Part shown: positions 1 to 64,000 of the stretch, piece after piece | Position numbering within the stretch: the first letter of the stretch is position 1 | How the letters are laid out: each line of letters starts with the position of its first letter | Assembly (NCBI GenBank): GCA_902798685.1 | Contig: CADBXO010000010.1 | Location: forward strand, 30,877 to 94,876 | Reading direction: 5' to 3' | DNA length: 64,000 bases | From: an uncultured Bacteroidales bacterium | Lineage (GTDB): Bacteria; Bacteroidota; Bacteroidia; Bacteroidales; Bacteroidaceae | Made by a program: the position numbers and the translations under genes | The notes under the pieces: model-generated | The model's database searches: none | The model's input: only the letters and a program-made list of their open reading frames with translations | What the model was told of the DNA's origin: nothing

Positions 1-1
1 C

Positions 2-166
2 ATAAATGAGTTGGAAGCTCATAAGTTTTGGTTTGTAAGACAGAAAGGCAGCCACATGGTTTACACTAACGGCACCAAAGTGGTTGTGGTTCCGAATCAC
101 ACAAACAAGGGAATTGAAAAAGGCACATATTACAACATCCTGCGTCAGGCAGGAATAAGCAAGTAA
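2..166 (+). CDS. hicA: HicA-family toxin (mRNA interferase), N-terminus cut by window edge
   Basis: Frame reads ...LEAHKFWFVRQKGSHMVYTNGTKVVVVPNHTNKGIEKGTYYNILRQAGISK*. RQKGSH..VP.H is the HicA/YcfA signature. The stop at 164-166 is 5 nt before the hicB ATG. Confidence 0.8.
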   Translation: MNELEAHKFWFVRQKGSHMVYTNGTKVVVVPNHTNKGIEKGTYYNILRQAGISK

Positions 167-171
167 AGAAC

Positions 172-576
172 ATGAACAAACTGCAAGTAATAGTAGAATA
201 TGCCGAAGATAATCTGAGCGCATACATCACTGATCTGCCCATAGTTGCGGTGGGAAAAGACCTGAATGAGATAAAGCGCAACATAACCGACGCCATACAG
301 GTATACATGGAATCCTGCGCCCAACTTGGCGTGAATCCATCCCCTCTTTTGGCCGATGAGTACGAGCTGTCGTTCGTGATTGACGCCACCACGTTCATCA
401 ACTACTACAGCAATATTTTCACCAAAGCTGCATTGAGCCGAATCACAGGCATCAACGAGAGGCAACTGTGGCACTACGCCGCAGGCTTGCATAAACCCAG
501 GAAAAGACAGCTGGAAAGGATTCAGCGAGGCGTCCAATCCCTTACCGAGGAGCTTAGCTCAATTTGCCTCCTCTAA
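172..576 (+). CDS. hicB: HicB-family antitoxin with C-terminal DNA-binding tail
   Basis: 134-aa ORF immediately after hicA. The N-terminal block VIVEYAEDNLSAYITDLP.VAVGKDL.E....DAI is HicB-like. The C-terminal part (SRITGINERQLWHYAAG) looks like an HTH. Confidence 0.75.
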   Translation: MNKLQVIVEYAEDNLSAYITDLPIVAVGKDLNEIKRNITDAIQVYMESCAQLGVNPSPLLADEYELSFVIDATTFINYYSNIFTKAALSRITGINERQLWHYAAGLHKPRKRQLERIQRGVQSLTEELSSICLL

Positions 577-580
577 AAAT

Positions 581-620
581 GATACAATTGGGGTCAGGCC
601 CCAATTGTATCACTTTTTTG
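581..620 (+). terminator. Intrinsic terminator / REP-like hairpin after hicB
   Basis: GATACAATTGGGG-TCAGG-CCCCAATTGTATC is a perfect 13-bp stem, followed by ACTTTTTTG. Confidence 0.75.
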
Positions 621-714
621 CCTTGAGCAGGACAAGCCGCGAATCCCGGACCGAAATAAGAAACGGCCCCCGCCGCAAAACATTCATCCCCAGCATCCCT
701 CGCAAAACTTGTAC

Positions 715-1180
715 CTAAGATGCCCAAATCGCACCTTCACCGGCTCGCCCGAACCAAGACCCTTCATCTTGGCCCAGTTGCCTCATGCCAAGAATACCGT
801 CGATACCATAATAACCGTTAGGATCCCCCATATCTTGACATCTTACCAAACAAGTAAACGCTATCATCCGGCTCCGTAGGAACACGCCTGCTGTTAATCA
901 TAGACCTCGAGCACCCCGTATCAAACACGAACCTATACGCATAGTTATTAATGTGAACATAAACAACAGCATGCCCGTTAGCCGTGCCTGCAATATACAG
1001 ATGAACCACATCGGGCCCCGAATCAAGAGCCATGTAATACATAGCCTCCTTAATGGAATCATTCACCTCCTTTAATCTGACCATGCCCGAATCCTTATAA
1101 GGCTGCCCCCATGATGCAGGCAAAAAGGCAAATAAAGCTGACAAAGAAATGAAAAAGGACTTTAAAGGTTTCATAAGCAA
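715..1180 (-). pseudogene. Retropepsin-like (clan AA) aspartyl protease, frameshifted
   Basis: ORF 818-1180 has a signal peptide and FVFDTGCSRS (DTG active site) but stops after 120 aa. The next frame downstream continues with GDPNGYYGIDGILGMRQL, the typical second block of bacterial retropepsins, up to a stop at 715-717. Confidence 0.5.
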
Positions 1181-1218
1181 ACAGTCATTCCGACCGCTAA
1201 GGTAACAAAAGATTTGTG

Positions 1219-1236
1219 GGCCGATGCACGCACGCT
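1219..1236 (-). repeat. Copy of the 18-nt motif AGCGTGCGKGCATCGGCC (reverse orientation)
   Basis: GGCCGATGCACGCACGCT is the reverse complement of 18856-18873 with 17/18 identity. The core CATCGGCCCA recurs at 1293-1307 and 1346-1358. Confidence 0.7.
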
Positions 1237-1423
1237 GATTCTTACTCGCTAGTTAGAGAAATTTTTCGCCCTAACTGGGGAGATAAAAATATGGGCCGAT
1301 TCGCGGGCGGGGGTTTTGTTACAGATACAGTGTTACAGTTGAAATGTGGGCCGATGCATTATTGAATAATTGAAATCATTTGAATAACTTTACTGCAAAC
1401 TAACTAGATACAATTAATGCCAC

Positions 1424-2674
1424 ATGAATAGAATAGTTCTTATTGGAAATGGATTTGACAGGGCACATAACCTTAATACATCCTACGAGCATTTCATTAA
1501 CTGGTATTGGGAACAAAAAGCACATCTATACCTATATTATCCATATAAAATAAATGACATACTCTTCACTTTACAGGAGAGAAGCAGTAGAGACGCCAGC
1601 TATCTGTACAACCACTTTAGGAGTAAAAATATAATAACGATAGATGAATTTAAACAATACATCCTCAATAATAACAGTGCGTATACAGCCATTTTTACTG
1701 AATTCTTCAAACACATAATAGAAGGAGTCGAAACCAATGAATGGGTTGACATAGAGAATGAATACTATCAACTCCTTAAGTACTATTCCGCTAATCGCAA
1801 AGATAGTGAAGCGCACCATTTAAATGAAGAACTAAAATACTTGCAAGATCTGCTTATAGAGTATTTGAAGAAAATTAGCAGCAAAGAACCAGACATAATT
1901 AAGGGGATAAAAGACGCCATTTACGAGCCGATAAGTCAGGATGACATTGCTGTTGAAGCTAAGACCAAATGGGAAGAATGGATAGCTTACTGGACCTATA
2001 AAGAAGAGATAGAATGGCGAAGAAGAGCTTATGATTTTGGAATAGAAGATAACAAAGCATATAGCTATGTTAATTATGCCCACGATTACAAAATAAGCCC
2101 ACAAAACTACAACGATATACCCACATTATTTAGGTTGCCCGAAGAAATAATGCTACTGAGCTTTAATTACACCCCAACAATAAAGATGTATTTACAGAAG
2201 GATAAGCAAGCTTTTTCCATCAACAACATCCATGGACAATTGGAACAACCTGAGTCTATCATTTTTGGACATGGAGATGAAATGGACGAGCAATTCAAGC
2301 AAATTCAAAACCTTAACAACCAAGAATATCTGAAGAATATCAAGTCTATCAATTACATGAAGTCCGATAACTATAGAAAAGTCTTAAGTTTTATTGAATC
2401 AGCACCATTTCAAATCTATATAATGGGGCATTCATGTGGGAACTCAGACCGAACTCTATTAAATACACTGTTCGAGCATGATAATTGCGTATCTATTAAA
2501 CCATTTTACTACATAAAGAAAAATGGCACAGATAATTACCTAGAACTAGTGCAGAACATAAGTAGAAACTTCAAGAGCATGAAACTAATGAGAGATAGAG
2601 TCGTGAATAAAGAATATTGCAAACCTCTGGACAACGAACAACAGAATAACATAGACACAAGCAATCAAAACTAA
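1424..2674 (+). CDS. AbiH-family abortive-infection protein
   Basis: IVLIGNGFDRAHNL at the N-terminus, then LLSFNYTPT, NIHGQLEQPESIIFGHGDE and IYIMGHSCGNSDRTLL. These match the conserved AbiH blocks as I remember them. Confidence 0.8.
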   Translation: MNRIVLIGNGFDRAHNLNTSYEHFINWYWEQKAHLYLYYPYKINDILFTLQERSSRDASYLYNHFRSKNIITIDEFKQYILNNNSAYTAIFTEFFKHIIEGVETNEWVDIENEYYQLLKYYSANRKDSEAHHLNEELKYLQDLLIEYLKKISSKEPDIIKGIKDAIYEPISQDDIAVEAKTKWEEWIAYWTYKEEIEWRRRAYDFGIEDNKAYSYVNYAHDYKISPQNYNDIPTLFRLPEEIMLLSFNYTPTIKMYLQKDKQAFSINNIHGQLEQPESIIFGHGDEMDEQFKQIQNLNNQEYLKNIKSINYMKSDNYRKVLSFIESAPFQIYIMGHSCGNSDRTLLNTLFEHDNCVSIKPFYYIKKNGTDNYLELVQNISRNFKSMKLMRDRVVNKEYCKPLDNEQQNNIDTSNQN

Positions 2675-2689
2675 TAAAACACCTCCTAC

Positions 2690-3115
2690 ATGGCAAAGAT
2701 ATACGTAGCATCCAGCTGGAGGAACCCCTACCAGCCCGAAGTAGTAAAGAAACTCAGAGAACAAGGTCACGAAGTCTTCGACTTCCGCAATCCACCAGAT
2801 GGCAAGGGAGGATTCTTCTGGAAGGATGTAGATCCCAACTGGGAGCAATGGACGCCTCAGGACTACATCAACAAACTTGACCACGAATGGGCTCAGTACG
2901 GATTTATGCGTGACTATGACGCAATGAAAGAAGCCGATGTCTGCGTTCTGGTACTCCCCTGTGGCCGTTCAGCCCACACCGAAGCCGGATGGATGGCTGG
3001 TGCCGGGAAAAAGGTGATTGCTTACATTCCCGAAAAGCAGGATCCAGAGTTGATGTATAAGATGTTTGATTTGATTACAGACAGTTTTGAAGAAATAATC
3101 GAACACATAGGTTAG
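2690..3115 (+). CDS. Nucleoside 2-deoxyribosyltransferase-like (NDT/TIR-like Rossmannoid) small protein
   Basis: 141 aa. KIYVASSW at the N-terminus, and ADVCVLVLPCGRSAHTEAGWMAGAGKKVIAYI matches the NDT-family 'aD.vva.l...D.GT.fE.Gya.a.GkPv' block with a candidate catalytic Glu. It starts 15 nt after the AbiH stop. Confidence 0.55.
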   Translation: MAKIYVASSWRNPYQPEVVKKLREQGHEVFDFRNPPDGKGGFFWKDVDPNWEQWTPQDYINKLDHEWAQYGFMRDYDAMKEADVCVLVLPCGRSAHTEAGWMAGAGKKVIAYIPEKQDPELMYKMFDLITDSFEEIIEHIG

Positions 3116-3125
3116 TCATAATAAC

Positions 3126-3863
3126 ATGGACCAAGAATTCGCTAATATTCAATTCAAGCCCATACGAAACAATGAATTCGCAAAGTGGTTTCAAGAAGTA
3201 CAATATAACGGCAGCGTACTATCAGACGTAGAACGGAAAGAATTTGTTTCAATGTTTGACGAGACCATAAAGAATTACACAGAAGGGCTCCCCCTTGCAC
3301 GCCAAATACTTGATATTTTCAGCGAACAACGTGATGATTATCACGAAACATATTGCACGGTTGTATCAGTTATGTTATTTGTTTTGATGACCATGATTGA
3401 CTGCATGGTTGCATGCAAATTCTTTATTTTGGCCGACAAAGATTATGATCGCAGGTTCATGCGTGGCAAGTTGATGGTTCTTTTGAACGAAGGTTTTAAA
3501 AAATTGTATGGCTTTGACGATAAGACGTATAAGAAATCCGAATGGGACAAATTATTACCATTAATGAAACGCTTCCCTGAAGTAATCAACCGTCAATATC
3601 AGGATTTAACATATTTACTTGAAAAGCACTCAAAGTCATCATCGTGGTGGAGAGAGGAAAGAAATCTTGAAATTCATTTAGAGGCTGTCAAATTGTATGA
3701 TTCACGCCAAGAGGAAATAATAGAAAGCAAAGTAGTCATAGACACGATGAAACTGTTCCGTTCTCTAATGGCAGTTAATGATTATTTATCCAACCTTCAC
3801 ACTTGTCTTTACAACTTCTTAGTTGACAAATTCCACAAGGGAGAATTGTTAATTACTCAATAG
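3126..3863 (+). CDS. Helical protein with HEPN-type RNxxxH motif (putative HEPN RNase)
   Basis: 245 aa, starting 10 nt after the upstream stop. ERNLEIH lies at aa 178-184 (nt 3660-3677), so R-N-x3-H fits the HEPN Rx4-6H consensus. There is also a hydrophobic helix, TVVSVMLFVLMTMIDCMVACKFFILA. Confidence 0.4.
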   Translation: MDQEFANIQFKPIRNNEFAKWFQEVQYNGSVLSDVERKEFVSMFDETIKNYTEGLPLARQILDIFSEQRDDYHETYCTVVSVMLFVLMTMIDCMVACKFFILADKDYDRRFMRGKLMVLLNEGFKKLYGFDDKTYKKSEWDKLLPLMKRFPEVINRQYQDLTYLLEKHSKSSSWWREERNLEIHLEAVKLYDSRQEEIIESKVVIDTMKLFRSLMAVNDYLSNLHTCLYNFLVDKFHKGELLITQ

Positions 3864-3895
3864 AAAAACTGTTTGAAGAAAGCTATTTGTTTTTC

Positions 3896-3903
3896 TATCT
3901 TTG
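3896..3903 (+). promoter_or_regulatory. Bacteroidetes -7 box TATCTTTG
   Basis: Exact TAnnTTTG 46 nt upstream of the Sau3AI-like ATG. Confidence 0.5.
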
Positions 3904-3948
3904 TAAAACGTATAACGAACCCAGCTTGAGAGATTAAGAACAATTAGT

Positions 3949-5364
3949 ATGGCTTCAAACAACCATTTAAAACTGCCCTACGACATCACAAGTGCCAAGA
4001 GCATCTTTGAATACAGCAAAGGCTTGCTAGGCAGAACTCTGCGTGATTTCACATGGGAGGGTTATGAGCCTAAAACCGGCAAAGGCGGTCTTGGGCAAAT
4101 GGTTGAGAATATATATTTCCTTCTTGAAACCAACTGCTATCCCGGCGCTGATTTCACAGAGGCTGGAATGGAACTGAAGTGCACACCTCTCAAAAAAAGC
4201 AAACAAGAAGAATTACTCATAAAAGAGCGCCTTGTTTGCAACATGATTAATTATTGTGAAGTTGTAGAACAAGACTTTGAACATTCTCATTTCTATCTGA
4301 AATGTCAGTTAATGCTTTTGCTTTTCTACCTTCACCAAGCAAACTGCGACAACCTGGATCTTGAGTTTCTTTTTTCCGTTTTATGGAAACTACCAGAAAA
4401 AGATTTGCTCATTATACGCCACGATTATGATGTCATAATTGGCAAAATAAAGCAAGGAAAGGCTCACGAACTGTCCGAAGGCGACACCATGTATCTTGGC
4501 GCTTGCCGTAAAGGACAGAAAGGTGAAAGCTTGATGAAGCAGCCCAACAATGACATTGAAGCACCCCGCAGAGCATTCAGCCTAAAAATGGCGTATATGC
4601 GTACCATTCTAGAGCACGTACTCAACAGCGGGAAAAATGCAGTCTCAAATGTCGCCGGGGTGCAATCTGAGTTAGTCAGCACGAAGGCTTTACTGAAGCA
4701 CTCCTTTGATGATATTCTACTAAGCCGTTTCAAGCAGTACTTGAAGATGCCTTATAAGAGGATTGCGAAACGCAAGAAGATTGACATTTCGAACAATCCC
4801 AAGAATAAGTTCGCAATGATTGCGAATGCCATTGCTGCATCAACTAATTGCTCAAATGTAAACCGTTCAGAAGAATTCCTTAAGGCCGGATTGACCATGA
4901 AGACAATCAGAGTCCAGGCCAATGGCAACATAAAGGAATCCATGTCTTTTGAAAACATAGATTACATCGAGGTTGCCGAATGTGAGGAATGGATTGACTC
5001 AAGGTTGTACGAGTTGTATTCCAGTAGATTCATGTTTGTAGTGTTCAAGGAACAGAATCAAGGAAAAGAAGATTATGTGCTGGATGATGTGTTCTTCTGG
5101 ACCATGCCACAAAAGGATTTGAATCTGGCTGAAGAATACTGGAATCATATCAAGACCAATATACTAGAAGACCATATATCTGAGGAATACTGGTGGAAAG
5201 GTGCGGACAGAAAGAAGTTTCATGTACGCCCAAAGGCCCAGAAAGCAGTTGACCTAGCGCCCACTCCAAGTGGTAAAAGTGCAAAGAAATACTGCTACTG
5301 GTTCAACAATGATTATGTTCGTGAAATAGTTTATAACCGTAATAAAGAAATCAATAATGCCTAA
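3949..5364 (+). CDS. Sau3AI/MutH-family type II restriction endonuclease (probable GATC specificity)
   Basis: TGKGGLGQMVENIYF...PGADFTEAGMELKCTP matches the MutH/Sau3AI catalytic block. The 471-aa size fits two-domain Sau3AI. It overlaps the C5-MTase gene by 8 nt. Confidence 0.75.
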   Translation: MASNNHLKLPYDITSAKSIFEYSKGLLGRTLRDFTWEGYEPKTGKGGLGQMVENIYFLLETNCYPGADFTEAGMELKCTPLKKSKQEELLIKERLVCNMINYCEVVEQDFEHSHFYLKCQLMLLLFYLHQANCDNLDLEFLFSVLWKLPEKDLLIIRHDYDVIIGKIKQGKAHELSEGDTMYLGACRKGQKGESLMKQPNNDIEAPRRAFSLKMAYMRTILEHVLNSGKNAVSNVAGVQSELVSTKALLKHSFDDILLSRFKQYLKMPYKRIAKRKKIDISNNPKNKFAMIANAIAASTNCSNVNRSEEFLKAGLTMKTIRVQANGNIKESMSFENIDYIEVAECEEWIDSRLYELYSSRFMFVVFKEQNQGKEDYVLDDVFFWTMPQKDLNLAEEYWNHIKTNILEDHISEEYWWKGADRKKFHVRPKAQKAVDLAPTPSGKSAKKYCYWFNNDYVREIVYNRNKEINNA

Positions 5365-7087
5365 CAATCACATTAGAGTAGTAGAACTGTTTGCCGGTGT
5401 GGGCGGTTTCCGCATTGGCCTAGAGGGAGCTTCTGATGCCTATGAAACCGTATGGAACAACCAATGGGAACCCTCAACCCAACATCAAGACGCTTCGATA
5501 GTTTACAGAGCAAGGTTTACATCCAAAGGCCACTCCAACAAGGATATTAACCAGGTACAAACAAAAGACATACCTGATCATGATTTGATAGTTGGCGGAT
5601 TCCCCTGCCAAGACTATTCCGTTGCGGCAAGTTTGAGCCGTTCTGGTGGCATCGAAGGAAAGAAAGGAGTACTTTGGTGGCAGATTTACCGCATTCTGAA
5701 TGAGAAAGGCGACAAACGGCCCAAATACATATTCTTTGAGAATGTAGATCGCTTACTGAATTCTCCTGCCACCCAACGTGGACGCGATTTTGCCATTATT
5801 CTGGCATCACTTGCAGACTTGGGTTACGTAGTAGAATGGCGTATAATTAACGCGGCAGACTACGGCATGCCTCAGCGCAGACGTAGGACATACATCGTTG
5901 GTTATTTGAAGGATTCTGTGGTAGCCCAAAAGGTTGAGGGGTTAGAGGAATGGGTAAAATATGACGGCGTCCTTGCACAGGCATTTACGTTCAAACCCAA
6001 GGAAAACACAGTTTCCGAATTTGATATTAAAGGCTCCATTCCCGAAGTATCCGCAAACTTCAACAAGGAAAAGAAGGGCAGTCCTTTTGGAAATGCTGGC
6101 GTAATGAAGGAGCGCCACGTATATTCTGTTGACGCAGAGCCTGTCTATGATGGCCCAAGACAGACCTTGGGGAGTAATCTGGTGGACGAAGACTTTGTGC
6201 CTGAAGAGTTCTTCATTTCAGATAAAGATTTAACGAAATGGCAGCGTGAAAAAGGAGCAAAGAAAATAAATAGGGTTTCAAAAGAAGGATACGAATACAT
6301 CTTCTCTGAAGGTGCGATGACATTTCCTGACGATCCAGACAAGCCTTCACGCACCATGATAACAGGTGAAGGCGGATCCGCGCCTTCAAGATTTAAGCAC
6401 GTTGTAAAGACGCCTTCTGGTCGCTTTCGCCGTTTGATTCCGGTTGAGCTGGAGCGCCTGAACATGTTCCCAGACAATCACACATATCACCCTGAAGTAT
6501 CTGATGGAAGAAGAGCCTTCCTGATGGGCAACGCCTTAGTTTGCGGTGTTGTTAGGGAAATTGGAAAGAGCCTATACCGCTTCATTTTTGACGAGGCACC
6601 GGTTTCGACACACCCTATTGATGAGAAGCGCAATCCACAGCCACATCTTACCATTGATCTCTTTGACACAAACGACAAGGAACTAATTATAAATAAACCA
6701 AAGAATAAAGGCGAACTGGATGTGACCAAGAGACTTCTCATAGGTTTTGTTAAGGAGGATAATGAAAAGTACTTCCTTACTGAAGGATCTTCTAAGCTGT
6801 ACTACACTGGCAATGTTAGCAGATTCCCATCAACCATTGCACTAAACAAGCTCTATTACTTCATGCCTTACATTAAAGGGAAAGGCGTAAAAGACATCTA
6901 CCTTATAAAGATTGCCAGAATTGGCAGCAAGACTGAGGTGCATCCAGAAATAGAAGATGCCAAGGCTCCAAGACTAGTATTTGAGCTTGAGTACTTGAAG
7001 AGCTTGCCAGAATATCGGATGGTCACTCTGAATTTCCAGCATGCTTTCACTGACACATACCTTGGCAAAGTGTTGCCTGAGAAATAA
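5357..7087 (+). CDS. DNA (cytosine-5)-methyltransferase with ~150-aa C-terminal extension
   Basis: Motifs in order: I ELFAGVGGF, IV GGFPCQDYS, VI FFENVDRL, VIII PQRRRRTYIVG, X LMGNALVCGV. About 150 further residues follow motif X. Confidence 0.9.
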   Translation: MPNNHIRVVELFAGVGGFRIGLEGASDAYETVWNNQWEPSTQHQDASIVYRARFTSKGHSNKDINQVQTKDIPDHDLIVGGFPCQDYSVAASLSRSGGIEGKKGVLWWQIYRILNEKGDKRPKYIFFENVDRLLNSPATQRGRDFAIILASLADLGYVVEWRIINAADYGMPQRRRRTYIVGYLKDSVVAQKVEGLEEWVKYDGVLAQAFTFKPKENTVSEFDIKGSIPEVSANFNKEKKGSPFGNAGVMKERHVYSVDAEPVYDGPRQTLGSNLVDEDFVPEEFFISDKDLTKWQREKGAKKINRVSKEGYEYIFSEGAMTFPDDPDKPSRTMITGEGGSAPSRFKHVVKTPSGRFRRLIPVELERLNMFPDNHTYHPEVSDGRRAFLMGNALVCGVVREIGKSLYRFIFDEAPVSTHPIDEKRNPQPHLTIDLFDTNDKELIINKPKNKGELDVTKRLLIGFVKEDNEKYFLTEGSSKLYYTGNVSRFPSTIALNKLYYFMPYIKGKGVKDIYLIKIARIGSKTEVHPEIEDAKAPRLVFELEYLKSLPEYRMVTLNFQHAFTDTYLGKVLPEK

Positions 7088-7103
7088 TAAAAACTGAAAA
7101 CAT

Positions 7104-7559
7104 GTGATTACCGAGCAACAGCGACATTACATCATGTCAAGAATCCGGGGAAAGGCAACGAAACCGGAACTTCTTGTTAGGAGCTGGCTGTGGAAGCACG
7201 GATACAGGTACAGGCTTAACGTAAACAGTGTTCCCGGTAGGCCTGACATTGTTTTAAGACGTTATCGGACTGCCATATTTGTGAACGGTTGTTTTTGGCA
7301 CGGTCATGAGGAATGCGGAAAACCTTCAATCCCCAAGAGAAACACAGAGTTCTGGGTGACTAAAATAGCACGAAACAGGGAACGAGACCAACGCAATTAC
7401 AAAGATTTACACGATGCCGGTTGGTATGTATCAGTTATATGGGAATGTCAACTAAAAAAAAATAATATCGAAGCTACGATGCGTAGTATAGAGCACGCAT
7501 TGAATACCCATCTTCTAGAAATGTATAAATGCAAAAACTACAATAATAACACGAATTAG
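7104..7559 (+). CDS. vsr: Very-short-patch repair endonuclease
   Basis: IMSRIRGKATKPELLVRSWLWKHGYRYRLN..PGRPDIVLRRYRTAIFVNGCFWHGH...NTEFW..KI..N..RD matches the Vsr blocks. GTG start as given in the ORF track. Confidence 0.85.
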   Translation: MITEQQRHYIMSRIRGKATKPELLVRSWLWKHGYRYRLNVNSVPGRPDIVLRRYRTAIFVNGCFWHGHEECGKPSIPKRNTEFWVTKIARNRERDQRNYKDLHDAGWYVSVIWECQLKKNNIEATMRSIEHALNTHLLEMYKCKNYNNNTN

Positions 7560-7898
7560 CGTCCCTAGTTTAATAAAGACCGCACTGCAAGAATTCGTCT
7601 CAAATCGATTTAAGCAATCGTTGTTGTTATGACGTGTAACAAAACCAACGACTGGTCGAGCTGTAGCGTCACTTCAATAGCGAATCGATTAATAGCTAAA
7701 AACGGAGTATCTTTGAACCGCCAAGAATGACACATGGCCATGATGACACGTATTAAGACCTTTTGTTTTATATTGCCCAACAGTGTCTGTTAATAAAAAG
7801 GGTTTCTAATAAGCCATTTCTTATGGTAAAAGAAGTTACCTTTACGCTCAAGCATATGGGGGCGTTTCGCACACTTTAGTAACCAACGACAATTATGT

Positions 7899-10800
7899 AT
7901 GGGGAGAAAATTATACATATACTCTGATCATAATCGATATGAGTACCGTATTGAGCATGGAGATGTACCCTTCCTGAAAATCGGTGACACTGGACAGGAA
8001 GACACAAGTGTCCGAGTGGGACAACAGGACACCACCAGTTCTAGCGAGCCTTTAGATATAAAGTATGAAATAGGATTACCCGACGGAATAAGGGACCATG
8101 ACATTCATGAGTTTTTACTCTCTAAGAATGTCCCTATTACGCGTATAGACAAAAAAAGAGAATGGTTTCAAGTTAAGTTAGAAGAGGCAATTCTTCTAAT
8201 TAACGAATTTCTTTATGGAAGCCATCGTCCAGATAGTTATGCAATGCGCGATGAGCAACAATTAGCTCATGATAAAATCGTAACCTTTTTTAATTCACAT
8301 GATTCTGAACCTAAAGCAGAGTTTTTACTTGCTGCAAAAATGCGTTTTGGTAAGAATTTCACCTTACTAAACGCAATTAAAACTCTTAAGTGTAAGATAG
8401 TATTGGTAATAACATATAAACCTTGGGTTTTTGATTCACTTGAGAAAGACATTAACAATCACGTATTATTTGAAGACTTCCAGTATGTTGATTTCCTTAA
8501 AGACAGATGCTTGTGTACATTATGTGATTCAAAAGTTAATATTATAGTTGCATCTGCTCAATTAAGTCTCAATGAGAGCAAGGACAACTCCAACAACGAA
8601 AAGGACCAAGCTGACAACATCCTCAATAAGATTCGTCAAAACTTGCAGACACTTAAGAGACTCCATTTTGATATGATTATTGTAGATGAGTACCACTACG
8701 GTACTACTACGGCCAATTTTAAATCATTATTAAATGAGCTTGATTATTCGCGACTTGTATATGTTAGTGGTACAGCTATGCGTGATATCCAATCTCATAG
8801 ATTTGATGATGATCAACTTTTTAATTGGACCTATATTGATGAGCAAATGAAACCCGGCAACGACATGCCCCGAATGAGATTATTTGCCTTGTCGCTTGAC
8901 GAATCCATTATAAAAGAAGCTCAGAAATATTATGCTGAGGATGATTATCCCAATATGACTAAATTATTTGAAGTGGATAAGAATAATGAATTTGTTCACA
9001 AGAATATGGTCAGCATGACTCTCAAACAGATATTCGGGATAGGAGGACAGCACAGACAAGCTAGCCCATTTCTAATAGATGGAATAGATACGCCCAAGCA
9101 TATATTTTGTTTGATGCCACCAAATGTTAGGTCTATACAAGCGATGTCAAATCTAATAGAAAGAGATTATGGACACCGTTTTGTAGTTATTAAAGCCAGC
9201 GGTTCCGATGGCGTGAAAACAGAGAAAGAACTTCTATCCCATATAAATAAAGCTAAAGCAGATAATAAATCCACCATTACATTATCGTGTATTCGTTTTC
9301 GTGAGGGAGTGACTATACCAGATTGGGATAGTGTAATAATGCTCGACGATGGAGAAAGCGCAGTATCCTATTTTCAAGCCATATTTAGATGCCAATCCCA
9401 AAGAAAAGAAAAACCACTAAAGCGAGAATGTTTTGTTTTTGATTATAACCCACAGCGCATGTTGATGCTGACATATCTAATGACTGAAGTTCAGAGTCTT
9501 ACTTCTAAAGATAGTCATCAACAAACTGCCAAACGATTCCTGGACTGCGCACCAATGGTAGGTTATGACGCACAAAATAAATTATACAACGTTGATATAG
9601 ATTATTTGCTTTCTTCATTCTTTATAGGGAATAAAGTAATTGGCAAAGGCTTCCGTTCATTTGATCAAGAAAGGAATTTCAACCTCGAAGCACTTAATAA
9701 TATTGACAAGGCATATATTAAATTGCTCCCACAGATAAAAAATGGTAAGCATAAAACTATTATTGAAGTAGTAAGCGATAACCGTATAGGTGGAGGAAAA
9801 ATCACAAAAGGAAGGAAAGTTAAGAAAAGTGGCAGGAAGGCTAAACAAAACGAAATAGAGAGTTTAAAACAATCATTGAGATACATCTCAAGTCGTTTAC
9901 CAGAGTACATGTTTAACACTATCGAGAACGAGCATTCGTTACAAGATATCCTTGATACTGAAACTAAAGCTAGCTATTCTTTTTTTCGAGACCTTTGTCT
10001 AACAGATCTAGAAGTATTTAAGCAATTGATCAAAGACCAAATCCTCGACGAACGTCTTATGAACCGACTTATTAGCAACTATAAGATGGAGGAGGATAGT
10101 TTTTGGAAGAATCGCACCCCAGAAGGATATGATTATATGAGTAAGAAATACTTCATTGACAGTGAAGAAGAAATTAAAACTCCTATCGTATTAGCCAGAC
10201 TCATGTTAGATATGTTACCTGATGACATATGGTCTAACCCAGAAATATCCTTCTGTGATATGGCATGTAAAGACCCATCGTTTTTACTTGTAATCAAATA
10301 TCGTTTAATGGAAGGATTAAAAAGCACTATTCCTGATGATGAGACGCGTGAACAGCATATCCTAAAGAACATGCTCTATGGCCTGTGTCGTACTAAAACT
10401 CAGCAGAACTTCATATGCCGCGTTTTAAAAATGGGAAAACACAGTAAACACATTATTTTTTGCAATAATAATATCCAAGATTTTTTAAAACATACTGTAG
10501 ATATGCCTAAGTTTGACATAGTAGTTATGAATCCGCCATACAAAAAAGGAATACACCTTGGCTTCCTTCAGCAGGCTATAAACATTGGTAAGAAGATTAT
10601 TCTTAGCATACAACCGGCACAATGGTTAATGAGCGAGAAAGATATGCTAAGAATGCGTAGTGGAAAAACACAAGAATTTTGCACTGAATATTTAAACAGG
10701 CATGGTGCTAATATTAAATTAGTAGATGGCCAGAGATTCTTTGATGCTGAAATAGCTTCATACCTAGGTATATTTTATTTTGATAAAGAAAAGACACAAA

Positions 10801-11381
10801 GGATTACGATTGAGGATGCTTCAGGTTTAGTTGCGGAATATGACAATGTGTCTAGCGTTTCTAAATACGGAAATGCGCCTATCTACCTTGGATTGAAAAA
10901 GAAGATATTAGAAGCTGCAGACAAAGACAACCTGCATACACATGTCAGAGTTACCTCAAAGTTTCTAGCTAATAAGACTTTCCCATTTGAGGACCATCCA
11001 AAAGAAAAATACTTTGTAAGAATAGCAAGAATTAGAGGGCATGTGGCAAAAAATGGCTATCAAGATGACTTCTATACTATTATACCTGATGACAGAGGAG
11101 TGGACACCGATGTTAATGATGCTACTATGTATTTCAGTTTTAATAACAAGCAAAATGCTTTGAATTTTATTACTTATCTAAAAACAGATTTTGCCCGATT
11201 TGCATTATCAATGTATAAATTAAACACATCACTAGACACTGGTGAATTGTATGCAATTCCATGGCTCGATTTTTCAAAAGTATGGGACGACAATAAACTT
11301 GAAAAACTATTTTCCATCACTAGCGAAGAAAGGTCTTTTATTAGAGCACATATCCCTGATTTCTATGGAATACGCAAGTAA
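7899..11381 (+). CDS. T5orf172(GIY-YIG-like)-SF2 helicase-N6-adenine DNA methyltransferase-TRD fusion protein
   Basis: aa 5-100: LYIYSD..FLKIGDT..VRVGQQ..HEFL..REWFQV, T5orf172-like. aa 145-300: AAKMRFGKNFT (Walker A-like with GKN), IIVDEYHYG (motif II) and VSGTAMRD (motif III). aa 760-885: TPIVLARLML (X), FCDMACKDPSFLL (degenerate I) and DIVVMNPPYKKG (IV, nt 10530-10541). The C-terminus is a TaqI/Eco57I-like TRD ending in LFSITSEERSFI. Confidence 0.7.
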   Translation: MGRKLYIYSDHNRYEYRIEHGDVPFLKIGDTGQEDTSVRVGQQDTTSSSEPLDIKYEIGLPDGIRDHDIHEFLLSKNVPITRIDKKREWFQVKLEEAILLINEFLYGSHRPDSYAMRDEQQLAHDKIVTFFNSHDSEPKAEFLLAAKMRFGKNFTLLNAIKTLKCKIVLVITYKPWVFDSLEKDINNHVLFEDFQYVDFLKDRCLCTLCDSKVNIIVASAQLSLNESKDNSNNEKDQADNILNKIRQNLQTLKRLHFDMIIVDEYHYGTTTANFKSLLNELDYSRLVYVSGTAMRDIQSHRFDDDQLFNWTYIDEQMKPGNDMPRMRLFALSLDESIIKEAQKYYAEDDYPNMTKLFEVDKNNEFVHKNMVSMTLKQIFGIGGQHRQASPFLIDGIDTPKHIFCLMPPNVRSIQAMSNLIERDYGHRFVVIKASGSDGVKTEKELLSHINKAKADNKSTITLSCIRFREGVTIPDWDSVIMLDDGESAVSYFQAIFRCQSQRKEKPLKRECFVFDYNPQRMLMLTYLMTEVQSLTSKDSHQQTAKRFLDCAPMVGYDAQNKLYNVDIDYLLSSFFIGNKVIGKGFRSFDQERNFNLEALNNIDKAYIKLLPQIKNGKHKTIIEVVSDNRIGGGKITKGRKVKKSGRKAKQNEIESLKQSLRYISSRLPEYMFNTIENEHSLQDILDTETKASYSFFRDLCLTDLEVFKQLIKDQILDERLMNRLISNYKMEEDSFWKNRTPEGYDYMSKKYFIDSEEEIKTPIVLARLMLDMLPDDIWSNPEISFCDMACKDPSFLLVIKYRLMEGLKSTIPDDETREQHILKNMLYGLCRTKTQQNFICRVLKMGKHSKHIIFCNNNIQDFLKHTVDMPKFDIVVMNPPYKKGIHLGFLQQAINIGKKIILSIQPAQWLMSEKDMLRMRSGKTQEFCTEYLNRHGANIKLVDGQRFFDAEIASYLGIFYFDKEKTQRITIEDASGLVAEYDNVSSVSKYGNAPIYLGLKKKILEAADKDNLHTHVRVTSKFLANKTFPFEDHPKEKYFVRIARIRGHVAKNGYQDDFYTIIPDDRGVDTDVNDATMYFSFNNKQNALNFITYLKTDFARFALSMYKLNTSLDTGELYAIPWLDFSKVWDDNKLEKLFSITSEERSFIRAHIPDFYGIRK

Positions 11382-11793
11382 AATAGATCGAAGTAAAAGA
11401 CGCAAGCAGACTGGAGAAGATTTTACTCCCCGTGAGCTTGTAGATTATATGCTTGACAAATTACCAACAGAAGAATTCTCAAAGAATAGTAATTTTTTGG
11501 ATCCTTGTGCTGGGAATGGCAATATTATTATTCCTATCATTGAACGCAAATTGTTAGGAGGGTTGACGTATATTGAGGCTCTAGAGACTACATATGCTTT
11601 AGAACTGATGCCAGATAATGTAGAAGAAATGAAAGAGCGAATTCGTTTGCTAATAACAGAAAAGTGCGATGACGTTGACATGGAGATTGTTGAACGTATT
11701 ATTCAACATAACATTGCTTGTGGAGACGCATTTAAATGGAACTTTGACAAATGGAAATCAACAGATAACAAACAACTAGAATTATTCGATTAG
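11365..11793 (+). CDS. Half-size methyltransferase-like protein (motifs X, I, II, III only; no NPPY)
   Basis: MEYASK... has TGEDFTPRELVDYML (X), FLDPCAGNGNII (canonical motif I), ALELMPDN (II) and NIACGDAFKW (III), then ends 17 aa later. Its ATG lies 17 nt inside the end of the upstream ORF. A terminator follows directly. Confidence 0.55.
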   Translation: MEYASKIDRSKRRKQTGEDFTPRELVDYMLDKLPTEEFSKNSNFLDPCAGNGNIIIPIIERKLLGGLTYIEALETTYALELMPDNVEEMKERIRLLITEKCDDVDMEIVERIIQHNIACGDAFKWNFDKWKSTDNKQLELFD

Positions 11794-11807
11794 AACGCGA
11801 TACGAGT

Positions 11808-11855
11808 AATCCCCGCTACCAAAAGCAAACGGTTGTGGGGATTGCTGTTTTTATT
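11808..11855 (+). terminator. Intrinsic terminator after the mini-MTase
   Basis: AATCCCC...GGGGATT stem followed by GCTGTTTTTATTTTT. Confidence 0.6.
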
Positions 11856-12009
11856 TTTCCGAACGAGACATCTTCCATTTCACCTATATACATCCGTTGA
11901 CAAACAAACGAATTGCCATCTTAGACTGGGAAAACTCCTTGCCTCTTCATTACGACTCATAAATAACAAATAGAACACATCCGTTGGTAATTCTTTCGCT
12001 TATTAAGTG

Positions 12010-12017
12010 TACATTTG
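12010..12017 (+). promoter_or_regulatory. -7 box TACATTTG
   Basis: Exact TAnnTTTG 53 nt upstream of the 12070 ATG. Confidence 0.45.
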
Positions 12018-12069
12018 AAGAAATGAACTATTAATCTTAACCTTATAATCAAACCAAGCATCAAGCCTG

Positions 12070-13602
12070 ATGGAGTTTTCATTAAAAGACAACAACTATA
12101 TGGCTCCTTTTATGGGAGAGAAAAAACTGCCAAGTTTTGGACTAAACCCTTTAGGCATTAGAACAGCCTCCGAGCAACTTTTTACCACCCTCTTACCTGG
12201 ACTTAACGTCGTTACATTAAGAGTAAGATATTACAGTTTTTATTGTTGGCTACTAAAAAACTTTTATGAGCCTAGGACAGATGCCCATCTTTATGACTTT
12301 AAAAAGCACATCAGAACCTCAGAGTTATTAATGGCATTAATTCATGCTAATAGTAATACTCCTAAAGGGATACCGGGTATAACAAGAGCAAATGAGATAA
12401 TAAACAGAAATGGAGAAAATATTTTCTTTTTAGATGACGCAATGCCCGATGGCAAAGCCACCGGAGGATATTGGAAAGGAACCAATGGCGCCTTGGGAAC
12501 ATATTATGCTGCTTCAATGCAAGAAATCGGTCTTATTCTTCCATTAACAAAGAACAATAAATTCTACAATGTAACACCCTATACTGATTCGTACATCTCT
12601 GGAGAACAACTGGCGGATGCTTTTGAAAATACAATAGGTAAAGATTTGTCATCTTCATTCCGAGAATGTGCCCAAACCTGCGCTGTAACGAAATCCCAGC
12701 TCGTAGAAATGGAAACCAAGTTTCAGACTCATATAATGCCTAATAATGAAGAACGCCGAATCCTTCTAAACATGTTGCTTCAAAAAGACACACCAAGAAG
12801 CGACACAGAAAGTTATATGCGACGAGATACATTATGCTTTCTGTTGAACTATATTCAAGACAATGATTATCAACCCTTCACAGAGTTAGGTTTTGCCAAA
12901 TACATGTACGAAAGCTACAAGAAAAATAGATTTAGCAATATTACAGCTCTTGGATGGTACGACTATTACTTAAACGATAATAGACAATTTGAAGCTCTCA
13001 ACCTATTTGATGAAGTATTGGAGAGATTGATTAATAGTCAAAGACCTGGCAAATGGGAAGAAATTGAAGACTTCTCAAACAAACTGGCATATGAAACATG
13101 TTCAGATTTTGGAAACCCACATGAAAAATTATCCTCATTATTCTCCCGTTGGGAAACAATTTCGACCGCCAATCTCACTAATACTATATCCAAAGCATTT
13201 TATAGATTCTTTGACGACTACGTTAGAAATGAAGGATACGAAAAATGCAAAGAAGAAATCAAAAGAAAGTTTTGGAGTGTTCGCAATGATGCCATAGATT
13301 TTTTTGACTCGATAAAAAAATGCTTGGATTACACATTGGTTGATTATATCAAACAATTCCTGAAACAAAATATCATATACGGACACTATGGAGAGGCTAT
13401 GAGAAAATATGCTCAGAACGGCGTACCAACACATAAATTATTGATTGAAGATGGTTATGTCAAAGGTCTTGAAAGATATGGCTCATCACATAGTTCTCCA
13501 CGTGTTGAAACATTATACACCTTTGCTACAGATCTTGGAATAATAGATAATAATCAGCTAACTAATGATGGCAAAGAACTCTTAAAGATGATAGCAATAT
13601 GA
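12070..13602 (+). CDS. Unknown 510-aa protein, partner of the PLD-motif protein
   Basis: Long uninterrupted ORF in an AT-rich region. Its stop overlaps the next ATG (ATGA at 13599-13602). I recognise no catalytic motif. The N-terminal block is GLNPLGIRTASEQLFTTLLPGLNVVTLRVRYYSFYCW. Confidence 0.7.
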   Translation: MEFSLKDNNYMAPFMGEKKLPSFGLNPLGIRTASEQLFTTLLPGLNVVTLRVRYYSFYCWLLKNFYEPRTDAHLYDFKKHIRTSELLMALIHANSNTPKGIPGITRANEIINRNGENIFFLDDAMPDGKATGGYWKGTNGALGTYYAASMQEIGLILPLTKNNKFYNVTPYTDSYISGEQLADAFENTIGKDLSSSFRECAQTCAVTKSQLVEMETKFQTHIMPNNEERRILLNMLLQKDTPRSDTESYMRRDTLCFLLNYIQDNDYQPFTELGFAKYMYESYKKNRFSNITALGWYDYYLNDNRQFEALNLFDEVLERLINSQRPGKWEEIEDFSNKLAYETCSDFGNPHEKLSSLFSRWETISTANLTNTISKAFYRFFDDYVRNEGYEKCKEEIKRKFWSVRNDAIDFFDSIKKCLDYTLVDYIKQFLKQNIIYGHYGEAMRKYAQNGVPTHKLLIEDGYVKGLERYGSSHSSPRVETLYTFATDLGIIDNNQLTNDGKELLKMIAI

Positions 13603-16109
13603 TTGAAAGAAACAACATTATAAACTTATTGTCAAAAAGAGTAAATGTATATCATTCAGCCATTTTGACTTGTTACAACTTTGATTCTGTTTTCTTTGAA
13701 TCTGTTTACTTGCCCAAATTACGAAAAATAGGAGTTGTAAATATAATTGTTGTCATGGATGCTGGCATTTATGATTCCATGCTTAACGATATAAACTACA
13801 AATATCACCCAGTTGGAGGAGCAGATTATACACTTTTAAGAAAGGCAAATAATCATTTTGGTGTATTTCACTCCAAAATAACAATGCTCTTCGGTAAGGA
13901 AGAAGGCATATTAATTGCCGGATCTGGAAACATTACATTTAGTGGATTATCGCAGAACGAAGAGATTTGGAACGCATTTCACATAAAGGGTAACGAATCT
14001 CCTTTCTATCCTCTATATTATAATGCATGGAAATACATTAAAGGTATCCTACATAATATTCCATTTCTTGCAAGAAAACAGATTGATTGGATAGAGGAAA
14101 ATAGCGAATGGATAGTCAAGAAAACAGACAACCTGCCAGTAGTTTTAAAAAACGGAGAGTCATTATGGTTGCTCTACAACGATACATCAAATAAGATATT
14201 TGATTCATTGGTTTCTATCATAAATAAAAACACAGTTAAGGAGATAACTGCTATTGCACCTTTTTATGACAATAAAGGAGAGGCTATCACCGCATTAAAA
14301 AAAGCTTTTAACCCATCTTCATTTCGTTGCATACTAGATAAAGAAAGACACAGTGCTCCATCCTTATTATTTGATAAAGAATATGGTTTTTCTTTTTATG
14401 AATACCTTAACAAAAGCCATTTACTTCATGCTAAATTATTTGAATTCAAAACAGATAGCGGAACTTGGATAATGAGTGGCAGCGCTAATGCCAGTGGTTT
14501 AGCTTTTGGAACTAATAGTAATAGATATAACGATGAATTATGCATTCTTATTCATAACCCCAAGAATATTGATTATATAAATGAGCTTGAGTTGATTAGT
14601 AACATCAACCAAATTAAAAATGAAGAATTAAGAAAATTCGAAGCATTAAATCCTAATAAGAAAGAAACAAGTGAAAGAGAAGTTTACATAAACTATTCTG
14701 AATATGATGAAACTGGGCTCCACATCTCATTCTCAGAAGAAGGTCACAAAGGTTCGTTATTAGTTTTGGATAAGCAAGCTAACGTTCGCTTTAAAACTGA
14801 TATAACGACTATATATACCATCAACGTTAACATCCCCGATGAAATAGAAGGCGTCATAAACTTCGTAGTACTTCAAAAAGATGGAGTGGACATCTCAAAT
14901 CGTAGTCTGGTAATAAGAGAAAACCAAGTTGAGAAACAGAATCCTGATTCCAAACATCGAGAATTAACAAAACTATTAACAGAAGAAGGACTATTTGAAA
15001 ATTTAGACAACATATTAAAATTCATTAGTTTCGAGGAGAAGAATGAGATAAATGTATCATCTGGAGGGATTAGCACAAATAAACAAAATGAGAATGATGA
15101 TGGCCCTTCAATTCAAAAAGAAGACTTTTATGCTTTAAAAGACAAAACAAAGCAAAGTATTAGTTCAAAGCCTAATGTGCAAATTCTAGATTATATATCA
15201 TTATACTTATTTAAAGTGCAGACAGAAGCTATAGGCAATGATCAAAACCAAAGATTAGAAGAAGCCAATCCGGAGGATGACTCATCATATGATGAACAAG
15301 TTGTCGATTATAACTTAGCTCAAAAAAGCGAAGACATCATTCTTAGATATCTAAAAAGGATGAATAAGTTTTATGTCAAAAAGATCAAACAAACTGACGA
15401 AAGTTGCGCTATAGCTGGCGAAGTGGATCACCTTCATATTTTTACGGACAAACCGGATATCAATGCATTCTGCTCTTTAGCTATTGCATGTAAAATGGTG
15501 TCATATATGGTGAGCACCAATGGCGCATTGATGACGAAAAAGGATAAAATTAAAACATTATTATTAGAAAACTCGACTTTATTCTTCGCTATTTATTATA
15601 ACCATTTTCCATCTGAGAACACGAATGAAGACAAGAAAAGCAGGATAATACTAACAGAAGCAATAGCACAATTAATGGCCGCTCTTTCATCTTTTTACTT
15701 TTACAAGGAAGAAAACGATCTAATTCTTTCTCTGTTGAATTGTTTTGATTATTGCGGCAAAACATCCACTCAATTATTAAATGATAGTTTTAATCAGTAT
15801 TGTTCTTTGATAAACGAAATGGATACAGTCAAGGATTCTACTGTATCTTTAATCAAAAAAATATATAGCGTATATTCTAGCAAAACTGACAATCCTTTAA
15901 TAAACTTCTCCATTTATATGGATACAATATTCATTCGGAGAAACAAGTATGGTTTCTTATTAGCAAAGGTTAAACACGATAATAACGTCGAATCAAACAT
16001 CTGGAAATACACTTATCATCATCCAAGAATGAAATATATAACTCCCAAAATATACTACGGGGTAAGCAAAAAATCATTTATAGGATACCGATCAGAAGTA
16101 TTCCATTAA
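13599..16109 (+). CDS. Phospholipase-D-superfamily (two HKD motifs) protein with ~500-aa C-terminal region
   Basis: HKD-1 is FHSKITMLFGKEEGILIAGSGNITFSGL (aa 90-116, from nt ~13866). HKD-2 is LHAKLFEFKTDSGTWIMSGSANASGL (aa 276-301, from nt ~14424). Both fit H.K....x(n)GS.N. An acidic low-complexity linker and a helical C-terminal part follow. Confidence 0.75.
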   Translation: MIERNNIINLLSKRVNVYHSAILTCYNFDSVFFESVYLPKLRKIGVVNIIVVMDAGIYDSMLNDINYKYHPVGGADYTLLRKANNHFGVFHSKITMLFGKEEGILIAGSGNITFSGLSQNEEIWNAFHIKGNESPFYPLYYNAWKYIKGILHNIPFLARKQIDWIEENSEWIVKKTDNLPVVLKNGESLWLLYNDTSNKIFDSLVSIINKNTVKEITAIAPFYDNKGEAITALKKAFNPSSFRCILDKERHSAPSLLFDKEYGFSFYEYLNKSHLLHAKLFEFKTDSGTWIMSGSANASGLAFGTNSNRYNDELCILIHNPKNIDYINELELISNINQIKNEELRKFEALNPNKKETSEREVYINYSEYDETGLHISFSEEGHKGSLLVLDKQANVRFKTDITTIYTINVNIPDEIEGVINFVVLQKDGVDISNRSLVIRENQVEKQNPDSKHRELTKLLTEEGLFENLDNILKFISFEEKNEINVSSGGISTNKQNENDDGPSIQKEDFYALKDKTKQSISSKPNVQILDYISLYLFKVQTEAIGNDQNQRLEEANPEDDSSYDEQVVDYNLAQKSEDIILRYLKRMNKFYVKKIKQTDESCAIAGEVDHLHIFTDKPDINAFCSLAIACKMVSYMVSTNGALMTKKDKIKTLLLENSTLFFAIYYNHFPSENTNEDKKSRIILTEAIAQLMAALSSFYFYKEENDLILSLLNCFDYCGKTSTQLLNDSFNQYCSLINEMDTVKDSTVSLIKKIYSVYSSKTDNPLINFSIYMDTIFIRRNKYGFLLAKVKHDNNVESNIWKYTYHHPRMKYITPKIYYGVSKKSFIGYRSEVFH

Positions 16110-16124
16110 TATTACGAGTCTTAT

Positions 16125-16164
16125 AAAGCCGCCGTTGAACATTGTTTTAACGACGGCTTTTATG
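16125..16164 (+). terminator. Intrinsic terminator after the PLD gene
   Basis: AAAGCCGCCGTT-loop-AACGACGGCTTT (11/12 bp) followed by T residues. Confidence 0.65.
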
Positions 16165-16217
16165 TGCTATTTGTGTATAAAAAACGCTCTTCGAACTCAA
16201 TAATATAATTCGTTCAC

Positions 16218-16225
16218 TATCTTTG
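16218..16225 (+). promoter_or_regulatory. -7 box TATCTTTG
   Basis: Exact TAnnTTTG upstream of the 16311 ORF. Confidence 0.4.
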
Positions 16226-16310
16226 GCTTTGCAATATGATTATGAACTAATTATTGGACATAATCTGTCCGTTATATACAATAACCTTAAACAATAATTG
16301 AATATGACAA

Positions 16311-16877
16311 ATGACAACAAAAAGAAAAGAGGTCAAAAAAACTCAAGAGAAGGAGAATTACTCCCAAGACCAATGCCCCGTATTGAATACCCTGGCTCAA
16401 CAAAGAATGAAATGCCAGGACCCGGACACTAAAAAGTCTCCACAAGAAGTTTTAGAAGAAGAACAGGAGAAATATGAGGATCAGGTTCAAGGATTTATGG
16501 GAGACCAATCCGGTCTTTTCTCCTCAGTTGGCAGAAGTCTCATTTTTGGAATAATTGGTACTATCTGGGTAATCACTTACGTAGATGGCAAGTTGAATAT
16601 TCCAAACAAATGGCTTCTTTACTCTTTAATAATAAGTCTATTTTACCTGTTAGCTGATGTATGCCATTATTTCTCGGATACAATTAGTTATCAGAAAGAA
16701 TCCAAAAAGATTTTGACTTACAATACAATTCCAGAATTAAAGATAAAACTCAGGGAAGGACTGACTAAGGTTAACAGAAGAAGTGTCACCTTCGTCATAA
16801 TAAAATTTGTAATTCTATTTGTAACTGCAATCGTATTTGGAGTAGGACTCTTCTTTAAAATTAAACTAAATCATTAA
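16311..16877 (+). CDS. Membrane protein, unknown function (acidic N-terminus, about 3 TM helices)
   Basis: 188-aa ORF with hydrophobic segments LIFGIIGTIWVITYV, LLYSLIISLFYLLADV and FVIIKFVILFVTAIVFGVGLFF. Confidence 0.5.
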   Translation: MTTKRKEVKKTQEKENYSQDQCPVLNTLAQQRMKCQDPDTKKSPQEVLEEEQEKYEDQVQGFMGDQSGLFSSVGRSLIFGIIGTIWVITYVDGKLNIPNKWLLYSLIISLFYLLADVCHYFSDTISYQKESKKILTYNTIPELKIKLREGLTKVNRRSVTFVIIKFVILFVTAIVFGVGLFFKIKLNH

Positions 16878-16894
16878 AGAACCAATGGGGACAG

Positions 16895-16922
16895 TACAAA
16901 AGGGGGCAAACCCCTTTTGTGC
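16895..16922. repeat. REP-like hairpin TACAAAAGGGG-GCAAA-CCCCTTTTGT
   Basis: Member of the (G)TACAAWWGGGG..CCCCWWTTGTAC family seen 5 times in the window. It sits between convergent genes. Confidence 0.7.
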
Positions 16923-16948
16923 TATTATATCGTGCAGGTATAGGCCTA

Positions 16949-17338
16949 CTAAAGGAAGGCCATGAAGCTGGCGGGCAGATAAACGTTGGGGAAGACGGCC
17001 GCGTGCGCAAACATCGGCCCAATCTGGGATTCGCGATAGCCGGCTATGCCGCAGCCTATAGGAGTTACCAGGAACTTGTACTCGGGATGTTGCTTTGCAA
17101 AGGCTATGAAGCGGTCCACTGCGAGTTTGAGGCTATCCAGGCCTTCCATTGTTGGAATGGCGTAGGATTGGCCTTGCAGGCCCTCGCCCACTCCCCACTC
17201 TGCCCCAAAGTGATCCAGAGCAAAACGGGCGGCTCCACCGGCGTGCATTCCGCGGGCATTACTTCCAAAGACGAATATCTCACCGGGCATTAGGGCGGTT
17301 ATGATATCTGGAGTTATTCTTGTAGCGGCGGGTTCCAT
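16949..17338 (-). CDS. A1S_2505-family phage-associated protein
   Basis: EIFVFGSNARGMHAGGAARFALDHFGAEWGVGEGLQGQSYAIPT...VTPIGCGIAGY...IGPMF matches my memory of this conserved phage non-structural family. I prefer the ATG at 17338 over the TTG at 17347. The + strand ORF 16919-17293 is its antisense shadow. Confidence 0.55.
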   Translation of the reverse strand: MEPAATRITPDIITALMPGEIFVFGSNARGMHAGGAARFALDHFGAEWGVGEGLQGQSYAIPTMEGLDSLKLAVDRFIAFAKQHPEYKFLVTPIGCGIAGYRESQIGPMFAHAAVFPNVYLPASFMAFL

Positions 17339-17435
17339 TTGACACAAAGATAATGATTAACACACAATCTGTGACTTGAGAAGTAGTGAATACAAATAAT
17401 TAAATACTTTTGTAAGAACAGAAACTTATAAACTT

Positions 17436-17897
17436 ATGAAAAGGATTCTTACATTTCTCAAAGGACATATTAGTGAGGCTGTAATTAATGCAAGGCTCTG
17501 GGAAATAGACAATGTTTTCCAAACAAATGACTGTTTTGATGATGTTCCTAATCAACCCGGAATATATATTCTGGCAGCAAGAAAAACCATGTTCCAATAC
17601 CCTAAAGGCCCGTCAAATGGACTGTCTCCAATTCTTTATATTGGCACGTCTAATCATTTAAAGACAAGGCTTAAACAGCATCTCAAATTATATAAAGAAG
17701 CCAAAGAAGACTTTAATAAATGCACTAAATGGATGTATAGCAGATACAACTATATTGTTGCTTTTGGAGCAGACTTATATTATTTGAGAGTAACCGGATG
17801 TGAAAAAGAAAAAGACTTGGAAAGCAAGGCTATTGAAAGTTTCTATGATACATATGGTGCTCTCCCAGTAGGAAATGGTGCTAACTCTTACCGATAA
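17436..17897 (+). CDS. GIY-YIG nuclease-domain protein
   Basis: PGIYILAA ... ILYIGTSNHLKTRLKQH ... E ... N. These are the GIY, YIG and Arg elements in canonical spacing. Confidence 0.65.
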   Translation: MKRILTFLKGHISEAVINARLWEIDNVFQTNDCFDDVPNQPGIYILAARKTMFQYPKGPSNGLSPILYIGTSNHLKTRLKQHLKLYKEAKEDFNKCTKWMYSRYNYIVAFGADLYYLRVTGCEKEKDLESKAIESFYDTYGALPVGNGANSYR

Positions 17898-17914
17898 CTC
17901 ATTATGAAAACAGT

Positions 17915-18589
17915 ATGGAGAAAGAAAAACTAATAGATGACATCAATACAAAAGGAAGTAATAGTCTTATTTCCATTTGGTACAACATAGGAAGAGCACT
18001 ACCTTTCAGAGCACAAAGATTCCCAGATGGAAGAGTTTCTGACTGGTATAGAAATCAGTTTGTTGAAGTACATAGTGTTAAACCCGGCGGCAAGGGTGGC
18101 ATATATGGACACGCCTATGGTTTTTACTTCAGAAATGGAGTTAGAGCTAATGCCTCTGACCGTGAAAGCAGTTGGTGTAAGATAGATGATACTGAACCCA
18201 AAGAAATACCATGCGGGGCTTGTGGTTCTTGGGTTCTGTTAGATATTCTTGGCGAACCGACGCAGGAGCATACAAAGGTCTATGGATTAAATGACACCTT
18301 GGATTTTGGTAAGCACAAAGGAAAAACGCTGCAAGAGATAATCCGTGATGATTTCCAGTGGATAAAATGGGCACTTGATAATTCTGATCATTTTCATTGT
18401 GATATTGATGCCGTCATAGAAGAGCGGAACAAAACCATAAAAAGATACTATCCTGATGATGTTATTACTTTTGGAAAGTACAATGGACAAACCATCAGAT
18501 ACATCTATGAGAATGACATCAACTATCTACGATGGCTGATGGATAAGGCTGAGGATTTTATTATTGATATTTCAGAGCTGAGAAAATAG
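17915..18589 (+). CDS. Hypothetical protein with two DUF3820-like (FGKxKGxT...W) C-terminal repeats
   Basis: LDFGKHKGKTLQEIIRDDFQWIKWAL and ITFGKYNGQTIRYIYENDINYLRWLM are two copies of the motif. Confidence 0.5.
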   Translation: MEKEKLIDDINTKGSNSLISIWYNIGRALPFRAQRFPDGRVSDWYRNQFVEVHSVKPGGKGGIYGHAYGFYFRNGVRANASDRESSWCKIDDTEPKEIPCGACGSWVLLDILGEPTQEHTKVYGLNDTLDFGKHKGKTLQEIIRDDFQWIKWALDNSDHFHCDIDAVIEERNKTIKRYYPDDVITFGKYNGQTIRYIYENDINYLRWLMDKAEDFIIDISELRK

Positions 18590-18618
18590 CTCTTATTGAG
18601 TACCTAATCAACACTATT

Positions 18619-18849
18619 ATGCTTGAATACGACGATTTTGACTTTCAGGAGCATATGGAAGAGGAACGGGAGCTCAGCCAGCAGCCCAAGCCATCACCTC
18701 AGGGGAACGGTGTTCCTGCCGGTGCCATCGTGGGTGGCATCGTTGCTGTTGCCATTATCGTGCTGGTGATTGTGTTCAGCGATTTCCTGGGTCCCATCCT
18801 GATTGTGGGCGGCGCGGCTTACCTGCTTGCGCGGTGGTTGCTGGGGTGA
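18619..18849 (+). CDS. Small membrane protein (acidic N-terminus, 2 TM)
   Basis: 76-aa ORF in the GC-rich codon style of the host, with AGAIVGGIVAVAIIVLVIVF and ILIVGGAAYLLARWLL. Confidence 0.4.
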   Translation: MLEYDDFDFQEHMEEERELSQQPKPSPQGNGVPAGAIVGGIVAVAIIVLVIVFSDFLGPILIVGGAAYLLARWLLG

Positions 18850-18855
18850 CTTGCG

Positions 18856-18873
18856 AGCGTGCGGGCATCGGCC
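18856..18873 (+). repeat. Copy of the 18-nt motif AGCGTGCGGGCATCGGCC
   Basis: Inverted partner of 1219-1236 (17/18). It lies 46 nt upstream of the 18919 ATG and is followed by a TATCTTTG box. Confidence 0.7.
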
Positions 18874-18918
18874 AAAAACAGTATCTTTGGTGTGACCTAA
18901 TTATTAATCCTTTTCTGT

Positions 18919-19317
18919 ATGAAGAAGTCGTGGAAGATTCTGATAATTGTGCTGGCGGTGCTGGGTGTTATGGCGGCCACTTGTCCGGGCAGGCAGCGTC
19001 ATATTGATGCGCAGTTGAAGTTTATGAGCAAGGCGCTGAACAAGCAGGTTAAGAGCCTGGAGAAGTCTTATAAAGCGGAGTTTAATCAGGAGATGGAGGA
19101 TGAGGGCAAGAGGCTGCTCTCTCAGCTCTCGGAGTCTTTGATTAACCAGATGAGACCTGGCATTGAGCAGGTTTTTGTGACCAGAAACTTTGTTCTTTTC
19201 AGCTTGGGACAGCTTGAGAATGAGACTGAGGGGAAGATGACTGTCAGCGTTGGCTTTCTGGGAATGGTGTTCCTAACTAATAAGAAGGAGTTCAAGACTA
19301 ATGTCAATCTAAATTAG
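18919..19317 (+). CDS. Hypothetical secreted/membrane-anchored protein
   Basis: 132-aa ORF with the N-terminal signal-anchor KILIIVLAVLGVMAATC. Confidence 0.5.
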   Translation: MKKSWKILIIVLAVLGVMAATCPGRQRHIDAQLKFMSKALNKQVKSLEKSYKAEFNQEMEDEGKRLLSQLSESLINQMRPGIEQVFVTRNFVLFSLGQLENETEGKMTVSVGFLGMVFLTNKKEFKTNVNLN

Positions 19318-19406
19318 TGTCATTGGGGGACGGTTCTTGGACAAGCCAAGCGTCTCCTTCGGAGCCGAGCGGACTTCGTCGAGCTAAACCTTCTCTTTGG
19401 TACTAT

Positions 19407-19430
19407 TTGGTGACAGCGGGGACAGATCTC
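19407..19430 (+). repeat. 22-24-nt element TTGGTGACAGYGGGGACAGATCTC (copy 1)
   Basis: Near-identical to 22351-22374. A degenerate copy is at 22901-22923. Confidence 0.7.
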
Positions 19431-19434
19431 TTTT

Positions 19435-19559
19435 AGCGTGCGGGCATCGGGCCCCACTTTTGACTTGGTAGGATACCGGGAATTTGCTATATTTGCTGTA
19501 TCTAATACCAAAGGGTATTCCAGGCTACGTTGTGGTGTTAGGTTGGGATGCCCTTTGTT
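19435..19559 (+). promoter_or_regulatory. Conserved upstream module, copy B: 18-nt motif + TATATTTG -7 box + 5' leader hairpin
   Basis: AGCGTGCGGGCATCGGGCCCC (19435-55), TATATTTG (19488-95), CTAATACC, then hairpin ACCAAAGGGTATTCC / GGGATGCCCTTTGTT (19507-21 / 19545-59). Confidence 0.65.
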
Positions 19560-19594
19560 GTTTGCAGACAATAGTACTATTAAATTGAAATAAC

Positions 19595-20221
19595 ATGAAT
19601 GATCTAGAACCAATTAAGCGCAAAATCTATGAGATTAGAGGGTACAAGGTTATGTTAGATTCTGACCTTGCTGAATTGTACAATGTTGAAACCAAGAACC
19701 TAAAAAGAGCTGTCAGGGCAAACATTGAGCGTTTTCCAGACGATTTTATGTTTGAACTCACAAAAGAGGAGTATGATTCTTTAAGGTGCAAAAATTTCAC
19801 CTTAAAGAGTGAAGAGAATGAAAATGCTTTGAGGTGCAAAAATTTCACCTCAAACAGCGGACGCGGTAAACACAGCAAATATCCTCCTTTTGCATTTACG
19901 CGCGAAGGCATCGCTATGTTATCAGGACTTCTAAGGTCTGAGATTGCTGTCAAAGCAAATATCAATATTATGCGTGCTTTCTTCCAAATGCAGGAAGCAT
20001 TGCAAATAGTTGGTAATACTCAACTGCAAATAGAACAGATCAGATCTGAGATAATGCAACTAAGGGTTGATTTGAACGACATCTTAGCTGACCAAAATGA
20101 CATCAACGAAACAACACGTGCTCAACTTGACGCCATAAGTTCTGCATTAGCTGAATTACAAAGCGATAGGGCCAGGCACACTGGGTGCAACCCTATAGGA
20201 TTCAATGTCCCCAAACAGTGA
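19595..20221 (+). CDS. ORF6N-domain (KilA-N-related) DNA-binding protein
   Basis: IYEIRGYKVMLDSDLAELYNVETKNLKRAVRANIERFPDDFMFELTKEE ... GRGKHSKYPPFAFTREGIAMLSGLL is the ORF6N family pattern. Confidence 0.8.
   Translation: MNDLEPIKRKIYEIRGYKVMLDSDLAELYNVETKNLKRAVRANIERFPDDFMFELTKEEYDSLRCKNFTLKSEENENALRCKNFTSNSGRGKHSKYPPFAFTREGIAMLSGLLRSEIAVKANINIMRAFFQMQEALQIVGNTQLQIEQIRSEIMQLRVDLNDILADQNDINETTRAQLDAISSALAELQSDRARHTGCNPIGFNVPKQ
19780..19854 (+). repeat. Two in-frame 27-nt hairpin units inside the ORF6N CDS
   Basis: TTTAAGGTG-CAAAAATTT-CACCTTAAA (19780-19806) and TTTGAGGTG-CAAAAATTT-CACCTCAAA (19828-19854). The 9-bp stems differ by one compensatory A:T to G:C change. Each encodes LRCKNFT. Confidence 0.85.
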
Positions 20222-20226
20222 GTATT

Positions 20227-20345
20227 AGCGTGCGGGCATCGGGCCCCACTTTTGACTTGGCAAGTTGGCGGGAATTTGCTATATTTGCAGTAACTAATAC
20301 CTGAGGGCGTTCCGCTGGACGTTGGTGTCGGGTTGGGATGCCCTC
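20227..20345 (+). promoter_or_regulatory. Conserved upstream module, copy C
   Basis: AGCGTGCGGGCATCGGGCCCCACTTTTGACTTGG is identical to copy B. TATATTTG lies at 20280-87. The leader hairpin is CTGAGGGCGTTCC / GGGATGCCCTC (20301-13 / 20335-45). Confidence 0.65.
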
Positions 20346-20391
20346 TTGTTTTTGATATCATGATGTATAACCTAATTAATACTTGTTTGTT

Positions 20392-21564
20392 ATGACATTG
20401 AAAGACATTCTTAGTCCTAAGTACAATGATGCTGTCCATCAGATTAAGGCAGCTATTTTGCAGAGTCAGTCTAAGGCTCTTGCTAGTGTTAACCAGGAGC
20501 AGCTTGCTCTTTACTATGGTATCGGCCGGTATATATCCTATAATACCAGAAAGGGGTATTGGGGTAAAGATGCTATTTCTACTATTAGTAAGCAGTTGTC
20601 AATTGCGATGCCTGGGCTTAAAGGTTTCTCTTCTAGTAATCTGAAAAACATGAGACTTTTCTATGAGCAATGGAAATGTTTGGACACCAATTCGTCAGTC
20701 GCAACTGATGAATTGCAAAAAAGTGTAAATTCGCCAGTCGCGACTGGCGAATTGCGAAAAAGTGTAAATTCGCCAGACGCGTCTGGCGAATTAGGCTCAA
20801 ACATCATTACAGCGAACATTCATCATTTAGATATACCCATAGCTGCCTTTTTTAGCATCAGTTTCTCTCACCATATTTTGATACTATCAAAAACCAACTC
20901 TATCCAGGAACGTTATTACTATGTACAATTATGCGCTGACTTAAAATTGAGTCATGAAAAACTGACACGCATAATAGCAGAGGATGCATACCACAATCAA
21001 GGAAAGATGCCAAACAATTTCAGTGCAGCTATTCCTGATGACAAACAAGCGTTCAAAGCCATACAAATGTTCAAGGACGAGTATCTGCTTGACTTTATCA
21101 ATGTTGAACAATTAGGGCAACGTGAAGAGGATATTGATGAACGTGTGATAGAAAATGAGATTGTACACAATATCAGGAATTTCATAATGACTTTTGGTAA
21201 GGGTTTTGCGTATATCGGAAACCAAGTTCATTATGATAAACTTGGGCATGACAGTTGGATTGATTTGCTGTTCTTTAATAGGATTCTTAGGTCACTTGTT
21301 GTGGTTGAACTTAAAAAAGGATCTTTCAAGCCAGGTTATTTGGGACAACTCTCCCACTATCTTCACATCCTTGATGATGATGAGAGGATTGAAGGTGAGA
21401 ACCCACCGTTAGGCATTATTTTGTGCAAAGATGCCGATAAGACTTTTGTGGAATATGTCCTTCAAGATTACCAGCGCCCAATGGGAGTTGCCACTTATAG
21501 AGCTAATCAGGAAAAGCTCAAGCAACTGCTTCCGGATGAGGAAGAAATGAAGAAGTTGCTGTAG
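20392..21564 (+). CDS. DUF1016 / YhcG-family PD-(D/E)XK nuclease-domain protein
   Basis: N-terminal YhcG-like part (LALYYGIGRYI...NLKNMRLFYEQW...SHHILILSK...ERYYYVQL). The C-terminal part, IDLLFFNRILRSLVVVELKKGSFKPGYLGQLSHYLHILDD, is the PD-(D/E)XK core. I prefer the ATG at 20392 to the TTG at 20383. Confidence 0.8.
   Translation: MTLKDILSPKYNDAVHQIKAAILQSQSKALASVNQEQLALYYGIGRYISYNTRKGYWGKDAISTISKQLSIAMPGLKGFSSSNLKNMRLFYEQWKCLDTNSSVATDELQKSVNSPVATGELRKSVNSPDASGELGSNIITANIHHLDIPIAAFFSISFSHHILILSKTNSIQERYYYVQLCADLKLSHEKLTRIIAEDAYHNQGKMPNNFSAAIPDDKQAFKAIQMFKDEYLLDFINVEQLGQREEDIDERVIENEIVHNIRNFIMTFGKGFAYIGNQVHYDKLGHDSWIDLLFFNRILRSLVVVELKKGSFKPGYLGQLSHYLHILDDDERIEGENPPLGIILCKDADKTFVEYVLQDYQRPMGVATYRANQEKLKQLLPDEEEMKKLL
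20689..20792 (+). repeat. Three in-frame 39-nt tandem units, each carrying a 26-bp palindrome
   Basis: Units start at 20689, 20728 and 20767. Unit 2 (AATTCGCCAGTCGCGACTGGCGAATT) and unit 3 (AATTCGCCAGACGCGTCTGGCGAATT) are perfect palindromes. They differ at the symmetric positions 11 and 16. Confidence 0.9.
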
Positions 21565-21590
21565 CCATTTTATTGACGTCAATAAAATGG
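21565..21590. repeat. Perfect 26-bp palindrome CCATTTTATTGACGTCAATAAAATGG
   Basis: Read directly from the sequence. It starts at the first base after the DUF1016 stop codon and has a TGACGTCA core. Confidence 0.9.
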
Positions 21591-21630
21591 TAAACTTGAA
21601 ATGCCAAAATGGCATCTCAAGTTGGGCATA

Positions 21631-21657
21631 TACAAAAGGGATCTGTCCCTTTTGTAC
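21631..21657. repeat. REP-like hairpin TACAAAAGGGATCTGTCCCTTTTGTA
   Basis: Same family as 16895, 22930 and 62349. The loop contains GATCTGTCCC, the reverse complement of GGGACAGATC. Confidence 0.75.
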
Positions 21658-21720
21658 TAAAAATCACATATATCACATATATTTGCTTACTTTGTATGCA
21701 TCAGTAAAAGGGACAAGCTT

Positions 21721-22347
21721 ATGCTAATATTTGAAACATTAAAAAAGGACGAAATCAAGGAGGCCTCCCAGCTGGCCGCCAGAGCATATTTTGATTATAT
21801 CTACATAACCATCTTTTTCCCTGGTGTTAAGGAGCGGCAAAGGGGTTTGGCCCGATTCCTGGCAATAAACAGGAAGGGTAACTTTAAGGTCTCGCATATG
21901 TTGACCGCACGTCTGGACGGCAGGATGGTGGCCGAGGCGGCGCTTGAGCCACCAGGTTACAAGCAGCCATCGGTACTCAAGTTCATACTGAGCGGTTATC
22001 TGAAGATGTATTTTCTTACCAACTGGAAGCATCTGCATGCTTTCCTGGCCAAGGATCAGGAGGCCGGTACCCCATGTCATGATTATCAGAAGAACAATCC
22101 CCATGTATGGTACCTGAGTATGATTGAGGTGGATCCCCCGTTTCACAGCCAAGGCATCGGCACTGAGTTCCTGTCATATCTGGAGGATTACGTTCGCCGG
22201 CACGGGGGTAAGACTATGGTGCTGTTCACCAACAACCGGGAGAACCTGAGTTTCTACACAAAACGCGGCTACCAGGTGTTCAATGAGTTTGAGATTACCC
22301 ATAACGGTCAAACCATGGGCAACTGGAGTCTTAAGAAATTGCTGTAG
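21721..22347 (+). CDS. GNAT-family N-acetyltransferase
   Basis: SQGIGTEFLSYLEDYVRRHGGKTMVLFTNNRENLSFYTKRGY is GNAT motif A/B (Q/RxxGxG/A). Confidence 0.75.
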   Translation: MLIFETLKKDEIKEASQLAARAYFDYIYITIFFPGVKERQRGLARFLAINRKGNFKVSHMLTARLDGRMVAEAALEPPGYKQPSVLKFILSGYLKMYFLTNWKHLHAFLAKDQEAGTPCHDYQKNNPHVWYLSMIEVDPPFHSQGIGTEFLSYLEDYVRRHGGKTMVLFTNNRENLSFYTKRGYQVFNEFEITHNGQTMGNWSLKKLL

Positions 22348-22350
22348 CCA

Positions 22351-22374
22351 TTGGTGACAGTGGGGACAGATCTC
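22351..22374 (+). repeat. TTGGTGACAGTGGGGACAGATCTC (copy 2)
   Basis: 23/24 identical to 19407-19430. Confidence 0.7.
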
Positions 22375-22423
22375 AAAAAATGATTATATTCGCAGTCTCA
22401 ATAATCAATTTCAATAGTGTAAT

Positions 22424-22906
22424 ATGAAAAGATTTCTTTTAGTGTTTGCTTGCCTTGTTTGCGCAAGCGTAATTAAGGCTCAGAACAACATTTCTTATGC
22501 TGAGAATGGAGTGATCTCTTACAACTCCAAGACCGGAAAAGCAACAATAAACGGTGTTGATGTGGCCGATGAGTCATTACAGAAGTATTTTTCGGCCGAT
22601 GACTACAAGCAGTTCAAAAGGGGAAGAACGATTTATACTACCGGCACGGTATTTGGCTGTATCGGCGCCGTTCCGTTTGGCTGGTGTTTAGGAACCATGG
22701 TCGCTGGCGGCGAGGTTAACACCGCAGTTCTCGCGGTCAGCGGAGGAGTGATGGTCGGAGGAATGCTCGTAGCATTATCCGGTCAAAACAAAATGAAGCA
22801 AACCATCAGCAAATACAACGCCACCCTATCCTTCAGCCCCACCGTCACCTTCACCCCCATCAACCCAGATCCCGCACCAGCCCTGGCTCTCCGCCTCACC
22901 TGGTGA
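22424..22906 (+). CDS. Hypothetical exported protein with Gly-rich TM segments
   Basis: Signal peptide MKRFLLVFACLVCASVIKAQ. Hydrophobic segments GTVFGCIGAVPFGWCLGTMVAGG and LAVSGGVMVGGMLVAL. Confidence 0.5.
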   Translation: MKRFLLVFACLVCASVIKAQNNISYAENGVISYNSKTGKATINGVDVADESLQKYFSADDYKQFKRGRTIYTTGTVFGCIGAVPFGWCLGTMVAGGEVNTAVLAVSGGVMVGGMLVALSGQNKMKQTISKYNATLSFSPTVTFTPINPDPAPALALRLTW

Positions 22907-22958
22907 CAAAGAGGACACATCTCAAAATAGTACAATTGGGGCCTGTCCCCTTTTGTAC
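22901..22958 (+). repeat. Composite REP-like element (degenerate 22-mer + hairpin GTACAATTGGGGCCTGTCCCCTTTTGTAC)
   Basis: TGGTGACAAAGAGGACACATCTC, then AAAATA, then the hairpin at 22930-22958, then T-rich sequence. It overlaps the stop codon of the 22424 ORF. Confidence 0.7.
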
Positions 22959-22965
22959 TATTTTT

Positions 22966-22973
22966 TATCTTTG
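22966..22973 (+). promoter_or_regulatory. -7 box TATCTTTG
   Basis: Exact TAnnTTTG 27 nt upstream of the 23000 ATG. Confidence 0.5.
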
Positions 22974-22999
22974 CAACTCCAATTAATAATTGAAATAAG

Positions 23000-25435
23000 A
23001 TGAAACACTTCAAGTTACTGTTGTTTGCTACGTCATTGGCTGCACTCATAGGTTGCAACCAGGTTCCCCAGACAGATCCCGATCCAAGGGTATGGAACAA
23101 CCCGCCCACCGAGCGCTACTCGCACACCAAGCGCAATGGCGGCTGGGATTTCAACATCCGTAAGGTTGAGTTGCGTGATACCGAGACCACTGTCCACATG
23201 GAGATATGTGGCTACAGCGGCGAGCATTACACGTTCGCTAAGGAGACCAAGCTCAAGGCCGACGGCCAGTCATACAAGCTGATCTCAATTGACGGCATAA
23301 CCCCGGGTCAGTACAAGCCCATGAGCAAGGGCGGCCATGAAGATCTGGTCTTCCATTTTGAGCCGATGCCCGCTACCACCACATCATTTGACCTGCTGGA
23401 GAGCGAGATCAACCCCAGGGCTTTCAACGTATATGGTATCCACAGATATAATCCTGATTCAAAGAAACTTGCAGGCACTCACTGGCGTAATCTGCGCACT
23501 GGTGACTGGGTTATCAGTTTCATGGACAGCTGCGTGATTTACGACGCCAAGATCTGGAATTACATTACCGAGCTCAAGCCCGAGTCAAATGAGATCCAGA
23601 CCGTGATCATAGACCACGGCGGTGAGGTGGCCAGCATCATGATAAGCCCCCTCAAGCACGGCAAGCGCACGTTCCGCATCCAGGCCCCCGACGGCCCCAA
23701 GCAGTTCACCTGCGCCACGTTCGAGTCCAAGCACCTGCCCGAGTATCCCAAGGTTGAACGTCGCGCCTACAAGCTGGTGGATTACGGCTATGACAAGGTT
23801 GACACGGTGATCGTGAGCGGCTTTTTCATCGGCCCCGGTCGAAATAACATGAGTTATACGATTGATGTGATTGACCCCTTAACGGCCGATAACCCCAAAT
23901 TTGCGTTCAAGACCGATAAGGACGGCTACTTCTCTGTCAAGTTCCCGCTCGCAAATACCTCATTCGGCGTTGTAAGAGGCGGCCGATCCGGCGGTCCGTC
24001 TATGCCCGTGGAGCCCGGTCAGAGCTATTTTATCTATGACAACAGCGTCAGCGGACAGCAGTTCGTGATGGGTAAGAACTCAAGGGTTCAGAATGATTAC
24101 TTTACTTACTCACAGGATTTCCACGCCGACTATGAGAGGATGGAGGAGACTCAGTATAAGGACCCTGAGGACTACCTGCAGTACCTGATTGGCACGCGTG
24201 ACACGTTCCTGATGGGTCTGGAGCAGTTGCGCGTGGATCATCCGGGATTGACTGACGCCTTCATGGATCTGGCCAAGGCTTATGCATCAGTCGAACTTTA
24301 CAGGCAGGTTGGTCAGGCCCGATTCCAGAACACTGACCCCAATAACATGTACGCCATCCAGCCTTGCATGATGGAATTCCTGCAGAAGGACCTGAAGACC
24401 CACTCCATCAAGCCCTACTCGCTCTATTATGAGTTCAACTATTTCCTGCGCGACCTCAACGACCACCTGTCAAAAGCCACAGCGGCCAGCATGACCATAA
24501 GCCTGGGCCAGATCATCGACATGCTTGTTAAGGAGCGTGATGATTTATCGGCCGATGACAAAGCGGAATTGGAATGGTTCGGGCAGATAAACGATCATCT
24601 CTCAAAGCTGGTACAGGAGTTCATGAATGACAATGACAAGCTCACCGACACGCTCAGCAAGGTGATGGAACCCCATGCTGCACGTTATGAGAAGGCCAGC
24701 AACAAGCTTAAGGAGTTTAATTTGGACGATATCGCGAGCAGGATCTCCGATAATATTTTGGCCAACAGGATGTTTGACAACATACTTCTGGCACTTGATA
24801 CTCTGGGATTTGAGCAGTCTTTCAACGATTTCGTTCTCACTCAGTATATGGCTAACCGGATCAGTTCGTCGCGCAAATCGGCCCCGGCAATTCTGATGGC
24901 CCGATATGACAGCATCGTTACGGCCAAGGCCTGCCGCGATGCCATTCACCGCCTCAACGACAAGTATCTGGATCTGGAGAACGCTGATCTGGCGTCGCTG
25001 GGCAATGACGTCAGCCCCGAGGAGCTGGCCGGAATGTCAGACGGCGAGCAGATCCTGCGCAAGATCACGGAGCCTTATCGCGGTAAGATTGTCTACATCG
25101 ATGTATGGGGCTCATGGTGCCATCCGTGCCTGGAGAACCTGCAGCACGCCGGCGAGCTCAAGGAAGCGCTCAAGGACTACGATATTGTCTACCTCTATCT
25201 GGCCAGCGGCACCACTGACAGCGCATGGAAGGGCGTCATCAAGGAGTACAACCTGGCAGGTCCCAACTGCGTCCACTACAACCTCCCGGCAAATCAGCAG
25301 ACCCTTGTAGAGCAATACCTCAAGGTATCAGGCTACCCCACCTACCGCCTGCTCAACCGCAACGGCGCTCTCCTGGACGTATCCTGCCACCCCGGCAACC
25401 TGCCCGCCCTGATCGAGACCCTCAAGAAACTCTGA
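23000..25435 (+). CDS. Lipoprotein with C-terminal TlpA-like thioredoxin-fold domain
   Basis: Lipobox LAALIGC. The C-terminus has VYIDVWGSWCHPCLENL (CxxC) and GYPTYRLLN, typical of the TlpA/AhpC-TSA family. Confidence 0.75.
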   Translation: MKHFKLLLFATSLAALIGCNQVPQTDPDPRVWNNPPTERYSHTKRNGGWDFNIRKVELRDTETTVHMEICGYSGEHYTFAKETKLKADGQSYKLISIDGITPGQYKPMSKGGHEDLVFHFEPMPATTTSFDLLESEINPRAFNVYGIHRYNPDSKKLAGTHWRNLRTGDWVISFMDSCVIYDAKIWNYITELKPESNEIQTVIIDHGGEVASIMISPLKHGKRTFRIQAPDGPKQFTCATFESKHLPEYPKVERRAYKLVDYGYDKVDTVIVSGFFIGPGRNNMSYTIDVIDPLTADNPKFAFKTDKDGYFSVKFPLANTSFGVVRGGRSGGPSMPVEPGQSYFIYDNSVSGQQFVMGKNSRVQNDYFTYSQDFHADYERMEETQYKDPEDYLQYLIGTRDTFLMGLEQLRVDHPGLTDAFMDLAKAYASVELYRQVGQARFQNTDPNNMYAIQPCMMEFLQKDLKTHSIKPYSLYYEFNYFLRDLNDHLSKATAASMTISLGQIIDMLVKERDDLSADDKAELEWFGQINDHLSKLVQEFMNDNDKLTDTLSKVMEPHAARYEKASNKLKEFNLDDIASRISDNILANRMFDNILLALDTLGFEQSFNDFVLTQYMANRISSSRKSAPAILMARYDSIVTAKACRDAIHRLNDKYLDLENADLASLGNDVSPEELAGMSDGEQILRKITEPYRGKIVYIDVWGSWCHPCLENLQHAGELKEALKDYDIVYLYLASGTTDSAWKGVIKEYNLAGPNCVHYNLPANQQTLVEQYLKVSGYPTYRLLNRNGALLDVSCHPGNLPALIETLKKL

Positions 25436-25454
25436 CACCTTTTTGCTATCTAAA

Positions 25455-25811
25455 ATGGAAGATTTCATCCTCAGGGAGATAGATAAAATCGGAGAACTCC
25501 TTTTCTACCTAGCGCGCAAACTGGGAATCTACAAAGAGGATATCCCTACTTTCACTGTGGCCGATGTCAAATCAGAGTTCAAACACGCTGAACTTGACAT
25601 CGACCTGGATTCAATCGTGAATCAGAAGTATCCCATATCATATCTGGTTGAGGAGCAGAAAGTGACCCTCAAGGCGCTCGAGGCCCTGACCGATATAATC
25701 GTCCACACATCGGACATCGACCCGCAAAAGAAAAAGGAAATCCTTGACGACGCTGTCAGATATCTGGACAGCAAAGGTTACATCTCTTTCCGCCTCTATT
25801 CGCTGAGATAA
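25455..25811 (+). CDS. Hypothetical protein
   Basis: ORF with host-like codon usage. I prefer the ATG at 25455 over the TTG at 25443. Confidence 0.45.
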   Translation: MEDFILREIDKIGELLFYLARKLGIYKEDIPTFTVADVKSEFKHAELDIDLDSIVNQKYPISYLVEEQKVTLKALEALTDIIVHTSDIDPQKKKEILDDAVRYLDSKGYISFRLYSLR

Positions 25812-25820
25812 AAAAAGTTT

Positions 25821-25828
25821 TATCTTTG
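25821..25828 (+). promoter_or_regulatory. -7 box TATCTTTG
   Basis: Exact TAnnTTTG 17 nt upstream of the 25845 ATG. Confidence 0.45.
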
Positions 25829-25844
25829 CAGAAAAGGACTGGAT

Positions 25845-26681
25845 ATGAGGATTATCGATATTAAGGATTATGAGCTTTCGGGAGGCGGAAAGCTGGGCGA
25901 GAGTTATATCAACAAAAGCAATCCGGATGAACTGTTGAAGCTCTACTCAAAGGAGCTGGAGGAGCTGGGTCTGGGCGAGTATGAACGCGCCTGCAAGGTG
26001 CATGAGCTGGGCATTCCCTGCCCCACGCCGGGCGAGCAGGTCCGCACGCAGGACGGCCGTCTGGGCATACTTTTCAAGCGCGCCCTGGGCAAGAAATCAT
26101 ACGCCCGCGCCATATCCGAGCACCCCGAGAACCTGAATAGGTACGCCCAGGAGTTTGCCGACATGTGCAAGCAGCTCCATTCAACCGTCCCGCCCAAAGG
26201 CCTATTCCCCACAGTCAAGGACCAATACAAAAAGGAGATGGACCTGAACCCCTTCCTGACAGCGCAGGAGAAAGACGCCATCAAACGCTTCATAGACACC
26301 CTACCCGACGCCGACACCGCCGTTCACGGTGACCTGCATCACGGCAACGTAATCTTCACCCCCGAGGGCAAAAAATACTTCATAGACCTGAGCGACTTCT
26401 GCACGGGCTCACCCCTGTTCGACCTGGGCATAGTGATGCTGCAGACCTGTATGGCCCCCGAAGAGATGATAAAGGAACTCTACCACATGGACGGCCAGAC
26501 CTCAAGAGCGTTCTGGGCCGCGTTCGTAAAGGCCTATTTCGGGGCCGATGCCCAGCTGGACAAGATAAAGGAGATGCTTAAGCCCTACGCACTGCTCAGA
26601 ATCGTCGAAGTGGAGCGTCTTATGGGATATAAAGTGGATTATATCCGCCCCATGGTGCATCAGATGATTGGATTAAAATAA
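25845..26681 (+). CDS. Phosphotransferase-family (APH/choline-kinase-like) protein
   Basis: AVHGDLHHGNVIF (catalytic loop HxDxxxxN) and YFIDLSDF (DxxD-type Mg site). Confidence 0.7.
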   Translation: MRIIDIKDYELSGGGKLGESYINKSNPDELLKLYSKELEELGLGEYERACKVHELGIPCPTPGEQVRTQDGRLGILFKRALGKKSYARAISEHPENLNRYAQEFADMCKQLHSTVPPKGLFPTVKDQYKKEMDLNPFLTAQEKDAIKRFIDTLPDADTAVHGDLHHGNVIFTPEGKKYFIDLSDFCTGSPLFDLGIVMLQTCMAPEEMIKELYHMDGQTSRAFWAAFVKAYFGADAQLDKIKEMLKPYALLRIVEVERLMGYKVDYIRPMVHQMIGLK

Positions 26682-26687
26682 CAGCGT

Positions 26688-28640
26688 ATGAAACATATAA
26701 ATAAGGTTCTGATCTGCTTTTTACTGACGGTGCTTGCATCGGCCGTAAAGACACAGGCGCAGAATAATCCTTATGGGATTGACGATGAATGCTATGTGCT
26801 GTTCCAGAGGGTAGAGAGTCTGGCGGGGGGCGTATCCGACGAGGAGTTCAACCTTGTGAATGACTCGTTGCTGCAGACCGCTTTGGCCAAGAAAGACAAC
26901 AAGGCACAGGTGATATATTATGTGGAGTGGCTCAAGCACCTTAACCGCGGTCCGTTCAGTAATGAGGAACGGGTCCTCAAGGCTTTTGAGGAACTTAAGG
27001 CAATAGCTCTTTCATACGGCTACAGGCAGTATTTCTACTACGCTTACGAGCTGACCCAAAACTTTTATTTCAACAATGGAAGGCCCAATACCTCAATTGA
27101 GTTGCTGCAGGAGATGCAGGCATACGCCATTGAGCAGAATGATGCTTACGGTATGTGGTACAGCTCCCGATATATGGTTTCGCTGTATACAGCCATGAGC
27201 GATTACGTAACGGCCAAGAAATATATCCTGGAGGGCATCAGGGTCTATAATGAGACCGATGATCCTACGGTAAGACGTCAGTCACTAACCAATTCATACT
27301 GTGACCTGGCCAATACATTTCCTGTTTTGAGTGATTCCATGAGGATATATATAGACAAGGCTTTTGAAGTATCAATGAGCCACAATGATACTCTACGCTG
27401 TAACTATTATCTGGCTGTCATAGCAGCGTTGGATAAGGATGTCAGCAGGTATACTGAATTAAGGGACCGTTGTCTGGCCGATGGACAGTTGCGCCTGATT
27501 TCTGTAACAGCAAGGAATATGTTCCATCTCATTGATGAGATTATAGAGGGTACGATCAACAACAAGGATTTGGATAGTATTGAAGCCCTTTCCAAAATAC
27601 GTGAGATGAAGTTTGTTGTCAATATTGCCGAACTTTACGGATATGAAAACGCCGCTTTCCGCCTGGAGAAGCGCCTGATGGAACTGATGGAAAGCAATTT
27701 TGCCAAGTCCAACCAACTTAATATGGCTGAATTTGACGCAAAAATGGGTAACAAAGTGCTGACAGCCGATCTGGAAGAAAAATCACAGCAGCTGGCCCGC
27801 AGAACCCTTATCCTTACAATACTTGTGACGGCGGTGCTGCTGGGACTGCTGGCATTCTCATACAGTCAGGTGATTAACCTGAGACGCCGCAGGATCCGTG
27901 ACCAGAAGATGATCAATGAGCTGACCGCCGCCAACAAGAAGGCCGAGATTGCCAACGCCGCCAAGACCCGTTTTGTGCAGAACATGAGCCATGAGGTGCG
28001 TACTCCGCTGAACGCAATAGTAGGTTTCTCGCAGCTGCTCTCACTGCCCGATGATGCCCTCACCCCTGAGGAGAAGCAGGAGTTCTCAAACCACATAATG
28101 AACAACACCAAGATCCTGATCATGCTGCTTGAGGATATCCTGAACACCACCGATATGGATAAGGGTGAATACAAGATAACCTATGATGAGGGTGAGGTTC
28201 ACTTTATGTGCCGCGCGGCCATATCAAGCTCCGAGCACCGTCTGCACTCGGGCGTGGAGATGTTCTACGAGCCGGAGTCTGAGGAGCCGTTCACATTCCG
28301 TACTGATCCGCAGCGTGTCCAGCAGATTCTGATCAACCTGCTCACCAACGCCTGCAAGCATACCTCAAAGGGAAAGATCGTGCTGGCCAGCTCACTTACC
28401 GCCAAGCCCGGATTCGTGACATTCAGCGTTACCGATACCGGTCCCGGCGTGCCCGCAGACCAGGCTGAGGCCATCTTTGACCGCTTTACCAAACTCAACA
28501 GCTTTGTTCAGGGAACGGGTCTGGGTCTGAGCATCTGCCGTGAGATTGCCACGCTTATGGGCGCAAACGTCTATCTGGACACCACCTATACCGGTGGCGC
28601 CAGATTCGTGTTTGAAGTTCCCATAAAAAATGAGGAATAA
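26688..28640 (+). CDS. Sensor histidine kinase (periplasmic helical-repeat domain, 1 TM, HisKA, HATPase_c)
   Basis: H-box FVQNMSHEVRTPLNAIVGFSQLL, N-box LINLLTNACKHT, and G-boxes DTGPGVP / GTGLGLSICREI. Confidence 0.85.
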   Translation: MKHINKVLICFLLTVLASAVKTQAQNNPYGIDDECYVLFQRVESLAGGVSDEEFNLVNDSLLQTALAKKDNKAQVIYYVEWLKHLNRGPFSNEERVLKAFEELKAIALSYGYRQYFYYAYELTQNFYFNNGRPNTSIELLQEMQAYAIEQNDAYGMWYSSRYMVSLYTAMSDYVTAKKYILEGIRVYNETDDPTVRRQSLTNSYCDLANTFPVLSDSMRIYIDKAFEVSMSHNDTLRCNYYLAVIAALDKDVSRYTELRDRCLADGQLRLISVTARNMFHLIDEIIEGTINNKDLDSIEALSKIREMKFVVNIAELYGYENAAFRLEKRLMELMESNFAKSNQLNMAEFDAKMGNKVLTADLEEKSQQLARRTLILTILVTAVLLGLLAFSYSQVINLRRRRIRDQKMINELTAANKKAEIANAAKTRFVQNMSHEVRTPLNAIVGFSQLLSLPDDALTPEEKQEFSNHIMNNTKILIMLLEDILNTTDMDKGEYKITYDEGEVHFMCRAAISSSEHRLHSGVEMFYEPESEEPFTFRTDPQRVQQILINLLTNACKHTSKGKIVLASSLTAKPGFVTFSVTDTGPGVPADQAEAIFDRFTKLNSFVQGTGLGLSICREIATLMGANVYLDTTYTGGARFVFEVPIKNEE

Positions 28641-28682
28641 AAAAAATCGGCCCACACAGTGATAATATGTAGAAATGTTGTT

Positions 28683-28690
28683 TACCTTTG
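28683..28690 (+). promoter_or_regulatory. -7 box TACCTTTG for the aro leader
   Basis: Exact TAnnTTTG ending 8 nt before the leader-peptide ATG. Confidence 0.5.
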
Positions 28691-28698
28691 CGCCCAGA

Positions 28699-28749
28699 AT
28701 GAAAGCAATCAACGCATACTTCTATTACTTTTGGTTTACCAGACGATAG
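28699..28749 (+). CDS. Aromatic-rich leader peptide MKAINAYFYYFWFTRR (attenuation leader of the aro operon)
   Basis: 16 codons plus stop. Codons 7-13 are Y F Y Y F W F. It lies between the promoter and an intrinsic terminator, 100 nt upstream of aroF. Confidence 0.6.
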   Translation: MKAINAYFYYFWFTRR

Positions 28750-28792
28750 CCGGGTAATTTGTTGTGTGCATACTAACGAACAAGATAACAGA

Positions 28793-28824
28793 GAGCCCGG
28801 ATCAATGATTCGGGTTCTTTTTTT
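28793..28824 (+). terminator. Attenuator terminator
   Basis: GAGCCCGGAT-CAATG-ATTCGGGTTC (10 bp including G:U pairs) followed by TTTTTTT. CCGGG at 28750-54, right after the leader stop, can pair with CCCGG of the 5' arm. Confidence 0.65.
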
Positions 28825-28849
28825 GATGTAAAAACAAACACATAAAACT

Positions 28850-29860
28850 ATGATAGCAGTACTTAAAGCCGGAGTCTCAGAGACTCAAAAGAAAAACCTT
28901 ATCAACTGGATCAAAGGCCAGGGAGTAGACGTACATATCAGTGAAGGACAGTTCCAGACCGTTATCGGTCTCATAGGTGATACCAGCCGAATCGACCCCG
29001 ACCTGCTGAGCGGACTTGACATCATCGAGTCAGTTACCCGCATCAGCGAGCCGTTCAAATGCGCCAACCGCCGCTTCCACCCCGCCGACACAATCGTAGA
29101 GATAGGTGAAGGTGAGAACAAGGTAAAGATCGGTGGCGGCAACTTCGCCATGATTGCCGGTCCCTGCTCAGTTGAATCCGAGGAGCAGATTGTAGGCATA
29201 GCACAGGCCGTTAAGGCATCGGGCGCAACACTTCTGCGCGGCGGCGCCTTCAAACCCAGAACTTCACCCTACGACTTCCAGGGAATGGGGGCCGATGGCC
29301 TTGAACTGCTGCGTAAGGCCCGTAAGGCAACAGGTCTGCCCATAGTTACAGAGATTATGAGTGAAAAACACCTTGACCTGTTTGAGGATGTAGACCTTAT
29401 TCAGGTTGGCGCCCGCAACATGCAGAACTTTGAACTTCTCAAGACTCTGGGACGTACCCGCAAGCCCATCCTGCTCAAGCGCGGCCTCTCCAGCACCATC
29501 AAGGAGTGGCTCATGAGCGCCGAGTACATCATGGCCGGCGGTAATGAGAACATCATCCTGTGCGAGCGCGGCATACGCAGTTACGACACTTACACACGTA
29601 ACGTACTGGACCTGAGTGCAATCCCCGTAGTAAAGGAACTCTCACACCTGCCCATCATCGTTGACCCCAGCCACGCAACCGGCAAGTCACGTCTGGTTCC
29701 TTCAATGAGTCTGGCTGCAGTTGCAGCAGGCGCCGACGGTCTTATCATCGAGGTTCACAACGATCCCACCCACGCTCTCTGCGACGGTGCACAATCTCTC
29801 ACACCTGCGCAGTTTGACGAGGTTGCAAAGAAAGTAAACGCCTTAAAACAAATAATCTAA
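28850..29860 (+). CDS. aroF: 3-deoxy-7-phosphoheptulonate (DAHP) synthase, type I-beta with N-terminal regulatory domain
   Basis: [12 protein letters not shown]...[18 protein letters not shown]...VDPSH blocks of the KDO8P/DAHP-Ibeta family, plus a ~70-aa ferredoxin-like N-terminal domain. Confidence 0.85.
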
Positions 29861-29889
29861 GTACTTTTGTAAATCAACTTAAGAGCAAG

Positions 29890-30723
29890 ATGATTGTAGC
29901 AGTTGTAGGATTGGGTCTTATAGGCGGTTCGCTGGCCAAGGCATACAAGGAGGCCGGCTGGACGGTTTACGGCTATGACCTGAACGAGTCGGTGAGCTGT
30001 TTTGCACAGTTGGAAGGCACTCTGGATGCAGTGCTGGACAGCAAAAATATCAAGAAGTGTGACCTTATACATATTGCAGTTACTCCTGATGCCGCATGCG
30101 GCTGGATCAACGAGCACGCTCCCGAGATTGCCAAGAGCACAATCGTGATTGATGACTGCGGAACCAAGCGTAAGGTGGTTGAGTGCGGAATGAAAGCCGC
30201 CGCAAAGTACGGATTCACCTATGCAGGCGGTCACCCCATGGCCGGAACACATCTTTCCGGTTACAAGAACTCACGCGGATCTATGTTCCAGAACGCATCC
30301 ATGATCATCATCCCGCCCACTCATGATGACATCCAGCTGCTGGACAGGATCAAGCATCTTCTGGAGCCCATGCAACTCAAGCGCGTGGTATTCACCACCC
30401 CCGAGCAGCACGACAGCATGATTGCATTCACATCACAGCTGGCTCACGTGGTGTCCAACGCATACATTAAGAGCCCATCGGCCCAACAGCATAAGGGTTA
30501 CAGCGCGGGCAGTTTCCGCGACCTTACCCGTGTGGCCTGGCTGAACGAGAATATGTGGACAGAGCTGTTCCTTGAGAACAAGGACAACCTGTTACGCGAG
30601 ATACATACCTTGATTGACAACCTCACGCAGTACGCCGATGCCATGGAGGCCGATGACGCCCAGACATTGTGCGCTCTGTTGCGTGACGGACGTATTGCAA
30701 AGGAACTTTCAGAAAAGAACTGA
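29890..30723 (+). CDS. tyrA: Prephenate dehydrogenase
   Basis: VAVVGLGLIGGSLAKA Rossmann motif, GGHPMAG and TPEQHD blocks. Confidence 0.85.
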   Translation: MIVAVVGLGLIGGSLAKAYKEAGWTVYGYDLNESVSCFAQLEGTLDAVLDSKNIKKCDLIHIAVTPDAACGWINEHAPEIAKSTIVIDDCGTKRKVVECGMKAAAKYGFTYAGGHPMAGTHLSGYKNSRGSMFQNASMIIIPPTHDDIQLLDRIKHLLEPMQLKRVVFTTPEQHDSMIAFTSQLAHVVSNAYIKSPSAQQHKGYSAGSFRDLTRVAWLNENMWTELFLENKDNLLREIHTLIDNLTQYADAMEADDAQTLCALLRDGRIAKELSEKN

Positions 30724-30724
30724 T

Positions 30725-31777
30725 ATGGAAACAGCCAAAATCACCGTCCGTGCATCAGGCACATATGACATCCTCATCAGCAAGGGTGGTCTGAGCGGCA
30801 TAGGCAAGGCTGCGGCAGAGCGTTTCAAGCCCTGCACCGTAGCCATCCTGAGCGACGACAAGGTGTTCCCGCTCTACGGCAAGACCGTGATGGATTCACT
30901 TGAGGCAGCCGGTTTCAAGACCGTAGCCCACGTGATTCCCAACGGTGAGCAGAGCAAGACCCTTGATAACGTGACCGCATTCATTGACTGCATGGTCAAG
31001 GCGCAGGTTACACGCACCGATATGGTGCTGGCGCTGGGCGGCGGCGTGGTTGGCGATATGGCCGGATTCGCAGCGGCAATCTACCTGCGCGGCATTCCAT
31101 ACATTCAGGTGCCCACTACCCTTCTGGCTGCCGTTGATTCATCGGTCGGCGGCAAGACTGCGGTTGACATAAGCGCCGGCAAGAACCTGGTTGGCGCATT
31201 CCACCAGCCCGCTCTGGTCTATCTGGACACCGAGAATCTGAAAACCCTTGACCCTTCTGTATTGCGTGACGGCTTTGCCGAGGTTATCAAATACGGTATC
31301 ATACTGGACAGCAAGCTGTTCGACACCGTTGCAAAGCCCGACAGCTTTGACCTTAAGGAGGTGATTGCACGCTGCATTGAGATTAAGCGTGATGTCGTGG
31401 AGCAGGATGAGTTTGACAAGGGCCTGCGCGGTCTGCTCAACTTTGGCCACACATTCGGTCACGCAATCGAGAAGCTGAGCGGCTTTACCATCACCCACGG
31501 AAGCGCCGTCGCCCGCGGCATGATCATCGCCGCAAAGGTGGCCCGCGTTTACGGCTTCACAGATTACACAGACATCATCACCAAAATAGTAAAGGATTAC
31601 GGTTTCCAGACCGACTGTCCTTTCAAGGCCGATGAGCTCTACAGCGTGATCCTATCGGACAAGAAGCGCAGCGGAGCTGACATTACACTCGTGCTGCCAA
31701 AGGAGATTGGCGCATGCACTCTTGAGAAAATGCCTGCCAGTCAGGTGCTTGAACTGATGAAAAAGGCCGGATTATGA
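30725..31777 (+). CDS. aroB: 3-dehydroquinate synthase
   Basis: LGGGVVGDMAGFAAAIYLRGIPYIQVPTTLLAAVDSSVGGKTAVD and NFGHTFGHAIE. The ATG at 30725 directly follows the tyrA stop. The longer track ORF (30614) overlaps tyrA. Confidence 0.9.
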   Translation: METAKITVRASGTYDILISKGGLSGIGKAAAERFKPCTVAILSDDKVFPLYGKTVMDSLEAAGFKTVAHVIPNGEQSKTLDNVTAFIDCMVKAQVTRTDMVLALGGGVVGDMAGFAAAIYLRGIPYIQVPTTLLAAVDSSVGGKTAVDISAGKNLVGAFHQPALVYLDTENLKTLDPSVLRDGFAEVIKYGIILDSKLFDTVAKPDSFDLKEVIARCIEIKRDVVEQDEFDKGLRGLLNFGHTFGHAIEKLSGFTITHGSAVARGMIIAAKVARVYGFTDYTDIITKIVKDYGFQTDCPFKADELYSVILSDKKRSGADITLVLPKEIGACTLEKMPASQVLELMKKAGL

Positions 31778-33039
31778 TTCTAGAGGTATCAGGAGCAGTT
31801 TCAGGAAACGTACAGGTGCCGCCTTCAAAGTCGGTAGCCCACCGCATGCTCATATGCGCAGCGCTCGCTGACGCTCCCTGCACAATAGTCTGCCAGAGCG
31901 TGAACCGCGACATGGAGGCAACCGCCGCCTGCCTGAACGCCCTTGGCGCAGAGATCACCTACGCTGACGGAAAGTTCAGCGTCCAGCCTATCAAACAAGT
32001 CAACAAAGGTGCAACGCTTGACTGCGGCGAGAGCGGCTCAACCCTGAGGTTCCTGCTCCCCGTTGCCGCCGCACTCGGGGCCGATGCCACATTCATCGGC
32101 CAGGGCCGTCTGCCCGAGCGTCCGCTCTCTCCTCTCTACGAGGAGATGACCGCTCACGGCGTAAAGATGTCACCTAACGGCCACATGCCCCTTAAGTGTG
32201 AGGGTAACCTGCCCGCCGGTCTCTACACCATTGACGGCGGCGTATCATCACAGTTCATATCAGGACTTCTCATGGCCCTGCCCCTTACCGGAATCCAGAG
32301 CAAGATAGTGATTACCGGCAAGCAGGAGAGCGCATCATACATAGGACTTACTCTGAACGCGCTTAAGCAGTTCGGAATTGAGATACAGACAGCCACAGAC
32401 GGATATATCATTCCCGGCGGACAGGAGTTCACCACCCCCGCCGATCAGGTTGTCGTCGAGGGTGACTGGTCAGCCGCCGCATTCTGGATAACCGCAGGCG
32501 TAGCAGGCAGCAAACCCGTTACCTGCACCGGTCTGGACTACGAGCGTTCGGCCCAGGGTGACCGCCGCATAGTAGACGTGCTCCGCAAGATGGGTGCCGA
32601 TATCGCCACCGCAGGCAATACGGTAACCGCACGTCCGTCAAACCTGACCGCTGCTCAGATTGACTGTGCCGATATCCCTGACCTGGTTCCTATTCTGGCT
32701 GTTGCGGCGTCATCGGCCCAGGGAACTACAATCTTTGACAACATACGCCGTCTGCGCATTAAGGAAAGTGACCGTGTGCAGTCCATACTGCAGCTTCTGG
32801 GTATGGCCGGCATATATGCGTTTGCATCGGACAACACCTTAACGGTGACCGGTGGTCCTGCAAGAAATGCCAGTTACGACCCGTCGGGTGACCACCGTAT
32901 GGCTATGGCTGCGGCTGTGTTGGCATCGGTGGGAAACGTAAAGATTACCATTAGCGATGCGGAGTGCACCGCAAAATCATACCCCGCCTTCTTTGATGAT
33001 TTCAACGCACTGGGAGGCATAGTTCTGAAACAACAATAA
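31774..33039 (+). CDS. aroA: 3-phosphoshikimate 1-carboxyvinyltransferase (EPSP synthase)
   Basis: PPSKSVAHR, CGESGSTLRFLLP, KESDR and DHRMAMA blocks. 4-nt overlap with aroB. Confidence 0.9.
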   Translation: MILEVSGAVSGNVQVPPSKSVAHRMLICAALADAPCTIVCQSVNRDMEATAACLNALGAEITYADGKFSVQPIKQVNKGATLDCGESGSTLRFLLPVAAALGADATFIGQGRLPERPLSPLYEEMTAHGVKMSPNGHMPLKCEGNLPAGLYTIDGGVSSQFISGLLMALPLTGIQSKIVITGKQESASYIGLTLNALKQFGIEIQTATDGYIIPGGQEFTTPADQVVVEGDWSAAAFWITAGVAGSKPVTCTGLDYERSAQGDRRIVDVLRKMGADIATAGNTVTARPSNLTAAQIDCADIPDLVPILAVAASSAQGTTIFDNIRRLRIKESDRVQSILQLLGMAGIYAFASDNTLTVTGGPARNASYDPSGDHRMAMAAAVLASVGNVKITISDAECTAKSYPAFFDDFNALGGIVLKQQ

Positions 33040-33047
33040 ATACCATA

Positions 33048-34190
33048 ATGGACCTTACAGATTACAGAAACAAGATTGACTCTATCGATGATGAGATATG
33101 CCGTCTCTTCACCGAGCGCATGAGCGTAGTCAATGAGATTGGCGAATTCAAACGCAGCCATGATGTACCCGTTAGCAGCAGTTCACGCGAGCGCGAGGTG
33201 CTGGCACGCATTTCCAAACAGTTGCCCGAGGATTTGGAGGATTTCGGACGCGTACTTTACCGTTCAATGTTTGACGTGAGCAAGGCTTATGAGGCCATGT
33301 ACAAGGAGAAGGACTCCCCTCTCTACAAGGCTATCTCAAGCCTGATCAATGCTGATCCCGCTCCCTTCCCCAAGCGCGCCGTTGTGGCTTGTCAGGGACG
33401 TGAGGGCGCATACTCACAGATTGCAGCCGAGAAGCTGTTTGAGGTGCCCGAGATCATGTTCAACAACACCTTTGAGGGTGTTATCCGCATGGTTACCGAC
33501 GGCCTTTGCGAGTACGGCATCCTGCCTATCGAGAACTCAACCGCAGGTTCTGTGAATGAGATCTATGACCTGCTGGTAAGATATAATGTTCATATTGTAC
33601 GCAGCACACGCGTGCGCGTTGACCATCAGCTGCTGGCCGCCAAGGGAACCCGTTTCCAGGATATCAAGACCATCTACTCTCATCCGCAGGCCATCAACCA
33701 GTGCTCACACTTCCTGGCCGCCCTGAAGGATGTTGAGATCATTCCGTTCGACAACACCGCTATGGCTGCCCAAAAGGTTGCCAAGGATCCCAATAGGACA
33801 TCGGCCTCTATATCTTCAAAGAGTTGCGTTGACCTCTATAACATGGAGGTTCTTGCAGCCGATATCCAGAACTTTGACAGCAACCACACACGCTTTATCT
33901 GCATTGCCAAGAACGCCCGCATCTATCCGGGTGCCAACCGTACCAGTATCATGATGGTGATGTCACACAAGCCCGGTACTCTGTTCTCAGTGCTGTCTAA
34001 GTTCAATGCAACAGGCGCAAACCTTGTAAAGCTGGAGTCCCGTCCTATCCCGGGCCGCGATTTTGAGTTCATGTTCTACTTTGACATTGAGCTCTCCATC
34101 TATGACAAGAAGTTCGCGTCACTGATCAGTGAGCTGGACCATTGCGGCGAGCAGTTCAAGTATTTCGGCACATATCAGGAAATTGTCTAA
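33048..34190 (+). CDS. pheA: Bifunctional chorismate mutase / prephenate dehydratase
   Basis: N-terminal CM_2 (IDSIDDEICRLFTERMSVVNEIGEFK), the PDT block YGILPIENSTAGSVNEIYDLL, and a C-terminal ACT domain (TSIMMVMSHKPGTLFSVLSKF). Confidence 0.85.
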   Translation: MDLTDYRNKIDSIDDEICRLFTERMSVVNEIGEFKRSHDVPVSSSSREREVLARISKQLPEDLEDFGRVLYRSMFDVSKAYEAMYKEKDSPLYKAISSLINADPAPFPKRAVVACQGREGAYSQIAAEKLFEVPEIMFNNTFEGVIRMVTDGLCEYGILPIENSTAGSVNEIYDLLVRYNVHIVRSTRVRVDHQLLAAKGTRFQDIKTIYSHPQAINQCSHFLAALKDVEIIPFDNTAMAAQKVAKDPNRTSASISSKSCVDLYNMEVLAADIQNFDSNHTRFICIAKNARIYPGANRTSIMMVMSHKPGTLFSVLSKFNATGANLVKLESRPIPGRDFEFMFYFDIELSIYDKKFASLISELDHCGEQFKYFGTYQEIV

Positions 34191-34199
34191 CTTAGCGGC

Positions 34200-34628
34200 A
34201 TGAAAAAGATTCTTGTCATAAACGGTCCTAACCTGAACCTTCTGGGTCTTCGCGAGCCCGCCATTTACGGCAGCCGCGACTACAAGGCTCTTGAGGCATT
34301 CGTGCTTGAGAACGGTCTGGACCTGGGGCTCCAGGTGGAGTGCTTCCAGTCAAACCATGAGGGCGCCATCGTGGATAAGATCCAGCAGGCGTACGGCGTG
34401 TTTGACGGTATCGTGATCAACCCCGCGGCTTACACTCATACAAGCGTTGCCATTCTGGATGCGCTCAAGGCTGTGGCCATTCCCACGGTCGAGGTTCATC
34501 TGAGCGATGTTGACTCTCGTGAGGAGTTCCGCCGCCACTCATTCGTGTCTCTTTACGCCTGCAAGGTGATAAAAGGCAAAGGCTTTGACGGCTACAGAGA
34601 GGCTCTGGAACACTTTTCTGAAAAATAA
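34200..34628 (+). CDS. aroQ: Type II 3-dehydroquinate dehydratase
   Basis: ILVINGPNLNLLGLREPAIYG ... QSNHEG ... INPAAYTHTSVA. Confidence 0.9.
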   Translation: MKKILVINGPNLNLLGLREPAIYGSRDYKALEAFVLENGLDLGLQVECFQSNHEGAIVDKIQQAYGVFDGIVINPAAYTHTSVAILDALKAVAIPTVEVHLSDVDSREEFRRHSFVSLYACKVIKGKGFDGYREALEHFSEK

Positions 34629-34641
34629 TTGAAAAAATATC

Positions 34642-34675
34642 AAGGTCCGGACCAACAAATCCGGACCTTTTTCGT
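34642..34675 (+). terminator. Intrinsic terminator of the aro operon
   Basis: AAGGTCCGG-ACCAACAAAT-CCGGACCTT followed by TTTCG. Confidence 0.75.
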
Positions 34676-34701
34676 CTATTAGGCAAAAGAATTACTCAAA
34701 C

Positions 34702-35580
34702 ATGATGAAAAAGTATCTTATTGCGGTTGTAGCAGCTCTTCTGGCAGTTCCCGCGTTTGCACAGTCCGAGAGACATTACGAATATGATGAATATGGCCAG
34801 GTCGGCCGCAAGGAAGGCTGGGCCCGCCGTTTTGCCCACAATTTCTACGATGCTCTGGTGGGTGCCGAGTATTATGAGGTAGTCGATGAGCAGGGCAACC
34901 AGTATGACAAGAAACCTGTCAGCAAGAAGGAGCAGAAAAATGTAAGCAAAACTTACCGTTACTACGGTCCCGGTCACACCCCAAGTTTCTACCTGGGCGT
35001 GAATATGCTCACAACCGATGATCCTATGGTTATGGTTCCTGGTCTGCCCCAGAAACAGGGCAAGGGATTCGAGCTTGGATTCGCCGTAGGTCAGTGGGGT
35101 TACCATATGACCAGGAACATTGGCGTCAACACCGCATTCTACATAACACGTTCACGTTACTGGATTGACAACGGTCAGTTCCTGGATTATACATCCAACA
35201 GAACCGGAGGCCAGAAAATAGATCTGTTTGACACCTATGACGGTCATCAGGCAAAGCAGGGTTACCTGCGCTACTGGAGCCTGCGCGTACCTATCTGCCT
35301 TGAGATCAGCTCAGCATCAAGACGCGGACCGTTCATCGCTGTCGGTCCCGAGATCGAGTACCGCTTTGCCGATGTTTCAAAGGTTGACCTTATCGGTAAT
35401 GATGACCGCGTGACAGTTGCAGACGGCATCAACGTGAATCCTATTGGTCTTAACGCAGTAGCGCGCATCGGCATAAATGATTTCGGAATCACAGCCCGCT
35501 ACTCATTCACCAGCCTCTTCCTGGATGATGATCCCGTAAAGACCTACCCCTTCATGATTGGTATCAGCACATCATTCTAA
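34702..35580 (+). CDS. Outer-membrane beta-barrel (porin-family) protein
   Basis: Signal peptide ending AFAQ, alternating amphipathic strands, and a C-terminal ...GISTSF aromatic terminus. Confidence 0.6.
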   Translation: MMKKYLIAVVAALLAVPAFAQSERHYEYDEYGQVGRKEGWARRFAHNFYDALVGAEYYEVVDEQGNQYDKKPVSKKEQKNVSKTYRYYGPGHTPSFYLGVNMLTTDDPMVMVPGLPQKQGKGFELGFAVGQWGYHMTRNIGVNTAFYITRSRYWIDNGQFLDYTSNRTGGQKIDLFDTYDGHQAKQGYLRYWSLRVPICLEISSASRRGPFIAVGPEIEYRFADVSKVDLIGNDDRVTVADGINVNPIGLNAVARIGINDFGITARYSFTSLFLDDDPVKTYPFMIGISTSF

Positions 35581-35600
35581 TACATCCAAATATTTGCTCG

Positions 35601-35634
35601 CATCCCGGACTTTCACGTTCGGGATGTTTTGTTT
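35601..35634 (+). terminator. Intrinsic terminator
   Basis: CATCCCGGAC-TTTCAC-GTTCGGGATG followed by TTTTGTTT. Confidence 0.7.
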
Positions 35635-35641
35635 ACTTTTG
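35634..35641 (+). promoter_or_regulatory. -7 box TACTTTTG, 6 nt before the ATG (near-leaderless)
   Basis: Exact TAnnTTTG. The ATG is at 35648. Confidence 0.45.
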
Positions 35642-35647
35642 CGTGCT

Positions 35648-36769
35648 ATGCTTGAGATTAAGGAGGTCCTCACCGACAAGGACAAAAAGAAGCTCTTCAG
35701 GTTCCCCATTGACCTGTACAGAGATTGTGACATGTACGTGCCCGTGCTCATAGGTGATGAGATGGACACATTCAACCCCAAGAAAAACGGGGCATACAGC
35801 TACGCCGACAGCCGTCTGTGGCTGGCTCTTCGCGACGGAAAGGTTGTGGGCCGAATCGGTGCCATCCTGAACCGCGCCGCCAATGAGAAGGACAACGTAA
35901 AGCAGCTGCGTTTTACACGCTTTGACTTTATCGATGACTTTGAGGTCTCAAAGGCGCTGTTTGACACCGTAATCGCCTGGGCCCGTGAGCTGGGTATGAC
36001 CGAGCTGGTTGGCCCGCTGGGATTCTCCAACCTTGACAAGCAGGGTATGCTGGTGGACGGTTTCGACCAGCTGGACATGTACATCACCCTCTACAACTAC
36101 CCCTACTACATCGAGCATATGAAACGTCTGGGCCTGACCAAGAAATGGGACTGGACCGAGACCAAGGTGATTGTACCCGATCAGGTTCCCCCCAAGATGG
36201 ACCAGATTGCCGAGATATCCGAGAAGCGTTACGGCTACTCCATCAAGAAGTTCAGGAACATGAAGGAGGTCCGCCCCTATGTTCGCCGCGCGATGGAGAT
36301 CATCAACATAGCATTCGCCAAACTCCACGGAGTTGTTCCTTTGTCCGATAAGCAGATCGACAACATGGAGCATCTGATAGGCCTTGTAGGCCGTCCCGAG
36401 TATTCGCTCATGGTTCAGAACCACGCTGGCGATTTGGTTGGTTTTGGCTTCATAGCACCCTCAATCAGTCGCGGCATCCGCGCCAGCAAGGGCAAGCTTG
36501 GCCTGTTCTCCGCACTGAAGGTCCTGAGCGATCTGAACGATCATCGGCACATAGATTTCTACATGATAGGCGTCCGTCCCGAGGACCAGAAAAAAGGCGT
36601 GGAGTGCATCATCCTGCGCGAAGGAATCAAAGCCATCCAGTCCCACGGCGGCATAGACTGCCAGACCGGCCCCATGCTCGAGGACAACGCCAACGTCCAG
36701 AACATCTGGAAGCACTTTGAACACTACACTCACCGACGTCGCCGCTGCTGGAGTTACGTGATACCTTAG
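35648..36769 (+). CDS. GNAT-like acyltransferase-family protein (function unknown)
   Basis: 373 aa starting at MLEIKEVL. The segment VVGRIGAILN...LRFTRFDFIDD...AWARELGMTELVGPLGF resembles a GNAT core. The longer track ORF (35558) overlaps the upstream gene and terminator. Confidence 0.5.
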   Translation: MLEIKEVLTDKDKKKLFRFPIDLYRDCDMYVPVLIGDEMDTFNPKKNGAYSYADSRLWLALRDGKVVGRIGAILNRAANEKDNVKQLRFTRFDFIDDFEVSKALFDTVIAWARELGMTELVGPLGFSNLDKQGMLVDGFDQLDMYITLYNYPYYIEHMKRLGLTKKWDWTETKVIVPDQVPPKMDQIAEISEKRYGYSIKKFRNMKEVRPYVRRAMEIINIAFAKLHGVVPLSDKQIDNMEHLIGLVGRPEYSLMVQNHAGDLVGFGFIAPSISRGIRASKGKLGLFSALKVLSDLNDHRHIDFYMIGVRPEDQKKGVECIILREGIKAIQSHGGIDCQTGPMLEDNANVQNIWKHFEHYTHRRRRCWSYVIP

Positions 36770-36770
36770 A

Positions 36771-39700
36771 CTACTGGCAAACTGGCCGCACGGAATTACC
36801 GTAGAAACGGATGCCGCAGTCCGCACCGTGATAGCCCGAATTGAAAAAGAGGTACCACGCATAGATCGGGCTGTCCGTGTTGAGCGAACTGGACCAGTAG
36901 CGGCACCCGGTAGCCGGCAGGAAAATGGAGCGGTCTGTGTAACCGGACTTGTTGCTCGTAACTCTGTAACCATTAACACCGTTCAGTGTGATCCAGGTCC
37001 AGGTGCAGTTGTTGAGCAATTCGGTGAATTCTGTCTGTGTGGGCATGCGCCAGCTACCGCCCCACTTCTGGTTGGCCACATCATCACTCATGTCAAGAGT
37101 GGTCATTGTGTCAGTGAAACCATTATAGCCATAGATACTATCGTTACAATATTTGGTCATAGTAGTAAGTGAACCATTGCAATACTTGTAGTTGAACTCA
37201 TTATAGGTTGATTTGGCCTCCGTCTCACCCCATGCAAAATATGAACCGTAATCCTCTGGTTTCTCAGCGCCAATATTACATGTAGCCCATTTAACACTTA
37301 ATCCTAGATCCACATATTCCTTAACAGGTTCATATTCCTTAACTACGACATCACACACAGATTCTAAGCCATTGTATTCTGCCGTAATATGTGCTGTACC
37401 CTGAGACAAGGCTGTTACGGTTCCATTATCAGTTACTGTAGCAACACTAACATTATCGGAAATCCAAATCACATTGTAAAGGAAACTATAATCCTCATTT
37501 CCGCTCAAAATATATGCTTTCAAATCGGCCATGTTGCCTTCAACCATATTCAACGACTCTCTATCTATTGCTACAGATGTAATAGCCCATGAATCTGATG
37601 GACAAACTGGACGGACTGTTTGCCCCACATAACGAGAACTTCCCCCATAAACACCAATACCATAGCTTGTACCTGAGATATCAAATGATTTAGCATTTAT
37701 ATAATAAGAACCTAACGTTCTTGTCCAGTAATTACCACCTTCGCCAGAATCATGAAAGTTGTTTTCATAACGACGGGATGAAGCAGGCAAGAAGATATAG
37801 TTATTTTCAAATCCAGCTACATTACTCTTAATCTTGAAACCATTGACGCCATCCAGAGTTATACGTGTCCAAGTACATTTATTACATAACTCTAGGAACT
37901 CTTCACAAGATGGCATACGCCAGTTACCACCCCATTTAACATGTGCAACATCATCTGTTAATTCAAGTGTGGTTTTATCATCAACAACACCTAAAATACT
38001 ATCACTATTATACTTAGTTAAGGTAGAATAAGATCCTTGACAATACTTATAATTAGACCATGTGTAACCGTTTGTTTTACCACTCTTCCAAACAGGATTT
38101 TCAGACTGAGCACTACCAGGTTCATAATATGGCTCTGTATCGCCCCAAGCAAAATAATCCCCATAACCAGTCTTAGTATCTGCGCCGACATTAAAGGTTG
38201 CCCACTTGACGCTCAAGCCCAAATCAACATAACCATAATTATTATCATATCCCGTAGGATCATAAGTCGTTACCCCATTTGACACAGTAACCAAGCAGCT
38301 ATCACAGCTATTTCCAATAGAAGCAATGATATAAGCTAATCCGGAAGCAATCCCCTTTACAACGCCATTTTCATCTACAGTTGCCACTGATTCATCATTT
38401 GAGATCCAAGATATCTTTACGAACCCACTACTTACCACATAGCTTAACTGTGATGTCTCATTTGGATCAAGAGCTATACTAGTCTGAGTGATATTTACTG
38501 AAACCTTCCAATTCGGGTTATCCATAACGGGGCGAACAGGCATACCGGAACTTTTACTATATGATGACATATATGCTGGTTCATAGTCATAATCTGGCAT
38601 ATTATACATATATAGACTGAACGCCTCATCGTTACCATCCGTATTATTACACCAATAATAGCCATCATTCCTACTTACAAGGGAGGATCCATTGCGTCTG
38701 CCTGTAACTGGAAGGAATATTGAATTATCCTCATATCCGTATTTTTGGCCTGTTATTTTATAACCTTTCACCCCATTTAGTGTTGTCCACTCCCATGTGC
38801 AGTTGTATAGTAATTCATAAAAGTTTTGGGTTGTAGGTACATGACATTTATCCCCATATACCATGCGAGCGACATCATCATCAGGCTCAAGTTTTGTCAG
38901 GCTATCCTCGTTGTTATACTTGGTAATGATATAATCTCCATCATCTGATATCTCAGCCCACTTATAAGTACTCTGACTATATCTTGCCTTAGGTTCAGTT
39001 TCACCCCATGCATAGTAGTCACCAATGGCTTCAGGCTCTAGCGCACCTACATTGCATGTGGCCCACAGAACACTTAAACCAAGGTCTACAAAATCTTTAA
39101 CATATTGTTTTTCTTCTACTTCCACTATACAATCGGCTTTTCCATCACTAAATTCAGCAGTGATATATGTCTTTCCTGGCGAAATAGCAGTAACTACCCC
39201 TTGCTCACTGACTGTTGCAATTTGCTCATCATTTGAAGACCATTTGATATCATACAATTGGGTTATCACCTCATCACGATCCTTTATGGTAGCCTTTATA
39301 TTTGCAGTATTATACTGTATAAGATGAACAGAATCGATATTTAGGGATATTGATGGAATAATTGTATCTGACTTGCATACTGGGCGTATGAAATAACGGA
39401 ATGTACGATGACCATTAGTGGTTTCTAAACAATAATTCTCTTTAAACATCAGTATGTATGCATATTCAGAACTAACACCTATTGAACTAGACCAGTAATG
39501 CCCATATGAGTCAGTCTCATCCCCTGTAACAGGAATTACTATATAATTATCATTTGTATTACTTGTCACCTTGCAACACCTAATTCCATTTTGAGTGATC
39601 CATGTCCAAGTACAATTATTTATTAATTCATTAAATTCCGCTTTAGTTGGAATACGCCAACCGGCACCCCATATCTCATGAGCAGCATCATCCGCCAGGG

Positions 39701-41879
39701 TTAGAGTTCCTTTATTTCCTGAGCCATATTGAGAATAATCAGCACAAGTTCTTCCATTCTCACCCCATTTATAACCATCCCCCCTTTCTTCTGGTGTAAT
39801 TGCTCCTACATTACAAGTGGCCCACATTACACTTAAGCCAAGATCCACATACTCATGTGAGCCATTAACTATTACCTCACATTTTGCCGTTGCATTTGAA
39901 CATAAAGCGGTTATTATCGCCTTACCCTTTGATTTGGCGCGCACGGTGCCATCATTGTCAACAGAAGCTACAGTCTCATTATCTGAACTCCATGTAATAT
40001 TCCAGAATGAATATGAGTCTACACCACACATTGGAGTTGCACTGAGTTTCTTTGTTGAGCAAACATCCATGGATAAAATACTGTCGCTTAGGTCTATAGA
40101 AGTTATTCCAGGCCAATTGTCGGACTGGCGTACTGAACGCACGGATTGACCCCAATAACGACTTGCGTCGTCTGTAATCATATTGACCGAACTGAAGATG
40201 AACTCCGAGGCACGATACGATGTTGATGTGTTGAGAGAACTGGACCAGTAGTAGCCCTTAGAACCTACTTTATCCAGTGAAGCACCACAGTAACCAGCGG
40301 CAGGAATAAAGATATAATGCCCTTCATAACCAGACAATTTACTTACAACCTTATATCCATTAATGCCATTTAGAGTGGTCCATATCCACCAACATCTATG
40401 GAGCAACTCTTCGAATTCTGCGTGAGTAGGAATACGCCAGCCACCACCCCACATTATATGAGCAACATCATCATCAAGATCTAAAGTTGTTTTATCGTCA
40501 TAGTAATAATATTTTGACAATAAAACATCATTATCTGAACTGCCATAGTAACGGAAACTGTAATTACTCCATGTGTATCTGCTCTTAGTACTTGTTTCAC
40601 CCCATGCATAATAATTGCCATAATCTTCTGGTTTAGCAGCACCAATATTAAACGTAGCCCAATTTACAGACAAGCCTAAATCAACATAGCCATAATTATC
40701 TTCATAACCTGTTGGGAGATAACTCGTAGTAATATTTATTTTGCAACGGGCTTCGAATGTTTCATATGATACGGTTATTGTTGCCTCACCCATAGATACG
40801 GCCGAAACTACGCCATTGGAGTCAACAACAGCAACAGACTCATCACTTGAAGCCCATGAATATTTATCAGGATAGAAACTATAATCTGCTTCTCCGCTCT
40901 TTAAAGTCGGGATAAGTTTGTAACTATCCCCACCAGCAATCATCGTTAGATTGCTTTTGTCAAGTGTGACAGAAGTTATACCCTTCCAGGAAACAGATGG
41001 ACAAACTGCACGAACACTTTTTCCTATATACCGATTAGTTTCACTAGCACTCCGATTATTTGAACCAAAATTCAGACAAAAAGCAAGACGCGAATTATTA
41101 GTGGTTGTTTCGCTCGACCAGTAGCCACCACTTGAACCAGCAGAACTTACACTTGAACCATCACAGATACCTGCAGCAGGTAAAAAGATAGAACAATCTG
41201 TATACCCATTGATATTACTTGTGATTTTATAACCATTCACGCCATTTTGAGTAGTCCATGTCCATGTACAGTTATTTAATAATTCTGTGAACTCTAGTTT
41301 TGTGGGCAAACGCCAACTTCCATTAAGTTTAAAACTTGCTATATCGTCCGTCTCCGCAAGAACCGTTTCATTATCACAAAAACCATTATAACCATCATTG
41401 TTATTATTACAGTATTTGGTCAGGTAACCTCCACTATTACTAAATTCATATGTCGCCCAAGAATAAATACTTTTTGACTCTATTTCACCCCAAGCATAAT
41501 AATTACCATAATCCTCTACATACCTACCGGCACCAACATTACAAGTAGCCCAGTTGACACTTAGTCCCAAATCCACATATTCCTGCTCAGCATAAAGATC
41601 TGATAAGTTCGCGAACCGGACACTATCTACTCCTGATACTGGAAAAAAATATTTTGTCCCGTCACCATGAAAGATATTCATGTAATAAGTTTGGACTGAT
41701 TCTGACTTATTGGTGAAACTTATACTATCAACATCCGATAATGAGTAGTAGTATTTTTTACCATTCCGCACGGAAAAATTCATATAGTACTGAGCGTATA
41801 CAGGTACAGCATTAGATGTTACAAAAAAAATGATTGTAAAAAAGCGGCATACATTATTCAGATATGACATTAGTTTCAT
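36771..41879 (-). CDS. 1702-aa modular surface protein: 6 FISUMP/DUF1566-like modules alternating with 5 Big_2-like Ig domains
   Basis: Signal peptide present. The block (Y/F)VDLGLSV.WAT(C/F)N(V/I)GA....YG.Y(Y/F)AWGE starts at aa 101, 398, 687, 929, 1217 and 1522. Each is followed by GGxWR(L/I/M)PT..EF.EL...C.W.W....G..G.....(N)...IFLP..G and YWSS. Ig-like inserts contain SSD/NE.VA.VD..G.V.A...G.A.ITA. Confidence 0.85.
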   Translation of the reverse strand: MKLMSYLNNVCRFFTIIFFVTSNAVPVYAQYYMNFSVRNGKKYYYSLSDVDSISFTNKSESVQTYYMNIFHGDGTKYFFPVSGVDSVRFANLSDLYAEQEYVDLGLSVNWATCNVGAGRYVEDYGNYYAWGEIESKSIYSWATYEFSNSGGYLTKYCNNNNDGYNGFCDNETVLAETDDIASFKLNGSWRLPTKLEFTELLNNCTWTWTTQNGVNGYKITSNINGYTDCSIFLPAAGICDGSSVSSAGSSGGYWSSETTTNNSRLAFCLNFGSNNRSASETNRYIGKSVRAVCPSVSWKGITSVTLDKSNLTMIAGGDSYKLIPTLKSGEADYSFYPDKYSWASSDESVAVVDSNGVVSAVSMGEATITVSYETFEARCKINITTSYLPTGYEDNYGYVDLGLSVNWATFNIGAAKPEDYGNYYAWGETSTKSRYTWSNYSFRYYGSSDNDVLLSKYYYYDDKTTLDLDDDVAHIMWGGGWRIPTHAEFEELLHRCWWIWTTLNGINGYKVVSKLSGYEGHYIFIPAAGYCGASLDKVGSKGYYWSSSLNTSTSYRASEFIFSSVNMITDDASRYWGQSVRSVRQSDNWPGITSIDLSDSILSMDVCSTKKLSATPMCGVDSYSFWNITWSSDNETVASVDNDGTVRAKSKGKAIITALCSNATAKCEVIVNGSHEYVDLGLSVMWATCNVGAITPEERGDGYKWGENGRTCADYSQYGSGNKGTLTLADDAAHEIWGAGWRIPTKAEFNELINNCTWTWITQNGIRCCKVTSNTNDNYIVIPVTGDETDSYGHYWSSSIGVSSEYAYILMFKENYCLETTNGHRTFRYFIRPVCKSDTIIPSISLNIDSVHLIQYNTANIKATIKDRDEVITQLYDIKWSSNDEQIATVSEQGVVTAISPGKTYITAEFSDGKADCIVEVEEKQYVKDFVDLGLSVLWATCNVGALEPEAIGDYYAWGETEPKARYSQSTYKWAEISDDGDYIITKYNNEDSLTKLEPDDDVARMVYGDKCHVPTTQNFYELLYNCTWEWTTLNGVKGYKITGQKYGYEDNSIFLPVTGRRNGSSLVSRNDGYYWCNNTDGNDEAFSLYMYNMPDYDYEPAYMSSYSKSSGMPVRPVMDNPNWKVSVNITQTSIALDPNETSQLSYVVSSGFVKISWISNDESVATVDENGVVKGIASGLAYIIASIGNSCDSCLVTVSNGVTTYDPTGYDNNYGYVDLGLSVKWATFNVGADTKTGYGDYFAWGDTEPYYEPGSAQSENPVWKSGKTNGYTWSNYKYCQGSYSTLTKYNSDSILGVVDDKTTLELTDDVAHVKWGGNWRMPSCEEFLELCNKCTWTRITLDGVNGFKIKSNVAGFENNYIFLPASSRRYENNFHDSGEGGNYWTRTLGSYYINAKSFDISGTSYGIGVYGGSSRYVGQTVRPVCPSDSWAITSVAIDRESLNMVEGNMADLKAYILSGNEDYSFLYNVIWISDNVSVATVTDNGTVTALSQGTAHITAEYNGLESVCDVVVKEYEPVKEYVDLGLSVKWATCNIGAEKPEDYGSYFAWGETEAKSTYNEFNYKYCNGSLTTMTKYCNDSIYGYNGFTDTMTTLDMSDDVANQKWGGSWRMPTQTEFTELLNNCTWTWITLNGVNGYRVTSNKSGYTDRSIFLPATGCRYWSSSLNTDSPIYAWYLFFNSGYHGADCGIRFYGNSVRPVCQ

Positions 41880-42346
41880 TTCCTCAAGATTTTAATGGTT
41901 AGTGATTCGGATGATATAATGTATGTTCCTTCTGGCAACTCTGATATGCTGAATGTAACAGAGCCATCGGTATCTGTTTTATATTGCTGAAGGATATGAC
42001 CATCAGATGCTATCATACGGACATCAATGTCTGCCTTTGCTCCAGATATGCAAACAATGTATTCATTTAGAGTGATGCTGGCCTTTGAAACAATGGTTTC
42101 GACTGCATCCTCAATAGTATCCTTGTCATCGAAAGTAAATTTTGACAACCTGGTCAGTTCATAGCGCAGCTCAACACCCTTAGATTTTACCACCATTTCT
42201 GTATGGGTAAAAGTAACCACAGGCTTCTCTTCAAACCCGAAACTGAATTGCTGACCGTCTTTTTGATGAACTGTTAATGTGTTCTGAGCAAATAATCCTA
42301 ACGGCAATAGAGCCAATGCCAAGAGAAAAAAGAGATTCTTCCTCAT
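41876..42346 (-). CDS. Small secreted protein with T9SS-type C-terminal sorting domain
   Basis: Signal peptide LLALALLPLGLFAQ. The C-terminus DGSVTFSISELPEGTYIISSESLTIKILRK resembles the T9SS type A CTD. The stop overlaps the downstream ATG (ATGA). Confidence 0.6.
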   Translation of the reverse strand: MRKNLFFLLALALLPLGLFAQNTLTVHQKDGQQFSFGFEEKPVVTFTHTEMVVKSKGVELRYELTRLSKFTFDDKDTIEDAVETIVSKASITLNEYIVCISGAKADIDVRMIASDGHILQQYKTDTDGSVTFSISELPEGTYIISSESLTIKILRK

Positions 42347-42731
42347 TTTTTAGTCCTTTTCCGCTGGGCACTATACGGATTATACAAATACAAAGAAAGT
42401 GTGAGCCCACATAACCTCTTTCCATCAGAGAGCTCTGGACTGCCTGAGCAATAGGAATTCGGATTAACGTAAAGCCCACACAAACGACTATTGCATGGGC
42501 ATTGCCCTAAAAACAGTCGGTATGAGCGTTTAACGATATTCCCCATTGTCCATATAGAATTGTCCAGATTCTCTGACAAGGAATAAAGCTAGACGCTTTC
42601 TAAAATGTCCACATCATACCAGTGCATTGGCGGATGATGCTAAAGGCAAAAATACTGATTATTTGATAAAAAGAAAAAAACATCACTGATTCTTGCTGCA
42701 ACATGCCCATTAAGATAACTTAAAAAAACAT

Positions 42732-42802
42732 TATCTTTGCAATATCTAATACCAAAGGGTATACCATAAGATCTCAAGGTATTGAACTGAAATACCCTTT
42801 GT
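42732..42802 (+). promoter_or_regulatory. Conserved upstream module, copy D (-7 box + leader hairpin)
   Basis: TATCTTTG (42732-39), CTAATACC, then hairpin ACCAAAGGGTAT / ATACCCTTTGT (42751-62 / 42792-802). It ends ...ACTTGTTTGTCATG, like copy C (...ACTTGTTTGTTATG). Confidence 0.65.
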
Positions 42803-42844
42803 TATTGAATCTAGTCCTTATTAATAATCTAAAACTTGTTTGTC

Positions 42845-43774
42845 ATGAAAAAGAAACAAACAACCAGTGAGAGTTTATCGTGGCCGCTTGAAATGGCCGC
42901 GGAGTTGGGAATTACCTTTATAGACCTGAAGCGGGATTTTGCTTTCAAATGGGCTTTCGGTACGCCCGGTCATGAAGATCTGCTTCTATTGCTGATAAAA
43001 GGGTTGTTGCCCGACAAGCACATTAAGAGCGTATCTTTAGGCCCACAAGAACAGCAGCCAGACCGCGAAGAATCACAAGGAGGAATCTATGACATATATT
43101 GTGAGACCGATGACGGATCATCGCTCACCATCGAGATGCAGATATGCTCACAGTCAGACTTCAATGACCGTATGGTGTTTTACTCAAGTTTCCCCATACG
43201 TAACCGTGTGGGACAGGGCATAGTTGTAAAAAACAATGTGGAGATATATCAGGAGTACAAATTACCGCCCATTTACACAATAGGAATTCTCAATTTTGAG
43301 CTCCAAGGGGTAAGTAAAAATGATCGTGTTATACGTCATTTCAGTATACGTGAGGATGAGGATGGCAACACTCAGTTTACAGACAGTGTACATTATATTA
43401 CAGTTGAACTGCCTAAGTTTATGAAAGAGTCATCCAATCTTTCAACATTGCAGGATTACATTTTGTATCTGCTCAAGAATATGGGACAAATGAAGGGGAT
43501 TACGAAAGAATTCCAAGGCAAAGGCTTGGATAAATTATTAGAAACATGTATGTTTGCCAATATGAAAGAGGATGTTCAAATGCAATACGTGCGGCGTATG
43601 ATGGCCGAGAAGGATCGTATAGGTCAGCTTGCTACGGCTAGGATTCAAGGTCTTGAAGAAGGTCGTGAGCAAGAACGTCTTAAAAATGCCAAATCAATGA
43701 AGGCCCGCGGTTTGGATGCGTCCCTGATTGCAGATATAACTGGTTTGACTACAGAACAAATAGCTGCACTCTAA
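42845..43774 (+). CDS. Rpn-family PD-(D/E)XK recombination-promoting nuclease / putative transposase
   Basis: FIDLKRDFAFKWAFG ... GGIYDIYCETDDGSSLTIEMQ ... is the pattern of the TIGR01784-type family. I prefer the ATG at 42845 to the TTG at 42836. Confidence 0.75.
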   Translation: MKKKQTTSESLSWPLEMAAELGITFIDLKRDFAFKWAFGTPGHEDLLLLLIKGLLPDKHIKSVSLGPQEQQPDREESQGGIYDIYCETDDGSSLTIEMQICSQSDFNDRMVFYSSFPIRNRVGQGIVVKNNVEIYQEYKLPPIYTIGILNFELQGVSKNDRVIRHFSIREDEDGNTQFTDSVHYITVELPKFMKESSNLSTLQDYILYLLKNMGQMKGITKEFQGKGLDKLLETCMFANMKEDVQMQYVRRMMAEKDRIGQLATARIQGLEEGREQERLKNAKSMKARGLDASLIADITGLTTEQIAAL

Positions 43775-43794
43775 AAGAGCATCAATCAATATAG

Positions 43795-43838
43795 AATCAG
43801 GACCTGATAGTCTATTTGCTGGCTTTCAAGTCCTGATT
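43795..43838. terminator. Hairpin between convergent genes
   Basis: AATCAGGAC...GTCCTGATT, a 9-bp stem with a 26-nt loop. Confidence 0.4.
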
Positions 43839-43849
43839 ACTTATTATAT

Positions 43850-44737
43850 TTATAAAACAGATACCCGGTATGTAAATGCCGTACTATTATCAACTTCAAG
43901 TTTGTTAATATAGTCCCTTCCCGAAATGTCTCCCGTATACCCTTGGTAGTCGCAGCGACCCATCCAGGGTTCAATGCAGACAAAGGGTGCGTTTTTGGCG
44001 GGCGGTGACCAGAGTCCCCATACGGGAGCATCCTGAGTCTCAACTGCGATATACGGGTTGCAGTCCTTGTCGTAGAGTATTACCTGATCTATCTGATGTT
44101 CCTCCAGTACCAGCGCGTCATTTGCAAAAAGGCCTGGAGTGAGGGGCAGCATGGCGTCGCTGTCCAGTTCCATAAGGCCGGCGCTGTCGCTGCGGTAACC
44201 ATCCTCTGTGAGTTGGCCTATTATGAGCCTGCTCAACGGTTCATCGCCCTGAGTTAGGCGGAAATACCCGTGAATGGGATCGTCCTTATGGAAATCGCGG
44301 TAGTTGAATCCGGGATGTGCTCCTATCTGGTAATACATGGGCTCACTGCCGGGGTTTTTTATACGCCACTCAATTATGAGAGTGTTGTCCTCAAGGCGGT
44401 AGGTTGCCTCCAATCTGAACTTATACGGGAAGACCTTGAGTGACTGCTCATCGGACTCAAGACAGAGTACCAGGCTCTCCTTGTCGTGACAGAGTACCTT
44501 GAAATCGCGGTCGCGGGCGAATCCGTGCTGAGGCAGGCTGTAGGTCTTGTCCCCCACTCTGTACTCTCCTTTCCACACCTTGCCCACTATGGGGAAGAGC
44601 ATGGGCGCATGTCGGCCCCAATAATCCTTTTGGGCGGTCCAGATGAGTTCCTCGTCGGAGTCCTTTCTTTTCAAGCTGGTCAGTTCGGCGCCGTGCAGGT
44701 CAATATCGGCACTTATAAGATCATTCTCAATAATCAT
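43850..44737 (-). CDS. Aldose 1-epimerase-family protein
   Basis: GAELTSL......E.IW......W.RHAPMLFPIVGK......Y......Y.LPQHGFAR is the mutarotase-superfamily (LacX/YihR-like) pattern. Confidence 0.75.
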   Translation of the reverse strand: MIIENDLISADIDLHGAELTSLKRKDSDEELIWTAQKDYWGRHAPMLFPIVGKVWKGEYRVGDKTYSLPQHGFARDRDFKVLCHDKESLVLCLESDEQSLKVFPYKFRLEATYRLEDNTLIIEWRIKNPGSEPMYYQIGAHPGFNYRDFHKDDPIHGYFRLTQGDEPLSRLIIGQLTEDGYRSDSAGLMELDSDAMLPLTPGLFANDALVLEEHQIDQVILYDKDCNPYIAVETQDAPVWGLWSPPAKNAPFVCIEPWMGRCDYQGYTGDISGRDYINKLEVDNSTAFTYRVSVL

Positions 44738-44779
44738 AGGTTAAGTAATTATGCATACGCGAAGGTAACGGATTTGTAT

Positions 44780-44787
44780 TATCTTTG
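44780..44787 (+). promoter_or_regulatory. -7 box TATCTTTG
   Basis: Exact TAnnTTTG 29 nt upstream of the 44816 ATG. Confidence 0.5.
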
Positions 44788-44815
44788 TGCATTCAGCTAA
44801 CCAAAAACAATCACA

Positions 44816-46069
44816 ATGAAGAAAATCCTGCTTGCTGTGGCGTTGTTTGTATGCGCATTCTCATACGCCCAGCGAATGAACGTTCTTGAGGAGATTGAAG
44901 CCAATCCTCAGAAATCCTACGGAACTGATTACCCTTACACTTTCGATGCTCCGGCCCTGACCAAGGCGCCCAAGGGTTACAAACCTTTCTACATAAGCCA
45001 TTACGCACGTCACGGCTCGCGGTATTATTGGAACAACTCGCTCTACTTGGAGTTGGACACCATTTTTACCGAGGCACATGATAAGCACCTTCTTACTGCC
45101 GATGGTGAGAAGTTCTATGAGCAGTACAAGGCGCTCTACCCCGAATTCATGGCCGGCATGGGTGAACTTACTCGCGTGGGTTGGGACCAGCATCAGGCCA
45201 TTGCCCGCAAGATGTATGAGAGTTTCCCCGAGGTGTTCAGGAAAGGCGGCACCATCCGCGCAATATCCTCCACTACGGGCCGATGCATAATCAGCATGAG
45301 TGCATTCTGCCAGGCCATGGTGCAGTGCAACCCCAAGATCGATATCTACGAGCAGGCATCCAGAGCCACCCTGCCCGGAGTAAAGCCCGATGCCGATGAC
45401 AACCCCTACCGCAAGCAGGCTCCCCGCGCCAGAGCCCAGCTGGATATGAGCAATTTCAACCCCGAGACCCCGCAGGTGGCATCTAACGATGAGATCGTGG
45501 CGCGTCTTTTTACCAGCACCGAGGGTCTGTCACGCAGTTCACGCCGCATATACAGCAACCTCAAGAACCTCTACACCTCACTGCCAAGCATCGGCCATGA
45601 GGAGCTTCTGGTGGGACTTTTCAAACCTGAGGAACTGACCGCCGGCTGGGAGCGTTCCAACCTGAACTCATACCGCAACTGGTACAGGGACATCAACGTG
45701 ATGAAACCCATCGTGCAGGACATTCTGGATCAGGCCAAGCTGGTCATTGACGGTGAGTGCAACGATATTGCATCCCTGCGTTTCGGTCATGACACCAACC
45801 TGGGTCCGCTCAACATCGTGATGGGCATCAACATGCCCAAGGGCGGCGTGACCGATGCCAGCCAGCTCAAGTACTATTTCCAGGATTTCCAGATTGGCAA
45901 GGCCGCCAACCTGCAGTTCATCTTCTACAAGAGCAAGAAGGACCCCGAGATCCTGGTTAAGTGCCTCCAGAACGGCTACGAGGTGCAGCTCCCGCTCGAC
46001 ACTGACTGCTATCCCTACTACAAGTGGAGCGATTTCTACGAGTACTACAGTGCTCTAATCAAAGAATAG
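44816..46069 (+). CDS. Histidine acid phosphatase-family protein (secreted)
   Basis: Signal peptide, the RHG motif in ISHYARHGSRY, and a distal HD (FGHDTNL). Confidence 0.7.
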   Translation: MKKILLAVALFVCAFSYAQRMNVLEEIEANPQKSYGTDYPYTFDAPALTKAPKGYKPFYISHYARHGSRYYWNNSLYLELDTIFTEAHDKHLLTADGEKFYEQYKALYPEFMAGMGELTRVGWDQHQAIARKMYESFPEVFRKGGTIRAISSTTGRCIISMSAFCQAMVQCNPKIDIYEQASRATLPGVKPDADDNPYRKQAPRARAQLDMSNFNPETPQVASNDEIVARLFTSTEGLSRSSRRIYSNLKNLYTSLPSIGHEELLVGLFKPEELTAGWERSNLNSYRNWYRDINVMKPIVQDILDQAKLVIDGECNDIASLRFGHDTNLGPLNIVMGINMPKGGVTDASQLKYYFQDFQIGKAANLQFIFYKSKKDPEILVKCLQNGYEVQLPLDTDCYPYYKWSDFYEYYSALIKE

Positions 46070-46751
46070 TTGGAATCTCCCCCAAAGAGTGGATGGTATA
46101 ATCAGGAGATGTGGAGTCTGACGGCTCCACATTTCTTATGTTGAACCAGATGGTGTGCAGGCCATAGGCTGATCCGCCGCTGATATCGGCGTTGAGTGAG
46201 TCACCTATGATTACGGTCTGGGCCGGAGCAGTTCCGGGCAACTGGCTGAAACAGTAGTCAAAGTATTCTTTTGAAGGTTTGTTGAAGCCTATGTCCAGCG
46301 AGCCGAAAACGCCGTCCACATACTGCATCAGCCCCGCCTTGCCCAGACGTGTGGACTGCTGAAGGTTGCTTGCGTTGCTCACCACATAGACCTTGTACCG
46401 GTTCTTGAGATACTCCATCACCTTATGTGCGCCCGATACGGGAACATGCGTCTCCCTGAGTCCGGCAATGAAATCCAGCTCGAACGCGGGCCCGTCGGCC
46501 TCAATACCCAAGTCACGGAATATGCCGGCCCATCGGGTCCGATGAAGTTCATCGACAGTTAGGAGTCCGTCCTCGATGCGTTTCCACAGTATGATGTTGC
46601 GGCTCAGGAAGAACTCGAACATGTGGTCCGAGTATTGGATGCCGTTCTTGAGGCAACAGTTGCGGACGTTCTCACGGGCACACTCCTTGAAATCCAGGAG
46701 CGTGTCATCGACATCCATCAGGACGGTGGTTATATCCTCTTTGCGGAACAT
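46059..46751 (-). CDS. HAD-superfamily hydrolase, YjjG-like nucleotidase subfamily
   Basis: VLMDVDDTLLDF (DxDxT), VVSNAS, and IGDSLNADISGG..YGLHTIWFN. Confidence 0.7.
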   Translation of the reverse strand: MFRKEDITTVLMDVDDTLLDFKECARENVRNCCLKNGIQYSDHMFEFFLSRNIILWKRIEDGLLTVDELHRTRWAGIFRDLGIEADGPAFELDFIAGLRETHVPVSGAHKVMEYLKNRYKVYVVSNASNLQQSTRLGKAGLMQYVDGVFGSLDIGFNKPSKEYFDYCFSQLPGTAPAQTVIIGDSLNADISGGSAYGLHTIWFNIRNVEPSDSTSPDYTIHSLGEIPTIL

Positions 46752-46757
46752 TTCAGG

Positions 46758-47153
46758 TTATTCCTCCAGCAGGAAGGCTATCTCGTCACCCTTGCTCAGG
46801 CGGCCGTTCACCACACTTACTATGGTAACCGTTGCCTGGATGCAGAGTTTCATATCGGCCTTACGGTAAATGTCCTGCTCAAAAATGAAACGGGCGCCCT
46901 CGCGGTGCAGGTTGAGGCATGACAGGAACTCCTCCTGGCCGTGCAGCGGACTCTTGTATTTGATGTTGATCTCCGATACCATTGCGTCAATGCCCTTCTC
47001 GTGCCACTGCTGGAAAGACTGACCGCGGCTCTGCAGCCACTTGTGGCGGGTATATTCCAGATAGTGCTGGTAATTGGCATTGTTGACTACGCCCTGAAGG
47101 TCGCATTCGTAGTCTCGGGTCTCAAGACTGGTTGTAAAAAGATACTCTTTCAT
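46758..47153 (-). CDS. 4HBT/YbgC-type acyl-CoA thioesterase
   Basis: 131 aa. RDYECDLQGVVNNANYQHYLEYTR is the hot-dog fold N-terminal signature. Confidence 0.7.
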   Translation of the reverse strand: MKEYLFTTSLETRDYECDLQGVVNNANYQHYLEYTRHKWLQSRGQSFQQWHEKGIDAMVSEINIKYKSPLHGQEEFLSCLNLHREGARFIFEQDIYRKADMKLCIQATVTIVSVVNGRLSKGDEIAFLLEE

Positions 47154-47213
47154 AGCACCGCGAAGTTAATGCTTTTTACTATATTTGATGCCATACACCG
47201 AAAGTTCAATCAT

Positions 47214-48776
47214 ATGGTCCAATCAATGATAAGGAAGGCTATTCTGGCTATATCAGCATTGGTCGCCGTATCCGCATCGGCACAGAATCCAGTTCAGTAT
47301 CTGTGGGGCGACCAGGGCAACGGCACCTACATCAACCCTGTCCTGAACGCCGATTATTCCGACCCTGACGTAATCCGCGTAGGTAAGAAATATTATATGG
47401 TGGCATCCGATTTCCATTTCCTGGGAATGCAGATACTGGAGTCCGATGACCTGGTAAACTGGACTGTCCTGACACAGATCTACAGCCGGTTTGACCTGCC
47501 CGGATGGGACGATAACCGCCATTATTCCGGCGGCTCATGGGCACCCTCCATCCGCTATCACGGCGGGCGGTTCTGGGTCTATTTCTGCACCCCCGATGAG
47601 GGCTTGTTCATGACATCGGCCAAGAAACCGGAAGGCCCCTGGGAGCCTCTTTGTCACGTAAAGGATGTTCCCAAGTGGGAGGATCCCTGTCCCGTTTGGG
47701 ATGACAAGGGCAACGCCTATCTGGGCCGAAGCGCCCACGGAGCCGGACCCATCATACTGCACCGTATGAGTGCCGACGGGCGTGAACTTCTGGATGACGG
47801 TGATACCATCTACACCGGACCGGTGGCCGAGGGCACCAAATTCCTGCGCAAGGATGGCTGGTACTACCTTATCATACCAGAGGGCGGTGTAGGCCAGGGC
47901 TGGCAGACGGTGCTCCGCTCCAAGGACCTGTACGGCCCGTATGAGCGCAAGGTGGTGCTGGAGCAAGGTCCCACAAACATTAACGGCCCGCATCAGGGTG
48001 CGCTGGTAGATACCCCGGAGGGCGAATGGTGGTTCTTCCATTTCCAGGAGACCAATCCCATGGGCCGCGTGGTGCATCTGCAGCCAGTGCGCTGGGAGGA
48101 CGGCTGGCCGCTAATGGGAGTGGATATGGACGGCAACGGCGTAGGCAATCCCGTAACCTCTTGGACCGTGCCCAAGGTAAAGAAATCCAAAGGACCGCAC
48201 GTGCCGCAGACATCGGACCACTTTGAAAGCAGCACCCTGAGCCCGCAGTGGCAGTTCTGCCATAACCCGCACAATGATTACTGGAGCCTTACCGAGAATC
48301 CCGGACGCCTCACAATCAGGGCACAGCGCTCCAGCAGCCTTATGATGGCGCACAACATCATCACCCAGAAGATTATGGGCTGGAAGAGCCTGATATCTGT
48401 AACGGTCGATGTAAGCCGTTTGGCCGATGCCCGCGCCGGCCTGACATCGATGGGCCAGTCATTCTACGCCATCGGAGTGACGGAGCGTGACGGCAAGCTC
48501 TGCCTGTATCAGGACGGCGGCTACCGCACCACCTATATTGATGACTTTGAGGTGGGCAACACCATCTGCCTGGCCCTTGAATACGATGCCCAGACCAACA
48601 AGTTCTGCTTCCTGGCCGGATCGGACCGCGGTTCACTGAAACCTGTTGGCACAGAGTTCAGCCAGCGCAGCGGGTTCTGGAAAGGCACCCGAGTAGGCCT
48701 GTTCTGCTGCAACACCCATGCCGATGGCGGTATGGCCCTGTTTGATGACTTTGAATATCCTGTAATTAACCGATAA
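47214..48776 (+). CDS. Glycoside hydrolase family 43 protein (beta-xylosidase/arabinofuranosidase-like) with C-terminal beta-sandwich
   Basis: Signal peptide AVSASAQ, then NPVLNADYSDPDVIRVGKKYYMVASDF, WAPSIRYH, and the GH43 EG block in LIIPEGG. The upstream part of the track ORF (46941-47213) is antisense to the thioesterase gene. Confidence 0.8.
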   Translation: MVQSMIRKAILAISALVAVSASAQNPVQYLWGDQGNGTYINPVLNADYSDPDVIRVGKKYYMVASDFHFLGMQILESDDLVNWTVLTQIYSRFDLPGWDDNRHYSGGSWAPSIRYHGGRFWVYFCTPDEGLFMTSAKKPEGPWEPLCHVKDVPKWEDPCPVWDDKGNAYLGRSAHGAGPIILHRMSADGRELLDDGDTIYTGPVAEGTKFLRKDGWYYLIIPEGGVGQGWQTVLRSKDLYGPYERKVVLEQGPTNINGPHQGALVDTPEGEWWFFHFQETNPMGRVVHLQPVRWEDGWPLMGVDMDGNGVGNPVTSWTVPKVKKSKGPHVPQTSDHFESSTLSPQWQFCHNPHNDYWSLTENPGRLTIRAQRSSSLMMAHNIITQKIMGWKSLISVTVDVSRLADARAGLTSMGQSFYAIGVTERDGKLCLYQDGGYRTTYIDDFEVGNTICLALEYDAQTNKFCFLAGSDRGSLKPVGTEFSQRSGFWKGTRVGLFCCNTHADGGMALFDDFEYPVINR

Positions 48777-48781
48777 ACAAT

Positions 48782-49266
48782 ATGACAGATTTTCTTGAAT
48801 TATGCAAGGCGCGCTACTCGGTGCGCTCGTTCTCGGACCGCAAGGTGGAGCCCGAGAAACTTGAAAAGATACTTGAGGCAGGGCGCGTGGCACCTACTGC
48901 CGTGAACTAGTGGCCAAGATGTCAAGTGTGACACCGTACATGTTCCATGCTCCGCAGGCGCTGCTGGTATGCTATGACGAGAACATCTGCTGGAAAAACC
49001 ATAAGCATGAGGAGGACGGACACTCCGCCGGCGAGATGGATGCCACCATCGTGCTCACGCACATGATGCTCCAGGCATGGGAGCTGGGTATCGGCTCCTG
49101 CTGGGTATGCAGCTTTGACTTCAAGGCCACCCGCCAGCTGTTCAACCTTCTGCCCAACATCAAGCCCGTTGCGCTCATGCCCATCGGTTATGCCGCTCCG
49201 GACGGTGTGGCATCGGACCGCCACCCCAAGCGCAAACCGCTTGCCGAGACCGTCCACTACCTCTAA
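48782..49266 (+). pseudogene. Nitroreductase-family gene disrupted by stop/frameshift (and probably a short internal deletion)
   Basis: 48782-48910 encodes MTDFLELCKARYSVRSFSDRKVEPEKLEKILEAGRVAPTAVN*, the nitroreductase N-terminus. The family continues in another frame from 48910 (…GEMDATIVLTHMMLQAWELGIGSCWV…PIGY). The expected QPW block between the two parts is missing. Confidence 0.65.
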
Positions 49267-49269
49267 TCC

Positions 49270-49412
49270 CGCCAAAGTGTCCCACAAGCACCTGCGCGAG
49301 AGTGCTCTCTGGGGCCGATGAGCGTGGGACACACCCCCTAAAATGAGGGTATGTAACACACTGAACCCCGCTACAAGGTCTGTGGCTGGGTTCGTTGTGG
49401 GACACTTTGGCG
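49270..49412. repeat. 18-bp perfect inverted repeat flanking a 107-nt GC-rich spacer
   Basis: CGCCAAAGTGTCCCACAA (49270-87) and TTGTGGGACACTTTGGCG (49395-412). A third partial copy, GTGGGACAC, is at about 49324. Confidence 0.85.
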
Positions 49413-49416
49413 AAAG

Positions 49417-49974
49417 TCAACGAAAGTGCTCAATAATCAGGAAGAGAGAAAGCAGACAGAACGTAACTATCATGATCAAAACCTGCGCGGTAAGTTTTCT
49501 CTTGGGCAAATCCCAAAGAGGAATGGGTTTGAGGTTATGCTCCTGGTTGTACTGGTCATAGGCGGTGCGGAGAATGTCGTAAGACTCCTGAGCCTTATTG
49601 GCATTTGCTCCCAGGTTGTAGCATGCAGGCTGAGAGTATTCGTCAAGCCATACTCTCAACTGTCCTGACTGCAAAGCCATATTCTTGATTTGAGAATACA
49701 GTATCTCTACTCTTTTGGAACTCATAGGTTTCCTAACCTCAAGACAGTCATTGTAAACAACCAACGTGGGTTTCTTCTTCCAAATGATATCCATCACCAG
49801 AAGTCCTATCGAAGGCAGTATGACAACGCAGAAAAGTGCCACGGGAATCCATGAATGATCGTGTATGTCGTTAGCCAGTTTCAACATGGCCAGCAACGAA
49901 ATTAATAATGTGCTTATGATACTGGCCCAGGGCTTGCTGTCGTAATGCTCGTGTATTATTTTTGTCTGTCCCAT
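49417..49974 (-). CDS. Membrane protein, unknown function
   Basis: 185 aa with 3 hydrophobic helices. It is the last gene of the SPFH-Arc operon and starts 3 nt after the Arc-like stop. Confidence 0.55.
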   Translation of the reverse strand: MGQTKIIHEHYDSKPWASIISTLLISLLAMLKLANDIHDHSWIPVALFCVVILPSIGLLVMDIIWKKKPTLVVYNDCLEVRKPMSSKRVEILYSQIKNMALQSGQLRVWLDEYSQPACYNLGANANKAQESYDILRTAYDQYNQEHNLKPIPLWDLPKRKLTAQVLIMIVTFCLLSLFLIIEHFR

Positions 49975-49976
49975 AG

Positions 49977-50141
49977 TTACTGTTTTGGTTTACGGCCGGC
50001 GCGACGCAGGGCATCGGCGATTATCCACTGCAGCTGGCCGTTCACGCTGCGGAACTCGCTGGCGGCCCATTCTTCAAGGGCCGTCATCGTAGCAGAGTCC
50101 ACCCTAAGCAGAAAGCTTTTTGAATCAGCGTCTTTAGCCAT
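49977..50141 (-). CDS. Arc/MetJ-type ribbon-helix-helix DNA-binding protein (54 aa; below the ORF-track cutoff)
   Basis: The reverse strand reads MAKDADSKSFLLRVDSATMTALEEWAASEFRSVNGQLQWIIADALRRAGRKPKQ*. F.LR.....(l)..A....RS.N..i is the Arc-family pattern. Confidence 0.7.
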   Translation of the reverse strand: MAKDADSKSFLLRVDSATMTALEEWAASEFRSVNGQLQWIIADALRRAGRKPKQ

Positions 50142-50153
50142 CTGTCAGTCAAA

Positions 50154-51086
50154 TTAATTGTAAAGGGTTCCGGCGTTAACAACGGGTGATGCAGGCTCGT
50201 CGCCGCAGAGCACTACGAGCAGGTTGCTAACCATTGCTGCCTTGCGCTCCTCGTCCAGTTCAACAACACCGTCTTTCTTAAGGTTGTCAAGAGCCATCTT
50301 GACCATTGATACGGCACCCTCAACTATCTTCTCGCGGGCGGCGATGATGGCATCGGCCTGCTGGCGGCGAAGCATTACGGCTGCAATCTCAGGGGCGTAT
50401 GCCAGGTAGTTGATTCGGGCCTCGATAGCCTCGATACCGGCTATTGCCAGACGCTCATTCAGAGTCTGCTTGAGAGCTTCGTTAATCTCATCGGCACCTG
50501 AGCGCAGGGTTACGTCATCGGCAGGATTGCTGTTCTCGTCATAGTTGTAACGGCCGGCTACCTGACGCAGAGCTGCATCGGACTGAACTGATACGAAGTT
50601 CTCAAATGCCCTCATTGTGGAGTTGAGTGATGTTACACCGCCGGGGGTCTGACCCATTGTCTGTGAATCAATCTCAAAAAGAGCCTTGTAAACGTCCTTG
50701 ATCTTCCAAACCATTACCAGACCTATCATGATGGGGTTACCGCTCTTATCGTTAACCTTGATGGCCTCGGCGTTAAGGTTGCGGGCACGCAGGGAGATTT
50801 TCTTCTTGGTGTAGAACGGATTTACAATCCACCAGAAACCGTTCTCGCGCAGAGTACCTTTATATTTACCGAAGAACACCATTGCGCGGGCTACGTTAGG
50901 CTCCAGCTGAACAAGTCCGCAAGCAATGAGAATCATGCACAGCACCATGATGGGCGAAATAATACCTGACAGGTTCAGAAAGTACATGTTAGTTACAACT
51001 ACGATTGCAACACAAACAAGAATCATAAGCAGTCCTACAAAACCGCTGACCTTCTTACCTTGAAATTCAAATTCTTTTGTTTCCAT
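50154..51086 (-). CDS. SPFH/band-7 domain membrane protein
   Basis: N-terminal TM helices, then [23 protein letters not shown]...ISLRARNL...[10 protein letters not shown], typical of the SPFH family. Confidence 0.75.
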
Positions 51087-51110
51087 AATCCTTTATTGTT
51101 TTAATGTTAT

Positions 51111-51139
51111 TTTGATATCAATTTGATATCGCAAATATA
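51111..51139 (-). promoter_or_regulatory. Promoter (-7 box TATATTTG) with tandem GATATCAAA candidate operator
   Basis: The minus strand reads TATATTTG-C-GATATCAAA-TT-GATATCAAA. The two identical 9-mers (palindromic GATATC cores) are 11 nt apart, immediately downstream of the -7 box and 46 nt from the SPFH ATG. Confidence 0.5.
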
Positions 51140-51185
51140 AACGACATTTTTGAACGCGCCAAGCGTTTTGCAAATTTTAACAAAC

Positions 51186-51214
51186 GACGCAAAGGGGTCG
51201 TTACCCTTTGCGTC
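51186..51214 (-). terminator. Terminator hairpin of the MBL gene
   Basis: GACGCAAAGGG-GTCGTTA-CCCTTTGCGTC, a perfect 11-bp stem overlapping the stop codon. Confidence 0.65.
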
Positions 51215-52076
51215 ACTTTAATCCATTCTGGCTGCTGTAGGTGAGGCGGAATCCGTCACCCTCGGCCATCATGTCGTTGCCGCCGTTGTTACCGTCGCTC
51301 TTTATGCCCTGGCGCTTGCCGGTGAGAAGGTCATCGCACAGGTTTTTGATATCGGTCACACGCTTGGGGCTCTCCAGATTGTCGCCGCTGTAGTGTCCGG
51401 GATAGAGGAAACGTATATTGTTCTCCTTCATGTATTTCTCAACCTTCTGGGCCGATGCCTTCACGTTCGATAAATAGGTGAATACCAACAGGTTGGTGGA
51501 GCCGAACGCATCGCCGCTGAATCCGTAATGGTTCTCCTTGTCAAAGAATGTTACGCTGCCCGATGTATGACCGGGAGTGAACATCACCTCCAGTTTGCGT
51601 CCGCCCAGATCGATGGTCTCGCCATCGGTCAGGTGCTTGATCTCACCCCTGTATCGGCGCTGGCTGTTACGCAGCATCTGCTCATCGGCCGGACCTATCC
51701 AAACCTCGGGGAACGGCCCTACTCCGCCCACGTGGTCACCGTGTCCGTGGGTAAGAATCATGGTAACGGGCTTGGATGTGATACCGGCCACAATCTTATC
51801 CAGCCCCGGAACACGGGTGCCGGCATCGATCAGTACCGCACGGTCATTGCCCTCAACCAGATAGAGCGACTCGTTATATGTACGGTGTCCGTTACCTATC
51901 CAGGTATGCTCGTCCAGCTGGCGGAACACCACCTCATCGTCCTCATAAACCACCTTGCCGCGAAGGTCACGGCTGTTGACATCACTCTCCTGAGCCGACA
52001 TCGGCCCGGCAATAAGGCAAAGCAGAATTGCTGCAAACTTAGAATATCTCATAAGCACATTTTTTACGATACGCAA
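51213..52076 (-). CDS. MBL-fold metallo-hydrolase (secreted)
   Basis: Signal peptide, and the THGHGDHVGG (HxHxDH) motif. Confidence 0.8.
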   Translation of the reverse strand: MRIVKNVLMRYSKFAAILLCLIAGPMSAQESDVNSRDLRGKVVYEDDEVVFRQLDEHTWIGNGHRTYNESLYLVEGNDRAVLIDAGTRVPGLDKIVAGITSKPVTMILTHGHGDHVGGVGPFPEVWIGPADEQMLRNSQRRYRGEIKHLTDGETIDLGGRKLEVMFTPGHTSGSVTFFDKENHYGFSGDAFGSTNLLVFTYLSNVKASAQKVEKYMKENNIRFLYPGHYSGDNLESPKRVTDIKNLCDDLLTGKRQGIKSDGNNGGNDMMAEGDGFRLTYSSQNGLK

Positions 52077-52113
52077 ATATACTCTTTTTCGCCAAAGTGG
52101 GCGGGAAATGTGC

Positions 52114-52121
52114 TATCTTTG
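52114..52121 (+). promoter_or_regulatory. -7 box TATCTTTG
   Basis: Exact TAnnTTTG 10 nt upstream of the 52131 ATG. Confidence 0.5.
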
Positions 52122-52130
52122 CGGACCGAT

Positions 52131-53906
52131 ATGGAGAGTTTTCTGCAGATAGACGGACTGTGCAAGTCATTCGGCGACCGCGTGATTTTTGACGGCCTCT
52201 CACTCAACATCAACCAGGGCGAGAAGGTGGGTCTGATAGCACGCAACGGCCAGGGCAAAAGCACCCTGCTGGACGTGATTGCCGGCAAGGCCGATTACCG
52301 CAGCGGCACCATCACGTTCCGCCGCGACATCCGCACCGCCTACCTGGTGCAGACCCCCATATTCCCCAAGGGCGCCAATGTGCTGACCGCCTGTTGCCCG
52401 GAGTCCGATGAGGACAAACTCCTGCGTGCCCGCCAGCTGCTCACCAAACTGGGTGTGCCCGATTTTGACAAGCCCATAGACCAGCTCTCCGGAGGCCAGG
52501 CCAAACGGGTTGCATTGGCTCAGGCACTGATGCAGGAGCCCGATTTCCTGATTCTGGACGAGCCCACCAACCACCTGGACGTGGAGGTCACCGAGTGGCT
52601 TGAGGATTATCTCACGGCCAGCCGCCTGACACTGTTCATGGTTACTCACGACCGATATCTGCTGGACCGCGTGTGCAACCGCATCATAGAGATTGATGAT
52701 TTCCGCGCCTACTCCTACTCCGGTAATTACAGTTACTATCTGGAAAAGCGCCAGGAGCGTCTGGATGCAGAAAGTTCGCAGCGTGAGAGTGATCTGAACC
52801 TGTACCGCCGCGAGCTGGACTGGATGCGCCGCATGCCCTGCGCCCGCGGAGGCAAGGCACGTTACCGTAAGGAGTCGTTCCATCAGTTGGAGGAGCGCCT
52901 GCAGCACCGCCGCGACGAGCAGAGCGTGGCACTGGATGTAAAGGCATCGTACATCGGCAAAAAGATATTTGATATTGAACACCTGAGCAAGGCGTTCGAT
53001 GACAAGATAATACTCAAGGATTTCAGCTACATCTTTACCCGCTACGAGAAACTGGGTATCATAGGTGAGAACGGCGTGGGCAAATCCACGTTCCTCAAGC
53101 TCCTGCTGGGCATTGAGCAGCCCGACAGCGGTGTCATCGGCCGCGGAACAACATTAAAAATAGGATACTACTCACAGGAGGGCCTCAAGTTCCCCGAGGA
53201 TGCCAAGGTGATTGACGTGGTGACCGCCATTGCCGACCACATAGTCCTGGATGACGGGCGCCGCATGTCGGCCGGGCAGTTCCTGCAGAAATTCCTCTTT
53301 ACGCCCAAGACTCAGTACAGCTACGTGAGCAAGCTGAGCGGAGGCGAGCGCCGCCGCCTGTACCTGTGCACCATACTGATGCAGAGCCCCAATTTCCTGA
53401 TTTTGGACGAGCCCACCAATGACCTGGACATTATGACGCTCCAGGTACTTGAGGAGTACATTGCACAGTTCAAGGGCTGCGTGATTGTGGTATCGCATGA
53501 CCGATACTTCATGGACAAGATAGCCGAGCATCTGCTGGTGTTTGAGGGTGACGGCAAGGTGACCAATTTCCCATCATCATACAGCGACTACATGGAGTAC
53601 AAGGTGCTCAAGGAGGATGAGGAGAAAGCCGCCGCAGCCGCCAAGAGCAAAGCCGCCGCTCCGGCGCAACAGCCCGCAGCAACCGCCAATCGGCCAGTAA
53701 AACTCACCTTCAAGGAGAAACGTGAGATGGAGCAGATTGAGCAGGAACTCCAGCAGCTTGAGGAGGAAAAAGCCCAACTTGAGCAGGAACTTAACAGCGG
53801 CACCCTGCCCTACGACCAGTTACAACAAAAGTCCGCTCGTATCGGGGAGATAATGGAGCGGACTGATGAAATAACGATGCGCTGGCTGGAGCTGAGCGAA
53901 AAGTGA
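52131..53906 (+). CDS. ABC-F family ATPase (Uup/YheS-like, two ABC cassettes + C-terminal coiled coil)
   Basis: Walker A motifs ARNGQGKST and GENGVGKST, signatures LSGGQAKR and LSGGERRR, and Walker B motifs ILDEPTNHLD and ILDEPTNDLD. The track ORF start (51528) runs antisense through the MBL gene. Confidence 0.9.
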   Translation: MESFLQIDGLCKSFGDRVIFDGLSLNINQGEKVGLIARNGQGKSTLLDVIAGKADYRSGTITFRRDIRTAYLVQTPIFPKGANVLTACCPESDEDKLLRARQLLTKLGVPDFDKPIDQLSGGQAKRVALAQALMQEPDFLILDEPTNHLDVEVTEWLEDYLTASRLTLFMVTHDRYLLDRVCNRIIEIDDFRAYSYSGNYSYYLEKRQERLDAESSQRESDLNLYRRELDWMRRMPCARGGKARYRKESFHQLEERLQHRRDEQSVALDVKASYIGKKIFDIEHLSKAFDDKIILKDFSYIFTRYEKLGIIGENGVGKSTFLKLLLGIEQPDSGVIGRGTTLKIGYYSQEGLKFPEDAKVIDVVTAIADHIVLDDGRRMSAGQFLQKFLFTPKTQYSYVSKLSGGERRRLYLCTILMQSPNFLILDEPTNDLDIMTLQVLEEYIAQFKGCVIVVSHDRYFMDKIAEHLLVFEGDGKVTNFPSSYSDYMEYKVLKEDEEKAAAAAKSKAAAPAQQPAATANRPVKLTFKEKREMEQIEQELQQLEEEKAQLEQELNSGTLPYDQLQQKSARIGEIMERTDEITMRWLELSEK

Positions 53907-53914
53907 CAAAAAAC

Positions 53915-54559
53915 TTATCCAATATACTTGAGGATCAAGTCAACAGCCTCCTCTTCAGTCTTATCCTGCATCGATATCACAAGATCATAGTTTCTGGGAT
54001 CATATCTGCTAACCCCGGTATGGCGCTTAGCATAGTCGTCACACAACTGATCAACCTCCTTAATAAACTTCTCGGCCTCAGCCTTGGAAGCGATTCCCTT
54101 CTTTTTCATGACTCTCTCCACACGGCATTCCATAGGAGACTGTATCCATATATGAAGATGGTTGGGATGGTCCTTGAATGTGACGAAACTGCAACGACCC
54201 ACTACAACGCATGACTCGGCATCGGCTATACCTTTAAGTATCTCCTGCTCGGTTTTGAACTTCTTATCCGTATCGTTTTTCTCGGGAACCGCATAGTTGG
54301 GCAGGTTGTCATAGATGGATACTGCAAAGCCGCCGTCCAGCTCGACTATCTTCTTCAGGTCCGGCCACCAGGTACGTTTCTTTGACTTAAGACGATCTAT
54401 CTCTTCATCGTTCAGGCCTTCCTTATCTTCAAGTGACGCCAGATGTGCCCTGTCATAAAAAGGCACGCCCAACTTCTGGGCCAGCAACTTGGCCACAGTC
54501 CTTCCGCCTGTACCTAACTCACGATTGATTGTAATGACAAACTTGTTTGATGTATTCAT
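53915..54559 (-). CDS. Cytidylate-kinase-like family AAA ATPase
   Basis: MNTSNKFVITINRELGTGGRTVAKLLAQKLGVPFYD is the N-terminal P-loop variant typical of this Bacteroidales family. The internal ATG was chosen by arithmetic on the track coordinates. Confidence 0.65.
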   Translation of the reverse strand: MNTSNKFVITINRELGTGGRTVAKLLAQKLGVPFYDRAHLASLEDKEGLNDEEIDRLKSKKRTWWPDLKKIVELDGGFAVSIYDNLPNYAVPEKNDTDKKFKTEQEILKGIADAESCVVVGRCSFVTFKDHPNHLHIWIQSPMECRVERVMKKKGIASKAEAEKFIKEVDQLCDDYAKRHTGVSRYDPRNYDLVISMQDKTEEEAVDLILKYIG

Positions 54560-54749
54560 ATATAAAAGCATTATTGGTATTGTCCAAAAGCAAATATAAA
54601 GGATATTTTCACATTTATCAACACTTTGGTAAAAAAGTTTCCAAACGCACTTACATGAGGGCAAAGCCCGAATCGGCCGGAGGCCGCCTTTCGCGAAGCG
54701 AAATAAAAATTTCTTCATTCAAGGCTGTGATAATCTCAAAAGATTGCAC

Positions 54750-54757
54750 TACCTTTG
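54750..54757 (+). promoter_or_regulatory. -7 box TACCTTTG upstream of the TPP riboswitch
   Basis: Exact TAnnTTTG. Confidence 0.5.
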
Positions 54758-54763
54758 CGCCTT

Positions 54764-54860
54764 GAATGAAAGGGGGTGCCCGATGAGGGCTGAGATTATA
54801 CCCTAAGAACCTGATCCGGACAGTGCCGGCGGAGGGATTGGATTTCGAGTTATTGGTGTA
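54764..54860 (+). promoter_or_regulatory. TPP (THI-box) riboswitch
   Basis: GGGGGUGCCCGAUGAGGGCUGAGAUUAUACCCUAAGAACCUGAUCCGGACAGUGCCGGCGGAGGGA matches the universal THI element (GGGGUGC..GCUGAGA..ACCC..AACCUGAUC.GG..AAUGCC.GCG.AGGGA). Confidence 0.9.
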
Positions 54861-54893
54861 CCCTTTTTCATTTGGATCATTAATTAAATCTAT

Positions 54894-57380
54894 ATGAAAA
54901 AGGTATTTTTTTTGTCCTTAACCCTAATGACAAGCCTTGCAGTCAAGGCAGGTAATGAAACATTTGAGGCCGATTCACTGCGTCTCAGACAACTTAACGA
55001 AGTCGTAATTGACGGCGTACGCGCCCATGAAAACGAACCGTTTGCCACAACCGATATCAGCCGTCAGGAACTTGACAGCTATTCCAAGAGCGGACGCGAA
55101 CTCCCCTTCCTGTTCTCACGCACTCCCGGTGTGATAGCATGGAGCGAGAACGGAACAGGCATCGGCACCACATACATGCGTATACGCGGTGCGGCCGATT
55201 CACGCATCAACGTAACTCTGGACGGCGTAGCCCTGAACTCACCCGAGGACCAGTGCGTATTCTGGGTCAACATGAACAGTTACGCATCCCTGCTGGGCAG
55301 CGCACAGATACAGCGCGGTCTGGGCACATCGACCGTTGGTGACGGCGCATTCGGAGGCTCCGTAGCACTTACCAGCAAACTGCCCAACCCCGAAAAGAGC
55401 GCTGAACTGACAGCATCATACGGATCATTCAACACCCTGCGTCTGGGTGGTGCATTCTCAACAGGCGAGATTCTGAACAGCCTGATCTTTGACGCCGCTT
55501 TCAACATGACCAAGACCGACGGTTTCATGCACGGAACAAAAGGCCAGGCAGGCAGTTACTACGCAGGTCTGCTCTGGACTCCCAGTGACAACGTAATGGT
55601 ACGTTACCGCAACATAGGCAACTTTGAGGTCACCGGTCAGGCCTGGAACGGCGCCACAGCCGGAAACGATGACTCCAGCCTTATGGACGACATGTATCTG
55701 GGCCCCACCGGAATCAAGGAGTACAAGGATATGTACAATGCCGGACTTGGCCAGTACAACAGCCTCTACGAGTATCTTGACTACGATGACGCCAACTGGT
55801 GCTTTGTTCAGGATGCCGACGGCAAGTACGTCACTCACCGTTACCAGATGAAGGACGGTTCATTCTGGGACCGCACCACCGACAACTTCTGGCAGGACCA
55901 CAACATCCTCTCTCTTGCATGGAACGTAAGCGATGCATTCTCGACATCACTTACAGCCCACTACACCTACGGTTACGGCTACTATGAGGAGTTCCGATAC
56001 AAGAACAAGGTAAGCAAGTACGGTCTTGCAAACGGCCTGAACGCCGACGGCGATCCCGTTTGGAGCGACGGCACCAACAGTGTCAAGAAGACCGACTTTG
56101 TCCGCAAGAAAGGACTGGAGCAGCACACCTACGGTGTCATCTGGAACAATGTTTACAATGCAGACCGTCTTGACCTGCGCAGCGGCGTATCGTTGCAGCA
56201 GTTCAAGGGCAACCACTTCGGACGTCTGCCTTACATAAAGGATGACGCTCTCAGGGAGTACGTATATTCAAACGGCAAGGACACCTATTATGATTCCGAT
56301 GCCACTAAGAATGACCTGAGCGCATACGTCAAGGCCGGATATGACATTCTGGAGAGCCTCCATGCATTTGCCGATATGCAGTTCCGTCACGTCGGTTACA
56401 AGACTGACGGCTACAATGACAAGTATACCGTTGACAATGCAGGCAACAGCAAAAAGCACATGCTTGACATAGACAAGAAGTACAACTTCCTCAACGCCAA
56501 GGCAGGTCTTACATGGAGCACAGGCGGTCACCGTCTGCACGCATTGGTTGCAACCGCAGCCCGTGAGCCCGAGCGCAACAATTTTACCGACAACGGCACC
56601 TACCCCGCTCCCAACCCCGAGCGCATGATTGACTACGAGGCCGGTTACAGCTTCACTGGCAGCATCTGGAACGCCGGAGTGAACTTCTACTATATGGATT
56701 ACAAGGACCAGTTCGTCCAGACCGGAGCAGTAAGCGATATAGGCGAGGCACTTACTACCAACATCAAGAAATCATACCGAACCGGAATAGAACTGACAGG
56801 TGCAGTTCAGCCTCTCAAATGGCTGTCACTGGAAGGTAACGCAGCCCTGAGCGAGAACTGCCTCAATGACTTTGACGAGGTAATTGAGGACTGGCGTGAC
56901 AAGTATTCACCCAATGACCCCAGCATCGAGCAGTACAAGCAGGATTACCACATTGACGGAAACGGCGACAAACTGCGCACCATACCCCATAAGGGCAAGA
57001 CACCGCTGGCATTCTCACCGTCAGTCATACTGAACGGATTCGTAAACTTCAACCTGGGCAACTTCAAGGCCACCTGGCACACCGGTTACGTAAGCCGTCA
57101 GTATCTTGACAACACAGGCAACAACGACCGTTCACTGCCCGCATACTCTCTCTCGGATCTCTCGCTCTCATATACAGTCCCCATGAAAAAAGCACTCAAG
57201 AGCATCGTGATTGGTGCTGACTTCAACAATGTTCTCAATGCCCGCGTCGCAACAAACGGCTGGGTATACTCCGCAGTTGACGAGAAGGATGGCTTCACCC
57301 CTGACCACCGCTACTACCAGATCGGTTTCATCCCGGCAGCACCCTTCTCAGCATTGGCACACTTAACCCTGAAATTCTAA
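54894..57380 (+). CDS. TonB-dependent outer-membrane receptor (thiamine-regulated)
   Basis: 828 aa with a signal peptide, plug-domain blocks (RIRGA..SRINVTLDGV.LN) and a C-terminal beta-barrel ending ...LTLKF. It lies directly downstream of the TPP riboswitch. Confidence 0.85.
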   Translation: MKKVFFLSLTLMTSLAVKAGNETFEADSLRLRQLNEVVIDGVRAHENEPFATTDISRQELDSYSKSGRELPFLFSRTPGVIAWSENGTGIGTTYMRIRGAADSRINVTLDGVALNSPEDQCVFWVNMNSYASLLGSAQIQRGLGTSTVGDGAFGGSVALTSKLPNPEKSAELTASYGSFNTLRLGGAFSTGEILNSLIFDAAFNMTKTDGFMHGTKGQAGSYYAGLLWTPSDNVMVRYRNIGNFEVTGQAWNGATAGNDDSSLMDDMYLGPTGIKEYKDMYNAGLGQYNSLYEYLDYDDANWCFVQDADGKYVTHRYQMKDGSFWDRTTDNFWQDHNILSLAWNVSDAFSTSLTAHYTYGYGYYEEFRYKNKVSKYGLANGLNADGDPVWSDGTNSVKKTDFVRKKGLEQHTYGVIWNNVYNADRLDLRSGVSLQQFKGNHFGRLPYIKDDALREYVYSNGKDTYYDSDATKNDLSAYVKAGYDILESLHAFADMQFRHVGYKTDGYNDKYTVDNAGNSKKHMLDIDKKYNFLNAKAGLTWSTGGHRLHALVATAAREPERNNFTDNGTYPAPNPERMIDYEAGYSFTGSIWNAGVNFYYMDYKDQFVQTGAVSDIGEALTTNIKKSYRTGIELTGAVQPLKWLSLEGNAALSENCLNDFDEVIEDWRDKYSPNDPSIEQYKQDYHIDGNGDKLRTIPHKGKTPLAFSPSVILNGFVNFNLGNFKATWHTGYVSRQYLDNTGNNDRSLPAYSLSDLSLSYTVPMKKALKSIVIGADFNNVLNARVATNGWVYSAVDEKDGFTPDHRYYQIGFIPAAPFSALAHLTLKF

Positions 57381-57386
57381 AAGACA

Positions 57387-58022
57387 ATGTTATCCGATAT
57401 CTGGCAGTATATCGCCGGTCAGTTTACCGGCATGGATTTCTGGGCATCGATCCAGACAGTTGGACTTATCCTGAGTTTCATCTACCTCTGGCTTGAGTTC
57501 CACCAGAAGCCGCTCATGTGGATCATAAGCGCCATGTGCTCCATGATCTACGCCAGCGTCTATTTCCACAGCAAGATATACGCCGATATGGGATTCAGCT
57601 GCTTCAATATCTGCATGTGCGTTTACGGTTTTATTAAATGGCTCCATGGTGACCGTAAACGCGCATCGCAGGATATTGTATACCGCCACTTCCGTGCCAA
57701 GGAGTTCCTGGCGGTGCTGGGGGCATCGGCCCTTATCTGGGGTGCCATTTTCTGTATCCTCCGTTTCCTGACCGATTCGCCCGTACCTGCGCTTGACGCC
57801 CTTACCACCATGCTCAACATAATCGGCACCTGGGTACTTGCCCAAAAGATAATCGAGGTATGGGGCATATGGTTCCTGGTAAACCTTATCTCAATCTACA
57901 TCTACTGCCGTCGCGGACTGCATCTTACCACTATCCTGCTCTACAGCTTCTATCTGGGAGCATCGGTTTACGGTTACATCAAGTGGCGCAGACGCGGCAG
58001 GCGTATCCTTGAAAATTGTTGA
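57387..58022 (+). CDS. PnuC-family transporter (PnuT-type thiamine transporter by context)
   Basis: 211 aa, multi-TM, with the PnuC-like W-rich motif IGTWVLAQKIIEVWGIWFLVNLISIYIY. It starts 6 nt after the receptor gene. Confidence 0.75.
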   Translation: MLSDIWQYIAGQFTGMDFWASIQTVGLILSFIYLWLEFHQKPLMWIISAMCSMIYASVYFHSKIYADMGFSCFNICMCVYGFIKWLHGDRKRASQDIVYRHFRAKEFLAVLGASALIWGAIFCILRFLTDSPVPALDALTTMLNIIGTWVLAQKIIEVWGIWFLVNLISIYIYCRRGLHLTTILLYSFYLGASVYGYIKWRRRGRRILENC

Positions 58023-58100
58023 AAACTTCTTGTTCCGGCCAGCCCACCCGCACGCATAATATAGGTACCTTTGGTTTCCAGAATTAAAGCAAGCATCACT

Positions 58101-59204
58101 ATGCAGCCTTATCTGGAGAATACATTCCTGCAGTCTGCAGGACGCCACAACGGGACCGACATCTACAGTCTTAAGGGTGGCAAGTTCAGCAATAAGTACT
58201 TTATTATCAGCAATGAAGGCACACGTCATCTCCTGGCCGCGCCCGAGGTTATAGGATATGATTCCTACCTTGCCATGTGCGGTGCCACCAGTGATATGCT
58301 GGGTTGGCTCAAGGAGCAGGACATGGTGCCCGACAACGCCGACATCATGACCATCCTGCGCGGCGGTCTGAACTATCCGCTCGAGGAGTGCTGTTACCGT
58401 AACGGCATACGCATCAACAACATGGACTTTGTCTCATGCGAGCGTGTAATCCGCAACAACCAGATCACCGGTCTTGACATCCGATACACCAAACTGCGCG
58501 CCCCGCAGGACATAACCCTGATGATAGGTGACATCATCGCATCGGGCGAAACCCTGGCACGCTGCATCCGTTACATCATAGCCGAGTTCAAGCGTCTGGG
58601 CGGCAGTATCCGCCGTATGGTCTTCTTTACCGTCGGAGGCACCCGCGCCATCGAGCTGTTTGAGGAGCTCACCCCCGAGTTCCGCTTCCACTGGCCTGAG
58701 TTCGAGGGCATCACCTGCATCTTCTACGAGGGTATCTTCTCGGCCTACAAGGATAAGGGTGTGACCGGTATCAGCTGGCCTGCAATCGACTTCTTCTGGA
58801 AGGACGGCGTCATCTCCCCCGAGTTCCGCAAGTATGTACTGGCCGATGACGACGCGCTGTTTGAGAAGTGCATCATCTACGACGGCGGCGCACGCCGTTA
58901 CGAGATCCCCGACCACTATCACGAGGTAACCGAATACTGGACCGATATCAAGGCCGCAGCAGGTAACTTCAAGTTCAAGGATTTCCTGGATGAGAAACTG
59001 GGTTACCGCACTCCCGTCAGCCAGAAGAAATGGCTGGAACTGAACCACTACCAGAACCTGGACCAGGATGAGATGACAGGCCTCTACGCATTGGAGAAGG
59101 ACTTTGCGGAGAAATCGGCCAATCTGGATATCCGCGAGATTGCCGACCGCCGTCTGCGCGAGTTCAAGAAGGCTCTCAAGCCCTACAGTTCAATCAAGAA
59201 ATGA
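58101..59204 (+). CDS. Phosphoribosyltransferase-like (UPRT-like core) protein with ~170-aa C-terminal extension
   Basis: ILRGGLNYPLEE (UPRT ILRAG-like) and the PRPP-loop-like ITLMIGDIIASGETLARCI. 367 aa from the ATG at 58101. Confidence 0.55.
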   Translation: MQPYLENTFLQSAGRHNGTDIYSLKGGKFSNKYFIISNEGTRHLLAAPEVIGYDSYLAMCGATSDMLGWLKEQDMVPDNADIMTILRGGLNYPLEECCYRNGIRINNMDFVSCERVIRNNQITGLDIRYTKLRAPQDITLMIGDIIASGETLARCIRYIIAEFKRLGGSIRRMVFFTVGGTRAIELFEELTPEFRFHWPEFEGITCIFYEGIFSAYKDKGVTGISWPAIDFFWKDGVISPEFRKYVLADDDALFEKCIIYDGGARRYEIPDHYHEVTEYWTDIKAAAGNFKFKDFLDEKLGYRTPVSQKKWLELNHYQNLDQDEMTGLYALEKDFAEKSANLDIREIADRRLREFKKALKPYSSIKK

Positions 59205-59228
59205 TTTCACCAAACAAACTTTAAAGAT

Positions 59229-60485
59229 ATGGCTTACAAGAAACCCGATGTAGACTTTACATCAAGCAGAGTAACCCCCGAGGGCCGCAAGAGCAACCTC
59301 AGTATGTTTATGGTTATGCTGGGATTCACCTTCTTCTCAGCAAGTATGTGGGCTGGCCAGAACCTGGCTGCAGGCCTTAATTTCGGACAGTTTATAGGCG
59401 CTTTGATACTTGGTGGTATCATCCTGGGCGCATACACCGGCACACTCGGATTCATCGGTGCCAAGACAGGTCTTACACTTGACATGCTGGCACACCGCAG
59501 CTTCGGCCGCAAGGGCAGCTGGCTTCCCAGTGCAATGATCAGCTTCACTCAGATAGGTTGGTTCGGCGTAGGTCTGGCCATGTTCGCCATTCCTGTTGCT
59601 CAGGAACTCCTCCATCTTGAGGTTTCGGCCGATCACATGCCGTTCGTTGGTTATGTTCTGGTTGCCGTTGCCGGTATCCTCATGACCGCCAGCGCATTCT
59701 TCGGAATCAAGAGCCTTACCATCGTAAGCTGGGTTGCAGTTCCTCTGGTTGGTATCCTGGGTACTGTTGCAATGATCATGGCCGTACGTCGCGGTGACAA
59801 CACTCTGGTTGAGCAGTTCGCTCTGATCAATGACGGTTCACTGACCGTTATCACCGGTGCCGGTCTGGTTATCGGTAGTTTCGTATCAGGCGGTACCGCT
59901 ACTCCTAACTTCGCACGTTTCAGCAAGACCGCCAAGATTGGCTGCATCACCACTGTTGTAGCTTTCTTCCTGGGTAACTCACTGATGTTCTTCTTCGGTG
60001 CCGTATCAAGCATCTACGTTGGCGGTAACGATATCTTCGAGGTTATGCTTAACCTGAACATGTTCTACATCGCAGTATTCGTTCTGGGTCTGAACATCTG
60101 GACAACAAACGACAACGCCCTCTACTCATCAGGTCTGGGCCTGTCAAACATCTTCGGATGGTCCAAGAGAACAATGGTGCTCATCGCAGGTATCATCGGC
60201 ACACTGGCTGCCGTATGGCTCTACTGGAACTTCTGCGGCTGGCTGAACGTTCTGAACTGCACCCTGCCTCCTATCGGCGCAATCCTGATTATCAGCTACT
60301 TCATGAACCGGGGTGACTATGAGTCCGATGACGTTCAGATCAAGACCGTCAACTGGGCATCAGTTATCGGCGTTGTTCTGGGTGCTGTCGTAGCCAACCT
60401 GCTCAAGTGGGGTATCCCCTCTATCAACGGTATGGTCGTAGCTGTCATCTGCTACCTCATAGGATATCGTCTGGACCGCAAATAA
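59229..60485 (+). CDS. NCS1-family permease (CytX/CodB-like: hydroxymethylpyrimidine or cytosine)
   Basis: 418 aa, about 12 TM. The N-terminal ...VMLGFTFFSASMWAGQNLAAGL and ...TTNDNALYSSGLGLSNIF resemble the purine-cytosine permease family. Confidence 0.7.
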   Translation: MAYKKPDVDFTSSRVTPEGRKSNLSMFMVMLGFTFFSASMWAGQNLAAGLNFGQFIGALILGGIILGAYTGTLGFIGAKTGLTLDMLAHRSFGRKGSWLPSAMISFTQIGWFGVGLAMFAIPVAQELLHLEVSADHMPFVGYVLVAVAGILMTASAFFGIKSLTIVSWVAVPLVGILGTVAMIMAVRRGDNTLVEQFALINDGSLTVITGAGLVIGSFVSGGTATPNFARFSKTAKIGCITTVVAFFLGNSLMFFFGAVSSIYVGGNDIFEVMLNLNMFYIAVFVLGLNIWTTNDNALYSSGLGLSNIFGWSKRTMVLIAGIIGTLAAVWLYWNFCGWLNVLNCTLPPIGAILIISYFMNRGDYESDDVQIKTVNWASVIGVVLGAVVANLLKWGIPSINGMVVAVICYLIGYRLDRK

Positions 60486-60547
60486 GTAACACCCATCCGA
60501 TTTTTTCTATATATTCGCAGCACAATTAATCCTAAATTTAAACGGAT

Positions 60548-61420
60548 ATGAAAAAAACATTATTCTTTCTCGCAGTTTTGCTGCCGATGAGCCTCTGCGC
60601 TCAGGAGGAATCGGCATGGACCCATGAGGGTCTCACAGGTGTTAACTTCTCACAGACATCATTCACCAACTGGAGCGAAGGTGGTGAGAACTCAATGGCC
60701 GGAAACGTCTATTTCAACGGTTCTCTCAACTACAAGCAGGGTAAGACCGCATGGGACAACAGCCTTAGCGCAAACTATGGCTTGAACTATACTGAAGCTA
60801 CACAGTGGCGCAAGAACATTGACAATCTGAACCTGTCATCAAAGTTCGGCCGTCAGATTACCGACAAGCTGTACTACGCAGCCCTGCTCGACTTCAAGAC
60901 CCAGATGGGTTACGGCTACGCCTACGGCGATGACAGCCGCGAGCTCATCTCCAAGTTCCTGACTCCCGGTTACCTGAACCTCTCAGTCGGTATCGACTAC
61001 AAGCCCAACGACCACATCAGCCTTTACTACTCACCCGTAGCAGGTAAGATGACTATGGTTAACGATACCACCTTCTCAGTACGTTACGGCGTTGATCCGG
61101 GCGTTAAGACACGCTTCGAGCTCGGTTCAAGCTTCAAGGGTACCGTCAACTACAGCCTTTGGGATGACAAGCTCACCATCAAGTCTGTTCTTGACCTCTT
61201 CACCCCGTACAACGAGACATTTGGTAACGTTGATGTCAACTGGGATGTTCTGGTTGGTCTGAATGTAACCAGTCTGCTCACCGTCACCTTCCAGTCAACA
61301 CTGAAGTATGACGATGACATCAAGACTTACCTGACCGATGCCAACGGCAACACCGAGATCCGCGGCGCACGCGTTCAGTTCAAGGAGATCCTTGGTGTAG
61401 GTCTGAGTTACAAGTTCTGA
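60548..61420 (+). CDS. DUF3078-family outer-membrane protein
   Basis: Signal peptide, then W..EG..GVNFSQTSFTNWSEGGENS, the hallmark start of DUF3078, and a beta-rich remainder. Confidence 0.7.
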   Translation: MKKTLFFLAVLLPMSLCAQEESAWTHEGLTGVNFSQTSFTNWSEGGENSMAGNVYFNGSLNYKQGKTAWDNSLSANYGLNYTEATQWRKNIDNLNLSSKFGRQITDKLYYAALLDFKTQMGYGYAYGDDSRELISKFLTPGYLNLSVGIDYKPNDHISLYYSPVAGKMTMVNDTTFSVRYGVDPGVKTRFELGSSFKGTVNYSLWDDKLTIKSVLDLFTPYNETFGNVDVNWDVLVGLNVTSLLTVTFQSTLKYDDDIKTYLTDANGNTEIRGARVQFKEILGVGLSYKF

Positions 61421-61440
61421 TTTATTGAAGGCAGGCAGTC

Positions 61441-62340
61441 ATGTGGTTGGCATTTGCGCTTGTATCGGCCCTCTTTCTGGGACTGTATGACGTAGCAAAG
61501 AAGCAATCACTCAAGGAGAACGCGGTCATTCCGGTTCTTTGGTTCAACACCCTGTTCTGCTCACTTTTAATGCTGCCGTTCACGCTCCTGTCAGCCAAGA
61601 CAGGACTGCTGGACGGCAGTATTTTTTATGTCCCCACAGCCGGCTGGGAGCAGCACCGCCTGCTCATGCTCAAGGCATTCATCGTGCTGGGTTCCTGGAT
61701 ATTCGGCTACTTCGGCATGAAACACCTGCCCATCACCCTGTTCGGCCCCATCAACGCCACCCGCCCCATCATCGTTCTGCTGGGCGGCCTGCTTCTGTTT
61801 GGAGAGCGCCTCAACCTCTATCAGTGGATTGGTGTTATCATTGCCGTGATTTCCTTCTACATGCTCAGCGTGAGCGGCAAGAAGGAGGGAATCAGTTTCA
61901 CTCACAACAAATGGGTGTTCTGCGTAATCATGGCCACCCTGCTGGGAGCCGTCAGCGCCCTGCTCGACAAGTACCTCCTGGGCCGCTTCAACAACATGTT
62001 CGTCCAGGCCTGGAGCAACTTCTACCAGCTGGCCCTGATGACGGTCATCCTATTCACCCTCTGGTGGCCCACCCGGGGGCGCACCACCCCCTTCCAATGG
62101 AAGTGGCCCATCATCTTCATCGCCGTCTTCCTGACCCTCGCAGACTACGCCTACTTTGTCTCCCTGGCCCAAAGCGCCTCCATGGTCTCAATAGTCTCCA
62201 TGATCCGCCGCTCCAGCGTAATAGTATCCTTCCTCTGCGGCGCCCTCCTCTTCCACGAGAAAAACCTGCGCAGCAAAGTCATCGACCTCCTCCTGGTATT
62301 GCTGGGATTGTTCTTCCTGCTTATAGGCTCGCTACAGTAA
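61441..62340 (+). CDS. EamA/DMT-family transporter
   Basis: 299 aa, 10 predicted TM helices in two halves. The overlapping 307-aa ORF (61539-62462) is an out-of-frame artefact. Confidence 0.7.
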   Translation: MWLAFALVSALFLGLYDVAKKQSLKENAVIPVLWFNTLFCSLLMLPFTLLSAKTGLLDGSIFYVPTAGWEQHRLLMLKAFIVLGSWIFGYFGMKHLPITLFGPINATRPIIVLLGGLLLFGERLNLYQWIGVIIAVISFYMLSVSGKKEGISFTHNKWVFCVIMATLLGAVSALLDKYLLGRFNNMFVQAWSNFYQLALMTVILFTLWWPTRGRTTPFQWKWPIIFIAVFLTLADYAYFVSLAQSASMVSIVSMIRRSSVIVSFLCGALLFHEKNLRSKVIDLLLVLLGLFFLLIGSLQ

Positions 62341-62348
62341 CAAAAAAA

Positions 62349-62381
62349 GTGTGCAAAAGGGGGCAGACCCCAATTGCACAC
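62349..62381. terminator. REP-like hairpin / bidirectional terminator GTGTGCAAAAGGGGGCAGACCCCAATTGCACAC
   Basis: Same family as 581, 16895, 21631 and 22930. It sits between convergent genes. Confidence 0.7.
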
Positions 62382-62399
62382 TTTTGCACGTTAGGATGC

Positions 62400-63638
62400 T
62401 TATTCAGCAACAAAAACCTTCTTTTCGTTGATGATGAAAATGCCGGAACCAGTCGGAGCTGACAGCTTACGGCCATACAGATCATAGATGATGGTTTCCT
62501 GAACCGGTGCTTCCACTCTATAGACATTAGTCGGAGCAGTGGGGTCAACAACTATACTCTTGAACAGTTTCCAGCCATCGGCCGAACCATAAGTATCAAC
62601 TGCACCCTCCGGCACGTAAAGCGTGGCATTGTTGAATACGCTCTCCACAAACGGACCTGCGTATGATTCCAAGGCGAATACAGTATCTATCGGCTCAAAG
62701 GTCAACCTGTCAAAAACCATCATGTCGGAAAAATGCTCTCTTATCTTTTCATTCCAATCCAATGACAGTTCCAAAGTCAGGTCATAGGCATTTTCCGGAA
62801 TCTGCAGTTCTTCCGATATTGTAATTACATCATATTTTGAAGGATCATTGCTGATATACTCAGCTGTTGGGACGAGTCTCATTCTTCCACGACTGTCAAT
62901 AATGGTATCATATCTGATGGGATCATATATGTATCTCTTTCCATTGGGAACAGTCGCATAAATAACAGGATGGAAGTAGCAGGGCTTGCCGTCGGGACTG
63001 GGAAGAATTCCGATACTTGCCTTATATGAAGCGGCAGGTACGGAACCGTAAGGCATAGAGAAAGAACATTTCCAACTTCCGGACTCAGGATTAGAACCGG
63101 AAATCTCCGTCACGGTCCTTCCAAGTTGTTCGCTATTGACATAATTGACCGATGCATTTCCACCTGGGACTACGTGAGTTCCGTCAAGAACAAACGGATT
63201 GAACAGAGCAATCTCACCGGGAGTGGAACTTATTGCATGAACAGCTTCTATATTGGGGCATCTATCGAAAGCATTAACGCCGATATGCGGAGTGCCGTTA
63301 ATGATCACGTCTGTCAATGATTGACAATACATAAACGCTCCGTCCCCAATACGGATCACGCTCTCAGGTATGATTATGGATGTCATCCCGTTACATCCAA
63401 AGAAAGCCTTTTCAACAATGTCACTTATCTTATACTCCTCACCATTGTATGTCACGCTGACGGGGAGAACAAAATCACCATTACAGCTGTCGCTCACCGC
63501 TCCCAGCAAAGTTAAAGTCTTGTCAGAAACCGAGTTAACCTCATAATACAATCCAGCTTGATCGAATTCGATTCCCTGTGCAAACACACTGACTGCCAAG
63601 GACATAGCCAAAGGCAAAAGAATGATTTTCTTTCTCAT
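62400..63638 (-). CDS. Leucine-rich-repeat (BspA-like) surface protein with T9SS C-terminal sorting domain
   Basis: Starts MRKKIILLPLAMSLAVSVFAQ. LRR-type blocks (IVEKAFFGCNGMTSIIIPESVIRIGDGAFMYCQSLTDVII). The C-terminus IIYDLYGRKLSAPTGSGIFIINEKKVFVAE resembles the T9SS CTD. Confidence 0.7.
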   Translation of the reverse strand: MRKKIILLPLAMSLAVSVFAQGIEFDQAGLYYEVNSVSDKTLTLLGAVSDSCNGDFVLPVSVTYNGEEYKISDIVEKAFFGCNGMTSIIIPESVIRIGDGAFMYCQSLTDVIINGTPHIGVNAFDRCPNIEAVHAISSTPGEIALFNPFVLDGTHVVPGGNASVNYVNSEQLGRTVTEISGSNPESGSWKCSFSMPYGSVPAASYKASIGILPSPDGKPCYFHPVIYATVPNGKRYIYDPIRYDTIIDSRGRMRLVPTAEYISNDPSKYDVITISEELQIPENAYDLTLELSLDWNEKIREHFSDMMVFDRLTFEPIDTVFALESYAGPFVESVFNNATLYVPEGAVDTYGSADGWKLFKSIVVDPTAPTNVYRVEAPVQETIIYDLYGRKLSAPTGSGIFIINEKKVFVAE

Positions 63639-63731
63639 ACAAACAAATATTACAAATTGGTAGTTACTATTGATGCCACAAAAGTACACACAATAGCATA
63701 AAAATACAAGCAAATGTTCCCGTTTGCTGGA

Positions 63732-63918
63732 GCGGGACTAACGTTAGGGGGAGCGTTAGTGGAGAGGCGTTGGGAGGGGCCCACGGAGGATCCCGTTAAG
63801 AACGGCGCATGTTTGACGAACGTTAGGCCCCGTAGGGGACTATAAGGAGGAGTTCGACGTTTAGGGTCCGGAGGGGTAGTAGCCTCGGAACGTCGTCTCC
63901 CCCTAACGTTAGTCCCGC
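63732..63918. repeat. 21-bp perfect inverted repeat enclosing a 145-nt GC-rich, CGTTAGGG-repeat region
   Basis: GCGGGACTAACGTTAGGGGGA (63732-52) and TCCCCCTAACGTTAGTCCCGC (63898-918). The interior contains GCGTTAGTGG, GCGTTGGGAGGGG, ACGTTAGGCCCC and ACGTTTAGGG. Confidence 0.85.
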
Positions 63919-64000
63919 GCAAGCAACAAGCCCAATCTTCAAATTAAGCAGAATTATAACTTATTTTATAATAAGCTGTGCAGAGTTTTTGCTAAATTCG

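Follow-up and report, generated by a model that had tools for sequence, protein, structure and literature searches.

The window analysed here is a 64,000-nt stretch of DNA from an uncultured Bacteroidales bacterium, in which three consecutive + strand genes form a compact cassette. ORF1 (1424–2674; 416 aa) is an AbiH-family, SIR2-like gene assigned from PF14253, PADLOC, an AF2 model searched with Foldseek, and conserved motifs. ORF2 (2690–3115; 141 aa) is a predicted nucleoside deoxyribosyltransferase (NDT)-fold, N-glycosidase-like gene assigned from PHROG, a PDB alignment, and the conservation of E98, and ORF3 (3126–3863; 245 aa) encodes a predicted all-helical protein that appears HEPN-like from its conserved motifs and restriction-system contexts. 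As described in the initial annotation, the genes are separated by gaps of 15 nt (2675–2689) and 10 nt (3116–3125), and the upstream region, put there at about 240 nt, measures 243 nt to the nearest ORF (818–1180, − strand). An 85-nt gap separates ORF3 from the next gene, a Sau3AI/MutH-like type II restriction endonuclease (REase; 3949–5364, + strand; PF02976, 125.5 bits; PADLOC REase_II, E = 4.8e-72), which is followed on the same strand by a cytosine-5 DNA methyltransferase (Dcm; 5357–7087; PF00145, 214.2 bits) and a Vsr very-short-patch repair endonuclease (7104–7559; PF03852, 97 bits). With adjacent REase, C5-MTase, and Vsr genes all present at 3949–7559, this is a type II restriction-modification (R-M) system with Vsr, and the Sau3AI-like REase/Dcm/Vsr block is conserved in several of the loci compared with the window (L016, L023, L029, L179, L180, and L186–189).

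On the left, the − strand ORF at 818–1180 is the decayed remnant of an aspartic-protease-like gene and marks the island's left flank, which is conserved. A Pfam search with the remnant alone gave no match, and it was recognised by comparison with L182, where the gene is intact (332 aa) and where positions 4358–5454 correspond to window positions 622–1281 at 92–99% nucleotide identity with internal deletions. The left flanks of the window and L182 are 98% identical while their NDT-ORF3 segments are only 78% identical, pointing to an exchange of cargo at one site.

A promoter-like leader that is conserved across loci as the leader of NDT-led operons occurs at 1362–1404 (+ strand), where it drives ORF1, and contains a near-consensus Bacteroides −7 box (TAACTTTA, 1385–1392). 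The leader sequence (TTGAATAATTG..CAATTGA.TA.CTTTACTGCAAA.CTAAC) ends 5–20 nt 5′ of the NDT start codon in L185, L187, L182, and L023, but in the window precedes the AbiH ATG instead of the NDT ATG, a displacement suggesting that an operon led by NDT acquired AbiH by insertion. Within the cassette the leader is found upstream of ORF1 only, no TAnnTTTG occurs on the + strand inside the three genes, and the REase gene has a Bacteroides-type −7 box of its own (TATCTTTG, 3896–3903, + strand, 46 nt 5′ of the ATG), all of which agrees with the earlier proposal that the three genes form one operon. Across the window, TAnnTTTG was found 51 times compared to 45.7 expected, without enrichment. No riboswitch or ncRNA was matched in the 243-nt leader region using Rfam at E-values up to 1, and scans for sigma-70 promoters and terminators gave nothing informative for a Bacteroides-type genome.

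ORF1 matches the Pfam AbiH profile (PF14253) across positions 2–253 of 260 (92.6 bits, cut-off 30.9, E = 5.7e-26) and, weakly, the PADLOC AbiH profile (E = 4.3e-9, mostly over the N-terminal 160 residues). The AbiH blocks read earlier from the sequence are present and invariant in 30 relatives (G8-N-G-F-D12, N248-Y-T250, H270-G271, and G335-H-S-C-G-x-S-D342). When the AF2 model (pLDDT 85) was searched against the PDB with Foldseek, the top 18 matches were all to the SIR2 subunit of SIR2-HerA/Nezha, though at modest values (E = 4.5e-3 to 0.18, TM ~0.3; best match E = 4.5e-3, probability 0.87); sequence-only PDB searches returned no SIR2 match, and the likeness was obtained through structure comparison alone. 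The GNGFD, NYT, HG, and GHSCGxSD motifs fit a SIR2-like Rossmann core with a Gly-rich loop and Asn and His motifs, and probably correspond to SIR2 catalytic residues. No Pfam domain other than AbiH was found on ORF1, nor any recognisable signal-sensing domain. In the literature, AbiH is a one-gene SIR2-like system, classed as sirtuin-like or ‘SIRim’, for which the cloned gene gave 5.7 logs of protection, and because of this description ORF1 is more likely to be an NAD-consuming abortive-infection effector than solely a sensor.

Relatives of AbiH are usually solitary genes and frequently reside in prophages. Amongst 73 viral-contig and 9 genome or metagenome loci, there was no conserved downstream partner and the next gene was mostly on the opposite strand, a context compatible with single-gene action of ORF1; close AbiH relatives were sampled among the matches listed, and the loci are phylogenetically non-independent. 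A scan of genome contigs with ORF1 yielded just 4 loci at ~40% identity, too few for statistics. Compared to AbiH of Lactococcus lactis (PF14253), ORF1 shares the almost full-length profile match, the motifs, and a SIR2-like model, but differs from that usually solitary gene in heading a polycistronic unit with NDT-like and HEPN-like genes.

The PF05014 score of ORF2 is 0.2 bits below the curated threshold (28.6 bits, cut-off 28.8, E = 1.7e-6), PF15891 scores 20.4 bits (cut-off 30), close relatives of ORF2 bear a precomputed PF05014 match, and phrog_12607 (‘nucleoside deoxyribosyltransferase’) is matched with an E-value of 1.9e-60. The SAHTEAGW segment can be aligned to GTHIEIGW, the catalytic-Glu block of the CMP N-glycosidase 4jen (E = 5.4e-5), and E98, the candidate nucleophile, is invariant in 30 relatives and aligned to the Glu block of both 4jen and 4jem, so that the initial recognition of an NDT-like protein with a catalytic Glu in this segment is borne out. 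In addition, the family possesses strongly conserved motifs of its own (YVASSWRN, DFRNP, VLPCGRS, and PELMYK). The catalytic-Glu block and an N-terminal strand motif are shared with the MilB/BcmB CMP/hydroxymethyl-CMP hydrolases (4jem, 4jen). In retron Ec86, an NDT-like domain has been proven to act against phage by depleting adenine nucleotides; unlike this effector, ORF2 has no retron RT, msDNA, or extra lobe. Unlike these NDT-fold N-glycosidases in general (PF05014, MilB/BcmB, retron Ec86), ORF2 has Vsr, Dcm, and REases as its characteristic neighbours.

The commonest immediate neighbour of the NDT gene was Vsr (8/60 same-strand neighbours; adjacent in 10/77 loci), followed in frequency by REases, PD-(D/E)XK nucleases, and helicases, and on a B. 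fragilis plasmid the NDT gene leads into dcm. Viral contigs contained at least 551 matches to ORF2, within runs of small phage genes. Mycobacteriophages also have homologues, located close to thymidylate synthase and MazG, and one homologue is fused to PF11195/DUF2829, to which the Thoeris anti-defence protein Tad2 belongs. One phage NDT has been associated with a modified-base pathway. ORF2 is a recurrent first gene of restriction and defence operons as well as a common phage gene. The possibility raised beforehand, that it might be a housekeeping enzyme occurring elsewhere without AbiH, was correct as to AbiH, which is absent almost everywhere, including beside several close relatives of ORF2, and incorrect as to the settings, which are mobile and defence contexts rather than housekeeping.

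For ORF3, evidence for a HEPN-type protein comes from two conserved motifs. In the segment R179-N-L-E-I-H184, both R179 and H184 are present in all of 27 close relatives and in 29/29 distant relatives (to 16% identity), with D or N at position 180 in 24/29 of the latter. In the segment NEGFK[KR], E122 and K125 are each conserved in 29/29 distant relatives, and position 126 is K or R in 22/29. The HEPN hallmark is Rx4-6H with a polar residue (N/D/H) following the R (Anantharaman et al. 2013, PMC3710099), and a second hallmark is a conserved acidic residue, typically in Ex3[KR]; the ORF3 family possesses both. The stricter RNxxxH pattern is expected 0.012 times in ORF3 by composition and was seen in 1.1% of shuffles, matching the estimate of about 1% made beforehand, while 56% of shuffles contain the looser Rx4-6H, such that the weight of the argument rests on motif conservation in the family. 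Relatives with two tandem domains exist, and most have the motif in both halves.

The AF2 model of ORF3 is all-helical (pLDDT 75.5) but weakest, at <50, exactly at residues 178–185. A Foldseek search of this model against the PDB and BFVD returned generic helical bundles, with no HEPN protein and no match better than an E-value of 0.1. ORF3 had no match in Pfam, PADLOC, NCBIfam, PHROG, or the PDB, and profile searches with the family and superfamily against the PDB, Pfam, and PADLOC gave nothing consistent. Matches to HEPN_Apea (1/29 relatives, E = 0.036) and to ThsB (E = 0.04) were at noise level, and D92…E122xxK125 was discounted as a PD-(D/E)xK nuclease motif due to the wrong spacing and the all-alpha nature of the protein. 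The suggestion of a HEPN protein in the initial annotation is supported by both conserved sequence hallmarks, though not by a fold or profile match. ORF3 appears to be a member of an undescribed, restriction-system-associated family that is HEPN-like by its sequence hallmarks, and its putative HEPN assignment draws on motifs and context.

The contexts in which ORF3 relatives stand alone include a Dam/AlwI R-M system, a type I HsdS shufflon, and an AAA_23/HerA-like/DEAD locus; R-M linkage is among the commonest HEPN contexts. No relatives were found in viral contigs or in plasmids. ORF3 is not an obligatory controller of the Sau3AI-like R-M, since that R-M also exists without it (L023, L029). 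Compared to the R-M-linked HEPN RNases (PrrC/EcoprrI, ApeA, and other R-M-embedded clades; PMC3710099), ORF3 has the same Rx4H with D/N and Ex3[K/R], is likewise predicted to be all-helical, occurs beside several restriction types, and has tandem two-domain relatives. It differs in possessing no ABC-ATPase or other regulatory domain, in partnering type II instead of type Ic systems, and in matching no known HEPN family in the profile and structure searches.

Globally, AbiH, NDT, and ORF3 were found together in 2/195 loci, one of which (L016) is a 93%-identical allele of the window. The sole other context, L017, has a different neighbourhood with the same gene order and 4–12 nt gaps (identity to the window: AbiH, 69%; NDT, 91%; ORF3, 78%). 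AbiH was alone in 76 loci, NDT in 85 loci and a further 79 viral loci (with neither partner in ~160), and ORF3 in 14 loci from four contexts, while NDT and ORF3 without AbiH occurred in 11 loci. Neither AbiH nor ORF3 was beside NDT in any of 77 metagenome loci or 79 viral loci. The three genes do not co-occur in a conserved manner across unrelated contexts, as would be expected of a dedicated system, and the three-gene linkage and the conserved NDT-like and HEPN partners of AbiH that had been anticipated are thus largely missing.

The NDT→ORF3 order without AbiH recurs in at least four contexts with gaps of 4–35 nt, mostly directly 5′ of the Sau3AI-like REase/Dcm/Vsr genes. It is found in L179–181; in L186–191, where two different upstream flanks lead into the same Sau3AI-Dcm-Vsr operon; and in L182–184, where the gene 5′ of the pair runs on the opposite strand and a PLD/DEAD/DUF3427 protein is encoded downstream. 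Alternative heads of the same R-M operon consist of NDT only (L029) or NDT→AbiH, in reversed order (L023). In two lineages, represented by the window and L023, AbiH and NDT are neighbours with either gene first, and for AbiH relatives of at least 54% identity, NDT adjoins in 3/4 distinct contexts inspected, such that there may be functional synergy between the two. The NDT genes are far more conserved (88–94% identity) than the neighbouring ORF3 genes (67–72%), which argues against tight co-evolution. A 243-aa gene 5′ of NDT in L024, considered as a possible ORF3 relative, was shown by comparison not to be one.

The independent distribution of the three genes, together with their identities and shared leader, is probably best explained by reading the cassette as a mosaic defence operon with several layers, in which AbiH was grafted onto a restriction-linked NDT-ORF3 operon, and not as a dedicated three-component system. 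The initial annotation had favoured the latter, with AbiH sensing infection, the NDT-like enzyme making or processing a nucleotide signal, and ORF3 acting as a HEPN RNase effector. The tight spacing, the single leader/promoter, the conservation of the trio in the other neighbourhood of L017, and the presence of SIR2-like, NDT-like (TIR-fold-related), and HEPN-like parts typical of signalling defence all fit such a system, and a SIR2-like ORF1 beside a small Rossmannoid NDT/TIR-related ORF2 in one operon recalls Thoeris ThsA/ThsB. Unlike Thoeris, the ORF1-ORF2 pairing has no conserved co-occurrence, ORF1 and ORF3 have no ligand-sensing domain, and ORF2 is not a TIR. As each gene is mostly found without the others, AbiH is validated as a one-gene system, NDT-ORF3 is retained without AbiH beside restriction genes, and neither ORF3 nor AbiH has a signal-sensing domain (Pfam search: AbiH only), an integrated system is highly improbable and the role of AbiH as the sensor of such a module is not supported.

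A smaller unit, in which NDT-ORF3 would be a self-contained two-gene defence system independent of AbiH and of the R-M genes, has more in its favour, given its recurrence in at least four contexts with 4–35 nt gaps (one without the Sau3AI R-M), the NDT-like domains proven as anti-phage effectors in retron Ec86, and the frequency of HEPN proteins as toxins. ORF3 could then sense or regulate while NDT depletes nucleotides (cf. retron Ec86), or NDT could restrain a HEPN toxin. However, ~160 loci have NDT but no ORF3 and ORF3 is alone in four contexts, indicating that neither gene requires the other, and the difference in identity (88–94% for NDT, 67–72% for ORF3) is unlike tight co-evolution, making this possibility unlikely. 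Somewhat more doubtful is that ORF2, and possibly ORF3, serves a mobile element, as a phage or MGE nucleotide-metabolism or counter-defence enzyme hitch-hiking at the heads of defence operons. The at least 551 viral-contig matches amid small phage genes, the mycobacteriophage homologues near thymidylate synthase and MazG, the fusion to PF11195/DUF2829 (Tad2 family), and the phage NDT tied to a modified-base pathway are in line with this, but the promoter-proximal position of chromosomal ORF2 relatives in REase/Vsr/helicase operons would be odd for an anti-defence gene, ORF3 is missing from viral contigs and plasmids, and presence in viruses is ambiguous because defence genes are often prophage-borne.

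If the mosaic operon is accepted, the three genes would be transcribed together at the 5′ end of a defence island in Bacteroidales, and ORF1 would have entered an already existing operon, NDT-like→ORF3→Sau3AI-like REase→Dcm→Vsr, between its promoter/leader and its first gene. By analogy with defence sirtuins, ORF1 itself would most likely sense a phage component and then destroy NAD+, and ORF2 and ORF3 would be dispensable additions to DNA-restriction systems. The biochemical activities in this scheme, and any cross-talk within the operon, are predictions. ORF3 would most likely be a HEPN-type RNase providing a second line of defence tied to the adjacent restriction enzyme, a back-up that may follow the PrrC/EcoprrI principle. 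ORF2 is predicted to be an NDT-fold N-glycosidase that cleaves some nucleotide; a best guess, offered with little confidence, is that its substrates are modified pool dNMPs (5-methyl-, hydroxymethyl-, or phage-modified), which might aid the restriction/m5C system. The more specific proposal that both are restriction helpers, ORF2 as a pool N-glycosidase against modified deoxynucleotides and ORF3 as a new family of R-M-guarding HEPN RNases, is tentative and on balance improbable. If true, ORF2 would leave invading DNA open to restriction or shield hosts that methylate m5C, and with AbiH the operon would have three layers: pool sanitation and restriction, an RNase back-up, and NAD+ depletion. 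In a rarer variant, the NDT enzyme may be a direct functional partner of the SIR2-like AbiH and, for instance, cleave intermediates of NAD salvage.

As AbiH appears to have no need of these neighbours, listing the cassette as a new three-gene system would be unwarranted. The cassette does provide two leads missed by current defence catalogues. The ORF3 family (~900 members, Bacteroidales), with both HEPN hallmarks and a position beside several types of restriction system, is an added candidate for the ‘restriction plus RNase back-up’ theme. The ORF2 family is very abundant and strongly conserved in gut phages and defence islands, and its preference for Vsr, Dcm, and restriction nucleases as neighbours could reflect an unexplored connection of nucleotide-pool chemistry with DNA restriction or methylation. 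The locus also illustrates cleanly how cassettes can be shuffled downstream of a common leader within an operon of a defence island. Ahead of the leader, the repeat TGTGGGCCGATGCA occurs on the + strand in two exact copies (1215–1228 and 1345–1358) with a degenerate third copy at 1290–1303, and its core, TGGGCCGATKC, is also found in L016, L017, and L182–184.

The three same-strand ORFs of the cassette were found as described in the initial annotation: ORF1 (1424–2674, + strand; 416 aa, AbiH family), ORF2 (2690–3115, + strand; 141 aa, nucleoside deoxyribosyltransferase-like, NDT-like), and ORF3 (3126–3863, + strand; 245 aa), separated by 15 nt and 10 nt and preceded by 243 nt of non-coding DNA. 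A gap of 85 nt separates ORF3 from a Sau3AI/MutH-like restriction endonuclease (REase) gene (3949–5364), for which the reported TATCTTTG box lies at 3896–3903, 46 nt 5′ of the ATG; no TAnnTTTG was detected on the + strand inside the cassette. Further downstream are a C5 methyltransferase (5357–7087), Vsr (7104–7559), and a 1160-aa, type IIG-like T5orf172/helicase/methylase fusion (within 7899–11381). Defence-type genes extend to ~22 kb of the window, with a HicA/HicB pair upstream of the cassette (within 11–576) and, in the same island, a 510-aa protein and an 836-aa PLD-domain protein (within 12070–16109), and an ExoX-like protein and a YhcG/DUF1016 PD-(D/E)XK protein (within 17915–18589 and 20383–21564).

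The initial annotation had proposed a dedicated three-component system, with AbiH as sensor, an NDT-like enzyme, and a HEPN RNase as effector, a proposal that gene linkage across other genomes does not support. Among the first 195 loci, which are mutually non-independent and were collected with differing queries, all three genes occurred at two, NDT and ORF3 at 11, AbiH and NDT at six (adjacent at one), ORF3 only at 14, NDT only at 85, and AbiH only at 76. The trio recurred in a near-identical allele (L016; 93% nucleotide identity, layout unchanged) and in a single further context with different flanks (L017; AbiH, NDT, and ORF3 in that order, with identities of 69%, 91%, and 78%). NDT followed by ORF3 occurred without AbiH in L182–L184 (upstream gene on the opposite strand, PLD/DEAD/DUF3427 protein downstream), in L179–L181, and in L186–L191, which have two distinct upstream flanks, each leading to the same Sau3AI–Dcm–Vsr operon, and whose ORF3 protein was present on 15 contigs. 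The same restriction-modification (R-M) operon was also headed by NDT only (L029) or by NDT and then AbiH, an order reversed relative to the window and without ORF3 (L023). ORF3 without NDT or AbiH occurred with a Dam/AlwI R-M system downstream, with an integrase/HsdS shufflon alongside, and with an AAA_23/HerA-like/DEAD-helicase locus ahead of it. An AbiH relative at 56% identity lacked NDT and ORF3 and was followed by a DUF2971-like gene, and four genome loci with AbiH at ~40% identity had neither partner. Across 73 viral-contig AbiH loci (30–43% identity), most with an opposite-strand gene next, ORF3 was found in none and NDT in five, 2–4 kb away on the other strand. Neither AbiH nor ORF3 was found near NDT in 77 metagenome loci or 79 viral loci.

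Two other gene sets recurred in these islands. The DUF2971-like protein (256–259 aa) is a further recurrent cassette, located directly after AbiH in L018–L022 (~7241–8011 in L018) and directly after Vsr in L180 (4673–5443), L187 (9455–10234), and L029 (+259 aa). L017 (3906–7969) and L054 (~6500–10500) have in common one R-M set downstream of NDT, consisting of a C5 methyltransferase of ~421 aa, a 70-aa HTH protein, and 296- and 320-aa proteins; in L017 the set runs in the opposite orientation to NDT.

The arrangement in the window can be traced through a conserved leader (TTGAATAATTG..CAATTGA.TA.CTTTACTGCAAA.CTAAC) that holds a near-consensus Bacteroides −7 box. In L185, L187, L182, and L023 it terminates just 5′ of the start codon of NDT, and in the window (1362–1404) it lies just 5′ of the AbiH start codon, so AbiH fills a slot between the NDT-operon promoter and NDT; L023 carries another AbiH allele (54% identical), there placed in the slot 3′ of NDT. 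From the leader position, ORF1–3 are probably co-transcribed, as originally suggested, and this co-transcription reflects the insertion of an AbiH cassette into an existing operon. The left flank (622–1281) is 92–99% identical to L182, while NDT–ORF3 is 78% identical between the same two loci; a near-identical flank beside divergent genes indicates a single chromosomal site with exchanged cargo. Among NCBI MAGs, the most closely related NDT (88% identity) is that of L185, where it heads an AAA_15/AAA_21 ATPase and DUF3226 pair (6557–8052), a further defence-like cargo that follows the shared leader.

ORF1 matched Pfam PF14253 at 92.6 bits (cut-off, 30.9), and its GNGFD, NYT, HG, and GHSCGxSD blocks were unchanged across 30 relatives, identifying it by sequence as a bona fide AbiH-family member. 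When the AlphaFold model (pLDDT 85) was compared with the PDB, the top 18 matches were to the SIR2 subunit of the SIR2–HerA/Nezha defence complex, with modest scores (best E, 4.5e-3; probability, 0.87; TM, ~0.3). Published work calls AbiH sirtuin-like and describes it as a single-gene system, with 5.7 logs of protection once cloned. Because the structural matches agree with this description, AbiH is better seen as a predicted NAD+-consuming effector that does its own sensing, rather than in its first-proposed role of sensor for other genes. AbiH and NDT-like domains in defence are already known, whereas the papers searched describe neither this NDT family nor its Vsr/R-M association; the locus is a defence-island operon joining a known Abi gene to uncharacterised R-M accessories.

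ORF2 fell 0.2 bits short of the PF05014 threshold but matched phrog_12607 (E, 1.9e-60), and its SAHTEAGW segment aligned to the catalytic-Glu block of the CMP N-glycosidase 4jen; E98 is invariant, together with the family-specific YVASSWRN, DFRNP, VLPCGRS, and PELMYK. On these features it is a predicted NDT-fold protein. The family is very large (>8000 matches among those listed) and strongly conserved, at 88–94% identity while the adjoining ORF3 genes are at 67–72%. It is mobile, with at least 551 matches in IMG/VR viral contigs amid runs of small phage genes, and further homologues in mycobacteriophages, one Rhizobium phage, mycobacterial plasmids, and B. fragilis plasmids. Vsr was the commonest immediate neighbour in chromosomal loci, accounting for 8 of 60 neighbours on the same strand and adjoining NDT in 10 of 77 loci (L075, L076, L089, L096, L097, L103, L104, L105, L047, and L029, with NDT at ~6001–6420 in full-length loci); next came REases, PD-(D/E)XK nucleases, and helicases. 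In several m5C operons NDT is flanked by REase and Vsr, the genes often running REase→NDT→Vsr, and in the B. fragilis plasmid pBFO17_1 it precedes dcm by 10 nt (L194, 6001–7195). This adjacency to Vsr and dcm suggests that the NDT enzyme is connected with very-short-patch repair or with methylation at cytosine-5. One 244-aa homologue (P0221), 65% identical, carries a fused PF11195/DUF2829 domain, of a family that includes the Thoeris anti-defence protein Tad2.

Searches of Pfam, PADLOC, NCBIfam, PHROGs, and PDB sequences gave no match to ORF3. Its RNxxxH motif is expected in ~1.1% of proteins of the same composition, close to the initial estimate of about 1%, and the looser Rx4-6H was found in 56% of ORF3 shuffles; given how often the looser pattern arises by chance, conservation is the proper test. 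Close relatives numbered 937, none annotated, and searching 1.84 billion cluster representatives with a profile added 130 distant members. Across 29 family members, with identity down to 16%, only E122, K125, R179, and H184 were invariant; the residue after R179 was D/N in 24 and position 126 was K/R in 22. The sequence hallmarks of the HEPN superfamily are an Rx4-6H motif whose R is followed by a polar residue, and an Ex3[KR] motif containing a second acidic residue (PMC3710099); both are conserved in the ORF3 family. About 20 distant relatives of ~500 aa (P0426, P0449, P0458, P0472, P0483–P0487, and others; 476–512 aa) carry the domain in two tandem copies, with E-G-[FY]-K-x-[LI]-[YF]-G and R-[DNQ]-x3-H in each half in most, a layout that would fit an active site lying between two HEPN domains. 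Against the HEPN call, the all-helical AlphaFold model (pLDDT 75.5) had its lowest confidence exactly at residues 178–185, Foldseek against the PDB and BFVD returned no HEPN and nothing better than E 0.1, and profile searches were negative. ORF3 belongs to an undescribed family that, judged by its conserved residues, is probably HEPN-like.

On balance, the cassette is probably a layered, mosaic defence operon. From family knowledge, AbiH alone would act as a SIR2-like NADase set off by infection, very likely without requiring ORF2 or ORF3. Functional synergy between AbiH and NDT is an alternative that is kept alive by their adjacency in both gene orders in two lineages and by the presence of NDT next to AbiH in three of the four contexts examined for close relatives of this AbiH. 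Within the layered operon, ORF3 might be a HEPN-type RNase held in reserve behind the neighbouring restriction enzymes, a tentative assignment. It lies beside DNA-restriction-type genes in every context seen and is absent from viral contigs and plasmids; R-M linkage is among the commonest HEPN gene contexts, PrrC/EcoprrI being the worked example. ORF2 would be an N-glycosidase acting on a nucleotide, with pool sanitation aiding restriction or m5C systems as the favoured, though low-confidence, role; its best structural relatives are hydrolases of CMP and hydroxymethyl-CMP, one phage NDT is linked in the literature to a pathway for modified bases, and retron Ec86 has an NDT-like domain that depletes adenine nucleotides.

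The left flank of the island is decaying in the window's genome. What is left there (818–1180, − strand, within 622–1281) derives from a 332-aa aspartic-protease-like gene, which L182 keeps intact and relative to which the window shows several deletions. Upstream of AbiH, TGTGGGCCGATGCA occurs in two exact copies (1215–1228 and 1345–1358) and one degenerate copy (1290–1303), its core recurs in L016, L017, and L182–L184, and similar GGCCGATGC-type words are over-represented in the window (23 matches at ≤3 mismatches compared to 5.6 expected); the repeat could function as an operator or represent a REP-like element.

Follow-up and report, generated by a model that had tools for sequence, protein, structure and literature searches.

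A widespread two-gene PLD module in a Bacteroidales genome, a probable helicase-less relative of Azaca with a putative role in defence

The window analysed here, a stretch of 64,000 nucleotides from an uncultured Bacteroidales bacterium, carries on its forward strand two long reading frames, ORF1 (12070..13602, 510 aa) and ORF2 (13599..16109, 836 aa), which share the stop/start tetranucleotide ATGA at positions 13599..13602 (+ strand), an overlap indicative of translational coupling. The first-pass annotation had found this overlap at the same coordinates and had taken the two genes for a self-contained, translationally coupled operon, and the flanking signals agree with it. Upstream, TACATTTG at 12010..12017 of the same strand, 53 nt before the ATG of ORF1, is a candidate Bacteroidota −7 promoter element. 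Across the whole window the pattern TAnnTTTG is not enriched (51 copies found versus 45.7 expected); many copies lie just 5′ of plus-strand genes, as is expected for Bacteroidota −7 boxes. Downstream, an intrinsic-terminator-like hairpin with a T tract on the plus strand, AAAGCCGCCGTTGAA...TTAACGACGGCTTTT at about 16127..16164, has a folding energy of −19.2 kcal/mol (z = −3.4; among 200 shuffles one folded equally well), and TTTTAT follows on its 3′ side; a simple terminator scan of the window did not have it among its matches. Database gene calls begin ORF1 at M11, giving a protein of 500 aa, but since homologues conserve the residues upstream of M11, position 12070 is the likelier true start.

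The operon lies in a region where the GC content falls to 0.32–0.44 (1–22 kb of the window) versus 0.50–0.57 elsewhere, so that the AT-rich island described earlier is real, and the presence of AbiH, MutH-like/Dcm/Vsr, helicase-methylase and YhcG genes nearby in this low-GC DNA marks it as a defence island. At other loci the neighbours include type I restriction-modification (R-M) genes, SIR2, Qat, AbiEii, WYL and integrases. The interpretation of the two genes as a module had been made dependent on their co-occurrence across genomes, and of 60 testable GTDB loci with an ORF1-like gene 58 do have an ORF2-like gene directly 3′ of it, with an overlap or a gap of no more than 3 nt at the junction in nearly all loci. 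In the two unpaired loci (L062 and L075) the ORF1 copies are truncated or aberrant and ORF2 is lost. The pair was also found on plasmids of Myroides, Prevotella, Roseovarius, Polaromonas, Sphingobium, Sphingopyxis, Undibacterium, Roseomonas, Streptomyces, M. avium, Miltoncostaea and the archaeon Halorussus. These plasmid pairs were checked with HMMs except that of Miltoncostaea, assigned by gene sizes and annotation alone, and the A gene of M. avium, which gave no HMM match. The pair thus occurs in many bacteria and some archaea, and its plasmid hosts include Proteobacteria, Actinomycetota and one haloarchaeon.

The product of the second gene, the B subunit, is predicted by its sequence and structural model to be a single-chain, two-lobed phosphodiesterase of the PLD superfamily with a long C-terminal extension. 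Both lobes of the catalytic module are contained in residues 1–345 (13599..14633, + strand), as delineated by Pfam PLDc_2 and Foldseek; PLDc_2 scores 39.7 bits against a threshold of 27 and matches all 43 members of the family examined. The two HKD-type motifs reported previously are located at the residues given for them. The first HxK...GSxN motif (H91, K93, S109 and N111; 13869..13931, + strand) is followed by E122 and the second (H277, K279, S295 and N297; 14427..14489, + strand) by E313. These histidines, lysines, serines and asparagines, together with G294, are invariant among 43 diverse homologues, as are both downstream glutamates; thus two HxK...(G)SxN motifs and a PLD fold together place ORF2 in the superfamily. 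The replacement of the usual Asp, which had also been noticed, was reproduced at position K+5 (F98 and K284 of the first and second motif, respectively). With H, K, S/N and the Glu further downstream all invariant, we do not read this replacement as a sign of inactivity. Two HxK...N motifs in one chain, without the Asp, are a feature that ORF2 shares with Tdp1 and other two-lobed PLD enzymes, and in human Tdp1 (H263, K265 and N283) the K-to-N spacing is 18, as in ORF2.

The AF2 model of ORF2 is of moderate confidence only (pLDDT 73.5). Beyond the catalytic module it predicts a small all-beta domain at residues 360–445 (14676..14933, + strand; pLDDT about 90), to which no family could be assigned and which is followed by the conserved motifs SN (433–434) and NPD (448–450). 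An acidic linker had been claimed as well, and residues 481–570 do have a pI of 4.3 and are poorly conserved among homologues; the segment predicted to be disordered, with pLDDT below 50, covers residues 482–569 (15042..15305, + strand). The remainder, residues 570–836 (15306..16106, + strand), is modelled as a helical domain with a small C-terminal beta unit. It is divergent between phyla and gave no recurrent Pfam match among the 43 members, no sequence match in the PDB and no known family. Neither a transmembrane segment nor a Walker A motif was found in ORF2.

The best Foldseek match is E. coli phosphatidylserine synthase PssA (8yr5, E 1.8e-9), and Streptomyces PLD is also among the matches, as would be expected if ORF2 were a lipid-directed enzyme of the cardiolipin/phosphatidylserine synthase or phospholipase type with a metabolic or membrane-damaging function. 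Such fold-level similarity is, however, common to the whole PLD superfamily (Tdp1, PssA and PLD are all matched at E about 2e-9, with target TM-scores of 0.45–0.52). The first-pass annotation had named a lipid-synthase identity with a conserved metabolic neighbourhood as one of the findings that would overturn its reading; neither was found in the 43 members and the loci examined. No lipid-synthase family of Pfam and no NCBIfam model of cardiolipin or phosphatidylserine synthases is matched, ORF2 has no transmembrane segment or amphipathic anchor, and the neighbourhood is a variable one of defence and mobile-element genes. A lipid substrate is thus highly improbable.

The secondary Pfam matches, although weak, point instead to enzymes acting on DNA: RE_NgoFVII in 15 of 43 members (best E 1e-4) and Tyr-DNA_phospho (PF06087) in 14 of 43 (best E 5.8e-6), the latter match being also precomputed for P0139 and P0148. 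ORF2 might accordingly be a Tdp1-like remover of covalent protein–DNA adducts, for instance those of relaxases or topoisomerases, serving mobile elements rather than defence, with ORF1 as its DNA-binding partner. Foldseek matches to Tdp1 equal to any others, the HKN-type motif without Asp and the frequent occurrence of the pair on conjugative or mobilizable plasmids are in line with this possibility. The identity to Tdp1 is 13–16%, and ORF2 differs from it by a partner protein of prokaryotic kind and by an extension of 490 residues. Against a repair function, defence genes, not genes of transfer or repair, adjoin the pair in most loci, its distribution has the patchy, island-like character typical of immunity genes, and in PADLOC the defence nucleases ZacB (43/43 members, best E 5.2e-16) and DrmC (33/43) outscore everything else, PDC-M27B (22/43) included. 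We therefore regard a repair function as very unlikely.

In Nuc, BfiI, NgoFVII/NgoAVII, SauUSI, the END nucleases and DrmC of DISARM a chain generally bears a single HKD motif and pairs with a second chain as a dimer; in ORF2 both lobes are united in a single chain. What ORF2 shares with these enzymes is the PLD core that they use against DNA, as reflected in its secondary matches to the RE_NgoFVII and DrmC models. Their logic is modular, an N-terminal PLD part being combined with a specificity module that is either C-terminal or provided by a partner (PMC12191111). Assignment to DISARM or to the BfiI/NgoFVII type was rejected. In DISARM the PLD protein is accompanied by DrmA, DrmB and a methylase, but flanking-gene clustering showed no conserved DrmA/DrmB-like neighbours of the pair, and its DrmC matches are secondary. 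An endonuclease of BfiI/NgoFVII type, in which the single HKD domain of a chain is combined with a C-terminal B3-like DNA-binding domain and a cognate methylase, is contradicted by two motifs per chain, weak RE_NgoFVII similarity and the lack of a methylase conserved with the pair.

ORF1, the A subunit, is mostly alpha-helical according to its AF2 model, which is confident (pLDDT 87, pTM 0.85) and found no fold match in either the PDB or BFVD. No Pfam family was assigned to it, faint winged-helix matches were detected, and a search for a Walker A/NTPase motif and a transmembrane segment revealed neither. Its family is large, comprising 1571 representative clusters at E ≤ 1e-3, and is conserved along the whole length. 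The N-terminal block that had been described as conserved-looking proved to contain the most conserved part of this family (residues 24–60). Similarity to ZacA/DUF6361 covers residues 28–111 (12151..12402, + strand; GLNPLG...LLPGxNxVTxRxRYYSFYCW...RxSE...IPG). The PADLOC ZacA model is the only recurrent one for the family, matching 92 of 119 members (27/27 and 65/92, best E 6.2e-9), but the match is limited to model positions ~34–115 of 396, i.e. to about 85 N-terminal residues. Pfam DUF6361 gave sub-threshold matches only (6/27 and 6/92, best E 0.0032; gathering threshold 25 bits).

Azaca, described by Millman et al. 2022, consists of ZacA/DUF6361, the PLD nuclease ZacB and the SNF2 helicase ZacC (bioRxiv 10.1101/2025.07.10.664194; 10.1101/2024.10.26.620412). 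It shares with our pair the gene order, in which an A protein of unknown kind precedes a PLD protein, and the defence-island setting. Because the ORF1 block matches ZacA and the best defence model for ORF2, encoded immediately downstream of ORF1, is ZacB, the pair appears to be a remote relative of Azaca. The earlier statement, which left no room for an ORF1-like partner of PLD effectors, had overlooked the ZacA/DUF6361–ZacB combination and needs correction. The accompanying claim of an architecture without a named match survives in part: no paper was found and no PADLOC model exists that describes the ORF1–ORF2 pair as such, but a named system appears to be its relative. The differences are nevertheless considerable. 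ORF1 has 510 aa versus ~396 in the ZacA model, ORF2 has 836 aa versus ~586 in that of ZacB, with an extra beta domain, an acidic linker and a helical domain, and its similarity to ZacB lies mostly in the generic PLD core. The conserved unit has no helicase: none is conserved beside the pair in 61 loci, a Walker A motif is present in neither family, and the 1160-aa protein encoded upstream in the window does not match the PADLOC ZacC model.

Possibly Azaca proper are three-gene operons of an A gene, a PLD gene and a DEAD/DEAH helicase gene registered on plasmids of Vibrio nigripulchritudo and Rhodoferax and on about 50 metagenome contigs. Over the PLD core, hhalign showed homology between their PLD subunit and ORF2 (98.7%, E 1.8e-16); in single-sequence comparison the match continues into the beta domain, so that residues 360–445 are alignable as well. 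The A gene overlaps the PLD gene in these operons too, but the resemblance of its product to ORF1 is marginal (hhalign P 0.016, no match in HMMER), and the helicase gene always comes next after the PLD gene.

Purified BmAzaca cuts T4 DNA, and mutation of the conserved nuclease active-site residues abolishes cutting (bioRxiv 10.1101/2025.07.10.664194). Cleavage in vitro requires all three proteins and the Walker A motif of ZacC (bioRxiv 10.1101/2025.07.10.664194); on its own, the helicase-less pair may thus lack activity, or its mode of action may be another. A further possibility is an abortive-infection or toxin–antitoxin-like module, in which ORF1 restrains ORF2 and infection frees the latter for indiscriminate degradation of host and phage DNA. 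The order of an upstream regulator and a downstream effector, translationally coupled, would suit this scheme, plasmid carriage would also suit an addiction role, and the loci with degraded ORF1 are those without ORF2. However, a protein of 510 aa conserved over its full length far exceeds the needs of a simple antitoxin, and BmAzaca prefers T4 DNA as a substrate rather than cleaving indiscriminately (bioRxiv 10.1101/2025.07.10.664194), which makes such a mode of action quite unlikely.

Dependence of Azaca on its SNF2 helicase raises the question of whether the pair uses a motor of its neighbours as an accessory of helicase-containing restriction systems. Neighbouring HsdR, or the T5orf172-ResIII-Eco57I-type methylase located upstream of the pair in the window, L019 and L050, might replace ZacC. 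Alternatively, the pair might fire upon blockage of the R-M enzyme, as does PrrC, the guard in type Ic hsd loci. HsdR is encoded within 6 kb of the pair in 19 of 61 loci, and about a third of loci are inside or adjoin type I R-M operons, where the position of the pair varies: hsdM-hsdS-A-B-hsdR in L039, L044 and the Myroides plasmid, hsdMSR-A-B in L015, L018, L040, L055 and L071, and after hsdR-YgjP or Fic at some others. The M. avium pair is followed by genes for a methylase and a BPTD_3080 endonuclease, and some helicase gene occurs nearby in 28 of 61 loci. But no helicase was detected near the pair in the other 33, and its stand-alone insertions are clear, both on the Roseomonas, Streptomyces and Undibacterium plasmids and in L010-13, where the pair and a T5orf172 gene are together inserted as a small unit between biosynthetic genes and no helicase gene is close by. 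The helicases that do occur (HsdR of two types, SF1-DUF2726, ResIII-methylase) are not related to one another, and this fits clustering in defence islands no less well than it fits functional coupling. Type I R-M operons are also known hosts of unrelated cargo genes, restriction-linked PrrC and RloC among them; the pair resembles these in that many lineages have it between hsd genes or behind them, although the proteins are unrelated and most pair loci are outside hsd operons. An accessory role is thus conceivable and, on balance, unlikely.

Taken together, context and remote homology, on which the defence role of this family is based, make it somewhat better than an even chance (about 0.55) that ORF1 and ORF2 constitute a two-subunit, self-contained, DNA-targeting defence module of the same stock as ZacA–ZacB that has no dedicated helicase. 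For this module we infer complex formation, DNA as the substrate, a trigger and a protective phenotype. Metal-independent phospho-histidine chemistry is established for the PLD superfamily, and ORF2, as the effector, would cut DNA via a covalent phospho-histidine intermediate without metal ions. ORF1, for which the first-pass annotation had proposed a putative sensor or scaffold role and which is kept in fixed proportion by translational coupling, would bind ORF2, probably via the non-catalytic C-terminal half of the latter. With its winged-helix-like modules and conserved basic residues it would bind DNA or discriminate targets and so license cleavage of invading DNA. The pair is, in any case, a real and widespread two-gene PLD module, probably a helicase-less relative of Azaca, which may well serve its hosts in defence.

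All sequence features which the first-pass annotation had described for the two-gene module were present in the window. The only long ORFs of the interval are ORF1 (12070-13602, 510 aa) and ORF2 (13599-16109, 836 aa), which overlap by ATGA, and the pair does possess its own upstream box, TACATTTG at 12010-12017, a candidate promoter element of ORF1, as well as its own terminator, a hairpin with a 15-bp stem and TTTTAT 3' of ORF2 (-19.2 kcal/mol, z = -3.4). Across the window TAnnTTTG shows no enrichment (51 copies versus 45.7 expected); many copies lie just 5' of plus-strand genes, a placement that fits the -7 element of Bacteroidota, a group for which a sigma-70 promoter scan was uninformative. 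Repeats and invertible-promoter features around the pair were matched at chance level only. Directly past the terminator there is a 188-aa ORF (16311-16877) with its own TATCTTTG box at 16218, in which two or three hydrophobic helices can be discerned by eye; it is not conserved beside the pair at other loci.

The AT-rich island reported earlier is seen as a drop of GC to 0.32-0.44 across approximately 1-22 kb against 0.50-0.57 elsewhere in the window, and this low-GC block around the pair, with its gene content, is a defence island. Upstream of the pair it encodes AbiH (1424-2674), next to which lies the gene of a nucleoside 2-deoxyribosyltransferase-like protein (2690-3115); then come a MutH-like endonuclease (3949-5364), a methylase of the Dcm type (5357-7087) and Vsr (7104-7559). 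Within 7899-11793 there is a 1160-aa fusion in which a weak T5orf172 N-terminus is joined to a ResIII helicase and to an N6-methylase of the Eco57I type (NPPY); no sequence relative of this fusion was found in PDB. The fusion is followed by an overlapping ORF of 142-183 aa resembling a methylase N-terminal fragment. Downstream are genes for a GIY-YIG protein (17436-17897), an ExoX-C-like protein (17915-18589), an ORF6N protein (19595-20221) and a YhcG nuclease (20383-21564). The window contains no tRNA. GC is low again (0.36-0.42) at about 37-44 kb, with strongly negative GC skew at 37-42 kb; this second patch harbors on the minus strand a 1702-aa ORF (36771-41879) with a weak teneurin-like (YD-repeat) match and may be a polymorphic-toxin locus.

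That the two genes belong together was borne out by a scan in which each GTDB species was represented by a single genome, and which yielded 62 loci with ORF1 relatives, nearly all of them in Bacteroidota. An ORF2-family gene stands directly downstream of the ORF1 relative in 58 of the 60 loci with sufficient downstream DNA (in three of the 58 it extends past the contig end), while ORF1 copies of the two unpaired loci are truncated or aberrant. The junction of the ORF1-like (A) and ORF2-like (B) genes is almost everywhere an overlap or a gap of no more than 3 nt. Such an arrangement may also be read as an abortive-infection or toxin-antitoxin-like one, which we consider improbable. Beyond Bacteroidota, tblastn on plasmids with HMM checks revealed the pair in Alpha- and Betaproteobacteria, in the haloarchaeon Halorussus and in Actinomycetota: Streptomyces, M. 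avium, where the A gene gave no HMM match, and Miltoncostaea, where the pair is recognized by gene sizes and annotation alone. Many of the pair-bearing plasmids are conjugative or mobilizable. For phages, INPHARED gave no match and IMG/VR gave one contig. Annotated members are always named hypothetical or "phospholipase D-like". On the Novosphingobium plasmid pLA4 (L087, 7004-10854) the order is reversed, with the PLD gene first and the ORF1-like gene second; the product of the latter lacks a Walker A motif but is labelled "septum formation inhibitor-activating ATPase", which looks like a misannotation. Matches on Rhizobium phaseoli plasmids were rejected as pairs, since all that is left there of the N-terminal motif of ORF1 is a remnant of 38 residues (L083, 9001-9114) in DNA without an ORF of at least 150 aa, probably a decayed copy.

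In ORF2, PLDc_2 is matched above the Pfam threshold in two stretches of the protein, and across 43 homologues from several phyla H91, K93, G108-S109-G110-N111, N120, E122, H277, K279, G294-S295, N297 and E313 are invariant. Each lobe has with these residues the complete catalytic set known from the PLD superfamily, with the textbook Asp of the HKD motif substituted, as was noticed before. The spacing of 18 between K and N matches that of human Tdp1. In the AF2 model (pLDDT 73.5) the two-lobed PLD module spans aa 1-345 and is followed by a small beta domain modelled with confidence (360-445), a disordered linker of acidic character (aa 482-569, pI 4.3), a helical domain and a small C-terminal beta unit; neither a TM segment nor a Walker A motif was found, and the C-terminal half had no recurrent Pfam match in the 43 members. 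In Foldseek the N-terminal module groups with Tdp1, phosphatidylserine synthase and Streptomyces PLD (E ~2e-9), and secondary Pfam matches in the family are to DNA enzymes, namely RE_NgoFVII in 15/43 and Tyr-DNA_phospho in 14/43 members. A lipid-directed PLD, to which the resemblance to phosphatidylserine synthase might point, is hardly to be expected: the check for lipid-synthase identity envisaged in the first-pass annotation retrieved no lipid-synthase Pfam family in any of the 43 members. Tdp1-like processing of adducts in the service of mobile elements, with which the Tdp1 resemblance and the plasmid carriage are compatible, is somewhat less far-fetched, though still doubtful.

ORF1 has no matching family in Pfam or NCBIfam, and a sequence search of PDB with the family profiles of both proteins gave nothing useful. 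Profile search collected 1,571 representative clusters at E<=1e-3, of which 859 reached E<=1e-10, with proteins mostly of 500-540 aa; the family size of ~1,570 counts clusters at 50% identity. The conserved-looking N-terminal block pointed out earlier proved to be the best-conserved part of the family, with the consensus G(L/R)(N/D)PLG...LLPG(L)(N/T)N(V/L)TxR(I)RYY(S/G)FYCW...FIRR(A/S)E...(I)PG. The AF2 model (pLDDT 87, pTM 0.85) is built mainly of helices and includes two or three helix-plus-hairpin units, and Foldseek against PDB (best E 0.08, TM 0.11) and BFVD detected no structural relative. Weak but recurrent winged-helix matches appeared in Pfam searches with divergent members (HTH_45 in 10/92, best E 2.3e-6, DUF4364 and wHTH-PRTase_assc). 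Being a confident predicted fold without a structural relative, ORF1 is a good target for structure determination. The pair most likely constitutes a two-subunit nuclease acting on invading DNA, a reading to which we assign a probability of about 0.55. ORF2 would then be the PLD effector, and ORF1 its stoichiometric partner, which would bind or discriminate DNA and control the effector. ORF2 would work through a phospho-histidine intermediate and without a requirement for metal, as is established for the PLD superfamily. For this reading we infer the formation of an ORF1-ORF2 complex, its substrate and its trigger.

The suggestion that the pair matches no named architecture survived in part. 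A description of it was found neither in the literature searched nor in PADLOC v2, but ORF1 matches ZacA and ORF2 matches ZacB of Azaca, a system composed of the DUF6361 protein ZacA, the PLD nuclease ZacB and the SNF2-class helicase ZacC (10.1101/2024.10.26.620412; PMC10925250). ZacA was the sole PADLOC model recurrent among ORF1 relatives (27/27 in the Bacteroidales set and 65/92 in the divergent set, best E 6.2e-9), and 43/43 ORF2 relatives matched ZacB (best E 5.2e-16), against 33 for DrmC and 22 for PDC-M27B. The likeness of ORF1 to ZacA is, however, confined to the N-terminal ~85 residues, with Pfam DUF6361 matches remaining sub-threshold, and the conserved unit of the pair includes neither a helicase nor an NTPase motif, so that we do not file it as Azaca. 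A profile search with the N-terminal domain of ORF1, aimed at DUF6361/ZacA proteins, returned just short ORF1-family fragments and no bona fide ZacA. In the Bacillus system cutting of T4 DNA in vitro requires all three proteins and the Walker A motif of ZacC, while mutation of conserved ZacA residues had no effect (10.1101/2025.07.10.664194). We regard the pair as related to the A-B core of Azaca but helicase-less; it is not categorically new, since both proteins have detectable remote relatives in a named system and the effector class is familiar.

A plasmid search with the PLD module of ORF2 disclosed three-gene operons in Vibrio nigripulchritudo and Rhodoferax, in which an A gene (~460 aa) is followed by genes for a PLD protein (~650 aa) and a DEAD/DEAH helicase (880-1250 aa). 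Members of this family (L091, 5383-11429; L093, 6974-12952; L094-L149) lie on plasmids of Vibrio and Rhodoferax and on about 50 contigs from metagenomes. The metagenome scan gave 58 loci with a relative of its A gene, and wherever downstream DNA sufficed a PLD gene and then a helicase gene came after it, save in two loci: L105, whose sole helicase match is located upstream and on the opposite strand, and L141, where a truncated A gene is ~1.7 kb away from the PLD gene. The PLD subunit of the family and ORF2 are homologous (hhalign 98.7%, E 1.8e-16), and in single-sequence comparison the alignment reaches into the beta domain. Resemblance of the A subunit to ORF1 is motif-level and marginal (hhalign P 0.016; HMMER at the chance level of a shuffled control), and for this reason the family was rejected as an Azaca stand-in linking ORF1 to ZacA. 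It may be Azaca itself or another relative, and it demonstrates that ORF2-like PLD subunits occur in both helicase-containing and helicase-free operons.

Flanks of the pair vary, as expected of a mobile cassette. A helicase gene of some kind is near it in 28/61 loci; for the remaining 33 no such neighbour was detected. The most strongly recurrent neighbour is type I R-M, with HsdR no farther than 6 kb from the pair in 19/61 loci, and the pair is often found within the R-M operon (L039, 3324-15476; L044, 4909-15498; L079, 5107-15335; L015, 237-11982) at varying positions: hsdM-hsdS-A-B-hsdR, hsdMSR-A-B, after hsdR-YgjP or after Fic. Where it sits between hsdS and hsdR, the ORF2 stop abuts or overlaps the hsdR start. 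The T5orf172-ResIII-Eco57I-type methylase fusion located upstream in the window has family members 5' of the pair in two further species, namely Bacteroides faecalis (L019) and that of a Flavobacteriales MAG (L050). Such embedding would suit coupling to, or guarding of, helicase-containing R-M enzymes, which we keep as a less probable alternative to the two-subunit nuclease. A bolder reading, less likely than not, takes the pair for a widespread two-gene immune system that spans several bacterial phyla, reaches at least one archaeon and would be a branch of the Azaca lineage without a motor. Its novel-fold A subunit would recognise foreign DNA, for example modified DNA, directly instead of by ATP-driven translocation; alternatively, the system would plug into type I restriction enzymes, using HsdR as a motor or guarding against anti-restriction proteins.

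Other surroundings are diverse. In Roseomonas the pair adjoins QatABCD. In oral Prevotella a large methylase/HATPase system and a DUF6155 gene precede the pair and a SIR2 gene follows it, and a Prevotella plasmid has a similar gene order. In oral and ruminal Prevotella (L004-L009, 7958-13645; L080, 7398-13527) the pair has a small gene on its upstream side, which codes for 172 aa (DUF6155) in L004-9 and for an unnamed 192-aa protein in L080; downstream of the pair come a ~220-aa gene (C39 peptidase by plasmid annotation) and the SIR2 gene, and together they may form a larger composite locus. In L010-13 the pair and a small T5orf172 gene lie among polyketide-type biosynthetic genes with no helicase near. 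A small T5orf172/MUG113 gene stands 6-78 nt 5' of the pair in four loci (L010, 7716-8390; L021, 177-854; L027, 7343-7993; L031, 7249-7896), the T5orf172 domain also heads helicase-methylase fusions 5' of the pair in three further loci, and GIY-YIG genes flank the pair on Roseovarius and Sphingobium plasmids. T5orf172/GIY-YIG was rejected as a third core component, since this minority association covers 7 loci only.

A large multi-phylum family, an ORF1 fold without relatives, the lack of a motor and the embedding in type I R-M operons make the pair worthwhile experimentally. Its recurrence inside these operons lends itself to a direct test of whether a restriction enzyme and a cargo effector cooperate, and if type I coupling is true, it would be a new example of an R-M system wired functionally to an embedded effector. 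If the pair protects cells, it would sharpen the question of what ZacA does in Azaca and why a helicase is needed there, as a related A-B core persists motor-free, and a large, so far unannotated family, common in gut and oral Bacteroidales, in Flavobacteriia and on proteobacterial plasmids, would join the catalogue of prokaryotic immunity.

What the first reader, a model, noticed from the sequence alone, without database searches (positions are those of the whole stretch)
28683..28849. Aromatic-codon leader peptide and attenuator upstream of a Bacteroidales aroF-tyrA-aroB-aroA-pheA-aroQ operon
Seen in the sequence: a TACCTTTG -7 box (28683-90) is followed 8 nt later by an ORF encoding MKAINAYFYYFWFTRR* (28699-28749). 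This ORF has seven consecutive aromatic codons (3 Tyr, 3 Phe, 1 Trp). After it come CCGGG (28750-54) and a strong intrinsic terminator, GAGCCCGGAT-CAATG-ATTCGGGTTC plus T7 (28793-28824). The aroF ATG is at 28850. CCGGG can pair with CCCGG in the terminator's 5' arm.

Established knowledge: ribosome-mediated attenuation with regulatory codons is classical for the proteobacterial pheA, pheST and trp operons.

Inference: a ribosome reaching the stop codon would mask the CCGGG anti-terminator segment, so the terminator forms. Stalling at Phe/Tyr/Trp codons would free it, so transcription reads through. A single mixed F/Y/W leader controlling the common pathway plus both the Phe and Tyr branches would be an economical design. 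I do not know it as a described element for this phylum. The ATG sits so close to the -7 box that the leader mRNA would be nearly leaderless.
Basis: partly seen in the sequence, partly recalled or inferred. Interest (0 to 1): 0.65.

Follow-up and report, generated by a model that had tools for sequence, protein, structure and literature searches.

The report
Phe/Tyr leader-peptide attenuator before aroF
A 16-codon mini-gene with seven aromatic codons, followed by a stop-or-go RNA switch, very probably turns on this gut Bacteroidales bacterium's aromatic amino-acid operon when Phe/Tyr run short. The mechanism is the textbook one, but the operon came from Clostridia and the mini-gene appears to be read from an almost leaderless mRNA.

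Summary
The downstream genes are aroF-tyrA-aroB-aroA-pheA-aroQ.

The leader is conserved. All 23 orthologous loci sampled in the same genus carry it, and so does one locus in a second Bacteroidales family. The run stays aromatic while Tyr and Phe codons swap freely. Trp is not conserved.

Every copy can form a 14-bp antiterminator (28750-65 with 28785-800, about -19.5 kcal/mol, against about -19 for the terminator). Its 5' strand lies where a ribosome at the stop codon would cover it. This is classical ribosome-mediated attenuation.

- The operon is of clostridial origin. The Bacteroidaceae copies form one clade nested inside Clostridia, and 65 of 76 clostridial loci carry their own Tyr/Phe-rich leader.
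- Two sister genera hold the same operon without a leader.
- The same genome has a His leader with the identical "box + 8 nt + ATG" layout.

Closest published relatives are C. glutamicum aroR and the uORFC-13-1 motif. I rate it a new member of a known kind, of moderate interest. No direct RNA evidence could be obtained.

The parts
28683..28690 (+). -7 promoter box TACCTTTG (matches TAnnTTTG). It implies a TSS near 28695 and a 5' UTR of 3-4 nt.
   Evidence: Sequence read. A TAnnTTTG box is found 7-9 nt (regex window; 8 nt in the window) before the leader ATG in all 24 leader-bearing loci. In F. johnsoniae the G of the box is at -5 (PMC6847099). The TSS itself is inferred, not observed.
28699..28749 (+). 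Leader ORF MKAINAYFYYFWFTRR*
   Evidence: It is conserved in 24 loci. Most relatives read on to ...TRQYAG* and stop at a TAA just after GCCGGG.
28717..28737 (+). Regulatory run of seven aromatic codons (YFYYFWF)
   Evidence: The run stays aromatic while its identity changes: YYFYFWF, YFYFYYF, YFFYFYF, YFYFYF, YFYFYYYF.
28714..28719 (+). GCAUAC, 5' arm of the stem that flanks the aromatic run (anti-antiterminator, part of segment 1)
   Evidence: Pairs with 28764-69 in 100% of cells across 22 sequences, but the pairs hardly vary. Many clostridial leaders have an analogous GCA...UGC stem.
28764..28769 (+). GUGUGC, 3' arm of the flanking stem. It overlaps the end of the antiterminator 5' strand.
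28750..28765 (+). Antiterminator 5' strand CCGGGUAAUUUGUUGU (segment 2)
   Evidence: -19.5 kcal/mol with 28785-800. (94.5% of cells paired; CCGGG invariant). (z -3.3 to -5.6 in 15 of 15; partner lies -5 to +12 nt from the stop codon).
28785..28800 (+). Antiterminator 3' strand AUAACAGAGAGCCCGG (segment 3). It shares 28790-28800 with the terminator's 5' arm.
28790..28824 (+). Intrinsic terminator: hairpin 28790-28820 plus U7 run 28818-24
   Evidence: 96.9% of cells paired and 3 pairs with changes on both sides. About -19 kcal/mol.
28850..29860 (+). aroF, DAHP synthase (clostridial type)
29862..29869 (+). -7-like box TACTTTTG, 20 nt before the tyrA ATG. Possible internal promoter.
   Evidence: A TAnnTTTG box is found in the aroF-tyrA spacer in 10 of the 23 leader-bearing loci checked and is absent where aroF and tyrA abut.
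29890..30723 (+). tyrA, prephenate dehydrogenase
30725..31777 (+). aroB, 3-dehydroquinate synthase. The ATG follows the tyrA stop codon (TGA-T-ATG).
31774..33039 (+). aroA, EPSP synthase
33048..34190 (+). pheA, chorismate mutase/prephenate dehydratase
34200..34628 (+). aroQ, type II 3-dehydroquinate dehydratase
34642..34673 (+). Hairpin plus T run that ends the operon
   Evidence: -18.7 kcal/mol

Best explanation
This is a classical ribosome-mediated (leader-peptide) transcription attenuator that senses charged Phe- and Tyr-tRNA.

Transcription starts about 5 nt after the -7 box. The leader AUG is therefore 3-4 nt from the 5' end and is read as a near-leaderless message without a Shine-Dalgarno sequence.

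Three states follow:
- Aromatic amino acids plentiful. The ribosome runs to the stop codon (TAG 28747-49 here; a TAA just after GCCGGG in most relatives). There it covers CCGGGUAAUUUG, so segment 3 pairs with segment 4. The terminator (28790-28824) forms and RNA polymerase stops before aroF.
- Ribosome stalled anywhere in the seven-codon aromatic run (28717-37). Its front edge ends at about 28749 or earlier, and it also covers GCAUAC and the run itself. The strand 28750-65 is then free to pair with 28785-800. This antiterminator takes away the terminator's 5' arm, and transcription continues into aroF and the genes behind it.
- No ribosome on the leader. Segment 2 is held by segment 1 (GCAUAC:GUGUGC, and UACUUC with CCGGGUA), so termination is again the default.

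Shown here: the sequence parts, their conservation, the mutually exclusive folds and their geometry.
Inferred: the TSS, the stalling, and the response to amino-acid supply.
For: Anatomy.

Operon identity.

Conservation of the leader:
- Present in 15 of 15 first-sampled same-genus loci.
- Present in 8 further same-genus loci.
- Present in 1 locus of another Bacteroidales family.
- The N-terminus varies freely, Tyr and Phe codons swap, and run length is kept.
- Conservation begins at the promoter. The upstream flanks differ between genomes.

Terminator: 96.9% of cells paired, 3 compensatory pairs.

Antiterminator:
- -19.5 kcal/mol against -19.0 for the terminator.
- Present in every copy, with z -3.3 to -5.6 in the 15 first-sampled loci and -1.3 to -4.4 in the 9 later ones, against dinucleotide shuffles.
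- In the 15 first-sampled loci its 5' strand lies -5 to +12 nt from the stop codon; the 9 later loci keep the CCGGG(U):CCCGG pairing.
- One antiterminator pair changes U-G to U-A in L121, where the terminator also changes G-C to A-U.

Segment 1:2 pairing: 91.5-100% of cells paired.

The mechanism is native to this organism:
- A His leader MKRYTVSYHHHHTCRS* has the same TACCTTTG + 8 nt + ATG layout and a terminator before hisG-hisD-hisC.
- An Ile-rich leader precedes leuA-leuC-leuD.

Near-leaderless reading:
- Box-to-ATG distances in the genome peak at 4-8 nt for about 90 long ORFs.
- The G of the box is at -5 in F. johnsoniae.

Precedent:
- C. glutamicum aroR, a Phe-Tyr-Phe leader before aroF, responds to Phe limitation.
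- 65 of 76 clostridial orthologous loci have Tyr/Phe-rich leaders, against 3 of 76 in the reverse-complement control.
Against: There is no direct RNA evidence. The only public data are low-depth metatranscriptome contigs.
- They include pieces that cross the terminator into aroF with 0 mismatches, such as 28715-29025 and 28741-28873.
- They also include pieces that run upstream of the proposed promoter, so DNA carry-over cannot be excluded.
- Neither the TSS nor a 3' end at about 28824 can be read from them.

The antiterminator and the GCAUAC stem are supported by conservation and energy, not by covariation. Their pairs barely vary within this young clade.

A -7-like box before tyrA could let the downstream genes partly escape the leader.

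Two sister genera run the same operon without any leader, so the device is dispensable.

In C. glutamicum, Tyr supply had no effect on the aroR attenuator. Which amino acid is actually sensed here is open.
Confidence: 0.85

Rival explanations
1. The terminator is a regulated attenuator, but the sensor is not the translating ribosome. A protein (TRAP-like or PheR-like), an uncharged tRNA (T-box-like) or a small molecule would bind the leader RNA. The short ORF would be incidental or would only modulate the effect.
For: The nucleotides UUUACCAGAC and GCCGGGU are invariant even at synonymous positions. This shows constraint at the RNA level beyond coding.
Against: No T-box or riboswitch family matched the region even at E up to 10. 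The run is conserved as codons for aromatic residues while its nucleotides change between TAC/TTC and TAT/TTT. That pattern fits a codon sensor and not a ligand pocket. The reading frame and the position of the stop codon relative to CCGGG are kept in all copies.
Confidence: 0.05
2. The ORF encodes a functional small hydrophobic peptide, or the roughly 125-nt terminated transcript is a trans-acting small RNA. Its position before aroF would then be coincidental.
For: The terminated leader would be a stable, structured RNA of about 125 nt. In one run the leader region has contigs while aroF has none (X31).
Against: It always sits directly before the orthologous aroF, whatever gene lies upstream. 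The peptide N-terminus is not conserved and Tyr/Phe swap freely. The same arrangement occurs in most clostridial orthologues, with unrelated peptide sequences. Run X31's kind is only guessed to be RNA.
Confidence: 0.03
3. The leader is a relic of the clostridial donor and no longer works in a Bacteroidales host. The terminator would be constitutive or leaky, and the operon would be driven by read-through and by the internal promoter.
For: Two sister genera dropped the leader altogether. A -7-like box precedes tyrA in about half of the leader-bearing genomes.
Against: The promoter, start codon spacing, frame, aromatic run, antiterminator and terminator are all intact in 24 of 24 loci. These loci span AroF divergence down to about 79% identity, and they show compensatory changes. 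A relic would have decayed. The host uses the same layout for its own his operon.
Confidence: 0.05
4. Evolutionary rival. The leader was not imported with the operon. It was built anew inside Bacteroidales on the native 'box + 8 nt + ATG' attenuator pattern, after the clostridial leader had been lost.
For: A profile of the genus leader finds clostridial leaders only weakly (best E 0.005), and only across the aromatic codons. The two other Bacteroidaceae genera lack a leader, and one of them is sister to the leader-bearing clade. One loss plus one gain is therefore as parsimonious as two losses. The native His leader has the same length and layout.
Against: The donor group almost always has a leader at this position (65 of 76), including the sister lineages L037 and L051. 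The genus and many clostridial leaders both begin the run with Ala-Tyr. Both also have a GCA...UGC stem flanking the run. Losing a device is easier than building a complete four-segment one.
Confidence: 0.45

Closest known systems
Corynebacterium glutamicum aroR leader before the aroF operon (Neshat et al. 2014, as summarised in PMC11802643; also PMC3890552)
   Same: A short leader peptide with mixed Phe/Tyr codons sits directly upstream of a DAHP synthase operon. Read-through rises when ribosomes stall.
   Different: It is from a different phylum and a different DAHP synthase operon. Its run is only Phe-Tyr-Phe, against seven here. No sequence similarity was tested. In C. glutamicum only Phe limitation had an effect.
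Enterobacterial pheL-pheA, pheM-pheST and trpL attenuators (Rfam Phe_leader, Trp_leader)
   Same: Same four-segment logic: regulatory codons in segment 1, a stop codon placed so that the ribosome masks segment 2, and mutually exclusive 2:3 and 3:4 helices.
   Different: There was no Rfam match. Only Thr_leader scored 23.5 bits, on the terminator alone, against a threshold of 55. The codons here are mixed Tyr/Phe rather than a single amino acid. The promoter is of the Bacteroidota -7 type, there is no Shine-Dalgarno sequence, and the start is near-leaderless.
uORFC-13-1 motif upstream of aroF in Acholeplasma and environmental sequences (Brewer et al. 2021, PMC8632094)
   Same: A uORF with Phe codons lies immediately before a terminator stem and upstream of aroF. 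It was proposed to work by translation speed.
   Different: It was described from 24 sequences with -10/-35 promoter elements and a ribosome-binding site. It appears not to be in Rfam 15, since 12 clostridial loci gave no leader match at gathering threshold. Its relation to this leader was not testable here.
Uncatalogued Tyr/Phe leader family before aroF-tyrA-aroB-aroA in gut and rumen Clostridia
   Same: It occupies the same position before the orthologous operon (AroF 63-74% identical, same gene order). It has a Tyr/Phe run, a terminator, an antiterminator signal (mean z -1.56), and often an Ala-Tyr run start and a GCA...UGC flanking stem.
   Different: The clostridial copies examined have TTGACA/TATAAT-type promoters and GGAG ribosome-binding sites. 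Sequence similarity to the Bacteroidales leader is marginal.
Bacteroid-trp motif (RF01692, Weinberg et al. 2010, PMC2864571)
   Same: It is a cis-regulatory leader before amino-acid biosynthesis genes in Bacteroidota. It shows that this kind of control is already on record for the phylum. It matched B. thetaiotaomicron in the control search.
   Different: It belongs to a different operon (trp) and a different RNA. It had no match in this genome.

Membership tests
Classical ribosome-mediated leader-peptide attenuators (trpL/pheL/hisL class) | Short ORF with a run of codons for the end product(s) of the downstream operon | tested here: met
   Seven consecutive Tyr/Phe/Trp codons lie before an operon that holds tyrA, pheA and the common pathway.
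Classical ribosome-mediated leader-peptide attenuators (trpL/pheL/hisL class) | Intrinsic terminator between the leader ORF and the first structural gene | tested here: met
   Hairpin 28790-28820 plus U7. It is conserved, with 3 compensatory pairs.
Classical ribosome-mediated leader-peptide attenuators (trpL/pheL/hisL class) | Antiterminator that excludes the terminator. Its 5' strand is masked by a ribosome at the stop codon and free when the ribosome stalls in the run. | tested here: met
   28750-65 pairs with 28785-800 at -19.5 kcal/mol. The antiterminator is present in 24 of 24 copies. In the 15 first-sampled loci its partner lies -5 to +12 nt from the stop codon. The 9 later loci keep the CCGGG(U):CCCGG pairing. 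Support is from conservation and energy, with little covariation.
Classical ribosome-mediated leader-peptide attenuators (trpL/pheL/hisL class) | Conservation of the ORF and its regulatory run in orthologous leaders | tested here: met
   Present in 23 of 23 loci of the genus and in 1 locus of another family. Run identity varies but stays aromatic.
Classical ribosome-mediated leader-peptide attenuators (trpL/pheL/hisL class) | Read-through responds to the supply of the cognate charged tRNA | not testable with these tools
   The genus is uncultured. Metatranscriptome contigs are uninformative.
Rfam leader families (Phe_leader, Trp_leader, His_leader, Thr_leader, Leu_leader, leu/phe leader, Bacteroid-trp) | Score at or above the family's gathering threshold | tested here: not met
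   The best match was Thr_leader at 23.5 bits against 55, aligned to the terminator only. RF01692 is absent from the genome.
T-box leaders (the usual control of aromatic genes in Firmicutes) | Match to the T-box covariance model, with specifier loop and T-box sequence | tested here: not met
   No T-box match at E up to 10 in 28400-29100. None at gathering threshold in 12 clostridial loci.
Clostridial aroF Tyr/Phe leader family (uncatalogued) | Position directly before the orthologous aroF-tyrA-aroB-aroA operon | tested here: met
   AroF of the Bacteroidaceae is nested in Clostridia. Gene order is the same.
Clostridial aroF Tyr/Phe leader family (uncatalogued) | Detectable sequence or structure homology of the leader outside the aromatic codons | tested here: inconclusive
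   The best nhmmer E-value was 0.005, with hits centred on the aromatic run; only weaker hits (L067, E 0.0098; L058, E 5.2) reach past it. The shared Ala-Tyr run start and GCA...UGC flanking stem are suggestive only.

The most novel reading that the evidence does not exclude
A complete leader-peptide attenuator crossed a phylum boundary together with its operon, from Clostridia into Bacteroidaceae. It survived by being re-fitted: a sigma-ABfr -7 box replaced the sigma-70 promoter, and a 5'-terminal, Shine-Dalgarno-free AUG replaced the ribosome-binding site. Sister lineages that received the same operon discarded the leader. This would be a natural example of how translation-coupled RNA switches are ported between hosts with incompatible transcription and translation signals. 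It would also show that leaderless initiation is enough to drive attenuation in Bacteroidota.
Probability: 0.5. Interest if true: 0.55.

Novelty: new member of a known kind. Interest (0 to 1): 0.4.

Why it matters
Regulation of amino-acid biosynthesis in gut and rumen Bacteroidales is poorly mapped. Leader-peptide attenuators are rarely annotated there, because the genes are tiny and there is no Shine-Dalgarno signal to flag them.

This locus, together with the His and leu-operon leaders in the same genome, shows that textbook attenuation is in use in this lineage. It appears to run from near-leaderless transcripts, which gives a simple search rule: -7 box, 4-8 nt, ATG, short ORF, terminator.

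In this 84%-complete assembly the imported operon is the only detected copy of tyrA, aroB, aroA, pheA and aroQ. Its switch therefore probably sets the cell's Phe/Tyr supply.

The contrast between genera that kept the leader and genera that dropped it is a ready-made comparison for asking what such a switch is worth. The mechanism itself is not new.

Tried and rejected
- Rfam scan of the region at E up to 10 and of 12 clostridial loci at gathering threshold. No leader, T-box or riboswitch family matched. The Thr_leader hit covers only the terminator.
- Sigma-70 promoter scan. Nothing relevant on the + strand, as expected for Bacteroidota.
- The longer in-frame ORF from the ATG at 28675 (MLFTFAPRMKAIN...). 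Rejected as the real start, because that ATG overlaps the -7 box and is missing in L006, L011, L013-15, L116, L117, L121 and L140.
- First version of the antiterminator test, folding from the stop codon onward. It was mis-specified for relatives whose ORF includes GCCGGG, and was redone from the ribosome's front edge.
- nhmmer profile of the genus leader against clostridial loci. Too weak to prove homology.
- Metatranscriptome contigs from eight runs. Depth is low and pieces extend upstream of the promoter, so the TSS and termination cannot be judged.
- Search for a leader before the genome's second DAHP synthase homologue on C29. Another gene abuts it and no leader is present.
- Bacteroid-trp in the own genome. 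Absent.
- Pfam and NCBIfam on the two ORFs after aroQ. No family matched. They lie beyond a strong terminator and are not counted as part of the operon.

Full report
**1. The observation**

- TACCTTTG lies at 28683-90.
- The ATG is at 28699, 8 nt after the box.
- The ORF reads MKAINAYFYYFWFTRR* (28699-28749), with seven consecutive aromatic codons at 28717-37.
- CCGGG is at 28750-54.
- A 14-pair hairpin sits at 28790-28820 with a T7 run.
- The aroF ATG is at 28850.

NCBIfam confirms the six downstream genes as aroF, tyrA, aroB, aroA, pheA (chorismate mutase/prephenate dehydratase) and aroQ. A strong hairpin with a T run at 34642-73 closes the unit. The leader RNA folds better than its shuffles (z = -3.3).

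**2. Conservation in relatives**

The genome is a rumen/gut Bacteroidales assembly of 2.26 Mb, 84% complete.
- All 15 same-genus orthologous aroF loci first sampled carry the leader.
- Eight more same-genus loci do too.
- One copy in a different Bacteroidales family also carries it.

The flanks upstream of the promoter differ from genome to genome. Conservation starts at the promoter.

The peptide N-terminus is free: MKAIN, MRTVN, MRSFN, MNNNS, MRKNSS, MEKMTSS, MRTKNN. The run stays aromatic while Tyr and Phe codons swap: YFYYFWF, YYFYFWF, YFYFYYF, YFFYFYF, YFYFYF, YFYFYYYF. The single Trp codon is confined to the main clade.

This is the pattern expected of a codon sensor, not of a functional peptide.

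In most relatives the ORF runs on to ...TRQYAG* and stops at a TAA directly after GCCGGG. In this window and several close relatives a one-base deletion puts a TAG just before CCGGG.

**3. The switch**

The terminator is about -19 kcal/mol.

When the RNA is folded without the terminator's 3' arm, 28750-55 (CCGGGU) pairs with 28795-800 (GCCCGG). In addition 28758-65 (UUUGUUGU) pairs with 28785-92 (AUAACAGA). This gives -19.5 kcal/mol and takes away the terminator's 5' arm.

A ribosome with any aromatic codon in its A site reaches at most to about 28749, which leaves this strand free. A ribosome at the stop codon covers to about 28760 and blocks it.

I folded each relative from the front edge of a ribosome stalled at the last aromatic codon.
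- All 15 first-sampled copies gave an antiterminator of -15.6 to -19.7 kcal/mol.
- Their z-scores against dinucleotide shuffles were -3.3 to -5.6.
- The partner strand always lay -5 to +12 nt from the stop codon.
- The nine later copies behave the same way.

Pair counts on a 22-sequence alignment:
- Terminator: 96.9% of cells paired, three pairs changed on both sides.
- Antiterminator: 94.5% paired, CCGGG:CCCGG invariant, almost no covariation.
- GCAUAC (28714-19) with GUGUGC (28764-69), the stem that brackets the aromatic run: 100% paired but nearly invariant.
- The full segment 1:2 fold of the window: 91.5% paired.

The terminator is therefore supported by covariation. The antiterminator and anti-antiterminator rest on conservation, energy and geometry.

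**4. The promoter and the near-leaderless start**

A TAnnTTTG box is found 7-9 nt before the leader ATG in all 24 copies (8 nt in the window). In Flavobacterium johnsoniae the G of this element is at -5 (PMC6847099). That puts the start here at about 28695 and leaves a 5' UTR of 3-4 nt.

In this genome the distance from such boxes to ATGs that open ORFs of at least 100 codons is bimodal.
- One peak lies at 4-8 nt, with about 90 ORFs.
- A trough follows at 10-16 nt.
- The main peak lies at 17-29 nt.

Near-leaderless messages are thus a regular class here, and more frequent than the 3.7% of 5' UTRs under 10 nt reported for B. thetaiotaomicron (PMC7366714).

The TSS is inferred and was not observed.

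**5. The same device elsewhere in the genome**

I scanned the whole assembly for a box, a short ORF with an amino-acid run, and a terminator.
- A His leader MKRYTVSYHHHHTCRS* turned up with the identical TACCTTTG + 8 nt + ATG layout. It sits before genes I read, from their sequences, as hisG-hisD-hisC.
- An Ile-rich leader MRLQGFIIISIIIPDCRCEEA* sits before leuA-leuC-leuD, also named by my reading of the sequences.

Classical attenuation is therefore at home in this organism.

**6. Where the operon comes from**

Outside the genus, the closest AroF proteins are clostridial, from Oscillospiraceae, Lachnospiraceae and unclassified Clostridia, at 63-74% identity. The usual gene order there is the same, aroF-tyrA-aroB-aroA.

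In a 122-sequence tree all Bacteroidaceae copies form one clade (SH-aLRT 96). That clade is nested within Clostridia and is sister to L037 + L051 (99). A careful 28-sequence tree agrees (94/87 and 98/98).

Distribution within Bacteroidales:
- Only 3 of 35 sampled genera of the family have the operon.
- Only one further genome among 400 sampled across the order has it.
- In the own genome tyrA, aroB, aroA, pheA and aroQ have no second copy.

This is a horizontally acquired operon, and it now appears to carry the pathway.

**7. A clostridial leader family**

Of 76 clostridial loci, 65 have a short ORF with at least 5 aromatic residues in 8, lying 70-190 nt before aroF. The reverse-complement control gives 3 of 76. 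Examples are MKSIFVFAYYYYFTMDS and MNILNFAAEYFYFYFFGFIQRG.

Most of these ORFs are followed by a terminator. They show an antiterminator signal above shuffles (mean z -1.56). The exceptions include loci where pheA precedes aroF.

No Rfam family covers them. Earlier agents of this scan reached the same conclusion on other genomes.

Published relatives are the uORFC-13-1 motif before aroF in Acholeplasma (PMC8632094) and the tested aroR leader of C. glutamicum (PMC11802643; PMC3890552).

**8. Imported or rebuilt?**

The leader-bearing copies (this genus plus the copy from the other family) form one clade. Its sister genus g40 and the next genus out, g39, have the operon behind a plain -7 promoter with no leader. 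Two losses are as parsimonious as one loss plus one gain.

A profile of the Bacteroidales leader finds clostridial leaders only weakly (best E 0.005), always at the right place and mostly on the aromatic codons.

Points for inheritance:
- The donor group nearly always has a leader.
- Both sets tend to start the run with Ala-Tyr.
- Both sets bracket the run with a GCA...UGC stem.

Point for rebuilding: the host's own His leader has the same layout.

I leave this open at about even odds.

**9. RNA data**

Only Logan contigs of rumen and gut metatranscriptomes were available.
- Several pieces with 0 mismatches cross the terminator into aroF: 28715-29025, 28708-28858 and 28741-28873. This is compatible with read-through transcripts.
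- Other pieces extend upstream of the promoter into the flanks of related species.

DNA carry-over therefore cannot be excluded, and neither the 5' end nor premature termination can be judged.

**10. Caveats and verdict**

A -7-like box (TACTTTTG, 29862-69) lies 20 nt before tyrA. A TAnnTTTG box is found in that spacer in 10 of the 23 leader-bearing loci checked, and is absent where aroF and tyrA abut.

Which amino acids are sensed is unknown. In C. glutamicum only Phe mattered.

In kind it is a known device. Its particular interest is the clostridial origin of the operon, the near-leaderless Bacteroidota-style start, and the natural presence/absence contrast among sister genera.

Noticed in passing
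own genome, contig C18 + strand 20134-20184 (outside the window): His leader MKRYTVSYHHHHTCRS* with the same TACCTTTG + 8 nt + ATG layout and a -21.8 kcal/mol terminator. It lies about 90 nt before genes I read as hisG-hisD-hisC from their sequences; no family search was run on them.
   Followed up: partly
own genome, contig C30 minus strand, 12929-12994 in reverse-complement coordinates (outside the window): Ile-rich leader MRLQGFIIISIIIPDCRCEEA* plus a terminator, before genes I read as leuA-leuC-leuD. Ile codons rather than Leu codons before a leucine operon is unusual. The -7 box is 34 nt upstream, so this one has a normal 5' leader.
   Followed up: partly
own genome, whole assembly: The distance from TAnnTTTG boxes to ATGs of long ORFs is bimodal, with peaks at 4-8 nt and 17-29 nt. 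About 90 genes would have 5' UTRs of 0-4 nt. This near-leaderless class is larger than the one reported for B. thetaiotaomicron.
   Followed up: partly
window 29862-29869, and the aroF-tyrA spacer in related loci L003, L005, L006, L009, L010, L113, L114: The aroF-tyrA spacer is highly variable within the genus. It ranges from abutting genes (TGATATG) to spacers holding a -7-like box, tandem heptamers (AATTGAG repeats) or CAGCCAA-type repeats.
   Followed up: partly
own genome, contig C21 minus strand, 37603-37680 in reverse-complement coordinates: Short ORF MKYGSNDYWIMFWFFEERDRNGFRS, 15 nt after a TACCTTTG box and followed by a -16.2 kcal/mol terminator. It lies upstream of a 783-aa multi-pass membrane protein. 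Possibly another leader, or chance.
   Followed up: no
window 34702-35580 and 35648-36769: Two ORFs after the operon terminator have no Pfam or NCBIfam match. The second has a paralogue on contig C6 at 36% identity.
   Followed up: partly
loci L123-L137 (sister genus g39), about 30-60 nt before aroF: The leaderless versions of the operon share a conserved block, ...GGATAATTGAAGTTTATTTGTA(A/T)(A/T)TTTG(C/T)A..., around their -7 box. Beyond the promoter, it might hold an operator for a protein regulator that replaced the attenuator.
   Followed up: no
locus L038 (record labelled Alloprevotella sp.): This contig groups with clostridial AroF (L035/L036). It has a TTGACA/TATACT-type promoter and a GGAG site, so the 3.6-kb contig is probably mis-binned clostridial DNA.
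   Followed up: partly
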